NCBI GenBank assembly: GCA_904063045.1
Contig: CAJFCJ010000059.1
Coordinates: forward strand, 77,763 to 141,762
Length of the DNA stretch: 64,000 nt
Source of the DNA: Dimorphilus gyrociliatus
Lineage: Eukaryota > Animalia > Annelida
Reading direction: 5' to 3'
Shown here: positions 1 through 64,000 of the stretch, piece after piece
Position numbering within the stretch: the stretch's first letter is position 1
Layout: every line of letters starts with the position of its first letter
Position numbers and translations under genes: made by a program
The notes under the pieces: model-generated
Told to the model about the DNA's origin: nothing
Databases searched by the model: none
Seen by the model: only the letters and a program-made list of their open reading frames with translations

Positions 1-770
1 TAATGTTCGGTTGTGTGAATTAAATGAAGGACAAGGGAAATCTTTGGGGAAACTACTTAAAAAGTGTTCTAATTTGAAAAAGATAGATTTGTCTGGTATT
101 AATGTTATGGGTAAATCAATGAATGAAATATTTGAAGGATTGGAATCATCTTCAAATACATTGGAACATGTTAATGTTCGGTGTTGTGAATTAAATGAAG
201 AACAAGGGAAGTCTTTGGGAAAACTACATAAAACATGTTCTAATTTGAAAAACATAGATTTGTCTGGTAATAAAGTTATGGGTAAATCAATGAATGAAAT
301 ATTTGAAGGATTGGAATCATCTTCAAATACTTTGGAAAATGTTAATGTTGGGTGGTGTGAATTAAATGAAGAACAACTGAAATCTTTGGGAAAACTACTT
401 AAAAAGTGTTCTAATTTGAAAAAGATAGATTTGTCTGGTATTAATGTTATGGGTAAATCAATGAATGAAATATTTGAAGGATTGGAATCATCTTCAAAAA
501 CATTGGAATATGTTTATGTTGACTGGCGTAAATTAAATGAAGAACAAGGGAAATCTTTGGGGAAACTACTTAAAGTATGTTCTAATTTGAAAAACATAGA
601 TTTGTCATATATTACTGTTTTGGGTAAATCAATGAATGAAATATTTTAAGGATTGGAATTTTCTTGAAATAATTTGGAAAAAGTAGATTTTGACTGGTAT
701 AACTTAAATAAAGAACAAGGAAAATATTTGGGAAACTTCTTAAAACATGGTGGAAAGAAATGGCCATGAA
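1..770 (+). pseudogene. Ribonuclease-inhibitor-like LRR array (alternating 28/29-aa repeats, 171-bp period), 3' part with in-frame stops
   Basis: ORF 11..649 repeats CELNEEQGKSLGKLLKKCSNLKKIDLSG / INVMGKSMNEIFEGLESSSNTLEHVNV with repeat starts at 14 and 185. TAA at 647-649 replaces GAA, and the same frame continues GLEFS*NNLEKVDFDWYNLNKEQGK. The 5' end is outside the window. Confidence 0.85.
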
Positions 771-943
771 AGAAAATGTCTATTAATATAAATTTCATTT
801 TAATATAAATATATGTTGAAAAAGTTAACCTGGGGTAAAAGAAATTGTTAAATATATACTTAAAAAATGAAATATTCACAAAAAAAATCACTTAACTTTT
901 TCTATTAGCTTAATATTTTAGGAATTATATTTCTAAAAGGTAC

Positions 944-2217
944 AAGCAAGGTATATCAAAGAGGCTAATACAGTAACTCCGTATGGCTTAAATGAGGATC
1001 ATGGTTGCTACAGTACAACTATAGTACCACTAGTGGTCTACCATCCAAGTCCTTGGTATAAACTAAATAGAATACTTAAGGACCACTGGAGTGCTCTTAA
1101 TGATGACAGTCCACTGAAGGTGATTAGGCCTATTATTGCCTTGAAACCGGGGAGATCATTGGGTAGCCTTATAATAAAGGGAAGAACTGAAGGTCCACCT
1201 CAAGAGGATAATACCAACACTCTGAATCTAGTAGAATGTTGGCCATCCCCATGGTGGCATATTAAACAGTCTTCAATAAACCACATAACAAATTCTCTAT
1301 TGTGAATAACATAGAGAGCCTGGACAACAGCAATGACACAATTCTCACCATGGCCAATAGCTGGGTTGGGAATGATCAGGAGAGTAGTTTTGCAGGTATT
1401 AATCTCCTATTGGAGATACAGAGAGAAATTGACAGTGAATGAAAATTAATAGGGCTAGTTATTAGTTGAGTAGGGATTGAACACCTCTTTCATGGAGAAC
1501 AGGTTGTGGTAGTTGGCAGTGAACAAACAGTTCCCCAACAAAAACACCACATCTGGTTCTTATATCCTAACCCTAAGCTATAGCCCCCTAAAAAGATACA
1601 AATTAGTGAAAGTTTACAACTAACCCTAACCTAAGATAATGGAACCAACACTTAACTTTGCAGAGAGGAAGGTACAGACTGGATAGACATCAGACCTGTT
1701 CTGAACAATTGTTAAATAAAAAATGGGGTAATTTATGGGGAGACACCTCTCTATGAGAGAACAGATGGTTGACAGTTTAACATGGGTCTACTGACCTTAT
1801 GCTACATAGTACCCTAAGGATATATATATATCAATGAGTTAGTTTTGATCCAAAAAAATCAGTGCTGTGGCAAAAATGTCCCAAATCTGGGCCATTTAGG
1901 AGTTTCATTATGCATCATCCTAGATGTTTCAATTTTGTTGGAGGTGATAGAGCTCGAAAAGAGCTTTTCACTGATATCCTACACAACCATGTAGCTCTTA
2001 CAGTTCAGGAGTGGCTGAGCTTGGGAAATCGAAAATTTTCCAAGTTTGGGTAGAAAAATAAAAGATATTTTTTTTTATCTTTCTGACATAGGGGCAAGCT
2101 TGGATTCAAGTTTGAAAGCAATCTGACGATTTTGAAAAATTGGCCTTCACTGAGGCTCTGGACTTCTGAAAATCATTAATTTTGTAAGTTCATTGTCAGG
2201 TTAATTACCTGTTAAAA
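944..2217 (+). mobile_element. Old, 5'-truncated dispersed copy of the Penelope-like element found at 52110-64000 (end of EN, C-terminal segment, part of 3' UTR)
   Basis: Collinear with ~53564-55035 (e.g. NTVTPYGLNEDHGCYSTTIVPLVVYHPSPW), with a frameshift near 1265, two internal deletions and many CpG>TpG/CpA changes. Confidence 0.9.
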
Positions 2218-2557
2218 CAGGGTGTTGTTGAAAATGCCCACTGTTCTTGTTGAAAACCCTAACTGTGCTTTTTGAAAATGCCCACTATGCCTAACTATTA
2301 CACCAAAATTACAAAAGTTGTTTAATTACATTTGAAGTGAAAACATTTTAATAATAGACAGTGAAAAAAATTATTTTTTACATGTGTATTAAAGAATTGT
2401 AATAGAATTATTTAGAGTAGAAGCATTGACAGCAGACAGCTTTAAACATGATAAATTGCTGAATTTTTTTTCAAAATTTTCTTCTTCATGCTTGCATAGA
2501 TTTTTTTTGTATCCTACAAATCTTTTTTTCTGACAGTAGCTTTTGATAAATGTCATG

Positions 2558-2848
2558 TACTGATCTTGCTGGCAAAATCTATGCCTTTGCATAGTTCTAC
2601 TCAAACCATTTAAATGAATGTTTAAATTAAAACAGTTTATTCGCAAATAATAATACTTAAGCAAGTAACAAGCTGGGAGTTCAATAGCAGAGTAGATAGT
2701 TCATAATATCAGGTCGCCAAATTACCAAACTGTCTTCCTATGTTGAGGAGTGGATGGATGGTTCCAGTGGAGGTTGTTTTCAGGTTATCTTCCCAAGTCC
2801 TTGGGTCCAGATGGAAGCTGCATGCAGAATGAGAATAATGAGTCTACA
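2558..2848 (-). pseudogene. Decayed fragment of Gypsy env-like gene, homologous to 11065-11360
   Basis: Direct nucleotide similarity to 11065-11360 (e.g. ccttgggtccagatggaagctgcatgc, ccaaattaccaaactgtcttc); stops in the env frame. Confidence 0.75.
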
Positions 2849-3294
2849 CTTATGAACTATAGTTTATAGATATTTTATAAATGATACTTACTATATGGTA
2901 AAAGTGTTGAAGTAGATGTTGCCTCTAGGGTAGATGGTACCGAACTGCCACAATCAACCCCTTTTATAGGCAAAGGATAAGATGTTACATAACAAACATG
3001 TTGACAACAACAACAAAGGTTTATTTACATAAATATAATGTAAGAATTGACCCTTGATGGGTAACCTACACAAAGTTGTTGTTTACATCACTATTGCATA
3101 ATATGACAACCCTTGACCCTATTTGTTGTGAATAATCCTTATCTGGGGTTAGACCCTTGTTGTTGACAGCCAAGGCATAAACAACTGATAAGGAATTGTA
3201 TAAAAGCAGGGTGTAGGCAGTAACAGGCATTTAGTCCTGAATCAACTCCCTTAGTGAACAGGTCTAGTATTAATTTAGAATACAGTTTTATTAT

Positions 3295-3897
3295 TGTACT
3301 TTGTTGTATTGTAATTGCAGGAATTTCTGCTTCTTCAGAACAGTATTTGTCCTTTCCAATCATTTATCAATTTACTAAAGTACTGGTCCAATTAGAACCT
3401 TTCAAGTTCATCTACAAATAGTCATAACAAATGTAATTTTGGTGGAAATAATTCAACAAAATACTAGTATTTTGTCCAAAGAATATGTATTGAGTAAATG
3501 AGTTTCTAGTTCTAAACAAGTAAGTTTAAACAACCAGTTAACAGTTAAAGAACTGAACTGACAAGCTGGGGAAATGCATTTCCTTTTATACATTTCCAAA
3601 GCTGGGTTCAAGTGGTCAAAGGATTACAAAGTTGAAATCTGACTGTCTCATAATTCCCAAGTAGCCACCATCTGTTACAGTCAAGAGTCTATTTCTTACA
3701 AAATAGAGTTCTTTCTACAGTACTAAAAGCTAACACTACGAAATAAAAGTCTTTCTAAAGTTCCACCACTATAATCGCTACAAAATATAAGTAATTCTAT
3801 AATTGCACCAGTCTAATTCTTATAAAATAGAAGTCTTTCTAATGTAACCTTATATCTAAAGTCTAAGTATTGATATATCATTATATCTAAGTGCACA
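3295..3897 (-). repeat. Gypsy 3' LTR (family C, ~603 bp, TGTGCAC...AAGTACA on minus strand)
   Basis: TG...CA termini. Preceded on the minus strand by purine tract AAAAGGGTGGGA and an env C-terminus. Its 3' part resembles 8348-8610 and 33090-33350; its 5' part resembles fragments at 18355-18460 and 19590-19692. Confidence 0.75.
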
Positions 3898-3911
3898 GAT
3901 ATCCCACCCTT

Positions 3912-4150
3912 TTAAGACCTTGCTTCCACGAAAGGTCTGGGACCTGTCACAATGACTCTATTACCTTCTTTTGAATATGTTGGATAGTTTTGAAGAGGTA
4001 TTGCTTCTTTGTCAATTTCCATAGTTGAGTATGTTGGAATCTGTAATTCTTCTTGTTGTATACTTGGAGCTGTTGGTTTGGCTTTCCTTCTTTCTTTGGA
4101 AAAGACAATTGCAAGTCTTCTAATTGATGCTAATGAGAAACCTAATACTA
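3912..4150 (-). pseudogene. C-terminal (cytoplasmic) tail of a Gypsy env-like gene
   Basis: Minus strand translates ...KPTAPSIQQEELQIPTYSTMEIDKEAIPLQNYPTYSKEGNRVIVTGPRPFVEARS*, matching ELQNYPMFRKSGDNIIVTSPRPFMEARS* at 9296-9390. Confidence 0.75.
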
Positions 4151-7100
4151 CTTTGCTGAGACCCTATTCTGGTAGGAAAGATACTTGGGCCTTTAAGAGG
4201 AACTTTCAAACAGCTTGTGAATTAAACCTTTGGGATACAGAAGAGAAAAGAGTTTGAATGCTGAGAAAATACACTACTGGAAGAGCCAGAGATGTTATTG
4301 AAAGTTTACCCTCCATGGCAAATGAAAATGAAATTTGGGATGCATTGGATGAAGAATTTAATCCAGATCCTATGGCTTACAAAAAAGAAATTGATAGATT
4401 GAGACAGTTCAATGATGAAACTGTCCAAAGTTTTGTTAGAAGAAGTAAAGAACTTGTGGAAAAATTCCTACCATTCAATACTAATGAAATGGCTTGTGTT
4501 ACTGAAAGAGTTAGAGAACTTCAACTGTTAACTGTATTCAGGAATGGTCTTAAAGGAAAAATTGTTAATCATGTGGAAAAAGATGGAAAGATTAACTCAG
4601 TTAATCAGTATATTAAATTGGCAAAAAGAGCAGAAATATTTTTTGATAATGCAAGAAAAGAAAGTGAAAATGAATTCAAACAGTACAAAAGGAGATTTGA
4701 CAACAATCAGAGTAACTCAAATCAAAATGAACATACATTTAAACCTTTTTCTCAAAATAGATTTCAACAACAAAGAAATGGAAATGCAGGAAATAATGAA
4801 AAAGGCAGCTTTAACAGACTAATACATGTTGGACCTGATGAACCTAATGAAACTGAAATTTCTAAAGGAAGAATGGCAATATTTAATCTCAAAGAAGAGA
4901 AAATCGCACATTTTAAGTGTACTTCTTTGGTAAAAGGCAGAAAAGATTTCCAATTTCGAATGAAAAATCATAATGGAAGAGAGGTTATTGCTTTATGTGA
5001 TTCAGGAGCACTTTTGTCATTTATTACAGAAAAAGAAATCAGGTTAATGGATTCTAAATTCATCAAGAAAGAAACTACTGGCTTACCAATCATCACTTCA
5101 GCAGAGGGAAATGCTTTAGAGACAAAAGGAAAAGCAAAACTGAATATTCAATTTAATGGAAGAATTATGGAACAAGAATTCTTTATTATGGAAAAACTAG
5201 ATATGGCTATAATACTAGGTTGTGATTTCTTAGAAAATGCTGGAGCTCTTATTGATTTTGCAACAAAACAAGTTTCTCTTCCATTCTTTATCAGAAAAGG
5301 ACAACCAGTTAGAAAGTTTTTGCAATATAACGAAAATCGCCAAACAAAATTTGGAAAACAAGGCAGTGTAAAAAAAGTAACTGTTGGAATGATGGGACAG
5401 TATTTTGAAGATTCTGACACTCCATCTGAAGTTTTTGATACTCCATCTGAAGTTTCAGATTGTGTGGACTCAGAAATGGAAGTTACTGATCCAGATACTG
5501 GCTATGATACAAGCAACACTCATGGTTCAAGCATAGTTTATGAGGGATTCAATGGTTTTGATTCAAATAGCAATTATGGCACAGATGAAAGTTCCAGTAC
5601 TTCTGAAAATTATGATACAGAAACAAGTATTGAATCAGATCACAGCCCAGACTCAGATTTGGATATAATCAATGGTACAAGATCATCTGAAGATGAAATT
5701 AGTGATTCAACTGATTCTGATAATGGTTCAATGATTGTTAAAGACTCATCTGAAGAAGAGCTTGATAACATAACTGAGCCTGATAATGATTCAATGATTG
5801 TTATAGACTCATCTGAAGAAGAGACCAGTAACACAATTGAGTCTGACAATGATTCCATAATGGTTATAGACTCATCTGATGAAGAGACTGGAAACACACC
5901 GGAGTCTGACAATGGCTCAGTTATTTTCATAAATTCATCTGAAGAAGAAATTGAAATTACATCTGAAGACTTAGCTACAGAAATGGAAATGAAACCACAA
6001 TACATAGAAATAGAAGATGGAATAAGTATCAAAGTGGAAAAAGAACAAAAGAAACCTCCAGTAACTCCTGAAATAGAAGAATTACAGTTGGAAAGTATTG
6101 AATTTGAACATTTGTCTAATCAAAATGTACACAATATTAATTCAAATACACTAGAAATTGACAATTATTTACATGTGTCCAAAAATAATCTTGACAAGAA
6201 CAGAGAAGAATTAAAAGAAATGATAAAGAATTATGAAGATATTATTGCTACAAATCAGAATGACATTGGTTCACCAGATGTTCCACCAATGGCAATTGAA
6301 TTATTGGAAGATATAAAGCCTTTCAAACAAAGACCATACAGATTGCCACCCAACAAACAGCAGGAATGCAGGGATCAATTAAATGGATTATTGAAAATGG
6401 TCTAATTAGAGCAAGCAAAAGCCAATGGGCTTCACCCATTGTTTTTGTGAAAAAGAAAGAAGGAACATTAAGAATGTGTGTGGATTACAGAAAACTTAAC
6501 AAGCAATCAAAAAAGAATTGTTATCCAATCCCACATCAGGAAGATTTATTTGATAAGCTTGGAGGAGGCCACAAATATTTTTCTATATTGGATTTAACAA
6601 GTGCATTTCATCATATTCCAATCAAAGAAGAAGATAAGGAGAAAACTGCTTTTATTACACCATTTGGTTTATTTGAATTCAACTGCATGCTATGTGGTTT
6701 GGCAAATGCACCTTCACACTTCAGCTATACATGGCAAATTTTGTTATTAATGGATTGGAAAACTTCTGCATTAATTATATGGATGATATTATAGTTTTTA
6801 CCAAAACATTGGAAGAACACTTTGTAGCTCTACAGAAACTTATGGAAAGAATCAAGGAAAAAGACTTTAGAATTAAACTGAGCAAATGTGCATTCCTACA
6901 AGAATCAGTTCAATTCCTTGGTCATAGAATTACACAGAATGGTATTGAAACTGATCCTGAAAAGATTCAGAAAATAAAAGATGCCAAATTACCTATGTTT
7001 GCAAATACTCTGTTGAGTTTTGTGGCATTTTGTGGTTATTACAGAAGATTTGTTAAAGATTTTGCAAAAATCACAAAACCTTTGAGAGAATTATTAAAAG

Positions 7101-7753
7101 TACACCAAAAGACAGAAAAACTGAAATGGACAAAAAAAGCAGAGGAAACTTATGAAACACTAAGGAATGCAATGACAGAGCCCCCAATCCTTCAATTGCC
7201 AGACTTTACTAAATCATTCTATTTAACAACAGATGCTTCTAATTATGCAGTTGGTGCAGTTCTAGAACAAGAATGGGAAGAAGATGGAAAGAAAATAAGA
7301 AAACCAATTTCTTTTGCTTCCAAGCTCCTAATCAATACACAACTAAGATATGCAGCTTATCAAAAAGAGGCTTTTGCAGTATATTGGGCAGTACAAAAAT
7401 TCTCCCATTATCTACAGTATAAGAAATTTTTTCTCTACACTGATCACCAAAATTTGGTACAAACATTTGTACAAAACAAACTGAATACAAGTACTGTTAA
7501 ATGGGTGATGGCACTTATGGATATGGATTTTGAAATAATATACATACCAGGAAGAACTAATAGAGCAGACTGGATATCAAGAATTGGTGAAACTCATGAA
7601 GTAATTGATTTTCATAATTTACTTAAGGAAAGATTAAATGAAGAAAAACAAAATGGCAATACAGTTCCCCAATTAGCAGAAAGAAAGGATATGCTTAAAT
7701 GCTTTTATATTGATACAGAGGACTTAGAAGAATTAGATGACCTCGACATTTAA
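4150..7753 (+). mobile_element. Ty3/Gypsy gag-pol (Gag, aspartic protease, acidic spacer, RT, RNase H), disrupted; integrase absent
   Basis: Gag-like PYSGRKDTWAFKRNFQTACELNLWD followed by a stop at 4255. Protease ALCDSGA...ILGCDFL. RT PYRLP...WASPIVFVKKKEGTLRMCVDYRKLN, LDLTSAFHHI, NYMDDII. RNase H TTDASNYAVGAVL. Frameshifts near 6385 and 6740; ends at 7753 with no IN. Confidence 0.93.
5690..5950 (+). repeat. In-frame 63-bp (21-aa) acidic tandem repeat between protease and RT
   Basis: GACTCATCTGAAGAAGAG-type units ~63 bp apart, encoding MIVKDSSEEE, MIVIDSSEEE, IMVIDSSDEE, VIFINSSEEE. Confidence 0.85.
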
Positions 7754-7835
7754 AACAATTTCCAAGAGAAAAGATTTTTTCAAAATATTTTCAAAAAATT
7801 TTTTGAAAAAATCTTTTATTATTTCCTACCTACTC

Positions 7836-7897
7836 AACCTACCTTGGTTTCGTCCCCCTCTCTACTAAATTTTTAAACCTGGGACTCATCAGGGTCT
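7836..7897 (-). ncRNA. Dispersed minimal type I hammerhead ribozyme
   Basis: Minus strand: GACC-CUGAUGA-GUCCC...GGGAC-GAAAC-CAAG-GUA-GGUU (stem I GACC/GGUU, stem II GUCCC/GGGAC, 2-bp stem III). CCTAACCCTAACC lies ~35 nt upstream on the same strand (7929-7941). Confidence 0.8.
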
Positions 7898-8169
7898 ACT
7901 ATGCTAAATGAAAGAGAGGTTTGAGAGGTTAGGGTTAGGTAAATTTTTGAGAATCTTAATTAGAAGTTTCTCTCCAGATTTTTGATTTATTTGTTTGTTG
8001 ATAAAGATTCTTGTGGGGTAAAATTATAAATAAAAAATAAAAAATAAAAGTACATAATAGTTTAAAACTTTTAAAATAACAAGGTATATAGAAGGAAGAA
8101 TATATGGGCTTGAATAAAATGTAAGATAAAAAGAATAGTAATTTGAGTTGATATCTCTCCTACCAGTTG

Positions 8170-8320
8170 GAAAGAATATGACAGAAAATGGCCCCAACAG
8201 AAAACAGACCCAACAGAAAGCAGCCACAAATCAACAGAAAACAGCCTCAACTTGAACAGAAAATGGCCCCAACTGGAACAGAAAACGACCCCAACTGAGA
8301 CAGAAAATGGCCACAGGATT
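8170..8320 (+). repeat. Short tandem repeats ACAGAAAATGGCCCCAA, likely MULE subterminal repeats
   Basis: About 6 imperfect copies; related motifs at ~23000, 30395-30435, 30565-30650 and (inverted) 34945-35035 flank MULE ORFs. Confidence 0.55.
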
Positions 8321-8347
8321 CTTCAACCTAAAATATATAAAACAAGA

Positions 8348-9281
8348 TGTACTTTGTTGTATTGTAATTGTAGGAATTTCTGGTTCGTCACAACTGTAAT
8401 CGTCCTTTCCAATCATTTACCAACTTGCCAAAGTACTGGTCCAAATAGAACCTTTAAAGTTCATCCACAAATAGTCTAACAAAGGCAATTTCGGTAGAAA
8501 TTGATTAACAAAACACCAGTATTTCGTCCAAAGAATATGTATTGAGTAAAATGAGCTTCTAGTTCTAAACAAGCTAGTTTAAACAACTAGCTGACGGTTA
8601 GAAAACTGAACTATCAACTGTTAATTTCCTAGGGTTTATATACTCTTTTAAGGGTTGATAGTTCACAAATTTCAATGTTCACAAAAACAAAAGTAACATT
8701 TGAAGACAAAGAAAAGTTCTAAATATGGTCATGTTTTTATTGTTTTCCTCTTCTAAATAATAGTTGAATTTCGAAGGTTGGAGAGTTGCATAAGATGTAA
8801 CAATTTTAGTAGGACAAGTCCAACAATGAAGAAAACATGTAGATTATATATTTGACAGTTTTTATATTCTACCTTAATAATGATATTCAATTGATTGAGT
8901 TAGTAAATTTAGCATCAGCATATAAGGAGGAAGTATATCTGATTAATGCATGTTAAAAGAACAGTATTGTGTATACAATACTGTTGAATAGTGAATATAA
9001 TCTAAACTTAGAATTTAAGCATAATTGATAATTAATTGAACTAGTTTTAGTTCGAAATCATAAATTTATGGATTAATAAATTGTAATATTAATGCTAGGT
9101 TGCAAATAGCAAATATTCTTTATATAATTTAATAGGTTTTATTGCTGCATAATGTGTATGCACTGTCCTATGCAAAACTAGGTCACTACTGCTTATCTTT
9201 ATCAGTGCTATCTGCATAGTACAATACTGGTTCAATACTACTTCTCTATTGTAGAATATAGCTGATGAATGTATGTGTACA
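8348..9281 (-). repeat. Gypsy 3' LTR (family B, 934 bp, TGTACAC...AAGTACA)
   Basis: Near-identical reverse complement of 32416-33350. TG...CA ends. Polypurine tract AAAGGAGTGGGA immediately upstream on the minus strand (9282-9298). Confidence 0.9.
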
Positions 9282-9295
9282 AACATCCCACTCCT

Positions 9296-11400
9296 TTAAG
9301 ACCTTGCTTCCATGAAAGGTCTAGGACTTGTGACAATTATGTTATCACCACTTTTTCTGAACATAGGATAATTTTGCAGTTCTATTTCTTCTGATTCAGC
9401 TGTTGGAGCTGAAGGTAATCTTTTTGTTTTTGTAGTAGTTTAGATAGTCTGGTAAATTGAACTCTTTTCAGTTTTTTCTTCCAAATAAAGTAAATGAAGA
9501 ATCCAATTCCAATCAAGAGTATAATTGGCACAAGTGTATCTATTAGAATTTTGAAAGGTTTTCTTATCCATGAAGAAAATAGATGTTGTGTTGGTGACAA
9601 GGCTGCATCAATTCCTAAATCATTTGCAAAGTTAATATGCTCTCTATGCTTAGTCAAAGTATCCTGTATGTATTCCAAAACTTGTTGTATCTGATAATGT
9701 TTCTTGCCCACATCTTCTTTTATACCTAGTTGTAATAATTCTGTGAGTCTGACAACTTCTAGTTTTGGTTCTTCAATTTGACTGTTGATTTTCATTCTGA
9801 TTGATTGTGCTGCTGCTGTTTGGAACCTGCATCCTTTCCTTGTATAATTGATAAATGTCTTCTTGCCAGAATGTATGGCATATTGATTTTGTTCTGCATC
9901 CAAAGGATTTTTCTTGGTCTTGAAGAGATGCTGAGTTTGGTCACATGTACCATATCTTATGTCTTCTTTTGTGATGTGGTAAGCATGATGAAGTATTGGA
10001 TCAATTGAGAATAGGAGATCTTTATATTTGATCAGAAATTCTTTTGAACATAATCCATTTTTTGTTATAATTGTTGTGTCACAAACTACTTGAACAGTTT
10101 TTAATTCTGTACATGTATTGAGGGTTGTTAGATCTCCTAACCATGTACTATGGGTTCCATGTTTAGATCCAAGTATTGTTGGTAGTTGAGGTGATAGTGG
10201 TGTAAGTAGGGCTATCATCTTGTTTCTCATGATAAATTCTTTGCATAAAAGTTGTGAAACTTGTTTAAAAACTGTTTGTAAATTTTGAAAATTTTTGTCA
10301 ATATTGTTTAGTAGTGCAGCTGTTCTTATAGCATCTTTTATATTTATTTGGTGTGATTCTGGAATCTCCATGTTTTCTAATTGTTTCCTCTTCCATTTGT
10401 GATTTATTGGTTTTCTTTGTAAAAGTGTATATTTGCCATTTTCTGTATGAATTTGAAATTGTGTATCTTTTGGGCTTTGATACCAAATGTTCATGTTTGG
10501 GAGTGGGTTGAAAGTAACTGGTTTTTTGTCCAATTCAAAATCTTGTAATCTTACTAGTCTGGCAGGTTTTAGCTTTGTTGTTTTCAGCATTTTTAGTATA
10601 TATTTGTTGTGAATATCCCAGATGTCTGGAGAAATAATTTCTTTGACAAACCAAGTCCTCACTAATGGTGTTGCATGATTTTTTATCAGCATATGGTAGG
10701 TTTTGTCACCATCTCTATACCAATCATTATATGTTAAAATATCTTGTATTTCTGTGACATTGGCCTTTCTTAGTGATGATTTCTTTCCAATATATTTCTC
10801 CAATCTATTAACTTCTTTTTTTGAAATGATCTTGTATTTTGTATCCTCTATTATTTTATTGTCAGCATAATTAGAATTTGTAAGATCAGTTCTAAGTAAG
10901 TCATATTCTTTCTGGGGTACCAATACTCTGGTATCAGGACCACCATATCCTTTGATATATCTGTCTTGGTAAGGTAAATCCATTATTGCATAGTTGGGGC
11001 AGGAAAAATATCCTCCAAGTTTTACACATTCCACATTATGGGAAACTATTTTCCATGGTGATGTACTGCTCTTGCTGGCAAAATCTATGCGTTTGCAAGT
11101 TATAACAATACTGGTTCTACTCAAACCTTTAAACAAATGTTTAAATTAAAATGGTTTATTCGCAATAATAATACTTAAGCAAGTAACAATATGAGAGTTC
11201 GATAGCAGAGTAGATAGTTTGTAAAAGCAGGTTGCCAAATTACCAAACTGTCTTCTAATGTTGAGGAGTAGATGGATGGTTCCAGTGGAGGTTGTTTCCA
11301 GATGATTTTCCCAGGTCCTTGGGTCCAGATGGAAGCTGCATGCCAAATGAGAATAATGAGGATTTATATACTTTGAGGTTTGTCTCTGACATCCAATCAT
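9296..11400 (-). pseudogene. Gypsy env-like glycoprotein B (C-terminal two-thirds, with TM helix), frameshifted
   Basis: ORF 9382..11136 has Cys-rich ectodomain and TM ILIDTLVPIILLIGIGFFIYFIW followed by KKK. Aligns by eye along its length with 11728..13584 (SPWKIVSHNVECVKLGGYFSCP vs SPWIKISNRISCIKFAGHYSCP). Frameshifts near 9460 and 11150. Confidence 0.8.
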
Positions 11401-11451
11401 CACTTTACAGTTGCCGAAATGTGTAGTTCATATTTATCTTTAGTAACAGGA

Positions 11452-11696
11452 TGTTACAAGGTTCAACATTTAGGAAGGTTAATTGAATTATAACTTGGCC
11501 ACACCCTAGGCAAGTTAATTAAATTATAACTTGGCCAAACCTTTATTGGTAATTAAAGATGAGCCTTCAAGCTGACTAATCAGACTTATGTTTGGCCAAT
11601 GTTATAGCATTTTCTTGCGTAGGTTTTAAGATGTACATGTATATGTTGCATAAAATAATAGAGTTCAAGCATGTAAAATATAACCAAAGTTGTACA
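11452..11696 (-). repeat. Putative short 3' LTR of the env-A element
   Basis: Minus strand after the env-A stop reads AAGAAGGGGGAAGT (PPT), then TGTACAAC..., AATAAA, ...CCTTGTAACA. No second copy seen in the window. Confidence 0.5.
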
Positions 11697-11727
11697 ACTT
11701 CCCCCTTCTTTGTGAAGATGAGTCCCT

Positions 11728-14148
11728 TCATCTTGATTTAATGAGAATTACAGGTGGTTGTTCTTCTTCATTAGTTTGATGTTGACTAAAGCTACAACTT
11801 TGTTTCATTAGTTTTGGGTTTTCAGGAGAGTTATCTGTGCTCTCACTTGGGGTAGCAATTTCTTCTCTTTGTTTTCTTCTTCCAATAATATAGTTGAAAA
11901 TGATGATACATACCATTGACACTACAATACTCAAACAAATATTTCGTATGATAACATAAAGTGTTTTCCCAGGTTTATAGTACCAACTATGGAAAAACTG
12001 TTTAATTCCAGATAAATTGGGTACAATGCCATTTTTCTCTGCAACAGTGACCATGTTATCATACCTTGCCTGCTTCTGTTCCAGTGAACTGATAACTTGC
12101 TTAATTTTTGAGTGCTGGTATGCAATATCCTTCTTTACCCCATGGTGGAGTAGATCAGCTAATCTGGCAATTTCAATTTTTGGTTCAGAAAGGTGATTGT
12201 GGATATGTAACTGCATGGATTTTGCAGACACAGTGTGAAATCTGCATCCTCTTTCTGAATAATACACATATGTTTTGTCTTTCATTGGTTGGTTTCTTAT
12301 AGGATTTAATGGGTTGTGAGTTGTTTTGTAGAATAACTTGTTAGACTTACACTCATTATAGGTAATCTCTTCAGGATTGACTTGCTGTAAAACATGAGTA
12401 ACTGGTTCTACTTGGAAAAGCAGGTTGTTCATGGTGACAAGTAAAAATTGAGAACATTTGTTATTCTTTTTTATCATGCTTAAGTCACAAACTACTTCTG
12501 TTGAGGCTATTGGTGAACATTGTTTAATTATAGCTAATTCTCCCATCTGACTACTGTGCATTCCCAACTCATTTGTTAACACTGTGGTCAATTGAGGATC
12601 CAAATTTGCTAGTAATGCCATCATTCTGCTTCTTTGAACAAATTGATTGCAGAGAAGACTTGACAGCTGTTGGGTAAACTTTTTTAAATTCTTAAAATTT
12701 GAATCAATACCATGTAGTAAGGTAGATGTTTGGGCAGCTTCTCTCATTTCCAATGGGAATTTGTGGTATGGGTTTTTACTTATCTTATGTTTCAGTTTTG
12801 CTTCCTTCTTCATCTGCTTTTTAGCCATTCTCATGTGTAGAGTAAAATAAATTCCTTCATAGGTAATCTTAAATTCTCTGGCTGGTGGTCCTTTATACCA
12901 TATGCCCAATGTTGGTAATACCTTCTTTTTGATTCTTTTCTCACTGTATACATATTTTGAAATCGTCACAGATTGTCTTGTTGCCCTTGTCCAATTGACT
13001 GCTTGCAGCATTTCTTGGATATAATAGTTATCCAGCTCCCAGTAAGATGGACTAATGGGTTGTTGTAGATGATATATCACAACTTCCTTGAGTGTGCCTT
13101 TATTTCTCATTAGTTTATACTTTGTGTTTGTTTCTCTGTACCATTGGTTAAGACTTGGTAAGGGGTTGTTTCGCTTGTATAGTATAATTTGTTCTTTAAC
13201 TTTATTGGGATAGTTTAATAGTCGTTTTTCTTCATTTTTGCCAATCTTCTGATATTGTAGCAAATTGTATAGGTGTTCCTTGCTTGTTTCCTGTATTAAA
13301 CTCTGTTCCTCCAGTGGTACTAGTACTTTTGTTCCAGGACCACCAATTCCATCAATAAACTTATCTTGATAAGGGATGTCCAGAATAGAATACCCTGGAC
13401 AAGAATAGTGACCAGCAAATTTGATACAACTAATTCTGTTGCTAATTTTTATCCATGGTGATTGTTGCCCAAGTGTGTAATTATTCTTGAGGTTTCTAAA
13501 GACAATAATTGCCTCTTCTGTCTCACAATAGGACTGCCCTGGTAAACAATCTTCCAGGTAGTCCAGATTAGTTGTAATTTTCATATTAGGAGGTTGTCAA
13601 TATGCTTTGCCAAACTGGATAATTGTGGTGTATTCCAGCACCTTGGTAGTTGTTGGCCATCTGTAGGCAGCAGGAAACTGATCTTGGTGGATCCAAGTGT
13701 TTCTTTTCACCATTAAAGGTTTTCCTTGAAAAGATCGTTTGTCTTTTACCATCTGTCTGCATTGATCATGAGTTACTTTGATAACTGAGTTAACAATTCT
13801 CCTCTTCTTTGCTCCAAAGAAATAGTAAGTGTAAAAATTAGTTCTTAGATACACTTGACATTTTACTGCTCTTGTTTCAATTTCTTCCAAGTTCAATTCA
13901 TAGATATCAGCTGTAATTGTCTTGGTTTCTTGTGATTCTATATTACAAGTTGGCTCATCTGCTAGATCAAATGCCTGGCTTGGTAGTTGGTTAGAACAAA
14001 AGTATAACGGTGGTTTAAATGTTAAGGTAATGTTTGCACTTGTAACATGTGCACCTTGGTAGGATGGTTTTGGGACTGTTATTGAGTGGATGCAGCCACA
14101 GATCACCATTACAGTCATCACTAGTGGAAGCCACAACATCTGTTTCAT
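11728..14148 (-). pseudogene. Gypsy env-like glycoprotein A, ~800 aa, class III viral fusogen-like, one premature stop
   Basis: Signal peptide MKQMLWLPLVMTVMVICGCIHS at 14148. ORFs 13597..14388 and 11728..13584 are in the same frame, separated only by TGA. TM IIRNICLSIVVSMVCIIIFNYII followed by GRRK. Confidence 0.82.
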
Positions 14149-14189
14149 GTTAGCTCTTCCTGTGTTGGCTATAGTTGAATGGTTGAAAA

Positions 14190-14388
14190 TTTTGTGTTGT
14201 TGTTCCACTCTGATAGTTATTCCATCTTCTAACTCTATATATTGTGGTTCCACTTCTTGTTGGGAATCTAATTGTTCAGAGATGATTTTAGTCTCATCTA
14301 AAAAGATGACTGACTCATTGTCTGTGTCACTTGTATTTTCTTTCTCATCTTGGGATGAATCTACCACTATGAGGACTCNTTTGTACAA
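14190..14388 (-). pseudogene. Fragment of gag-pol acidic spacer fused directly upstream of env A
   Basis: VLIVVDSSQDEKENTSDTDNESVIFLDE...EVEPQYIELEDGITIRVEQQ matches IMVIDSSDEETGNTPESDNGSVIFINSS...EMKPQYIEIEDGISIKVEKEQ (5860-6050). Confidence 0.8.
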
Positions 14389-14437
14389 GATTCTCCTTCT
14401 TGTAAATAGACAATTCTTCCATCTGTGATTTTTTGAC

Positions 14438-14668
14438 TGTACACATACATTCGTCAGCTATATTCTACAATAGAGAAGTAGTATTGAACCAGTATTGTAC
14501 TATGCAGATAGCACTGATAAAGATAAGCAGTAGTGACCTAGTTTCGCATAGGGCAGTGCATACACATTATGCAGTAATAAAACCTATTGAATTATATAAA
14601 GAATATTTGCTATTTGCAACCTAGCATTAATATTACAATTTATTAATCCATAAATTTAGGATTTCGAA
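14438..14668 (+). repeat. 5' 231 bp of family B LTR, inverted relative to 8348-9281
   Basis: Starts TGTACACATACATTC; reverse complement of ~9051-9281; similarity stops abruptly after atttcgaa. Confidence 0.9.
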
Positions 14669-15049
14669 TCCAAAAAGTTACCCAAAAATCATTCCATTGT
14701 TGACAATTGATATATTGTTGAACCGATGAGTCACAGAATTTTTTATTTGGATTTAAGATCTCTATAAAACTTTCTACTGTATTTGATATGAAAATTTTAT
14801 AAATTGCAATATCGTTATAATAGAATGAAATATATATCTCGCTGCAACTGCTCTTCTCTCTGTACAAACTGAAACTGAATGATTTAAAATTGTTGTAAAT
14901 GTATGATGGAAGATTGTAAACAAATTCTAAAGTGTTTTGTAAAATATATGTTCTTTTTGGTGAATCTGTGAAAAACAAAAAAATCAATAATTCATTGACA
15001 GAATAATCAATATTTTTTTTTTACATACTTTCAATAAACACTTGAACTA

Positions 15050-16030
15050 ATGAAAATCCAATTTTCCGACGTCCTGTTACTTCTGTAGTTTCTACGTAAA
15101 CTGGAGTTTACAATAAAATCTTTGGTATATTGAAAACACTGCTGATAAGGATTTTCCTTTAGATCAAGAAATTTGATCAGACCGGAAGTCGATTTTACTT
15201 TAACCTTTGTAATATAATATCTTTCGGCCTGACGTTGCTAATTGCCAAGACAAAAGATTATTGGGTTGCCATAAAGTGCGAATGTAACATTAATGTATTG
15301 TCCAATGCAGGTTTCGTATAAACAATCAGCACAATATTCCATACGGTGAAAAAATATACAACTTGTTAAATCCAATGCCTTTTCGCAAGCCCAGTTTTGG
15401 TGTATTTTAGTTTTTGCAGTACATGTTCCTCCGTTTGATCCTAAGGCTATATCTGTAAAATATTTTTCACTGTCGACTTTTCCAGAAATATCTGTTTTTT
15501 CCAACAAAAAACGGTGCTATTTTGCAGTAGAAAACGAATAGTTTAATGATAATACAAACCAATGTCGTATGCAAATATCATAACTGAAGTAAAGCCTGAA
15601 TTTTCTGCGGTTGATGAATGAAATGGAGAAAAAGTCATGTTTTGTATTTGTCCAAAATTATTAATGCTTGGTAGAAAACATTGAATTTCCGCTTCAATAT
15701 CAAGCGTCACTATATATGGTGAGTCATTGCCAACAGTAATTACAGCGTGTCTTGCTACATGCGTAGACGAAAGAAATGGTTGAGAAACGCAATATTCAAT
15801 AATATCATATGGTTTTCTAAAATTTATTTTCCGAACTACTACAATCTGAGATACACTTTGTCCTCCAAGATTTTCATTTGAACCCAATGTGGATAGAATA
15901 CATTATCGCATACAAAGTTAAATCCTGCATGTGGAGATGCAGTTGTCATACTTGTACACGTTGAATTCATTGATTTATCAGCAATATTGATTAATTTTCC
16001 TTCTGAATAATAATTTAAAATATTAAACAA
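15050..16030 (-). CDS. Exons of an uncharacterised Cys-containing, possibly extracellular protein
   Basis: Adjacent minus-strand ORFs 15839..16030, 15543..15887 and 15238..15507, with CpG-retaining, coding-like composition. No family recognised. Confidence 0.3.
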
Positions 16031-16339
16031 ATTGTTGTTTTTGTTATCTAAAAATGAAAGAGAGAAGTTAACGAATTTCCAGATCCGAATGTAAAAGATT
16101 ATTTATCTTATTCAAAAGTATTCAATCACAAATTTGAATTTGGCACAATTCAACTTTAAACAAAGCAGAAAATGTAAGCAAAACTATACTAACTAGTTTG
16201 TATTGATGAAAGAGAAGATAAGAACAAGGAAGAGACTTGCAAAATAATGAAAATATACATTGGTAACAAGAATTCAGTATCTTCACATTTTTGATTAAAA
16301 AGACTGTTTCCATATAATAATATTAGAGTTTCATTTATT

Positions 16340-16740
16340 CATTTCTTTTGTCATTGTTTATATTTTAGAACATTTTTGCAGCAAATTTCCAAATTTTCTA
16401 CATTGTTCTTCGCTCAAAGAGCATCTGTTGAAATCAATATACTTTAGTGTATTTGATGATTGTTCAAGTCCTTCAAATATGTCAACTAATCCACTATGCA
16501 AAGCACCATTTTCTGAAATATTTATTGTTTTTTGTTTTAGAACATTTTTTCAGTAATTTTCCAAATTTTCTACATTGTTCTTCACTCAGAGAGCAGTTTT
16601 GAAATTTAACATACTTTAATGTTTTTGATGATTGTTCAAGTCTTTCCCAAATGCTTTTCATAATTGTACAGATATATAGACATTTTCCATGAACATCCAA
16701 TAATCCTTAGCATAAAGACTGCAATGAGCAAGAACTTCCA
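16340..16740 (-). pseudogene. RI-like LRR fragment, same family as 1-770
   Basis: ERLEQSSKTLKYVKFQNCSLSEEQCRKFGKLLKKCS, repeated once more downstream with frameshift and stops. Confidence 0.75.
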
Positions 16741-18354
16741 ATGGTCAAAAATAAAACAAGACACAAATCATAAAGTTATACTCTAAACAGTATAAACCAC
16801 ATTTATAACCACAGAGTTGTATATATTGTTAATTTATAACCTTCAATAATGTCTTGCGGCTATACTTTGTCTGTAAAATGTTATCAAAGATCAAAGATTA
16901 TTTTATTTTTTATACAGAAAGTGAAGTTTTAATTCCAACTAAATAACAAAATAAAAAAAAAAGCTAAAATTGTCCTTAATGCAAAAAGATAAATTAGATA
17001 AAAAAAACTTGTTATTCCTCAATTCATTTTTTGAATTTGGCCTATCACATTAAAGTGATTATATTTCTGAGATTTAAAACGAAAGTAATTATGATTGGAT
17101 ATTTTCAGAGTGGCATCATAAACTCTTATAATTTTAAACAAATATTAATGTTGACCTATTTGTATACAACTTTCATAATACATAATAACCTTACATTTTG
17201 TCTCTAATCTTACTTTTACTTGTGTGAATAGTGAAATTTTGTCAACGGATGCAACAGAAAACGTCGACAAATCAGTACTTTTACCCTAACCCTAACCCAG
17301 CCCTTAGCTCTACCTAACCCTTTTCTGTTGTACAGATATATCTTATATCAACAACAAATTTCAAACAATTACTATGCAGAAAGATCAAATTATATTTCAA
17401 ATATTGAGTTTGGACTTGGCAGTTCAAAAGTATTTTCGAGAAATCATAAAAATAAAATTCAGGAAGTTTATTGTTGCCTTGATATTTCTCTATTTTCTTC
17501 ATAGTGAATATTTTCTTTGTCAAACAACAAATTTCTTTTGGCAAAATATCAAAATATATATTTAAAACACTTTAAAAGTATTAGATGTCACTGATTCATA
17601 TTTAAATAATCACCAGTAAGTTCAATTTTAATAGAATAATATAAAAGATCTACCAATAAGTATAAATCAAATCTAAAATTCTAAGACATTATCTGGACAG
17701 TTCACCAACTGCAAAGCAATAATTGAGAATTAGATGCAAACTTCAGAGTGTATAAACCCTCCACTGAAAACAAGCTTAGTTCAACAAGATATCTACTTTA
17801 CCACAATGGATGTTAGTGTGATAATTTAGCATATGTCAAGACTACACATTTGTTAATTATTTAGTTTATTTCAAATTGCAGTAAAACAAACATAGGAGGT
17901 TTAACCTATTCAACTATTAGTGAGCTCATTCATAAACATCAATAAATTCATTGTCACTTGCATAGGTGAATTTTACAATTGAATAAAAAAAATTTGAAAA
18001 ATCATTTTTCAGGTATAAAATTTCTTCATCATTCCTAAAACAGAAACTGATATCAAAAACCCTTAATGTATTTGATGATTGAAAATAATATATTCTCCCT
18101 AAAATAGAAAATAAAAGTAGAACAATACTAAAAATTTCAAAGAATAAAATAGCAAAAGTGGGTTGGGACATTTTATCCTGAACATTTTGCCCCTGAATGG
18201 GATATTTTTTCTCCCTTTTCCCTTGACAAAATAATCATGTGATCATGCACATTTTTTATGATTGGTTTGTTGAACCAATGCACTTTTTTGATCATTCTTG
18301 TTCACTTAGATGTCATGATATGATATATTAATATTTTAGACTTTATATATAAAG

Positions 18355-18460
18355 GTACATTAGAAAGACTTCTATTTCATAGGAATTACAATGGTGCAAC
18401 TTTAGAAGGGCTTTTATTTCGTAGAGTTAGCTTTTAGTACTTTAGAAAGAATTTTATTTT
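18355..18460 (+). repeat. Fragment of family C LTR
   Basis: Reverse-complement similarity to 3700-3845 (tacattagaaagacttctattt..., cttttatttcgtagagttagcttttagtact). Confidence 0.6.
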
Positions 18461-19589
18461 GCAAGAAATTGTGTGGGACAATCCATTCATGTTTCTAAAT
18501 CCCTATTCTGCTTTTTCTCTGCATATAACTTCCATTCACACATGTCATTACTGAAACTGTCTTCCTAGCAACACTTTTTGGAACTCCCTATTTTCCATAT
18601 GTTGAACCCTCACTTATAAAGGCCTTATTACACTATCCCAAGAGAAAGAATTCTATGTAAATATTTAAAATTGATTGGCAAGAGATCTTTTAATCTCTGA
18701 AGTGACCAGGTATGCCTGTGACAAAATATACTGTATATTTAGTATTGCTCTTTATATATTGCTTCCAGACCAAACTGTCCAGTGAAACATATACATTTGA
18801 AGATGAATTTTTTTTAGAAAATGTAAATTTTTTAAGATTTAAAAGCAGTTTTAATGCATTTCTCAGTCCATTCCCTGGTATGATCAGCTTCAGTCAAGCC
18901 AGTTCTTAATTGAACACATACAACCCTGTTGTATTGTTGAAAATTGTTGATATGAGACTGAAGCTGATTTAACAGTAATCCTTTTGGTTTAAATAGTTTC
19001 TCAAAGTATTGTAAAAACAGTTTTATATCTGTTTTATTTTCCTTAAATTTCTCAGTTGAAAGTTAGTTTTTGAATAGTGATCACATTTGAATAAAGAAGT
19101 CTCTTTGTAGTATATTTATGAGTTTTCAATTTATTCTTCTCAACAACTTCAATAGAGTCAAGTATGTTCTTGATATAAACATTCTTCTTTGAAGTAGAAA
19201 AATAACTTTGAAATTTTTTAGCCTGGTTTGATAGCTACACTGTTTACCTAATGTCAATATTTATATATTAGAAATGTCCAATGTCATCTGTTTAAAATGA
19301 TCTTTTAAAATGTTTTAAATAAAAATTTAATTGCAAATTATGTCATAGCAAAGTAAAAACTCCATGTTTCTTGTATATATTATATTATAAGTGAATAAGT
19401 GACAGAAAAAACTGGTCACCCATAAGTTTTTATAGGCTAACTTTTAAAGTGGCCCATATATGCCATTTTAAAACAAACCTGCCTCATCAGCATTTGGTAT
19501 TGAGTAACAAGTAACAACTTTGACATTCATATTTTATTATGTTATTTTGTTCCATTGTTAATTCTATAGTGGCTCAATCAAATATTGGC

Positions 19590-19692
19590 AAAGAATCTAT
19601 ATCTTACAAAATAGAATTGTTTCTAAAGTTCTAGAATCTAATTCTATGAAAGTTCCACCATTATGAGTATATTATTATAGCTAAGTGCACAG
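19590..19692 (-). repeat. 5' end fragment of a family C-like LTR
   Basis: Ends ctaagtgcaca as at 3887-3897 and shares aaagttccacca with 3757-3770. Confidence 0.5.
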
Positions 19693-20298
19693 CCTCATTT
19701 AGAAAATTGATAGATGACATATAATTGTAAATAGTTTATTAAAGAGCTCTATTATTGGTTTATTGTATCAAAATTAGTATTTTAGCCTAGGTGCTTGTCC
19801 AAGTTCTGCCTACAACGATTCTTAGAATTATAATTATAGATAAGTGTAAACAATTCTTCAAAAACTTATTTTTAAAAAATTGCCAATTTCAGCAAAAAAA
19901 AATAATATATAAATAATCATAAATACCATACTAATGGCTGAATTGATTAACAACTAATACTGGTGTGTTTTTCTCATTCAATCTTTACAGATAAAATTGG
20001 AAGAGAAGAATAAAGAAATAGAAATGTTTAAAAATTTTCAAGCAGGCGTTCTGTTCATCAGTGTAAGTGATATTTGTTGTTTCTTTCTATTCAATTTTTA
20101 CATATTCAAAGGTAAATTTCTTTCAATAGATTCTTTTATTTAAAAATGATGTTAAAAGTGATAAATGTATTGACAACATTTTAAAGGAAAATATGAAATT
20201 GATACAGAATGATATAAATCAAAGAATTGATAATTTGATTAGTTTGTATTCAAAAATCTTTATACTTTTCCTATTAAATTTTTCTTTTTCTTTTTCAG

Positions 20299-22395
20299 GT
20301 TCAGTCAACAATCCAAGATTATCAAAACACAGTTTAAAACAAATTGAATGCAAAGGACAGATAACGTTAAATCAAAAATTGAATGGTAAAATGATAACGG
20401 ATTATTTAATCACTTCAAAGGATTATCCATCGGATTATCCAAATAATCATAATTGTATGATAATTATGAATGTTGAAGAAGCATTTAATGGGGTTTGTAT
20501 GAGGAAAATAGACAAATCTATTGTCCAATAATTAGTTAAATTGGGATAAAATTTGGGATTAAAATCCATTTATGCTATAATTATGTATACTTTACCAATA
20601 ATGTTAAATGAATTTCTATTTATAGTACATAGAGTTCACATTTCACGAATTCCATCTGGAATTTTCAAAAAATTGCCGTTACGACTCTCTAACAATTTCT
20701 GATGATAGAGAAACAGTGACTCTATGTGGAAAAGGCCTAATGAAAAGTTAGAAATATCTTATCATTTTTTACTGCCAAAAACCATTCATTTTGTAAATTT
20801 TGAATTATTTACAGATTCTACTGCAAATTTTGGAGATAATGTTAACGTTGGAATGCATCCGACAATAAATAAAACAATTAAATTGAAACCAAATGGAGCA
20901 TTAGTCATTCATTTTAAAACTGGTAACAAATTCACAAAATCTGGATTTGTTTTAAAAGTTAATTTTAGAAATGATAAGTTAAATTGTAATAGAAATGGAA
21001 CAGTTAGTGATAAAATTGATAAAATTACTGAAATGATACAAACTAGAGAGAGTCGAAGAGATGACTTTTATTCATCAGGTAACTACTCTGATGAAAACAC
21101 AACAATTAGTAGTAATAGCAGTAGCAGTAGTAGTAGTAGTAACATTTCCATGGAAATAAACTCAACTACTCCTATGCCCCAATTAACACCACAAACAAGA
21201 GAAATACAAAAATCAGCAACGCTACTCGTAAACAATAAAACAATTTCTTGCGATAGTCTAAAATTTTCTGAATTGGAATTTGATTGTAATGGAAAAAGCT
21301 ATGATATCATTTCAAATAATCCATATTTGCCCAATTCAAATTGTCGTATTGATTTACTACCTCCAAAAGAGAAGAATGGGGTAAAAATAATCATTTTTTT
21401 AATAAATACAAAACAACAAAAAATATTCTATTTCTTTTTTTGCAGACGATTTTTTTCAAATTTAAATATTTTAGTACAGAAAGTAGTTTAGAATGCAAAT
21501 ACGATTATGTTCAGATTGTTGATGATCATGGATTGACTCATGAATTCTGCGGAGATCAAAGTAAACATATCACCAATTTGATTTTCAAATTGTATTTTTT
21601 ATTACTCTTCTCCCCTTTTTTTTATAGTTCTGGGCGATAAAGGGAATACTTCCCTACAAAGTACACGCTATCCTAATGAAGTGGATATAAATAAAACATA
21701 TTTTACAAAAATGAAAAAATTATTTCAATTAAGATTTAAAAGTGATGATGGATTTAATCAATTCTCTGGATTTCATTTAAGAACAACATTCTCTTGTCAA
21801 CCATTCGTTCTACCAGAGAGACAAGTTTTATGCAAAAGGAATAGTGAAAATATTCAAATACACTGCGATATGGGAGATTTAAGAATCATTGCTCCAATCA
21901 GTAAAACTAATAAATGGTGTTCAATTATTTTAGCTGTACACAGAAAAAAGATTGTATGTTATCTATATTTTTTCACTATTCAAAACATTCAAATCAATTG
22001 TTTGTTTATCATTTTAGGAAGTTGAATTTGAATTTCTCTCATTCAATCTAAAGAAAAAAACTGGAATGAATTACAATGCTTTGCAATTTGCTCTAAATTT
22101 TCAGTATATTAAGTATTCTGGAAAAGCGAATGAAGTGGGGTTAGTATACATAGTATTACCTTCATTGCAAGGTCAAGGTCATAATATATAAAATGATATA
22201 TTCCGCTTTCTATTTATGCTAGTACGGGAAAGAATCGAATTAGCCTCTTCAGTGGAGAAGATTTTAAACCTCCAAAACTGGGAACAACTTATTACATTAG
22301 CGAAACTGGAGATTTAGGAATCCATTATTCCGAAAATACTGATACTGTAGGAAATTCATTTGAAATGATTGCACGTGCAAAATGTACTTCATAAA
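20299..22395 (+). CDS. Multi-exon CUB-domain protein (two CUB domains separated by a Ser/Thr-rich linker)
   Basis: ITSKDYPSDYPNNHNC; after an intron, IEFTFHEFHLEFSKNCRYDSLTISDDRETVTLCGK (20630-20735); LVIHFKTGNKFTKSGF; NPYLPNSNCRI; FSTESSLECKYDYVQIVDDHGLTHEFCGD; LRFKSDDGFNQFSGF. Short GT-AG introns. Ends approximate. Confidence 0.8.
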
Positions 22396-22674
22396 AGCTT
22401 AAATATTATTTTACATTTATTGTAGTAGTTGTCTATTCAATCTAATCTGCTTTTTACTGTTCAAAAATTTCATTTAGCAATAAAGTAAAAAAGAGAAAAA
22501 AGTAACAATGTTTTGTACAATTTTCAATAATCAACTCCTCATAGATATTTTCTTGCAAAATTTTCAAAGAATAGGCTTTGAGTAAATGAGTTTCTAGTTC
22601 TAAACAACGAAGTTTAAATAACTAGCTCATGGCGAAAGAAATGAACTGACAAGCTGGGGAAATGTTTTAAAGGC

Positions 22675-22950
22675 TTACCCAGAAGAAATGTGACAATCCC
22701 ATAATTCACATGTAACAAGAATATGAAAGATTGTTATATCACACATAAATGTGTTTTTTACTTCCTTTTTAATGAACTTCCTTGTTGGCGAATTCTTTGT
22801 AGGACATCTCAGCCTTTTAGTTCTTTTATTGCACACCCAAATGCTATTTTTAGAAGTTTTAGCCTTGAGTGTGAATGAAAATTCATTGTTTATCAGAATG
22901 TGTTTTTCAAGTTGACTTTCACTCCAACTTATTTGAAAATCCTTATTCAT
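22675..22950 (-). pseudogene. FLYWCH zinc-finger fragment of a MULE transposase
   Basis: HILINNEFSFTLKAKTSKNSIWVCNKRTKRLRCP resembles 31620-31720; subterminal-type repeat at ~23000. Confidence 0.55.
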
Positions 22951-23959
22951 AACTTTTTGGAAAATGTCAACAACTGCAGGGTCTATTATTTCAGGATACG
23001 ACAGAAAATGTCCCCAAATACACAGTTTAACTCTAATCCTAATCCTCTAGCAATTGTCTTTCCTTAGCCTTTTTGATTGCTCCTAACCCATAGATGAAAC
23101 CTTCCCAAGTACAAATCAGTTGTTGCCCTACTCCTCCTAACCCATTTCTCAATCTAAAATCTAATCTTGAAACTTCTCATTTGTGGACATTTTCTGTTGA
23201 TGTAATTCAATTGCTGGTTTCCTCAAAACGCATAAGAAAAGTTCGATAGTGACAATCTGTAAGAATTCTTTTTTAGCGTACTAATTACTTATAAACCATA
23301 AATCAATGAATTCTGCCACGTCAGAAATATTGTTTTTATTAGTTACATCACCTTAATTTCTAACTGTAGAGCTTGGAGGTGTGTTTGTTTGGTATATTAT
23401 TTCATAAGTACATTTTTGAATAGCAATTGTGTAACCTGAATTTAGCCTCTTTCCCCATTAAGCAGTCTGCTACAATAGATGACGTCAATTTGAACTAAAC
23501 AGCTTAGAGGGCGTTTTGGAGAAATGGATATTCATTGATATCAACGATGAGTGCACTATTATAGATAACAAATATAGACTCATCAATAAATTTCTTCCTT
23601 AACTATAATTGTAGTTATGGGAAATGGAATATTTAAAATAAAACTGGTAATCTTTTCAATTATATATATATATATTTCATATAACACCAATATAACAGCT
23701 GCTTTCAATCAAATTCAATTTCCTTAAGATTGAATGTTAAAAACAAGAAAAATAATGTTGAATTGTATACCAGTTTCTTTTTTTTGTTAATATCAATAAT
23801 AAAGATATTTTCTAATTTAGAACAGATATCTTTAGGATAAACGAATTTTTTAGCGAGTTTGTCTAATCATGTTTCTCGAAAACAATATCTTCATTGTTTA
23901 TACTAGTTGTTTGCCTACCATTTCAATAGGTTGTTTTACAAAAAGGCCTATTTATTTGG

Positions 23960-26900
23960 GTTGCACAAAATTAGATTCTATACTATATGTCGGCAATCTA
24001 TTTATAATTCTGTCTACTATTTTTCTTTGTTCAAAAACAGAAAGTAGAATTCTTCTCTTATCGACTTGGACACACTATTGGATATAAAAAGTATAAAAAG
24101 AACTTCTAGCAGTCATTTATATTTGTGAATTTACTAGAGAGATTGTTTAGACATAAAAAGAAATGTCTAAAAGGTAAGAATTCCTACATTCGTATTTCAT
24201 CATCATTGTAAAATTTTATTATTTTATATTTCTCTCATAGAAACTTAAAAGGATGTCAAATTGACAAAAATTCAGAGTTTTCACAAATAGACATTCAATA
24301 TTTGAATGAATTGAAAGAGAGAATAAACCTTCAAATTTTACAATTAGAAATTAATGTAATCCGATGATTAATAAAACAAAAATTTTACTTTTATCCAATA
24401 ATTTAATTTCCCTCTCTACAGGAGTGTGTTTGTCAGTTGAAATGTTTTAATTGGCCTAATATTGTAGAAGAAATTCTTAATTTCTTTAATGTAAACGACA
24501 TTTCACATATTTTTTTTTTACTTACAAAAATTTTTTTTTCTCATAGAAATTTATTAGAGAAGTTAAAAGGATTATTGAAGAAATTCATAATGTAATATTT
24601 ATCTTTATTGAGCAGTGTCAAAGATTTAAAAATGAAGAAACAAACTTTACTGAAATATCAGTAAAACGTATAAATTCACTCGATAATTTGTAAGTTAATA
24701 TTTAGGCTTTTTATTGATATACTAAACTTTTAGAATATTTTTTGACATCTGTTCAGAATGTCTGAATTCATTGAATCAATACAAGAGTTTGATATCATCT
24801 TACAAGAATTGGTTGAAGAATCAGAAATTTTACAGTATTCCGACACTCTAAATTGTAAAACGCTGTTTATGGAAAAACACACTTTAATGACTTTAGATAA
24901 TGATCTAAGAGTAGCTACAAATATCCTATATAATGATCTTCACCAGTTGATAAATCAATTTCTCTTTGTCGTATCACCAACACCTGAAATTGTCAAATAT
25001 GAAAAAAGGAATGTTGTAAAGAGTGAATTTACTATACGTTTAATGTGCAGTGAGGCTTTGAAGTTGACAACTTCTATAGGAATTAAGGAAATAAACATTA
25101 TTCAACAGATACCACAAATGAATACATCTACCTATGAACTTCAAAATAAATCTCCAAAGAAAGTAATTTATCCCAGTGGAATGGTTAATTTTGAATTTGA
25201 CTTACTCTTACAAAATACATCTCAAAATAAGGATAGACTCAAAATAGATAAGGATAATGCAGTTGCATCATTCAGATATTATTTAAATGTTGATTTGGAG
25301 AAATTCAAATGGCATAATAGGGAATTTAATTTGTGTATTAGCACAAGAGCATTTGGAATCATTTCTCAGACATCACAAGTTGTTCAGGCTACAGGCAATA
25401 TGAAATGGTTTAGATGTTTTGGAGAAGCTACTAGAAAACCTTGGAGTGAATTCAAGAATTTATTGTTGGACTATTACCATAGAAATACTGGAAGGCATTT
25501 AACATCTGAGCAAATCAACTATTTAAGAGACAGATTCAGTAAGAATAACAACTTTTTCACAAATACAAAATTCAAACTTTTCCATAATCTTTTGCAGTGT
25601 TAGAGAATGATGATAGTATTATCTCTCTTAATGATTTTTTACAGGTAAAAATTAAATATTTTCTCAAATATTTCATCATTCGTTTTCTACTAATTTTTGT
25701 TTTTTTAAATTAGAAAAGATATTCAGACAGATCTACAAAAACAAATTGTATTAAACTTCAAAAATCAAATTTTACACCTTGGTATTGGTTTGTGGCATGC
25801 ATAAATTTATTAAATAGAAAGGAAGCCAAACAATATTGGCAGCAAGGGTAAGAACAAAAAATTCTTGGGCACTAATTTTACTGAAATCCAATTGGTTTTT
25901 TCCATAGATTGATTTATGGTTTTATAAGTAAAGAATATGCTGATAGAATTCTTACAGATTGTCACCATGGAACTTTTCTTGTCCGTTTTGCTGAGAGTAG
26001 AATACAACCTACCCAGAAAGCAGCACCAAATGCAAATTTTACCTTAGCTGTGAAATATGAAAACACAATCTACCATCTACAGGATTATTTGACTTTTAAT
26101 GATTTGGAAGACAAAAAATTGGATTTATTTCAGACCTTAAATGAAATGACAATTCATAGTACTGGAAATAAACTAGTTGCAAATGGGCAAGTTGTTCTTA
26201 GTCCTATAGAAAATCAGCCATTGAAGTTGAAAATTTTCACAGAGATCCTATCTAACAACAACCCGGAATTATGTAAGAAATAGTAGTTCAATAATAAAAG
26301 CAATGTAATTGTATTTTTTCAATCAGCTGAAGATTGTGACTATAATGCAGAGGGTAGAAACTATCATATTATTCTTAAATCATCTAACAGGTATTAAAAG
26401 TTTATTACAATGTGTAAGAGATATGAACATTGTTGAAAGGGTTTACAAGTCAATGAAAAGAGTTCATAGGCTGATTTAGAGGATTCACAAGAATTTGTAA
26501 ATAGACTTAAAAACATGTTCTTTTTTGGGAAATTTCTAAATTCTATTATGTTTTCTACTTTATTTAACAATATATGCAAATTCATTATGAACAACGATGA
26601 TTTTCCTCTTCAGCTTCCATTTTTAAATATCTCAGAAGATCTATCAGTCAGCAAAATATTCTCTTTCACTTCCTTCAAATGTAATTTCATTCACCTGTTA
26701 AAAATGGAATTGCTTGTTTATTTATCATGTTTTGGAAGAATTCTTCCAATTTTTGCCTTGTTGACCCTTTCAATTGACTTACACCATCTATACTGGTCCC
26801 AAGGAATGTTAGACTATTGTTTAATTAAAATATTTGATATATTTAGGACTCGGAATAAATTCATCGCGGAATTGAATGGAAAGAAAGAAGAATTTGAGCC

Positions 26901-27175
26901 ACTTACACCTGTTGTCAACAACACACCTTTTACCATTGTTCAGGATGTGCTTTCGACTTTGTCTCCTGTGCAAAGCCCTCCCATGCGAATCTTTATAGAA
27001 AATGGTCTGTAATCAAAATCCAAGATTAATCACAGTACCATAGATTATGAAACTTTGTTCAGTATGCATCTCCAGCAGAATAACTCAAATGTATGTCCCA
27101 ACTTTTCAAAACAATCTAGCCAAGCCAACAGCAAATAATACTTCTATCTTTTCAAGAAATAATATGAATATCAGT
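23960..27175 (+). CDS. STAT: Divergent STAT-family transcription factor (multi-exon: DNA-binding, linker, SH2, pTyr tail)
   Basis: DBD-like QFLFVVSPTPEIVK...FTIRLM and AFGIISQTSQVVQATGNMKW; linker KPWSEFKNLLLDYYHRNTGRHLTSEQINYLRDRF and FTPWYWFVACINLL; SH2 IYGFISKEYADRIL...GTFLVRFAES; post-SH2 GRNYHII (~26352). Ends approximate. Confidence 0.85.
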
Positions 27176-28069
27176 GATAAAGATTAAATGGCAAGGTACC
27201 CCTTTTTTGTTTGGCTTGAAGAAAGAATTATTTTCAAAATTGACAAAACACTTAGGTAATTTAAAGAAAAAACTATAGGGTTTTAATGTCAAAGAGTACA
27301 TAATCCAAACTGTTGAGTTTTAATAATGAAATTGTATTTGAAAATTTAAGAATATTTTTGCAGATATTTGAATCTCTTAACAGAATTTCAATACAATTTA
27401 TGACAAAATTGATATTTAAGGGTTCACCTATACAAAACTTGTTGTTGTTCACATTACTTTTGAATAATATGATAACTGTTGATTCTTCTCTGGGGATTTG
27501 TTTCTCCTAGCCATTTAGCTTATTCATGACTGTTCATCATTTGAATTACACCTATCACAATAAATTGAACTGCTGCCAAAGTTACAAATTCTATTTATCA
27601 TTCAATTATGAATTGTCCTTGACCTTGGAAATTTTTTTATATGGCTGAATATTATTTATTTTTCAATTTTGATTTGTATTAAATTATGAATGGCACATCA
27701 CCACCCAGATAATTACTATAAATAGTTCACTATCCTTATACAGTATAGATTTCACATAACAAAGGAAGGTTTCTCAAGCCTTAATACATTTATTACATTA
27801 GGGTGTTTTATTGGTGTGTAGATCTTTCAAGTAGGTTTATCAGTATAGTCAGATATCTGATCCCATATAAACATATGTAACTTGATAGTGGAATTAAATT
27901 TCCACATCTTCTATCTTTCAGCAACCTTTAATGTAGAGACAATTTGATAAAAATCTCAAAAAAAAGGATACAATTTTCTGTTTTTCACATTAACATTTTA
28001 TCCCTTGTTATAATTACTTATCATTGTGTCTGTATGTTTCTAAAATATTAAGAAAAATATATATATTTT

Positions 28070-28290
28070 AGAGTTGATGAACTGTCTATGTTATGTTTAT
28101 CTTATTTAACAGAATGTTACAATGTTGAACATTTAGGACCAGACCTGATGGAATAGGTTAGCTTATCTGGCAGTTTCAAGTGTTTTTTTTTGCTTCAGAA
28201 AAATGATTTTCTTGATATTCAACTGAGCTGTTTAGTGTTACATTCTTTCACAACAATTAGAGGAAAGAATTTAGATATTTTTTCATTAGA
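28070..28290 (+). pseudogene. Possible BTB/BACK-domain fragment
   Basis: VDELSMLCLSYLTECYNVEH...NDFLDIQLSCLV with a stop and a frameshift; weak resemblance only. Confidence 0.3.
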
Positions 28291-29469
28291 TATACATATT
28301 CATTCCTAAAAGAAGAATGAAAATAACAAATGTAAATTACTGATTAATTTTTGTTGTTGCACTAAAATCTTGACCTTTTTTGAGAAAAAAGCTTTATTTA
28401 AATATTTAAATTATGAAAACATTCAACTCACATTTAAGCAGTTTAACAGTTTCTTGTTGTAAATCTTTTGGTATTGCACACTTTCCAATATTAGTTATAA
28501 GTGTACAATTTGAAAGATTTTCTCTTCCATTTAGTTTTGACAGCAGTCTTTGACAAGCTTTATTAAAAATAACACCAATATTTTAGGTAAAAGTCTTAAT
28601 ATGAAACAAAACTTTGAATAATAATACCAAAGCTCCATTCAATTTCTGTAATCTGAATTGCTAAGTCATTGTTTAAACCAGGACAGGCTTTTTTGAGACA
28701 CAGCTTTAGTTTTTTGCCCTGTTCACAAAGTTTTTCAGCATTAAATGACTTTAGAAGCTGCAACTGTTCAAATACAGATTGACAAAGACATTCCATACAT
28801 TTTGTATAACAATCATCTTGATCAACATTCTCCATTTCATGAAAAGGAGAATATGTAATTAGGTCAAAATCATGAATACTGTTGCCAAGTTTTCTATTCT
28901 GCTCCTTTGACAAGGAAAAAAGAGGATAATCATTGGTGTCAAATTAAAGATTTTTTAATTTTAAATCAGTTAAAAAGAACATTTGTTAATGTTATGGAAA
29001 CTGTTGCTGTTCAACAAAAAAGAACAAAGTCCACTGAAAAAATGATATGTATTTGAAAAAGTGCACAGTTAACTTTTCACTACATTCCATTCCTTTTCTC
29101 ATTCATGATACAGTGTTTCATTTTTCAAATTGCAATAATTATCATTGTTCACAAATTCATTTTCTCGGATTGAAATGTAAAATAAATTCATATTTAAATT
29201 GTTTAAAATACATAAAAACTGTTTTGTAAATTTTTCAGAATGTTTATATCGATTAACAGAGAATAGAAGATATGCAGATAGTAATTTTATACTGCCAGCA
29301 ACATTTTATGATCACTTGTGATTAGTATGAATTGTGCAGGTTATCTAAAAAAAATACACCAAAAGTGAATAATCTTTATTTTTTTCTAACCAGAAATATT
29401 GTAAATATACATTCATTTCTGTTCCTCTTAATAAAATATGTTACTTGAAAAAGATAACAATAGCTGAAA

Positions 29470-32415
29470 GGGGTTGGGAAAATACGTCCTTGGGAAAAAA
29501 TGTCCTAAAGGCTGGGAAAAAAGTCCTATGCCTGGCAAAAGATATACTTGTCCTAATTATTGATACTTATAATCAGAAATGTTTTTCTCTTTGCTGTTTA
29601 CTTCATTTATAGAATAAAATATTAATATTTTTGAAGAAAGGGATATGTATTGTGATGTTTTTACCAGTTTTCTCTGAATTATGTAATGCTATTAAAAGAG
29701 AAATGAGTTATTTCCTTGTCTTGTCTGTAAGTGAAAGATAAATTTTGCATTTCTTGGCATGTTTTCAGGCTAATTTGTTTTTTAAGCATTGAAACTCTGG
29801 TATTGATTTGGTTTATTGAATATTACAAGATTATACATTTTTTAAGAACCCTTCTTTCCAGTGAGTTATTATTTATCATTTTTGTATTGGCAGCCATATT
29901 TGATTTTGAAAGTGAATTTATTTTTGCAGAAACTTAGTAATGGCACCTGTTTTGTATTAATTGTAATAAAAGATTTTATGGCAGACAGAGAAAGATGAAA
30001 TGCAGTGACTGCGAAGATTATGTCCATGCCAAATGCATCAAAGGTCTGTCTCTTTATATGTTTTTATTAAATTATTCACTTTTTTCATTTTCAATTTAGA
30101 ATCTGAAAGAGTATTTTGCAATAATTGTGCAGAAAAGTTCAGGATTGAAGAAATTGCATGTTCACTTTGTCATCATATCTGTAAAGGTGATATTTACTAT
30201 GTACAAACATACATTTATTTAACTTTGCTTAATATTACAGAAATGAAAGATGATAAGTGTTCTTCATGCAAAAGTTTGAGTGAAAGATATTGTCTCATTA
30301 GTTTATCAGATGTGATTAATGATGATCCCATTGTAAAAGCTGCTCTGAGTTGTACTCATAATAACATGGTTAAAGACAATTGTAGGGTTCAGACAGAAAA
30401 CGTCCCCAAACAGACAGAAAATGTCCCCAAAAATTAATTGTCAAAAAAGTTGAAAAAAATTAAAAAAATTTCACCATTTTTACAATGACGGTATAGGAAG
30501 ATATAGTCTTTTTTGTTATATGTCATTATTTCAGCAAAAAAAAAAGAACTATATAAAATAAACTAAAGAACAGAAAACGTCCTCAAAGTGACAGAAAACA
30601 TCCCCAAAGTGACAGAAAACATCCACAAGCTCAGAGAAAATCCCCTAATGCAGACAGAAGAACAGGCTATGTCAATTAAAAAATATCTGCACAAAATAAT
30701 ATAAAAATTTTTACAATATTTCACAAAATTCAAAATAAATGCTCCTAAAAACAATTGGAAATCTTCAGGCAGTAAGACAGAAAAATTCTACTTCCTTCTT
30801 TATTATCACTCATTAGAGGTAATGTGAAAATTTATTATTTATTGTTTTTTTTTCAAAGCTTTATTATTATATTAATTTTTTAACACTACAAAGGATTTTT
30901 ATAATCAAAAGTTTATATATCATCCTAACCAAAAAATTGACAATTTGAAGTTCATTTTTATCTTTTAATTTGATTTTTACATTGTAATGCTTGTGGTAAT
31001 CCAATTATCATCCAATCATTTTGACTTTTCATATCAATTTTACTCTAACAAATTATTACTTACCAAGGTTTGAAAAAGAATATTCTCAATTTTTCAATAA
31101 TGGAAAACACATGCTATATCTGCAATGATGCCTTCATAGGCAGCCAAATTAAAGGCAAATGTTGTCTTTGTTTCAAAACATGCCATATCAAGTGCATTCA
31201 GGGTTTGTATTATTTATGCCTTTAAAAAATCAATCATCCTAATGATTCAGATCCAGCATCAAATTCACCATTATGTTTAAGTTGTTTTCAAATCTCAAAA
31301 AGAAATTGTTCTGTAATCTTGAAGAGAATAGATGAAGAAAAAGAACAAAGCATAAATGAATCCAGAGAGGAGTTGAGATTATCATTTTCTTTTGAGAGCA
31401 TGGAAAGCATTGATGATTGTTCAAAACGAGTTCAAAGTGTTGTGAATGAGGAGGATATTATGTTCAGTAATGAAATTGAAGTAAGTACACTGACTACACT
31501 CACTGGTGGAGAAATCTCTGATGTGCAGGAAGAGTCTTTTGAAAGTGATATTGATCAAACCAAAAATGACACAGACAAATGTCATTTTAAAATTTTACCA
31601 AAAGCAAGTCAGAAAGGAAAAGACATTTTAATCTATAATGGATATACCTTTAATGTTAAAATCAAAAGAAAAGCTACTACAACATGGATTTGCTCAGTTC
31701 GTAATAAATCTAACAAATGTTCTGCTACCATCATTCAAAAAGAAAAAAATTTCCATTGTGGAAGAAAAAACCACAACCACTCACCAGTGAAAAATGTTGA
31801 AAAGCAGATTGTCATTAGAAATGATATCAAATAGAAATCTGCTAATGATATTAAATCATCAGGAAAAAGAATAGCTGAGGAAATTCTTTTAAAACATTGT
31901 CATGGAAAATGTAGTTTGCACAATTGCAAAGAAGTAGCCAACTACAGCAGGAGAAAAAATAGACCGGTTGAACCAAATGATTTAAATTTTCAACTTGATT
32001 TAACTGATCATCAGTTAAAACTCTTGTCTATGGCAAAGATATGGTACATGGATGGTACTTTCAAAATTGCAAGAGATCCATTTGTTCAAATATTTTCAAT
32101 ACATGGCTTTTTAAAGAAAAATGGAGAGTTGAAGCAGGTGCCATTGCTTTTTTCATTTCTAAGCTCAAAAAAGAAAAGAGCTTATAAATTATTATTCAAG
32201 GTAAGTTAGGTTTATAAATACTTGAATCAATGACAACCTATGAATTTAGGCTGTAAATGAGCTAACTGACAAAAATTGTTTTGGACTACGAAAAGGCAAT
32301 ATGGAAAGGTATCAGAGATACTTGGACAGATATTTTAATGGTTGATTGCTCTTTTCACTGGTCACAAGCAATATTCCGAAAAATTCAGGTTAGGAAAAAC
32401 GTTGAATAGTGTAAA
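29470..32415 (+). mobile_element. Decayed MULE (Mutator-like) transposon: PHD-like fingers, FLYWCH, DDE transposase N-half
   Basis: CSDCEDYVHAKC (~30000); CYICNDAF...CCLCFKTCHIKC (~31100); GKDILIYNGYTF...WICSVRN...C...NHNH; WYMDGTFK; DYEKAIW; FHWSQAI. Repeats at 29470-29530. Confidence 0.8.
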
Positions 32416-33350
32416 TGTACACATACATTCATCAGCTATATTCTACAATAGAGAAGTAGTATTAAACCAGTATTGTACTATGCAGATAGCACTGATAAAG
32501 ATAAGCAGTAGTGACCTAGTTTCACATAGGGCAGTGCATACACATTATGCAGCAATAAAACCTATTAAATTATATAAAGAATATTTGCTATTTGCAACCT
32601 AGCATTAATATTACAATTTATTAATCCATAAATTTATGATTTTGAACTAAAACTAGTTCAATTAATTATCAATTATGCTTAAATTCTAAGTTTAGATTAT
32701 ATTCACTATTCAACAGTATTGTATACACAATACTGTTCTTTTTAACATGCATTAATCAGATATACTTCCTCCTTATATGCTCATGCTAAATTTACTAACT
32801 CAATCAATTGAATATCATTATTAAGGTAGAATATAAAAACGGTCAAATATACAATCTACATGTTTTCTTGATTGTTCGACTTGTCCTACTAAAATTGTTA
32901 CATCTTATGCAACTCTCCAACCTTTGAAATTCAACTATTATTTAGAAGAGGAAAACAATAAAAACATGACCATATTTACAACTTTTCTTTGTCTTCAAAT
33001 GTTACTTTTCTTTTTGTGAACATTGAAATTTGTGAACTATCAACCCTTAAAAGAGTATATAAACCCTACGAAATTAACAGTTGATAGTTCAGTTTTCTAA
33101 CCATCAGCTAGTTGTTTAAACTAGCTTGTTTAGAACTAGAAGCTCATTTTACTCAATACATATTCTTTGGACAAAATACTGGTGTTTTGTTAATTAACTT
33201 CTACCGAAATTGCCTTTGTTAGACTATTTGTGGACGAACTTTAAAGGTTCTATTTGTGTGAGTACTTTGGCAAGTTGGTAAATGATTGGAAAGGACGATT
33301 ACAGTTGTGACGAACCAGAAATTCCTACAATTACAATACAACAAAGTACA
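32416..33350 (+). repeat. Solo LTR, family B (935 bp)
   Basis: TGTACAC...AAAGTACA; near-identical to the reverse complement of 8348-9281. Flanks taaa/taac, so no perfect TSD. Confidence 0.92.
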
Positions 33351-35040
33351 TAACATAAAGGAAAAAAGGAACAAAACAACATTCTGGATATGTAGTGTTA
33401 GGAACTAAAGAAACAAATGTTCAGCAACAGTTAGCCAGCAGGGGAACAACTTTTATCCTGGAAAGATGTCACATTCTCATGAAAGAGTACCAGATCTTGA
33501 AAAGAAAATAACCATCAGAAATGAACTGAAAAATGCTTGCAATAAAGATATTATTAGTTCAGGAAAACGTTTAGCTGAAAATGTTCTGGTGGAACATTGC
33601 AGTTCTGGTGAAGCTATTCCATCTTTAGATAATTGTACAAGACTGGCAAACTGGACAAGAAAGAAGTTTAGACCAGCTGAACCTCAAAGTATTCACTTTG
33701 ATCTGGTAAAAACATTTATACCTGATGACTTTTTACAAATGGATATTCAAATGGAGAATGATAGAATACTGATATTTTCAACTTTAAAGCAAATTGACTT
33801 ATTATCAAAGGGTAAAATATGGTTTATGGATGGCACATTTAAATGTGTAAAAGACCCATTTTATCAACTTTTTTCCATTCATGGATTCATCAAAAAGAAT
33901 GGTGAGATGAAACAAGTTCCAATGGCATTTGCTTTTATGGGATCCAAGAAAAAGGTGGCTTACAAGAAACTTTTTAAGGTGCAGAAACTTTACATTTCAA
34001 CTTTAATGATCTGATAACTTTCAAAGCAGGCAATGCAAGATTTAACAAATGGACATAGCCCTAAAAAAATTGTTGTGGACTTTGAAAAGGCTATTTGGAA
34101 AGCTTTATCCTCCACTTATCCTCAGACAATCATTAAAGGATGTGTTTTTCACTGGACACAAGCAGTTTATAGAAACATTCAAGTAATTGAATCAACCACT
34201 TCAGATGCAGATATAATACATATGTTTTTTTTCCAGGAATTGGGATTTTGTAAGATGTACAAGGAAAGAGGAGCAGAATATGATGTCATGAAAAAGTTAA
34301 TGACCTTACCTTTCCTGCCTTCTGATTTAGTTCAACCAACTTTTCAGGCTATAAAAGAAATATGTTCCTTTGAAATACATCCTTTATTTGAGTACATTGA
34401 AACTCAATGGATAGATGGATATTTTAAACCAGAGATGTGGTCTGTATATGGTGAGGCTATCAGAACCAATAATGACATTGAGGGCTGGCATCGCAGGTTA
34501 AACAAAAATCATCAATCTAACTCTGGCTTCTATTCCCTTTTGGATGAACTGAAAAGAGAAGCAGATCTGATAAAACTATATAAAAAACTGCTGAGCGAGA
34601 AGAAAATCTGTAGACAGCAAAGAAAAGTATATCAGAATATTCAAAGCAAAATATTTAGCTTATGGCAACAATTTGAGGTTGCTTCAATCACATCATTGGA
34701 TTTACTTGAAAAAGCTTCCAATTTTTATAGCCCAGTCTAATATCTCTTTGTTCTTCAATTTTGTTACACTGTTGTCTATCATTATTATTATTATTGGTCT
34801 TTAGTTGTACTTATTTAATATATTCATATTCAAATATTTCCAGTTGTTCTTATTTAGTTTTTTCCTTTCAAATTTGACTTATAACTCTGAATATTAAATA
34901 TTTTCATCCCTACATCAAATTCCTCTAAGAGGCATTTCATCTATTGGACATTTTCTCCAGTGGACGTTTTCTCCAGTGGACATTTTCTCCAAACAGTGGA
35001 CGTTTTCTCCAAATAGTGGACGTTTTCTCCTGTACCCTTT
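33351..35040 (+). mobile_element. MULE transposase (near-intact catalytic core, two short introns) with 3' subterminal repeats
   Basis: WFMDGTFK (D), VVDFEKAIW (D), GCVFHWTQA (CxxH), RTNNDIEGWH (E). Introns near 33980-34030 and 34183-34236. GGAC(A/G)TTTTCTCC repeats at 34945-35035. One stop in the FLYWCH part. Confidence 0.88.
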
Positions 35041-35382
35041 TAATTTACATCTTGGTATATTTCATTCCTATATTCTCTTTTAAGTCTTTACATTTCCAAG
35101 GTTTTTTATTCTCCATTTTTTATTTTTTACTTTTTATTTGTTTATTTAATTTTTATTTATTTTCTATTTTTGTATTTTTATTCTCTATTTTGTTTCTTAT
35201 GTTTCAATTTTTGTTCTTTTATTCTTTCTATACTTTATTTTAACACTCTCACTACAACTGAATTTAAAAGAATCTTTATCAATGCTTGTGTAATCAATAT
35301 CTGAAGAGAAATCTTCCAACCAAACCTAAGTTTTTCATATCTCTACATATTAAAATAAATTGTAATTGTTATATTGCAGTTG

Positions 35383-35742
35383 TTAAACAAAAATGCAGAT
35401 CAAGATATAACCTTGATTTTGAAAAAAAATGGCAATAATAATTGAAATACAGGCAAGTAACAGATTTGGAGGAGATTCAATATTTCCAGTATTATATAAA
35501 TGACTGTTACATAGATCACTATCACAGCAACTAATGCAATTTTTGATATTATTTTTCAAATAACATATACTATCCCTCTCACTGTCTGTGCAGGGAGTAT
35601 CAGAGCATTTTTGTTGGTAAGTAATAACCTCATCTTTTTCTTTATGAATTACAGAACAAAACATAGAACTACACACCACAGTTTTGGCACTTTGAGAATG
35701 ACATTTGTCTCCTTCACATGTATTATATCTTAGTATAGTCAT
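35383..35742 (-). CDS. Ly6/uPAR (three-finger, quiver-like) protein, probably GPI-anchored; signal exon not identified
   Basis: Cys pattern ending CISCCDSDLCN followed by a hydrophobic C-terminus LLLACISIIIAIFF. Confidence 0.75.
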   Translation of the reverse strand: MTILRYNTCEGDKCHSQSAKTVVCSSMFCSVIHKEKDEVITYQQKCSDTPCTDSERDSICYLKNNIKNCISCCDSDLCNSHLYNTGNIESPPNLLLACISIIIAIFFQNQGYILICIFV

Positions 35743-36389
35743 TTTCTATTGTTATTCTCTAACTGTACCATCAGAAATTATCAATCACCATATATCAAGG
35801 TGTCTCTCTACTTTAAAGAAAACTTTACAAAGTTATAAAGTTGCAATCTGGCATATCTGACCTATATGACCGACCTGACTTGTATCACACATCTGACCAT
35901 CAGAAATTTTAAGTCAGCATACTTTGCTATGAAGATAATAAGAACACTTTCAAAATTTCATCATTTGGCTTTAACAACAAATTATCAACAGAACAAACTT
36001 AAAAAATTCACCAACAAAACAAAATTACTTCACAGTGAAAATGTATAAGAATCTTTATCCTTTGCAAGAAGGAGAAAAAAAAGAAACAATTTTGAAGGCT
36101 ATAGTCAAATATTGTAATTTTGAATTGAAAAAAATCAATCCATGGAAAAAGCTTTGTTTTAGTCATTGATTAAGGCTATTGTATTAGTTCTTCTCATTCC
36201 ACATTCTCTTTACTAGTTGGGGTTCGTGAAGGGTTTTTTTTGACAAAAGTCAAAAAAGAGAAACAGAATTCTCACATTTCAAGAGTCCCAATTGATTTTG
36301 GGAAGCAGTCAAAGAAAAAATACACCAAAATCAACAATAAAAGCAATTTCCATTAAAAAAATTTTTTTCTGAATTATTCCTTCCTATTT

Positions 36390-36447
36390 GGCCTACCATG
36401 GTTTTGTCCTCCTCTCTATGTTCATTACCAAGGGCTCATCAGGGTCT
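36390..36447 (-). ncRNA. Degenerate hammerhead ribozyme, same family as 7836-7897
   Basis: Minus strand GACC-CUGAUGA-GCCC...GGAC-AAAAC-CAUG-GUA-GGCC. The GAAA core is mutated to AAAA and stem II is mismatched; flank agggtctact is shared with 7891-7900. Confidence 0.65.
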
Positions 36448-36939
36448 ACTAACCTACACCTACAGAGAGGTTAAAGAATTCCAATAGGGAATTGTCTTCT
36501 TCAGGTTTTAATTAATATATATCATATTAAAACTGCTACTTATAGTAATACTGTTTAACAGTTTAATGTACATACCATTTTATTCATTTTATTATTGAAG
36601 GATGTTGATTTTCAAAAGCAGTTGTAGCAGTTGCACATTTAACTAAATGTGATGTTGACTCCTTGATCTGCAAACTGCAAATGAACCATGTGAACAAATA
36701 TTTACAATATATGTGTATGAGATATGTGGAAAAATCTGTGAGAACATGTCACAACCTGATTATCTATAGATAAGATTATGTGGTGCCAACAACTATGTGA
36801 GAAAATGAAACCAGTAAACCAAACTCTGTTGAAAACTTTCCTTTTTATTGGTCATTATTAACCTGACTGTGAGTACTTTCTACAAACTTGTCAAAAGAGA
36901 TGAGGATAAACATTGATAAAAGTTCTGTGGGAAGTCTGC

Positions 36940-37820
36940 AAATCCATCAGAATGATACAATAGCAATGAATGTTGATAGTGCCATAACTCTGGAACCATG
37001 AAAGATAATTGAATTCTGTAAATGGATTTGGAATCGGTGTATCCAAATTACTATATAAAAACAATTTCAGAGCTCTATTCTAAATATTAACAGAGATAGC
37101 TTAGCCCTGACGAATATTACATATAGGCATATATGTACTATATAGTAATGAATGTTGACAGCGCCATATCTCTGGAACCGTAAGAGATAATTGATTTCTG
37201 TAAAAAGATTTGTAATCGGAGTACCAAAATTACTAAATATACCCAATTTTAGAGCTCTATCTTCATTAATAAGAAAGTTAGTTTTTTTTGGTACATATAG
37301 GCAAACATTTAATGTACTGTTCAAAAGTAAGTTATCTATCTTGGAGGAAAACTAATACAATTTAAAGGGACATAATTATGAATAAGTGTAATCGGCACAG
37401 TGAAATTAGTCTATGTACAAATTTTCAAAGCTCTAGCTTGAATATTAAAAAAATTTATATTTTCATGACGACTATTTTCATTTTATATATAAAACCATAT
37501 CTCAGCAACTACTAGACCGATTTTGATGAAATTTGAAGCAAAATTATTGGCAGAAAAAGTTATAAACAATTAGAAGACATTCGTTATAACAATTTAACTA
37601 TCTTCCCATCAAAAAATAAATGTGTTATTTATAAATTATATAAGGAAAATGTAATAAACTTTGATGTAAAATAGGTGAATAACTATCCAAGATAATTAAA
37701 TTCTGTTTGAAGATTTGATATTGGAGTAGTGTTGCTATTTTAATTGCAAAACTTCAGAGCTCTAACTTAAAAAATAAAAAAGTTATTTTTTTCTGAGGAA
37801 TATTTTGGTTTATATGGCTG
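36940..37820. repeat. Degenerate minisatellite-like repeat, possibly a Helitron/Helentron-type non-autonomous element
   Basis: Recurring gccata(a/t)ctctggaacc...agataattga...ttcagagctcta units and ccgattttgatgaaatttg; a similar motif occurs at 55490-55530. Confidence 0.35.
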
Positions 37821-38029
37821 TATAACAGAGTTAAAATAGAACATTGAAACAAAATCATATCTCACATTTGGGTGTGCTTCACACCCCCTGACTGGTATTG
37901 AATAAATTTAATGATTTTTTTTTAACAATGTTTGTTTGAAAAGGTAATTTCATAAGAAATACTAAGATCTAAGAAATGTGTAATTGCATAAAATTAGGTA
38001 TTATTCTATTGAGTTTCTAAGTAAATTTT

Positions 38030-38450
38030 AGAAGACTTTTCTAAAACTTGAGATGAAGTTATCTGACGCTTCTCAAATTTTTCCCAAATCATAAAAATTT
38101 TAATTTGCAAATTCTTATAAAGCTTTCTTTCATATCTGATCATCTTTTTTTCTAATAGCATTCTCTGATATGCTATAGTATAAGGTCTTCTTCCCTTTTC
38201 AATTCATCTACCATAGAATAGAATGATAAATTAGTGCCAATATTTCCATTTAAACAATTATGGAACCCTTCCGCATCATTATTTGTTCTTATTGGACATT
38301 GATATATGGACCATTTTTTGGTCTTTTCAAAATAATCAATAAAATCATCAAGTTCATTAATTGATTTAAGGTAGTCGTTTATTTTTGTAAATTCTAATGG
38401 AATAATATGAGATGGAAGAAATGGCAAAGCCATAACTGTCTCATTTCAAA
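38030..38450 (-). pseudogene. MULE transposase C-terminal fragment
   Basis: MALPFLP...FIDYFEKT...WSIYQCPIRTNNDAEGFHN matches 34290-34500. Confidence 0.8.
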
Positions 38451-39154
38451 CCATTGTTTTAACAGAAACCCAAAACATTCCACCAACAAAAAAAACTGGT
38501 GGAAAATTTGAACATATTTTCACTCAATACTTATCAATTGTTATTATACAAGTTTGATATAAATGTCATTTCTTAAAAAAATCTTCCAATTTATTCAATA
38601 CATTATAATACTTGAATTATTTATGGCCGGTATGACAAAAACAAGAGAATGGAATGAAGAGAAGATCTCATGAAGATCACTGGAGCGAGAATGCTGATGT
38701 AACAAATTGTTGAATTTGACATATATTGCTTGTAACAGTGTATGCAAAAATCGAAATTCAAGTCTTTCACTTCATCTTCGCCATTTAAACAGTCATTGTA
38801 AATGGCTGTAAATGTCTAAAAAATATTGCAATTCTCATAATGATTGCTCGATAAATGAAATATTTACCAATTGAAGAAGATGTAGAAGTTGAAATGAATA
38901 TCTTAACTATCTCTCTTAGAAGTCAATTCAATCAAAAGCCAATGTTTTACAGATCATTAAGCTTGTTCTTCCAGATATCTTTTAGTTTGTTTGATGTTGA
39001 ATAATGTTTACTATTTGCTTGTCCTTCCAGACTCGTCTAATGTCTCTTTTTTTTGAAATACTACTCAAAGAGAGAACACCTAATGTTTGTAGTTGATGGC
39101 AAGAATACTGTAAGAGAAGAAAGACTACTTCTTTATACAGTTATTGTTCTACAA

Positions 39155-39165
39155 ACACACACACA

Positions 39166-39199
<34 letters not shown>

Positions 39200-39200
39200 T
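39155..39200. repeat. Compound (AC)n(TC)n microsatellite
   Basis: acacacacacac followed by a tctctc run. Confidence 0.9.
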
Positions 39201-39339
39201 TCTCATTCAAATCTTTTGTTTATTCAAATTGACTATTCATTAATTATTTCATATAAATTCTAAGCACAAAGTCATCACCTTTCATTTTTAAATTATTCAT
39301 TACATTACATATTAGATATTGGAGTGAGAGCACTGCTCA

Positions 39340-41090
39340 ATGAAATCTCAATATTGCTGCCATAGTTAGGCATAGCTGTTTACCAGCAACACATGCTGTT
39401 GAATACTAATACAGAAACCAGTGATACGTAAGAAAAGTAAGTAGAAATTTTCTACTAATTAGGATTAGGAGGGTTGGAGCTTGTTTATTCTCTCATTTTC
39501 TTCCTCAGAACATTCAGATAAGAAAAATGGTGGAAAAGAATGAATTATTAATATTCTACTATAAAATAATGAAGGAATATTTTGAATCTGACAAAATGTT
39601 TATTTCCTGTTTTGTTAAAAATTCAATTTTAGATTATTCTTTGAAAGTTGAAGATGAAGATAAAGATGATTATGATTTTTTTAATCAATATATTAAATAT
39701 TTGATAACCGAAGAATTTCTACCTATCTTAGAGATTTTAGAGGGCGAACAAGGTCAAAGAAGAATTTTAATTAGGGGTCAAGCAGGTATGGGTAAAACTT
39801 ATCATGCTACGAAGATTTTACATACTTGGATTACTGGTAATAATTTCTTAGAGGACTGTCTTCTCTTATATATTCCCACTTGGAAGAGTTCCAAATATAA
39901 CCTACTCTCAATTCGTCGAGTTCCTCTTCCGTAATAATTTTCCAAAGAATTCAAACTTTAACGAAAAGCTGTTTGAATACTTTTTAAAGAGTACGAATGT
40001 TCAAGTAACACTATTACTAGATGGAGCCAATGAACTACAATTACTTTGGAAGTTTTTTCTATCCTATTAAACTCAATAGGTAAAACTTCTCAGTACACGG
40101 AACTATTACAAGGTGAAAATACTATTGAAACTGGTAAAAAATTCAATTTTTCACTATCTCTCAACTCTTGTAAATGTAATTTTCAATTCATATAACTCTG
40201 TTTATGATTTATCTATTAAGAAAGTATTGAGTGCAACAGTTGGCAAACAAACCCAATTGACAGTTTTGATTTTTGTGGAAAATATACTCAATAGTGATAT
40301 GATTAGAAATATCTTTAAAAATATTCTACTCACCTGCACAAAACTAAAAGAAATATGGTTTGGAAATTGTAGATTTGATTCAGAAATTGCGCTAATAGTT
40401 GGTGAAGCCATTGGGAGGCAATCACAATTGACAGCATTGAATTTTTGGGAATAATTCACTTGGAAGTGATGTGGGGAGAATCATCTTTCAAAATATTAAA
40501 CTCAATTGTACACAATTGGAAATAGTATGGTTTGAAAATTGTGGATTCGATTCCAAAATTGGGAAAACATTTGGGGAAGCAATTGGAAGACAACCACAAT
40601 TGACAACATTGAATTTGAGGAATAATTCACTTGGAAGTGATGTGGGAAGAAATATCTTTAAAAATATTCAAATCAACTGCTTACTATCGGAAAAGATATG
40701 GCTTGAAAATTGCGGATTTGCTTCAGAAATTGGGCATAATAGTTGGGGAAGCCATTGGAAGGCAAAAACAACTCACATCTTTGAATCTTGTTGGTAATTT
40801 ACTTGGAAGTGAAGTTGGAAGAAATATTTTTGAAAACATTTATCTCAACTGCTCAAAATTGAAAGAAATATGGTTTGAAAATTGCCGATCTGATTCAGAA
40901 ATTGGGTAAATAGTAGGCGAAGCAATTGGAAGGCAAACACAGCTGACAATTTTACATCTTGGAGATAATTCACTTGGAAGTGATATTGGAAGAATTATCT
41001 TTGATAACATTAAATTCAACTGCACAAAATTGAAACAAGTATTGTTTCAAAATTGTGGATTCAATTCAGAAATTGGGCACATCTTCCACT
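39340..41090 (+). pseudogene. NACHT-LRR (NLR-like) pseudogene
   Basis: Walker A RRILIRGQAGMGKT (39760-39800); Walker B TLLLDGANEL (~40010-40040); RI-like LRRs (QLTTLNLRNNSLGSDVGRNIF / LKEIWFENC) over 40220-41070, with frameshifts and stops. Only ~200 bp separate Walker B from the LRRs, so much of the NACHT is missing. Confidence 0.82.
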
Positions 41091-41887
41091 TTGTTGGAAA
41101 TACAGAGAAGAAAAATGATAAAATTTGTTTTGACAAGTCTCCTAATCAATCATTTAAAGGTTTGAAAGTTTATATCATCTTGAAAAAAAATTGTAGATTT
41201 TATTTTTTGTTAATTCACATCCTTCCAAGCAAACTAGTAGTAGTCAACTTTTCAAAAATATCTCTAACTAACCCTTCTTCAATTCAAATTGGCTAATTGT
41301 ATATCTAGGTTTTTTGGGCCAGACTGATTCAGAGTCCGTTAACCCTAACCCTAACCACTGAAATGATTTATGTGACGCAATCCAATTACTATGGTGATGA
41401 CGTCACAAAAGAAAAATTTGAAAGCAATTTAAAAATCTAGAGAGCTAGAATGAAAATTGGAGAATTATGATAAATTCTTGTTTACTATAATAATCCTTTT
41501 ATGAATATAATACCTAAATATTTACACTACTCAGCGGTATAGATGATCCCATTTAAATGAAAATGAGAAGGTAACCAAGAAAATTAGAGAAGGGAGAACA
41601 AACACCTTGAAAAGATGCAGGTGAAAATTGTTAAATCATTTTTTCTAATATCATATGATGATTTGTTACCATACTGTAAAGTATTGCCAAAGAATACTTT
41701 ATTGAATCATATGAAAGTTATTAAGCATTGTCAAATGTTAAATTTTACATTGCAGATGAGAATAGACTAATTAGGTTAAGGTGTTTAGATAATTGCAATT
41801 TGTTAAAAGTTGGAAAGGTGCCAATAAAAAGTGGATTGGTATGTGGTGTGTGTTAGGTCAACTTTTTCGCCTACTCCTAAAAAACAA

Positions 41888-44306
41888 CTATTTAACAGCT
41901 TTGGTTCGACAGTATAAGCATAACACAATTGCTGCTATGGTAAGAATTACTATTGCAGATCCACTTGAAATGCCTATGATCAAATAAAGCTTGCTTGAAT
42001 TTTCCTCAATCGGTTTTGCAGTAGATGTTGCTGTTGTTACTGCATTGGTTTTTGTTGGGTTTGTAGATTCGTATTTTGTACTTTCATCGTCCGGTTTGTT
42101 CGTAGTAAGTGCATCGATTGCATTGTCTTCTTGTTGAATATATACAACGAATGAAGATGTGCTAGTGCAAGGATTGTCGGATCTGTCGTAAACGATTACG
42201 TAATTTTCATACCTTCCAATTGGCAGAGGATATTTTTTGGTTATAATTTCCGATGAATTTTCTCTTAAACCAATCATACCTAAATCTTGGGGAATGCTAA
42301 TCATTTCATATACCATTTGACCTTTTGAACCCAAATCATTATCAGTTGTTTCTATTCTCGTCACGAGAGATCCTTGCAACTTTCCAGTATGTAAGATTAT
42401 TCTATCATCGAATTGAGGATGTTCAATGACAGCGCAATCATTTATATCATTCACATTAATGATGACTAATGCTGTTGAAGATAATTTTGCTGGTGTATTC
42501 TCAACTGCAATTACTTCAACGTGATATATTCCTGGTTGATACTTTCCATTTGATTGTAAAATTCCCGTTATCTCATCGATTTTTACAGAGATATTTCTGT
42601 TGGATAGAGTATACAACAACCCTTGAGTGGACCCTGTATCGGTATCTTTCGCTTGAATTCTGACAAGATACTCATCAGTTGGAATCGACTCGTCAACATA
42701 GACTGTATAATTTTCTTGAAGGAATTGCGGTTTTTCTATATTTGGCAATGCCACTTGTGAGCAATCATCTCCCATAAATCCTCTCTTGCACCGACAAACA
42801 TTCGGCTCAATGCAAAGACCATTCCCAAAACAATTGGATTTGCCTATGCAAGAAGTTTCTGAGCAAGTTACTCCAAACCACGATTGATCGCAGGAGCACT
42901 GATCAAAAGAATCGCAGCTACCGTGACTGGAACAGAAATCCAGCGATTCGCATGAAAATTGTGAACAATCATTGCCAGTGTAGCCTGAATCGCATGCGCA
43001 CTCATTGGGCGAAACACATTTACCATTGACTGTACACGGGGGATTGCATTTGGGTTCGCTACAATTCCTTCCAGTGAATCCACTATCGCAGATACATTCT
43101 GTGGAATTTCTACATATTCCATGGTTAGTGCAATTGTTCAAGTCGGGGCATGCTTCTAACATATCGCATATATCACCGCGAAATCCATCGCTGCACAGAC
43201 ATTTGTTCGGTTCTATACATTCTCCATTCAACGAACAATCCTCTTCGCATACTGGACTGGAACAGGAATCTCCTTCCCATCCTATCTGACATAAACACAC
43301 GTCGAATCCTATGCAAGATCCATGATTTGAACAGTAGTTTACACTTTCGCAGGTATATTCTGAACAAGTTTCTCCTGTATAGCCCTTTTGACATTTACAT
43401 TTATTATGAGCTATACATAGACCATCGTTTGAACATCCTCTAGGGCATCTGGCTACTTCTGAACAATTGTTTGTTGTCCAACCTTCTTCGCATTCGCAAA
43501 CATCTGTTCGAATGCAAATTCCTCTGAATGAACAGTTGCCTTCGCAAGTAGCCACAATATCACATTTTGGTCCTTCGAAACCCTTGTCACAAGAACAAAA
43601 TCCTTCGGAACAGTTTCCGTATATGCATTCTCCACACACCCCAGTTTGGCAATAATCTCCGGACCATCCATCAATGCATACGCAAACTTTATCCTTGCAC
43701 AATCCTCTATTTGAACATTGATTTTTGCATTGTTTCGAAGTTAAAACACCTTGCTTCGCTATTGATGGATCATCAGAGAGAACAACGTCATAGATACATT
43801 TGTTTTTGTCATCATTTCCAAGATCGTTCGATGAGCATAGCTGAGATGCCAGATCAATTTTTGATTGGGGTACACTTTCAAGGTTGTATATAGGTTTATG
43901 AGTTGTATTTGTGTAACTAGAATCCATCGGGTCGTCCTTGTGAAAGTTGGACAAAGTAAAAGACCAAGAATTGAACAGACCTCCATTATTTCGAGTAGTA
44001 TTCATCATTCTCCATGATTCAACGAAATCAATATGGGAAGAAAACTCTTGACCATTTGGACCTTTGAAATCGTCATTTTCATAGTCGTTCATTAATCCAC
44101 ACAATCCAGTTGTCTGATTGAACATTTTTGCTCCAGCAGTTACTGACAAACTTAGGTATTGACGGTGTATTTTTCCACTGAATGAAGTTATCAGTGAAAT
44201 TGATTCTCCACTCTGAAATTTCACGGATACAATGAGAATTGAAGGATCATTTTGATCCAATAATTGAGATTTTGGTGAAATATCAACGCGAATAGAGTCA
44301 TTATCG
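41888..44306 (-). CDS. Type I membrane protein: vWD C-terminal part, many EGF repeats, two cadherin-like repeats, TM (VWDE-like); N-terminus lost in the gap
   Basis: TTGLCGLMNDYENDDF...FVESW (vWD); ~12 EGF-like units (CxxxCSxxGxC...CxCxxGWxGxxC); PQFLQENYTVYVDE...AKDTD and VNDINDC...DNDLG (cadherin); TM LYLIIGISSGSAIVILTIAAIVLCLYC. Uninterrupted 800+ codon frame. Confidence 0.88.
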
Positions 44307-44639
44307 NNNNNNNNNNNNNNNNNNNNNNNNNNNNNNNNNNNNNNNNNNNNNNNNNNNNNNNNNNNNNNNNNNNNNNNNNNNNNNNNNNNNNNNNNNNNNN
44401 NNNNNNNNNNNNNNNNNNNNNNNNNNNNNNNNNNNNNNNNNNNNNNNNNNNNNNNNNNNNNNNNNNNNNNNNNNNNNNNNNNNNNNNNNNNNNNNNNNNN
44501 NNNNNNNNNNNNNNNNNNNNNNNNNNNNNNNNNNNNNNNNNNNNNNNNNNNNNNNNNNNNNNNNNNNNNNNNNNNNNNNNNNNNNNNNNNNNNNNNNNNN
44601 NNNNNNNNNNNNNNNNNNNNNNNNNNNNNNNNNNNNNNN
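44307..44639. other. Assembly gap (333 N)
   Basis: Run of N. Confidence 1.
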
Positions 44640-45206
44640 CCCAACCCCCTAACCTAACCTAACCTAACCTAACCCTAACCTAACCCTAACCCCTAACCTA
44701 ACCCTAACCCTAACCTAACCCTAACCTAACCTAACCTAACCCTAACCCTAACCCTAACCTAACCCTAACCCTAACCCTAACCTAACCCTAACCCTAACCC
44801 TAACCCTAACCTAACCCTAAACCTAACCCTAACCCTAACCCTAACCCTAACCCTAACCCCTAACCCTAACCCTAACCTAACCCTAACCCTAACCTAACCC
44901 TAACCCTAACCCTAACCTAACCTAACCCTAACCCTAACCCCTAACCCTAACCCCCTAACCCTAACCCTAACCCTAACCCTAACCCTAACCTAACCCTAAC
45001 CTAACCTAACCCTAACCCTAACCCTAACCCTAACCCTAACCCTAACCCTAACCCTAACCCTAACCTAACCCTAACCTAACCTAACCCTAACCCTAACCTA
45101 ACCCTAACCCTAACCCTAACCCTAACCCTAACCTAACCTAACCCTAACCTAACCTAACCCTAACCCTAACCCCTAACCCTAACCCTAAACCCTAACCTAA
45201 CCCTAA
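44640..45206 (+). repeat. Telomeric repeat array (CCCTAA)n with interspersed CCTAA variants; orientation places the chromosome end to the left
   Basis: About 570 bp of CCCTAA/CCTAA directly after the gap. Confidence 0.97.
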
Positions 45207-45484
45207 TTTTCTAACTTACATTCACCACACATTCAAAAATTCTAAACAACAGACAAATAAAAATAAAAACATGAAACATTTATCTTATAAACATCAAAGC
45301 AACAAAAGAGTTTCTCATGCAATGTAGAACTCAGTAAAACAACTATACAATCATCAAATACTTAGCTACAAACTCACAAACATCAATACAACCAAACAAT
45401 TTTTATGCAAGGCAGGACTCAGTTATAGAATTGATCTTAGCCTCCCTTTCAAAGGTAGCAGTAAGTGTAGCTATCTTCTAAAAA

Positions 45485-45534
45485 TGACCCTGATGAGTCT
45501 TTGCAAAAGGGGAAGACGAAACCATGGTAGGTCA
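45485..45534 (+). ncRNA. Minimal type I hammerhead ribozyme (first of 10 copies)
   Basis: UGACC-CUGAUGA-GUCUU(UGCAAAAGGGG)AAGAC-GAAAC-CAUG-GUA-GGUCA: stem I UGACC/GGUCA, stem II GUCUU/AAGAC, palindromic stem III ACCAUGGU, predicted cleavage after A45529. Other copies start at 46159, 46833, 47508, 48183, 49134, 49809, 50484, 51159 and 51834. Confidence 0.92.
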
Positions 45535-48500
45535 AAAATTCTTTGGCAATCATTTGAAAACTCAACACATTGATCAAAATAAAACATACATTCAACAAAA
45601 AAGTTCATTCTTCATAGTTGTACAAAAAGTTCTTACTCTTGCATTCCATCTTGGGATCTCCTGAAACTTTCGATGAAAGTTATTCGACTTTTGTCAGAAC
45701 TCAGATCTTAGTGTCTAGTTCAACATTATGAAAACCTAATCAGAAGTAAGGAGAGTCAAGAGGTTTGAGGAACAGTACAACTTGCACTTTACATCTCATC
45801 AACAAAAAATACAAACAAATTGAAACACAAACATAGATGCAATCATTTATTCAAATATTACAAAAATCAATATAAGACAATTTTCTAACTTACATTCACC
45901 ACACATTCAAAAATTCTAAACAACAGACAAATAAAAATAAAAACATGAAACATTTATCTTATAAACATCAAAGCAACAAAAGAGTTTCTCATGCAATGTA
46001 GAACTCAGTAAAACAACTATACAATCATCAAATACTTAGCTACAAACTCACAAACATCAATACAACCAAACAATTTTTATGCAAGGCAGGACTCAGTTAT
46101 AGAATTGATCTTAGCCTCCCTTTCAAAGGTAGCAGTAAGTGTAGCTATCTTCTAAAAATGACCCTGATGAGTCTTTGCAAAAGGGGAAGACGAAACCATG
46201 GTAGGTCAAAAATTCTTTGGCAATCATTTGAAAACTCAACACATTGATCAAAATAAAACATACATTCAACAAAAAAGTTCATTCTTCATAGTTGTACAAA
46301 AAGTTCTTACTCTTGCATTCCATCTTGGGATCTCCTGAAACTTTCGATGAAAGTTATTCGACTTTTGTCAGAACTCAGATCTTAGTGTCTAGTTCAACAT
46401 TATGAAAACCTAATCAGAAGTAAGGAGAGTCAAGAGGTTTGAGGAACAGTACAACTTGCACTTTACATCTCATCAACAAAAAATACAAACAAATTGAAAC
46501 ACAAACATAGATGCAATCATTTATTCAAATATTACAAAAATCAATATAAGACAATTTTCTAACTTACATTCACCACACATTCAAAAATTCTAAACAACAG
46601 ACAAATAAAAATAAAAACATGAAACATTTATCTTATAAACATCAAAGCAACAAAAGAGTTTCTCATGCAATGTAGAACTCAGTAAAACAACTATACAATC
46701 ATCAAATACTTAGCTACAAACTCACAAACATCAATACAACCAAACAATTTTTATGCAAGGCAGGACTCAGTTATAGAATTGATCTTAGCCTCCCTTTCAA
46801 AGGTAGCAGTAAGTGTAGCTATCTTCTAAAAATGACCCTGATGAGTCTTTGCAAAAGGGGAAGACGAAACCATGGTAGGTCAAAAATTCTTTGGCAATCA
46901 TTTGAAAACTCAACACATTGATCAAAATAAAACATACATTCAACAAAAAAGTTCATTCTTCATAGTTGTACAAAAAGTTCTTACTCTTGCATTCCATCTT
47001 GGGATCTCCTGAAACTTTCGATGAAAGTTATTCGACTTTTGTCAGAACTCAGATCTTAGTGTCTAGTTCAACATTATGAAAACCTAATCAGAAGTAAGGA
47101 GAGTCAAGAGGTTTGAGGAACAGTACAACTTGCACTTTACATCTCATCAACAAAAAAATACAAACAAATTGAAACACAAACATAGATGCAATCATTTATT
47201 CAAATATTACAAAAATCAATATAAGACAATTTTCTAACTTACATTCACCACACATTCAAAAATTCTAAACAACAGACAAATAAAAATAAAAACATGAAAC
47301 ATTTATCTTATAAACATCAAAGCAACAAAAGAGTTTCTCATGCAATGTAGAACTCAGTAAAACAACTATACAATCATCAAATACTTAGCTACAAACTCAC
47401 AAACATCAATACAACCAAACAATTTTTATGCAAGGCAGGACTCAGTTATAGAATTGATCTTAGCCTCCCTTTCAAAGGTAGCAGTAAGTGTAGCTATCTT
47501 CTAAAAATGACCCTGATGAGTCTTTGCAAAAGGGGAAGACGAAACCATGGTAGGTCAAAAATTCTTTGGCAATCATTTGAAAACTCAACACATTGATCAA
47601 AATAAAACATACATTCAACAAAAAAGTTCATTCTTCATAGTTGTACAAAAAGTTCTTACTCTTGCATTCCATCTTGGGATCTCCTGAAACTTTCGATGAA
47701 AGTTATTCGACTTTTGTCAGAACTCAGATCTTAGTGTCTAGTTCAACATTATGAAAACCTAATCAGAAGTAAGGAGAGTCAAGAGGTTTGAGGAACAGTA
47801 CAACTTGCACTTTACATCTCATCAACAAAAAAATACAAACAAATTGAAACACAAACATAGATGCAATCATTTATTCAAATATTACAAAAATCAATATAAG
47901 ACAATTTTCTAACTTACATTCACCACACATTCAAAAATTCTAAACAACAGACAAATAAAAATAAAAACATGAAACATTTATCTTATAAACATCAAAGCAA
48001 CAAAAGAGTTTCTCATGCAATGTAGAACTCAGTAAAACAACTATACAATCATCAAATACTTAGCTACAAACTCACAAACATCAATACAACCAAACAATTT
48101 TTATGCAAGGCAGGACTCAGTTATAGAATTGATCTTAGCCTCCCTTTCAAAGGTAGCAGTAAGTGTAGCTATCTTCTAAAAATGACCCTGATGAGTCTTT
48201 GCAAAAGGGGAAGACGAAACCATGGTAGGTCAAAAATTCTTTGGCAATCATTTGAAAACTCAACACATTGATCAAAATAAAACATACATTCAACAAAAAA
48301 GTTCATTCTTCATAGTTGTACAAAAAGTTCTTACTCTTGCATTCCATCTTGGGATCTCCTGAAACTTTCGATGAAAGTTATTCGACTTTTGTCAGAACTC
48401 AGATCTTAGTGTCTAGTTCAACATTATGAAAACCTAATCAGAAGTAAGGAGAGTCAAGAGGTTTGAGGAACAGTACAACTTGCACTTTACATCTCATCAA

Positions 48501-48760
48501 CAAAAAAATACAAACAAATTGAAACACAAACATAGATGCAATCATTTATTCAAATATTACAAAATCAATATAAGACAATTTTCTAACTTACATTCACCAC
48601 ACATTCAAAAATTCTAAACAACAGACAAATAAAAATAAAAACATGAAACATTTATCTTATAAACATCAAAGCAACAAAAGAGTTTCTCATGCAATGTAGA
48701 ACTCAGTAAAACAACTATACAATCATCAAATACTTAGCTACAAACTCACAAACATCAATA

Positions 48761-48863
<103 letters not shown>

Positions 48864-51800
48864 AATTACATTCACCACACATTCAAAAATTCTAAACAAC
48901 AGACAAATAAAAATAAAAACATGAAACATTTATCTTATAAACATCAAACAACAAAAGAGTTTCTCATGCAATGTAGAACTCAGTAAAACAACTATACAAT
49001 CATCAAATACTTAGCTACAAACTCACAAACATCAATACAACCAAACAATTTTTATGCAAGGCAGGACTCAGTTATAGAATTGATCTTAGCCTCCCTTTCA
49101 AAGGTAGCAGTAAGTGTAGCTATCTTCTAAAAATGACCCTGATGAGTCTTTGCAAAAGGGGAAGACGAAACCATGGTAGGTCAAAAATTCTTTGGCAATC
49201 ATTTGAAAACTCAACACATTGATCAAAATAAAACATACATTCAACAAAAAAGTTCATTCTTCATAGTTGTACAAAAAGTTCTTACTCTTGCATTCCATCT
49301 TGGGATCTCCTGAAACTTTCGATGAAAGTTATTCGACTTTTGTCAGAACTCAGATCTTAGTGTCTAGTTCAACATTATGAAAACCTAATCAGAAGTAAGG
49401 AGAGTCAAGAGGTTTGAGGAACAGTACAACTTGCACTTTACATCTCATCAACAAAAAAATACAAACAAATTGAAACACAAACATAGATGCAATCATTTAT
49501 TCAAATATTACAAAAATCAATATAAGACAATTTTCTAACTTACATTCACCACACATTCAAAAATTCTAAACAACAGACAAATAAAAATAAAAACATGAAA
49601 CATTTATCTTATAAACATCAAAGCAACAAAAGAGTTTCTCATGCAATGTAGAACTCAGTAAAACAACTATACAATCATCAAATACTTAGCTACAAACTCA
49701 CAAACATCAATACAACCAAACAATTTTTATGCAAGGCAGGACTCAGTTATAGAATTGATCTTAGCCTCCCTTTCAAAGGTAGCAGTAAGTGTAGCTATCT
49801 TCTAAAAATGACCCTGATGAGTCTTTGCAAAAGGGGAAGACGAAACCATGGTAGGTCAAAAATTCTTTGGCAATCATTTGAAAACTCAACACATTGATCA
49901 AAATAAAACATACATTCAACAAAAAAGTTCATTCTTCATAGTTGTACAAAAAGTTCTTACTCTTGCATTCCATCTTGGGATCTCCTGAAACTTTCGATGA
50001 AAGTTATTCGACTTTTGTCAGAACTCAGATCTTAGTGTCTAGTTCAACATTATGAAAACCTAATCAGAAGTAAGGAGAGTCAAGAGGTTTGAGGAACAGT
50101 ACAACTTGCACTTTACATCTCATCAACAAAAAAATACAAACAAATTGAAACACAAACATAGATGCAATCATTTATTCAAATATTACAAAAATCAATATAA
50201 GACAATTTTCTAACTTACATTCACCACACATTCAAAAATTCTAAACAACAGACAAATAAAAATAAAAACATGAAACATTTATCTTATAAACATCAAAGCA
50301 ACAAAAGAGTTTCTCATGCAATGTAGAACTCAGTAAAACAACTATACAATCATCAAATACTTAGCTACAAACTCACAAACATCAATACAACCAAACAATT
50401 TTTATGCAAGGCAGGACTCAGTTATAGAATTGATCTTAGCCTCCCTTTCAAAGGTAGCAGTAAGTGTAGCTATCTTCTAAAAATGACCCTGATGAGTCTT
50501 TGCAAAAGGGGAAGACGAAACCATGGTAGGTCAAAAATTCTTTGGCAATCATTTGAAAACTCAACACATTGATCAAAATAAAACATACATTCAACAAAAA
50601 AGTTCATTCTTCATAGTTGTACAAAAAGTTCTTACTCTTGCATTCCATCTTGGGATCTCCTGAAACTTTCGATGAAAGTTATTCGACTTTTGTCAGAACT
50701 CAGATCTTAGTGTCTAGTTCAACATTATGAAAACCTAATCAGAAGTAAGGAGAGTCAAGAGGTTTGAGGAACAGTACAACTTGCACTTTACATCTCATCA
50801 ACAAAAAAATACAAACAAATTGAAACACAAACATAGATGCAATCATTTATTCAAATATTACAAAAATCAATATAAGACAATTTTCTAACTTACATTCACC
50901 ACACATTCAAAAATTCTAAACAACAGACAAATAAAAATAAAAACATGAAACATTTATCTTATAAACATCAAAGCAACAAAAGAGTTTCTCATGCAATGTA
51001 GAACTCAGTAAAACAACTATACAATCATCAAATACTTAGCTACAAACTCACAAACATCAATACAACCAAACAATTTTTATGCAAGGCAGGACTCAGTTAT
51101 AGAATTGATCTTAGCCTCCCTTTCAAAGGTAGCAGTAAGTGTAGCTATCTTCTAAAAATGACCCTGATGAGTCTTTGCAAAAGGGGAAGACGAAACCATG
51201 GTAGGTCAAAAATTCTTTGGCAATCATTTGAAAACTCAACACATTGATCAAAATAAAACATACATTCAACAAAAAAGTTCATTCTTCATAGTTGTACAAA
51301 AAGTTCTTACTCTTGCATTCCATCTTGGGATCTCCTGAAACTTTCGATGAAAGTTATTCGACTTTTGTCAGAACTCAGATCTTAGTGTCTAGTTCAACAT
51401 TATGAAAACCTAATCAGAAGTAAGGAGAGTCAAGAGGTTTGAGGAACAGTACAACTTGCACTTTACATCTCATCAACAAAAAAATACAAACAAATTGAAA
51501 CACAAACATAGATGCAATCATTTATTCAAATATTACAAAAATCAATATAAGACAATTTTCTAACTTACATTCACCACACATTCAAAAATTCTAAACAACA
51601 GACAAATAAAAATAAAAACATGAAACATTTATCTTATAAACATCAAAGCAACAAAAGAGTTTCTCATGCAATGTAGAACTCAGTAAAACAACTATACAAT
51701 CATCAAATACTTAGCTACAAACTCACAAACATCAATACAACCAAACAATTTTTATGCAAGGCAGGACTCAGTTATAGAATTGATCTTAGCCTCCCTTTCA

Positions 51801-52080
51801 AAGGTAGCAGTAAGTGTAGCTATCTTCTAAAAATGACCCTGATGAGTCTTTGCAAAAGGGGAAGACGAAACCATGGTAGGTCAAAAATTCTTTGGCAATC
51901 ATTTGAAAACTCAACACATTGATCAAAATAAAACATACATTCAACAAAAAAGTTCATTCTTCATAGTTGTACAAAAAGTTCTTACTCTTGCATTCCATCT
52001 TGGGATCTCCTGAAACTTTCGATGAAAGTTATTCGACTTTTGTCAGAACTCAGATCTTAGTGTCTAGTTCAACATTATGA

Positions 52081-52110
52081 TAACCCTAACCCTAACCCTA
52101 ACCTAACCTA
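52081..52110 (+). repeat. Short telomeric tract between satellite and 5'-truncated PLE
   Basis: TAACCCTAACCCTAACCCTAACCTAACCTA. Confidence 0.95.
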
Positions 52111-52199
52111 AGGTCTCCTTTCCCATTTCAAAATCCAGACATTCTGAAATCATCTCCATCCTCTCCAACCTCAACAAGGAGGACTTCCTTACAAATAGG

Positions 52200-54062
52200 A
52201 TGATGAAAAAGCTTAGCCCAAAATTAGAAGCCACAGATAGGTATTTTTATCTTCTCCCAAAGATTCATAAGGAAAGGTGGACAATCCCTAATAGGATGCC
52301 ACCAGGGAGACCAGTTGTTTGTTACAGAGGGAGTGATTTACACCCTCTCTCCTGTTGGTTAGATGCTTGGCTACAACCATTGGCTATGGTGTGTAGAGCA
52401 TACACTAAAAATGCACAGGATATCTGCAGACACCTCTCCTCTATACATATAGAGGAGAATACAATTATACAAACTGCAGATGTAGATGCCCTATACCCTA
52501 GCATTGATCCTGATTGGGGACTACAATGCATAGCCAAACAACTGTACAACTGGCCAAAAGATAATAGACCAGATGAGGCTATCCTTAAACTTTTGCAGAT
52601 CTGCCTAAAAAGCAATGACTTTGTATTTGAAGGTGAAAGATACTTGCAAATAAAAGGCACTGCAATGGGAGTTAGCTTTAGTCCAGCTTATGCAAATATA
52701 GTCCTAGGGGTTTGGGAGGAGGATGTATATACCATCTACAAAGAACACCTATTAGTGTATAGAAGGTACATTGATGATATACTCATTGTGTGGAGAAAGG
52801 AGAGTAGTGATACTGTAGGAGAGGATGACAGGTTGAGAGAGTTCTGGAACTATCTTAACAACAGAAATGAGGGTATTAGTCTAACCAGATCTGAGGCTGG
52901 TAACACAACCATCTTTCTAGATTTGGAGATTCAACTCAATCCTCTAGTGTTCAAAACTCATTTTAAACCTACAGACAGTAGAAGACTACTTAACCCCAAG
53001 TCTGCACATCCCAAACACACCATTAAAGGAATTTTATTTGCACAAGCTCTTAGGTATCTCAGAAATTGCTCAAAAATTGATACAGCAAAGGGACAACTCA
53101 ATGATCTTAGGAATTTAAACAAAGATCTGGGCTATACCAAATCAATGTTCAAAGAGGCATGGCTAAAAGCCACTAAGAGGATTGAAATTGAGAGGCAAGA
53201 ATTTGAAGGTATGAAACCATGCAATGGTAGGAGATGCCTAGTGTGTCTGAAGGTTAGGAAAACTAACACATGGCAATCAACTGGCAGCAACCAATGGTTC
53301 AGAGTCAAGGGAGACTTTGACTGTACCTCTAGTTGGATAATTTACATTATCCAATGTACCCTATGTGAAATACAGTATGTGGGTCTTACCACTAGAACTC
53401 TAAGAGATAGGATCAACAACCATAAAGGGGATGTGAGGAATGGATCCAATAAATTGGTCTCTGATCATTTTCGAAAACATGGAATAGATCAGATGACTTA
53501 CTGGGTCTGTGATTCCATTCCTGAGGAAGATCCTAACAGAGAGAAGACCCTACAGACTTTGGAAGCAAGGTACATCAAAGAGGCTAACACAGTTACTCCG
53601 TATGGCTTAAATGAGGATCATGGTTGCTACAGTACTACTATAGTACCACTGGTTGTCTACCATCCAAGTCCTTGGTATAAATTAAATAGAATACTCAAGG
53701 ACCACTGGAGTGCTCTTAATGATGACAGTCCATTGAAAGCGATTAGGCCTATTATTGCCTTGAAACTGGGGAGATCATTGGGTAGCCTTATAGTAAAGGG
53801 AAGAACTGAAGGTCCACCTCAAGAGGATAATACCAACACTCTGAATCTATTAGAATGTTGGCCATCCCCATGGTGGCATATTAAAACAGTCTTCAATAAA
53901 CCACAAAACAAATTCTCTATTGTGAATAACATAGAGAGCCTGGACAACAGCAATGACACAATTCTCACCATGGCCAATAGCTGGGTGGGGGATGATCAGG
54001 ATAGTAGTTTTGCAGGTATTAATCTCCTATTGGAGATACAGAGAGAAATTGACAGTGAATGA
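52200..54062 (+). CDS. PLE RT + GIY-YIG endonuclease, 5'-truncated copy 1
   Basis: Identical to residues 235-854 of 57028..59592. Confidence 0.9.
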   Translation: MMKKLSPKLEATDRYFYLLPKIHKERWTIPNRMPPGRPVVCYRGSDLHPLSCWLDAWLQPLAMVCRAYTKNAQDICRHLSSIHIEENTIIQTADVDALYPSIDPDWGLQCIAKQLYNWPKDNRPDEAILKLLQICLKSNDFVFEGERYLQIKGTAMGVSFSPAYANIVLGVWEEDVYTIYKEHLLVYRRYIDDILIVWRKESSDTVGEDDRLREFWNYLNNRNEGISLTRSEAGNTTIFLDLEIQLNPLVFKTHFKPTDSRRLLNPKSAHPKHTIKGILFAQALRYLRNCSKIDTAKGQLNDLRNLNKDLGYTKSMFKEAWLKATKRIEIERQEFEGMKPCNGRRCLVCLKVRKTNTWQSTGSNQWFRVKGDFDCTSSWIIYIIQCTLCEIQYVGLTTRTLRDRINNHKGDVRNGSNKLVSDHFRKHGIDQMTYWVCDSIPEEDPNREKTLQTLEARYIKEANTVTPYGLNEDHGCYSTTIVPLVVYHPSPWYKLNRILKDHWSALNDDSPLKAIRPIIALKLGRSLGSLIVKGRTEGPPQEDNTNTLNLLECWPSPWWHIKTVFNKPQNKFSIVNNIESLDNSNDTILTMANSWVGDDQDSSFAGINLLLEIQREIDSE

Positions 54063-56047
54063 AAATTAATAGGGCTAGTTATTGGCTGAGTAAGGATTGA
54101 ACACCTCTTTAATGGGGAACAGGTTGTGGTAGTTGGCAGTGAACAAACAGTTCCCCAACAAAAACACCACATCTGGTTCTTATATCCTAACCCTAAGCTA
54201 TAGCCCCCTAAAAAGATACAAATTAGTGAAACTTTACAACTAACCCTAACCTAAGATAATGGAACCAACACTTAACTCAGCAGAGAAGAAGGTACAGACT
54301 GGACAGACATGGGACCTGTTCTGAACAATTGTTAAATAATAAAAAATGGGGCAATTTGTGGGGAGACACCTCTCTATGAGAGAACAGATGGTTGACAGTT
54401 GGCAGTGAACAAAAGTTCCCCAACAAAAGGTCCCTTCTGGTTTCCCAATCAACACAAAGACAACCCATTGACAATCATACATGAGCAGTCTAATGTAACC
54501 ATAACCTCTACCTTCAACCATCTCTCAGTGTATTCCTTACATACAGGAACAAGTGTGTCTGATATATATAAGGGGTTGAAAATTTAACATGGGTCTACAG
54601 ACCTTATGCTACATAGTACCCTAAGGATATATATATCAATGAGTTAGTTTTGATCCAAAAAAATCAGTGATGTGACAAAAATGTCCCAAATCTGGGCCGT
54701 TTAGGAGTTTCGTTATGCGTCATCCTAGACGTTTCAATTTTGTTGGAGGTGATAGAGCTCGAAAAGAGCTTTTCACTGATATGCTACACGACCATGTAGC
54801 TCTTACGGTTCAGGAGTGGCTGAGCTTCGAAAATCGAAAATTTTCCGAGTTCGGGTAGAAAAATAAAAATCTTTTTTTCTATCTTTCCGACGTAGGGGCA
54901 AGCTTGGATTCAAGTTTGAAAGCAATCCGACGATTTTGAAAAATTGGCCTTCACTGAGGCTCTGGACTTGTAAAGATTTCGCGAAAATCATTAATTTTCT
55001 AAGTTCATTGTCATGTTAATTACCTGTAAAAACGTTACATTCGCCTGGGTACTTAGAAAGATTTTGGAAAAAATATTTTCCGAAAATATTCTAAGTCCAG
55101 CCTAACACAGTGTTAGGTTTTGGACTTAGAAAAATTTCGACTGAAAAAAAGTCGATAAATTTTTCAAAAATATTCTAAGTCCAAATTGGAGGTGAAATCA
55201 CCCCTTATCTTAGATTCAGTTATATTTCATGGTGCGGTAATGAATAGGGCTCTGGACCGCCCCATGCAAATAGGATTGGCCATATATGTACAGAGGAAGG
55301 AACATAGAATTGAATCTAGGTCTTCTTCTGTTACATTTTATGAAAAGTGACTTACCTGATTGTTATACCTGCGATTTTTGAAAGGTTACCCTCTAATTAC
55401 TATAGAACGTAGGGTCGAGATACTGGTAATAGAGTCTAAGGCTGCCAGTCAGCCATCCTCACCTACCACCGTTAACTTCAAAGCTCCATAGCTCCGCAAC
55501 CGCTGGGCCGATTTCGTTCAAATTTTGCACAGTTGCTCAGTTCAATTAGATCTAGCACTGTGTAAAATTTCATAACGATCGGAGCAAGTTGAAATTTCAA
55601 CTTTCGTCAGTGGTCGACTTGCTTTACTGACCACCAAATAGGTGATTTGTTGCGAGATAAAGTGTGGGATTGACCCAGTACCTATCCTAAGGTATAGTAA
55701 GCCTCTCAGAGATCAGTCTGGTGGCAATCTAACCAGCCACTTTTCCCCTCTCACTTGATAAAGGAGGAATACCTCCGAAATATTGTGAGTTTTAATCTGG
55801 TGACATTTTGTTAGTTGCTAAATACAGGTTCTCTTCACCCTTGTGGAGAATTTGTAAGTGGTTTCGTTGGAGATACAGTTACAGCTTAGGCTGGGGAATT
55901 GCTACTCAAGATAGCAACTCCTCAACAGCTACACCAACCCCTAGCCAAAGCTTGGTTATAAGTGTGAGTGCACTTTTGGGATTACCAGTCTGTACTGATT
56001 GTGCTAATCCCTAACCCCAAGACCTAACCCAGCCAGAACCTTTAACC

Positions 56048-57019
56048 ATGGCAGAGGGAAGTGGTGATGCTAATGCTACATCCAACAACAACCAACCAAG
56101 TACCAGTGGCAACACTGGAAAACACTATAAAGGCAAATTGGATGGAGTAAACAAACAATTGGTTAACTCCATATTTGGCTTATACAGGATGAGACATCAT
56201 CCAAATAGTATGGCCAACAGTAACCCCTTTCAAAAGAAGGTAGAAGGCCTTCTTAAAGATATCCACCCTGCAGGTGGGCCATTACCCAAAGAGAGACAGG
56301 ATATCCTTGTCCAACAAGGTAAAGAATTGGCCAACACCATTAGAGAGCAACTCCTGCAGGAGTACAAGGTAAGAGGGGAGTCAGCACAAAACTCTGTGCA
56401 AACTCTATCCTCTAAAATAACTGGCAACTTACAAACTCTTGTTGGGATAGCCTTAAAATATTGCCAAATGAGGTTTAAAAGAAAGTTCCAAGAAGATACT
56501 TGGAAAGACATTCTTAAAGAATTAAACCTTCCTTGCAATGATGAAGGAGTAACCAATAAGAAAAGGAGAAGAGTAAGTAGTCAGGAAGGAGGAGGAGAAC
56601 AAAGGAAGGAGAAAAAGAGTAAAAACAAAAAGAGGAAGACCAAGAACAAAGGGGGTCAACCCCCTAAGTCTGAGTCTTCTTCTAGGAATCCTTCAGCACC
56701 CCCTCAATGCCAAACTACAGAAGAGGATATCAAAAAGATTGTTAAAGATAGTCTAGGCGAAGAATTAGCCAAACTAAAAGTAGAGATGATGGACATGTTA
56801 AAAAGTACACTGGCTGGACAAGGTAGTGGTAGTAATACTCCATCCACAAATCATGGTGATACTACACCAGTGGTGGAGAAAATACAAATCCAGACCAGGT
56901 CCCAGGCAGTTGCTAACAAGTCCAGCAGATCTCTATCTGAATCTTCCTCCAGTACTGTCAACAAAACAGGAAGGAGGAATTTAAACAATCTAGAAAGGGG
57001 AAAACCCAAGCCAAAATAG
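56048..57019 (+). CDS. PLE ORF1, 323 aa, basic/low-complexity protein with a Lys-rich NLS-like stretch
   Basis: ATG-initiated open frame repeated in copy 3 (61577...); NKKRRRV and RKEKKSKNKKRKTKNK; no recognisable family. Confidence 0.75.
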   Translation: MAEGSGDANATSNNNQPSTSGNTGKHYKGKLDGVNKQLVNSIFGLYRMRHHPNSMANSNPFQKKVEGLLKDIHPAGGPLPKERQDILVQQGKELANTIREQLLQEYKVRGESAQNSVQTLSSKITGNLQTLVGIALKYCQMRFKRKFQEDTWKDILKELNLPCNDEGVTNKKRRRVSSQEGGGEQRKEKKSKNKKRKTKNKGGQPPKSESSSRNPSAPPQCQTTEEDIKKIVKDSLGEELAKLKVEMMDMLKSTLAGQGSGSNTPSTNHGDTTPVVEKIQIQTRSQAVANKSSRSLSESSSSTVNKTGRRNLNNLERGKPKPK

Positions 57020-57027
57020 ATAGGAAC

Positions 57028-59592
57028 TTGGAGCACTCTAACAATTGTGCCAATCCAGTTCATTTGTACAGCAATGACTATAATGGTATTAATCATAGCA
57101 TAGATAGTAGAGATAGTTTGCTTTTAAACTATTCAGATTGGAATGTTCCTGATCCAGTCATTCAGACCTTGAATAAAGGTCTGAAATACATTAATATTGA
57201 TTACAAATCCACCAGGAAACAGTGGATCACTAAGAATTGGAAAGAGGGATTAGCATCCTTCCTACATAGACTAGTGAAACACAAAGATGTGGGTCCCTTT
57301 ACTTATAGGGTAAACCCCTTTGCTAAAGTGAGTCAAACTGACAAGACCATTATAAAGGAAGATCCTCCAATAGATGGAGAAGATACCCCAGTATGGAATG
57401 ATTTCAAGAATAACATATGGAATAAAGGTTGTGAAACCATAAATGGGTTGAGTGAAAGGTATGGCTACCTTCACCAAAATGGTCCTAGTTCAAGATTTCA
57501 AACATCTGTTGAAACAGTCTGCAACAAAGATGATATCATCATTAAACCTGCAGACAAAGGCAACAATATTGTTATCTTGAACAAAAGAGACTATTTAATA
57601 GAGGCCAACAGACAACTGTCTGATAACAACACCTACAAAAAGGTCTCCTTTCCCATTTCAAAATCCAGACATTCTGAAATCATCTCCATCCTCTCCAACC
57701 TCAACAAGGAGGACTTCCTTACAAATAGGATGATGAAAAAGCTTAGCCCAAAATTAGAAGCCACAGATAGGTATTTTTATCTTCTCCCAAAGATTCATAA
57801 GGAAAGGTGGACAATCCCTAATAGGATGCCACCAGGGAGACCAGTTGTTTGTTACAGAGGGAGTGATTTACACCCTCTCTCCTGTTGGTTAGATGCTTGG
57901 CTACAACCATTGGCTATGGTGTGTAGAGCATACACTAAAAATGCACAGGATATCTGCAGACACCTCTCCTCTATACATATAGAGGAGAATACAATTATAC
58001 AAACTGCAGATGTAGATGCCCTATACCCTAGCATTGATCCTGATTGGGGACTACAATGCATAGCCAAACAACTGTACAACTGGCCAAAAGATAATAGACC
58101 AGATGAGGCTATCCTTAAACTTTTGCAGATCTGCCTAAAAAGCAATGACTTTGTATTTGAAGGTGAAAGATACTTGCAAATAAAAGGCACTGCAATGGGA
58201 GTTAGCTTTAGTCCAGCTTATGCAAATATAGTCCTAGGGGTTTGGGAGGAGGATGTATATACCATCTACAAAGAACACCTATTAGTGTATAGAAGGTACA
58301 TTGATGATATACTCATTGTGTGGAGAAAGGAGAGTAGTGATACTGTAGGAGAGGATGACAGGTTGAGAGAGTTCTGGAACTATCTTAACAACAGAAATGA
58401 GGGTATTAGTCTAACCAGATCTGAGGCTGGTAACACAACCATCTTTCTAGATTTGGAGATTCAACTCAATCCTCTAGTGTTCAAAACTCATTTTAAACCT
58501 ACAGACAGTAGAAGACTACTTAACCCCAAGTCTGCACATCCCAAACACACCATTAAAGGAATTTTATTTGCACAAGCTCTTAGGTATCTCAGAAATTGCT
58601 CAAAAATTGATACAGCAAAGGGACAACTCAATGATCTTAGGAATTTAAACAAAGATCTGGGCTATACCAAATCAATGTTCAAAGAGGCATGGCTAAAAGC
58701 CACTAAGAGGATTGAAATTGAGAGGCAAGAATTTGAAGGTATGAAACCATGCAATGGTAGGAGATGCCTAGTGTGTCTGAAGGTTAGGAAAACTAACACA
58801 TGGCAATCAACTGGCAGCAACCAATGGTTCAGAGTCAAGGGAGACTTTGACTGTACCTCTAGTTGGATAATTTACATTATCCAATGTACCCTATGTGAAA
58901 TACAGTATGTGGGTCTTACCACTAGAACTCTAAGAGATAGGATCAACAACCATAAAGGGGATGTGAGGAATGGATCCAATAAATTGGTCTCTGATCATTT
59001 TCGAAAACATGGAATAGATCAGATGACTTACTGGGTCTGTGATTCCATTCCTGAGGAAGATCCTAACAGAGAGAAGACCCTACAGACTTTGGAAGCAAGG
59101 TACATCAAAGAGGCTAACACAGTTACTCCGTATGGCTTAAATGAGGATCATGGTTGCTACAGTACTACTATAGTACCACTGGTTGTCTACCATCCAAGTC
59201 CTTGGTATAAATTAAATAGAATACTCAAGGACCACTGGAGTGCTCTTAATGATGACAGTCCATTGAAAGCGATTAGGCCTATTATTGCCTTGAAACTGGG
59301 GAGATCATTGGGTAGCCTTATAGTAAAGGGAAGAACTGAAGGTCCACCTCAAGAGGATAATACCAACACTCTGAATCTATTAGAATGTTGGCCATCCCCA
59401 TGGTGGCATATTAAAACAGTCTTCAATAAACCACAAAACAAATTCTCTATTGTGAATAACATAGAGAGCCTGGACAACAGCAATGACACAATTCTCACCA
59501 TGGCCAATAGCTGGGTGGGGGATGATCAGGATAGTAGTTTTGCAGGTATTAATCTCCTATTGGAGATACAGAGAGAAATTGACAGTGAATGA
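57028..59592 (+). CDS. PLE ORF2: N-terminal region, RT, Zn-finger + GIY-YIG EN, displaced linker segment, C-terminal tail
   Basis: LNKGLKY; IIIKPADKGNNIV; YLLPKIHK...PGRPVV; TADVDALYPSI; LQIKGTAMG; YRRYIDDIL; HFKPTD...HPKH; KPCNGRRCLVC; CTSSWIIYIIQCTLCEIQYVGLT..LRDRINNH; HF..H; GLNED. The frame is open from 56941 but its first ATG is at 57730. Confidence 0.95.
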   Translation: MEHSNNCANPVHLYSNDYNGINHSIDSRDSLLLNYSDWNVPDPVIQTLNKGLKYINIDYKSTRKQWITKNWKEGLASFLHRLVKHKDVGPFTYRVNPFAKVSQTDKTIIKEDPPIDGEDTPVWNDFKNNIWNKGCETINGLSERYGYLHQNGPSSRFQTSVETVCNKDDIIIKPADKGNNIVILNKRDYLIEANRQLSDNNTYKKVSFPISKSRHSEIISILSNLNKEDFLTNRMMKKLSPKLEATDRYFYLLPKIHKERWTIPNRMPPGRPVVCYRGSDLHPLSCWLDAWLQPLAMVCRAYTKNAQDICRHLSSIHIEENTIIQTADVDALYPSIDPDWGLQCIAKQLYNWPKDNRPDEAILKLLQICLKSNDFVFEGERYLQIKGTAMGVSFSPAYANIVLGVWEEDVYTIYKEHLLVYRRYIDDILIVWRKESSDTVGEDDRLREFWNYLNNRNEGISLTRSEAGNTTIFLDLEIQLNPLVFKTHFKPTDSRRLLNPKSAHPKHTIKGILFAQALRYLRNCSKIDTAKGQLNDLRNLNKDLGYTKSMFKEAWLKATKRIEIERQEFEGMKPCNGRRCLVCLKVRKTNTWQSTGSNQWFRVKGDFDCTSSWIIYIIQCTLCEIQYVGLTTRTLRDRINNHKGDVRNGSNKLVSDHFRKHGIDQMTYWVCDSIPEEDPNREKTLQTLEARYIKEANTVTPYGLNEDHGCYSTTIVPLVVYHPSPWYKLNRILKDHWSALNDDSPLKAIRPIIALKLGRSLGSLIVKGRTEGPPQEDNTNTLNLLECWPSPWWHIKTVFNKPQNKFSIVNNIESLDNSNDTILTMANSWVGDDQDSSFAGINLLLEIQREIDSE

Positions 59593-61576
59593 AAATTAAT
59601 AGGGCTAGTTATTGGCTGAGTAAGGATTGAACACCTCTTTAATGGGGAACAGGTTGTGGTAGTTGGCAGTGAACAAACAGTTCCCCAACAAAAACACCAC
59701 ATCTGGTTCTTATATCCTAACCCTAAGCTATAGCCCCCTAAAAAGATACAAATTAGTGAAACTTTACAACTAACCCTAACCTAAGATAATGGAACCAACA
59801 CTTAACTCAGCAGAGAAGAAGGTACAGACTGGACAGACATGGGACCTGTTCTGAACAATTGTTAAATAATAAAAAATGGGGCAATTTGTGGGGAGACACC
59901 TCTCTATGAGAGAACAGATGGTTGACAGTTGGCAGTGAACAAAAGTTCCCCAACAAAAGGTCCCTTCTGGTTTCCCAATCAACACAAAGACAACCCATTG
60001 ACAATCATACATGAGCAGTCTAATGTAACCATAACCTCTACCTTCAACCATCTCTCAGTGTATTCCTTACATACAGGAACAAGTGTGTCTGATATATATA
60101 AGGGGTTGAAAATTTAACATGGGTCTACAGACCTTATGCTACATAGTACCCTAAGGATATATATATCAATGAGTTAGTTTTGATCCAAAAAAATCAGTGA
60201 TGTGACAAAAATGTCCCAAATCTGGGCCGTTTAGGAGTTTCGTTATGCGTCATCCTAGACGTTTCAATTTTGTTGGAGGTGATAGAGCTCGAAAAGAGCT
60301 TTTCACTGATATGCTACACGACCATGTAGCTCTTACGGTTCAGGAGTGGCTGAGCTTCGAAAATCGAAAATTTTCCGAGTTCGGGTAGAAAAATAAAAAT
60401 CTTTTTTTCTATCTTTCCGACGTAGGGGCAAGCTTGGATTCAAGTTTGAAAGCAATCCGACGATTTTGAAAAATTGGCCTTCACTGAGGCTCTGGACTTG
60501 TAAAGATTTCGCGAAAATCATTAATTTTCTAAGTTCATTGTCATGTTAATTACCTGTAAAAACGTTACATTCGCCTGGGTACTTAGAAAGATTTTGGAAA
60601 AAATATTTTCCGAAAATATTCTAAGTCCAGCCTAACACAGTGTTAGGTTTTGGACTTAGAAAAATTTCGACTGAAAAAAAGTCGATAAATTTTTCAAAAA
60701 TATTCTAAGTCCAAATTGGAGGTGAAATCACCCCTTATCTTAGATTCAGTTATATTTCATGGTGCGGTAATGAATAGGGCTCTGGACCGCCCCATGCAAA
60801 TAGGATTGGCCATATATGTACAGAGGAAGGAACATAGAATTGAATCTAGGTCTTCTTCTGTTACATTTTATGAAAAGTGACTTACCTGATTGTTATACCT
60901 GCGATTTTTGAAAGGTTACCCTCTAATTACTATAGAACGTAGGGTCGAGATACTGGTAATAGAGTCTAAGGCTGCCAGTCAGCCATCCTCACCTACCACC
61001 GTTAACTTCAAAGCTCCATAGCTCCGCAACCGCTGGGCCGATTTCGTTCAAATTTTGCACAGTTGCTCAGTTCAATTAGATCTAGCACTGTGTAAAATTT
61101 CATAACGATCGGAGCAAGTTGAAATTTCAACTTTCGTCAGTGGTCGACTTGCTTTACTGACCACCAAATAGGTGATTTGTTGCGAGATAAAGTGTGGGAT
61201 TGACCCAGTACCTATCCTAAGGTATAGTAAGCCTCTCAGAGATCAGTCTGGTGGCAATCTAACCAGCCACTTTTCCCCTCTCACTTGATAAAGGAGGAAT
61301 ACCTCCGAAATATTGTGAGTTTTAATCTGGTGACATTTTGTTAGTTGCTAAATACAGGTTCTCTTCACCCTTGTGGAGAATTTGTAAGTGGTTTCGTTGG
61401 AGATACAGTTACAGCTTAGGCTGGGGAATTGCTACTCAAGATAGCAACTCCTCAACAGCTACACCAACCCTAGCCAAAGCTTGGTTATAAGTGTGAGTGC
61501 ACTTTTGGGATTACCAGTCTGTACTGATTGTGCTAATCCCTAACCCCAAGACCTAACCCAGCCAGAACCTTTAACC

Positions 61577-64000
61577 ATGGCAGAGGGAAGTGGTGATGCT
61601 AATGCTACATCCAACAACAACCAACCAAGTACCAGTGGCAACACTGGAAAACACTATAAAGGCAAATTGGATGGAGTAAACAAACAATTGGTTAACTCCA
61701 TATTTGGCTTATACAGGATGAGACATCATCCAAATAGTATGGCCAACAGTAACCCCTTTCAAAAGAAGGTAGAAGGCCTTCTTAAAGATATCCACCCTGC
61801 AGGTGGGCCATTACCCAAAGAGAGACAGGATATCCTTGTCCAACAAGGTAAAGAATTGGCCAACACCATTAGAGAGCAACTCCTGCAGGAGTACAAGGTA
61901 AGAGGGGAGTCAGCACAAAACTCTGTGCAAACTCTATCCTCTAAAATAACTGGCAACTTACAAACTCTTGTTGGGATAGCCTTAAAATATTGCCAAATGA
62001 GGTTTAAAAGAAAGTTCCAAGAAGATACTTGGAAAGACATTCTTAAAGAATTAAACCTTCCTTGCAATGATGAAGGAGTAACCAATAAGAAAAGGAGAAG
62101 AGTAAGTAGTCAGGAAGGAGGAGGAGAACAAAGGAAGGAGAAAAAGAGTAAAAACAAAAAGAGGAAGACCAAGAACAAAGGGGGTCAACCCCCTAAGTCT
62201 GAGTCTTCTTCTAGGAATCCTTCAGCACCCCTCAATGCCAAACTACAGAAGAGGATATCAAAAAGATTGTTAAAGATAGTCTAGGCGAAGAATTAGCCAA
62301 ACTAAAAGTAGAGATGATGGACATGTTAAAAAGTACACTGGCTGGACAAGGTAGTGGTAGTAATACTCCATCCACAAATCATGGTGATACTACACCAGTG
62401 GTGGAGAAAATACAAATCCAGACCAGGTCCCAGGCAGTTGCTAACAAGTCCAGCAGATCTCTATCTGAATCTTCCTCCAGTACTGTCAACAAAACAGGAA
62501 GGAGGAATTTAAACAATCTAGAAAGGGGAAAACCCAAGCCAAAATAGATAGGAACTTGGAGCACTCTAACAATTGTGCCAATCCAGTTCATTTGTACAGC
62601 AATGACTATAATGGTATTAATCATAGCATAGATAGTAGAGATAGTTTGCTTTTAAACTATTCAGATTGGAATGTTCCTGATCCAGTCATTCAGACCTTGA
62701 ATAAAGGTCTGAAATACATTAATATTGATTACAAATCCACCAGGAAACAGTGGATCACTAAGAATTGGAAAGAGGGATTAGCATCCTTCCTACATAGACT
62801 AGTGAAACACAAAGATGTGGGTCCCTTTACTTATAGGGTAAACCCCTTTGCTAAAGTGAGTCAAACTGACAAGACCATTATAAAGGAAGATCCTCCAATA
62901 GATGGAGAAGATACCCAGTATGGAATGATTTCAAGAATAACATATGGAATAAAGGTTGTGAAACCATAAATGGGTTGAGTGAAAGGTATGGCTACCTTCA
63001 CCAAAATGGTCCTAGTTCAAGATTTCAAACATCTGTTGAAACAGTCTGCAACAAAGATGATATCATCATTAAACCTGCAGACAAAGGCAACAATATTGTT
63101 ATCTTGAACAAAAGAGACTATTTAATAGAGGCCAACAGACAACTGTCTGATAACAACACCTACAAAAAGGTCTCCTTTCCCATTTCAAAATCCAGACATT
63201 CTGAAATCATCTCCATCCTCTCCAACCTCAACAAGGAGGACTTCCTTACAAATAGGATGATGAAAAAGCTTAGCCCAAAATTAGAAGCCACAGATAGGTA
63301 TTTTTATCTTCTCCCAAAGATTCATAAGGAAAGGTGGACAATCCCTAATAGGATGCCACCAGGGAGACCAGTTGTTTGTTACAGAGGGAGTGATTTACAC
63401 CCTCTCTCCTGTTGGTTAGATGCTTGGCTACAACCATTGGCTATGGTGTGTAGAGCATACACTAAAAATGCACAGGATATCTGCAGACACCTCTCCTCTA
63501 TACATATAGAGGAGAATACAATTATACAAACTGCAGATGTAGATGCCCTATACCCTAGCATTGATCCTGATTGGGGACTACAATGCATAGCCAAACAACT
63601 GTACAACTGGCCAAAGATAATAGACCAGATGAGGCTATCCTTAAACTTTTGCAGATCTGCCTAAAAAGCAATGACTTTGTATTTGAAGGTGAAAGATACT
63701 TGCAAATAAAAGGCACTGCAATGGGAGTTAGCTTTAGTCCAGCTTATGCAAATATAGTCCTAGGGTTTGGGAGGAGGATGTATATACATCTACAAAGAAC
63801 ACCTATTAGTGTATAGAAGTACATTGATGATATACTCATTGTGTGGAGAAAGGAGAGTAGTGATACTGTAGGAGAGGATGACAGGTTGAGAGAGTTCTGG
63901 AACTATCTTAACAACAGAATGAGGGTATTAGTCTAACCAGATCTGAGGCTGGTAACACAACCATCTTTCTAGATTTGGAGATTCAACTCAATCCTCTAGT
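61577..64000 (+). pseudogene. Third PLE copy (ORF1 and RT N-half) with frameshifts, possibly consensus errors
   Basis: Same sequence as copy 2 apart from single-base deletions (e.g. ~62228, ~62918, ~63615, ~63765). Confidence 0.8.

What the first reader, a model, noticed from the sequence alone, without database searches (positions are those of the whole stretch)
58700..59592. Internally permuted PLE protein: the GIY-YIG endonuclease lies upstream of the thumb/linker segment that normally precedes it
Seen: the order is RT, GYTKSMFKEAWLKA, KPCNGRRCLVC...GIY-YIG...GLNED, then IVPLVVYHPSPWYKLNRILKDHWSALNDDSPLKAIRPIIALKLGRSLGSLIVK, then an ~85-aa tail. Known (recalled consensus): in Neptune/Poseidon-type PLEs the segment PLVxxY(H/N)P...I.K.W.IL..D..L...P..A.....L..LLV lies between the thumb and the Cys linker, and the protein ends shortly after GLN.D. 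Here that segment follows the nuclease, so EN appears inserted into the RT C-terminal region. The same order occurs in copies 1 and 2 and in the old dispersed copy (944-1441), so it is not an assembly error. It differs from both the canonical C-terminal EN and the N-terminal EN (Naiad/Chlamys) architectures as I recall them.
Basis: partly seen in the sequence, partly recalled or inferred. Interest (0 to 1): 0.85.

Follow-up and report, generated by a model that had tools for sequence, protein, structure and literature searches.

The report
Penelope retroelement with nuclease moved inward
This Penelope-like retrotransposon places its GIY-YIG nuclease between the reverse-transcriptase thumb and a conserved ~60-residue module that normally comes before the nuclease; this real, third domain order is shared by many uncharacterised relatives and seems to have arisen more than once.

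Summary
ORF2 (57028-59592, 854 aa) reads N-terminal domain, RT, helical thumb, Cys linker, GIY-YIG nuclease, then a ~60-aa module I call X (residues 712-779), then a 75-aa tail.

X is homologous to the segment between thumb and nuclease in canonical elements:
- A profile built only from post-nuclease tails hits 51 of 52 canonical proteins exactly in the thumb-to-nuclease gap.
- The reverse profile hits the query at 712-779 (30 bits).
- hhalign gives 98.2% probability, E 4e-14. Shuffled and reversed controls give no hits.
- No protein carries two X copies.

Independent contigs from two organisms bridge both junctions, so this is not an assembly error.

The order is not peculiar to this element. 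Of the 150 nearest relatives, 72 have it, 58 have the canonical order, and two N-terminal-nuclease proteins end with thumb-X. The conserved core is therefore RT-thumb-X, and the nuclease cassette sits in one of three places.

On an RT tree the two C-terminal orders are interleaved, and monophyly is rejected (AU p 0.0005). One tight clade (RT 57-61% identical) contains all three arrangements.

The papers I could read describe only N-terminal or C-terminal nucleases. I rate it a new variant of a known kind, of moderate to high interest.

The scan noted the same order on another piece of this genome (s1-081403).

The parts
56048..57019 (+). ORF1 (323 aa), with no significant family match
   Evidence: Upstream ORF1s also precede ORF2 in related loci.
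56941..57027 (+). ORF2 frame already open here, -1 relative to ORF1 and overlapping its end. There is no ATG near the start of ORF2.
   Evidence: frames 1 and 0, and the ORF2 frame is open from 56941.
57028..59592 (+). ORF2, the 854-aa PLE polyprotein with the rearranged order
   Evidence: The AlphaFold model has pLDDT 83.4 and pTM 0.82. The top PDB fold match is TERT 3du5.
57505..58527 (+). N-terminal DKG motif (ADKGNN, aa 175-180) and RT fingers/palm (about aa 160-500; YIDD at 424-427)
   Evidence: Pfam RVT_1 at 317-437 scores 26.5 bits, below the 29.6 cut-off. Invariant columns D328, D426 and D427. Motif positions.
58543..58722 (+). Thumb, three helices at aa 506-565
   Evidence: Secondary structure of the model. 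Weak DUF7599 hit at 524-563. Relatives carry a precomputed PF26215 HTH_animal annotation.
58750..59163 (+). Nuclease cassette: Cys linker C575-x4-C580-x2-C583 plus the GIY-YIG domain, with CCHH and the catalytic R638, H642, E689 and N705
   Evidence: Pfam GIY-YIG 3.7e-7 at 613-698. Invariant and near-invariant columns.
59161..59364 (+). Module X (aa 712-779), a beta-alpha-beta-alpha unit homologous to the canonical thumb-to-nuclease segment
   Evidence: In the model: E714-721, H726-738, E749-756, H761-765, pLDDT 79-90.
59365..59592 (+). Lineage-specific tail (aa 780-854) and stop codon. It is mostly predicted disordered, has a terminal helix at 837-853, and is shared only with P0002.
52110..54062 (+). 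5'-truncated tandem copy with the same order (100% identical)
61577..64000 (+). Next tandem copy (99.7% identical), cut by the window end
944..1442 (+). Old dispersed 3' fragment (96.2% identical, frameshifted) running from the nuclease end through X into the tail

Best explanation
This is an endonuclease-positive Penelope-like retrotransposon. Its GIY-YIG cassette (Cys linker plus nuclease, about 140 aa) sits as an internal domain between the RT thumb and a conserved ~60-aa module, X. In canonical elements X directly follows the thumb and precedes the nuclease. The invariant core of these proteins is N-domain, RT, thumb, X. The nuclease cassette is a separable module found in three places: at the N-terminus, after X (canonical), or between thumb and X (here). 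The internal arrangement is a common, functional variant and has been reached or swapped more than once. Shown: the order, the homology of X, the absence of a second X, the wide occurrence, the non-monophyly on the RT tree, and intact catalytic residues. Inferred: the element still moves by target-primed reverse transcription, with the nuclease held on short linkers while X docks back onto the RT/thumb body. Also inferred: the rearrangements arise by template switching or partial duplication and deletion within the tandem arrays typical of these elements.
For: Order and intact frame.

The 150 nearest relatives are bimodal. Either the thumb-to-nuclease gap is 0-25 aa with a 41-153 aa tail, or the gap is 55-136 aa with no tail. 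HMM classification gives 72 versus 58.

Homology of X: a tail-only profile hits 51 of 52 canonical proteins inside the thumb-to-nuclease gap, with E down to 3e-15 at Z=1e6. A linker-only profile hits the query at 712-779 (30.1 bits) and 46 of 66 tails. hhalign gives 98.2%, E 4e-14. There were 0 hits in 612 shuffled or reversed controls.

X ends the protein right after the thumb in the N-terminal-nuclease proteins P0045 and P0049. The P0049 locus shows a start codon at the Cys linker and a stop after X.

The RT tree interleaves the two orders, and the AU test rejects monophyly (delta lnL 224.6, p 0.0005).

P0052 (internal), P0048 (canonical) and P0049 (N-terminal) have RTs 57-61% identical. Their nucleases and X modules are also nearest each other's clade. 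All three were verified on contigs.

Both AlphaFold models fold X as the same beta-alpha-beta-alpha unit with high confidence. Catalytic columns are conserved. Independent contigs bridge the junctions.
Against: I could not inspect model coordinates, so the claim that X packs on the thumb in both orders is untested. Apart from the Dimorphilus protein, all relatives with the internal order come from unnamed metagenome or Logan assemblies, so host range and named clade are unknown. The RT tree is a quick LG+G4 search and deep branches may be unreliable. The nuclease tree is unresolved. Recombination between lineages, rather than repeated rearrangement, could explain part of the interleaving: P0013 looks like an RT from one group joined to X and a nuclease from the other. 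Some proteins that appear to lack a nuclease and end at X are cut by contig ends (P0124). No hammerhead ribozyme was detected in the inter-ORF region.
Confidence: 0.82

Rival explanations
1. There was no rearrangement. Ancestors with RT-thumb-X and no nuclease acquired the nuclease cassette independently at different sites. The internal order would then record separate insertion events rather than movement of X or of the nuclease within an existing element.
For: X stays attached to the thumb whenever the nuclease is elsewhere. Craig 2021 already proposes multiple nuclease acquisitions or exchanges. One nuclease-less relative lies in a 24-kb contig with no nuclease gene called downstream.
Against: In the P0048/P0049/P0052 clade, RT, nuclease and X all find their nearest relatives within the same clade whatever the order. 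This favours reshuffling of the element's own cassette. The G-x3-C...GLN cassette boundaries are the same in all three positions.
Confidence: 0.25
2. The order is already standard and known for a named clade, for example Nematis or part of the paraphyletic Neptune group. It would be visible in published supplementary alignments or Repbase entries and simply filed under 'C-terminal EN+'.
For: The arrangement is very common among relatives: 72 of 150, and 22 of 116 in a second search. Neptune is paraphyletic and Nematis has a 'reduced' linker according to Craig 2021. I could not read Arkhipova 2006, Gladyshev 2007 or any supplement.
Against: No readable paper mentions a conserved module after the nuclease or a nuclease internal to the RT C-terminal region. 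A 2026 preprint still summarises the known variation as nuclease upstream or downstream of RT. No model in the local Pfam copy matches X.
Confidence: 0.3
3. The resemblance is chance or convergence, or the order is an assembly or gene-model artefact of tandem arrays.
For: Single-sequence matches of the query segment are weak, with E from 0.002 to 10. These elements sit in tandem arrays that confuse assemblers.
Against: Profile tests are highly significant with clean controls. The frame is continuous in three copies. Independent contigs bridge both junctions. Seventy other proteins and two verified loci show the same order. A circular permutation of canonical units cannot create a direct thumb-to-nuclease junction.
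Confidence: 0.02

Closest known systems
Neptune-type C-terminal EN+ Penelope-like elements (Arkhipova 2006; Craig et al. 2021, PMC8557442)
   Same: DKG motif, PLE/TERT-like RT, helical thumb, CX2-5CxxC linker immediately before a GIY-YIG nuclease with internal CCHH, and tandem arrays with pseudo-LTRs.
   Different: In canonical relatives the order is thumb, X, Cys linker, nuclease, stop. Here it is thumb, Cys linker, nuclease, X, then a 75-aa tail. This element also has an upstream ORF1 in the +1 frame relative to ORF2.
Naiad/Chlamys N-terminal EN+ PLEs (Craig et al. 2021)
   Same: They are a precedent for the GIY-YIG cassette occupying another position relative to RT. The Cys linker and CCHH are shared with Naiads. 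N-terminal-nuclease relatives found here end with thumb-X.
   Different: The nuclease is not N-terminal here. I did not check for a CxC motif or an IFD.
Poseidon_Ac (PAc) of Anolis, the biochemically characterised PLE (PMC11167929)
   Same: N-terminal nucleic-acid-binding region, RT and GIY-YIG nuclease in one polyprotein. It is the model for nicking and target-primed reverse transcription.
   Different: PAc is described with a C-terminal nuclease and belongs to Penelope/Poseidon, which lacks the Cys linker. I did not examine PAc for X.
Telomerase reverse transcriptase (for example Tribolium TERT, PDB 3du5)
   Same: It is the best solved-structure match of both models (E about 2e-9 to 2e-10), in line with the known PLE-TERT kinship.
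   Different: It has no nuclease. I did not test whether TERT has an equivalent of X.

Membership tests
Penelope-like elements, EN+ | PLE/TERT-like reverse transcriptase with the N-terminal DKG motif | tested here: met
   ADKGNN at aa 175-180 and YIDD at 424-427. 19,976 homologues, 1,129 of them at E<=1e-30. TERT is the top PDB fold match. Pfam RVT_1 scores only 26.5 bits, below its 29.6 cut-off.
Penelope-like elements, EN+ | GIY-YIG nuclease in the same ORF, with catalytic R, H, E and N and the internal CCHH | tested here: met
   Pfam GIY-YIG 30.8 bits against a 22.6 cut-off, at aa 613-698. C620, H657 and N705 are invariant; C623, R638, H642 and E689 are at least 90% conserved.
Penelope-like elements, EN+ | Tandem or partial-tandem copies forming pseudo-LTRs, with 5'-truncated copies | tested here: met
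   Copies at 52110-54062, 56048-59592 and 61577-64000, plus the 3' fragment at 944-1442.
Penelope-like elements, EN+ | Hammerhead ribozyme in the pseudo-LTR | tested here: inconclusive
   No Rfam hit at gathering score in 44000-64000, and none at E<=1 in 59500-61650. Minimal or dimeric PLE hammerheads may escape these models.
Neptune clade | CX2-5CxxC Zn-finger-like linker directly upstream of the nuclease | tested here: met
   C575-x4-C580-x2-C583. C575 and C580 are invariant and C583 is at least 90% conserved in alignment A1.
Neptune clade | Placement with named Neptune references on an RT tree | not testable with these tools
   No named reference sequences could be obtained: supplements are not held and the protein sources carry no family names.
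Canonical C-terminal EN architecture | Nuclease is the last domain and the protein ends within a few residues of the GLN motif | tested here: not met
   The nuclease ends at aa 712 and 142 residues follow. In canonical relatives the tail is about 0.
Canonical C-terminal EN architecture | Module X lies between the thumb and the nuclease | tested here: not met
   The thumb-to-linker gap is 4 aa and X lies at 712-779, after the nuclease.
Naiad/Chlamys | N-terminal nuclease | tested here: not met
   The nuclease lies at aa 575-712 of 854.
Hydra clade | DKT instead of DKG, no CCHH, CxCX5C linker (Craig 2021) | tested here: not met
   The query has DKG, CCHH and CX4CxxC.

The most novel reading that the evidence does not exclude
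PLE polyproteins are built from a fixed core (N-domain, RT, thumb and a so far undescribed C-terminal module X) plus a GIY-YIG cassette that has repeatedly relocated among three positions: the N-terminus, between thumb and X, and after X. Relocation has happened even within lineages whose RTs are about 60% identical. 'N-terminal' versus 'C-terminal' nuclease would then be a labile character rather than a deep clade-defining one.
Probability: 0.5. Interest if true: 0.75.

Novelty: new variant of a known kind. Interest (0 to 1): 0.6.

Why it matters
PLE classification and the debate on how these elements acquired their nuclease rest on two recognised layouts, nuclease before RT or after it.

A third layout that is common and apparently recurrent shows the nuclease is a movable cassette. 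It also defines a conserved module (X) that belongs to the RT side and has not been described in the papers I could read.

For annotation, pipelines that expect the nuclease at the very C-terminus will mis-trim these proteins.

For structure, three permitted insertion points predict that the N-terminus, the thumb/X junction and the C-terminus of X lie close together on the folded enzyme. They also predict that the cassette's own ends are adjacent.

For evolution, the pattern gives a testable case of domain reshuffling driven by tandem arrays and template switching.

Tried and rejected
- Local Pfam on the tail alone and on relatives found nothing covering X. The precomputed list order PF00078, PF28514, PF01541, PF26215 looked at first as if HTH_animal followed the nuclease. 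It is identical for canonical proteins, and PF26215 is the thumb, so that lead was dropped.
- I tried to name the hosts or clade of the internal-order group by cluster look-up, two further homologue searches, the ESM Atlas and AFDB Foldseek, whose organism names were masked. Only Dimorphilus gyrociliatus is named. The named fish proteins are canonical.
- The nuclease-only tree was too poorly resolved to test congruence with the RT tree.
- Proteins that lack a nuclease and end at X were considered as proof that X belongs to the RT side. One is merely cut by its contig end and another gave no DNA. I therefore rely on the N-terminal-nuclease loci instead.
- Foldseek against the PDB returned only RT-level matches and says nothing about X.
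- Arkhipova 2006 and Gladyshev 2007 are not held.
- Rfam found no hammerhead.
Full report
**What is there.** The right end of the window holds a head-to-tail array of one element. There is a 5'-truncated copy at 52110-54062, a full copy at 56048-59592 and a third copy from 61577 to the window end. These are 99.7-100% identical. An older 3' fragment at 944-1442 is 96.2% identical and frameshifted.

Each full unit has ORF1 (56048-57019, 323 aa, no significant family) and ORF2 (57028-59592, 854 aa). The ORF2 frame is open from 56941 and is -1 relative to ORF1. ORF2 is 98-99% identical to DgyrCDS14716 of Dimorphilus gyrociliatus, so the window is very probably from that annelid.

**Check of the observation.**
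- DKG motif at aa 175-180 and YIDD at 424-427.
- Three thumb helices at 506-565, with GYTKSMFKEAWLKA at 545-558.
- Cys linker C575-x4-C580-x2-C583.
- GIY-YIG at 613-698 (Pfam 30.8 bits, cut-off 22.6), and YGLNED at 702-707.
- IVPLVVYHP at 715-723, then about 130 more residues to the stop.

Contigs assembled from public runs bridge thumb to linker (58549-58774) and linker, nuclease and segment (58745-59388) in one organism. A second organism label, about 95-97% identical, bridges nuclease to segment (59056-59388). A protein 45-62% identical from another source (P0002) has the same order, including the extra tail. The order is real.

**Is the post-nuclease segment the canonical pre-nuclease segment?** An exhaustive HMMER search gave 19,976 homologues, and I analysed the best 150. 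I measured the distance from thumb end to nuclease start, and from nuclease end to the C-terminus. The result is sharply bimodal:
- Either the gap is 0-25 aa and a tail of 41-153 aa follows the nuclease.
- Or the gap is 55-136 aa and the protein ends with the nuclease.

Read by eye, the tails and the gaps carry the same pattern. A strand (I-P-x-V) comes first, then a helix, then A-Y-x-R-N-x-N-L-K-D-x-L-V-x-x-K-L.

The formal tests agree:
- A profile built only from tails hits 51 of 52 canonical proteins, always inside the thumb-to-nuclease gap, with E down to 3e-15 for a nominal database of one million.
- A profile built only from canonical gaps hits the query at 712-779 (30.1 bits, 1.6e-5) and 46 of 66 tails.
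- hhalign of the two alignments gives probability 98.2%, E 4e-14, over 60 columns.
- 612 reversed or shuffled control sequences give no hit.
- The query segment against P0099 alone gives 25% identity, E 3e-6.
- No protein has two copies of the module.

I call the module X.

**What X belongs to.** Two relatives with an N-terminal nuclease (P0045, P0049) end with X directly after the thumb. The P0049 contig shows an upstream ORF1. Its ORF2 starts with a start codon right at the Cys linker, runs through nuclease, N-domain, RT, thumb and X, and then stops. X therefore stays with the RT and thumb when the nuclease is elsewhere.

Twelve proteins lack a nuclease and end at X. At least one of them is cut by its contig end. 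Another lies in a 24-kb contig with no nuclease gene called downstream, but no DNA was available to check it. I give this group little weight.

The consistent picture is a core of N-domain, RT, thumb and X, plus a cassette that runs from G-x3-C of the linker to the GLN motif. The cassette occupies one of three places. This element has it between thumb and X.

**Structure.** AlphaFold2 with family alignments gave confident models.
- The query (pLDDT 83.4, pTM 0.82) folds X as strand 714-721, helix 726-738, strand 749-756 and helix 761-765, at pLDDT 79-90. Residues 774-819 are disordered and there is a terminal helix at 837-853.
- A canonical relative, P0099 (pLDDT 94.2), folds its X as the same strand-helix-strand-helix unit straight after the thumb. 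A lower-confidence spacer then leads to the nuclease.

Both models match TERT best among solved structures. I could not read coordinates, so whether X occupies the same position on the thumb in both orders is inferred, not shown.

**How common, and how often.** By HMM classification the 150 nearest relatives, together with the query and two other session proteins (153 in all), split as follows:

| Arrangement | Count |
|---|---|
| Internal order (thumb, nuclease, X), the query included | 72 |
| Canonical order (thumb, X, nuclease) | 58 |
| N-terminal nuclease (two of them with X) | 3 |
| X but no nuclease | 12 |
| Nuclease but X not detected | 6 |

Three of the six 'X not detected' proteins (P0088, P0113, P0123) lie in a clade otherwise made of internal-order proteins. 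A profile search added 22 more internal-order proteins and 94 canonical ones.

On an RT tree of 121 rows (quick search, LG+G4) the two C-terminal orders are clustered but interleaved. Well-supported branches force at least seven changes for the internal order. An AU test rejects a tree that holds all internal-order rows together (delta lnL 224.6, p 0.0005).

The clearest case is one clade in which the RTs of P0052 (internal), P0048 (canonical) and P0049 (N-terminal) are 57-61% identical. Their nucleases and X modules also find their nearest relatives within that clade. All three arrangements were verified on contigs with starts and stops.

P0013, in contrast, has an RT nearest to internal-order proteins but an X and nuclease nearest to canonical ones. 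That looks like recombination. The nuclease tree alone is unresolved.

The character has therefore changed more than once, by rearrangement, by recombination, or by both. The query itself sits in a small all-internal clade with P0002, P0004 and P0005 (support 99-100).

**How it most likely works.** Catalytic and structural residues of RT and nuclease are conserved. The copies are nearly identical, and read depth indicates many copies. The protein is therefore probably active.

By analogy with the characterised Poseidon element of Anolis (PMC11167929), the nuclease nicks AT-rich DNA and the RT extends from the nick on the element's RNA. In this variant the nuclease would be a nested domain on two short linkers (about 566-575 and 706-714), with X returning to the RT body. 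These steps are inferred.

The origin of the rearrangement is also inferred. Tandem arrays, read-through transcripts and the internal initiation and template switching documented for these elements give the opportunity. Duplication of X-nuclease followed by two losses is the classical route.

**Comparison with what is known.** The linker (CX4CxxC), CCHH and DKG fit a Neptune-like element. They exclude Hydra, which has DKT, no CCHH and CxCX5C, and Naiad/Chlamys, which have an N-terminal nuclease. Clade membership could not be tested for lack of named references.

The readable literature describes the nuclease as either C-terminal or N-terminal. It mentions no conserved module after the thumb and no nuclease internal to it. 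No model in the local Pfam copy matches X. I could not read Arkhipova 2006, Gladyshev 2007 or any supplementary alignment. I therefore leave about a 30% chance that specialists already know this layout under the label 'C-terminal EN+'.

**Verdict.** The thumb helices did not move. The layout is a widespread variant, not a peculiarity of this element. It is a new variant of a known kind, and its main value is what it says about the modularity of PLE proteins. The scan's first readers flagged the same nested order on another piece of this genome (s1-081403). I did not examine that copy.

Noticed in passing
window 56941-57027: The ORF2 frame is open 79 nt before the ORF1 stop and is -1 relative to ORF1. 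There is no ATG near the ORF2 start, so a frameshift or another non-canonical way of expressing ORF2 is likely. ORF1-ORF2 pairs also occur in related loci: L001 (overlapping ATGA), L002 and L004.
   Followed up: partly
window 45130-51950: A satellite with a 674-675 bp period, at least 11 copies mostly 100% identical, with strong negative GC skew. It directly abuts the PLE array.
   Followed up: no
window 59329 and 59359 (loose ends of run contigs): Contigs of run X1 join 5'-truncated copies of the element (from 59329) to TTAGG/TTAGGG-like repeats. Other truncated copies start at 59359 in three runs. This suggests many truncated insertions, some next to telomere-like repeats.
   Followed up: no
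P0127 residues 2266-2385: A 2,396-aa predicted protein carries an 87-92% identical copy of the nuclease end, X and tail at its C-terminus. It is probably a PLE 3' fragment swallowed by a host gene model.
   Followed up: no
L001:79-666, L002:308-1474, L004:3-1169: The ORF1s of the P0048/P0049/P0052 lineage share a region that looks SGNH/OSK-like by eye. Pfam gave only a non-significant OSK hit (E 0.09), so this is unconfirmed. The window's own ORF1 is unrelated and basic/serine-rich.
   Followed up: partly
window 60647-60715: A hairpin-like stretch in the inter-ORF region gives weak miRNA-precursor-type Rfam hits on both strands (E 0.3-0.5). No hammerhead ribozyme was found in this region.
   Followed up: no
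run X6 on window 58400-58486 and 59307-59486: A coral metatranscriptome holds contigs 93-97% similar to parts of this ORF2. This points to a close relative of the element, or of the annelid, in that sample.
   Followed up: no
window 4258-6405: A long ORF with a retroviral-type aspartic protease context (gag-pol-like), belonging to a separate LTR-type element upstream.
   Followed up: no
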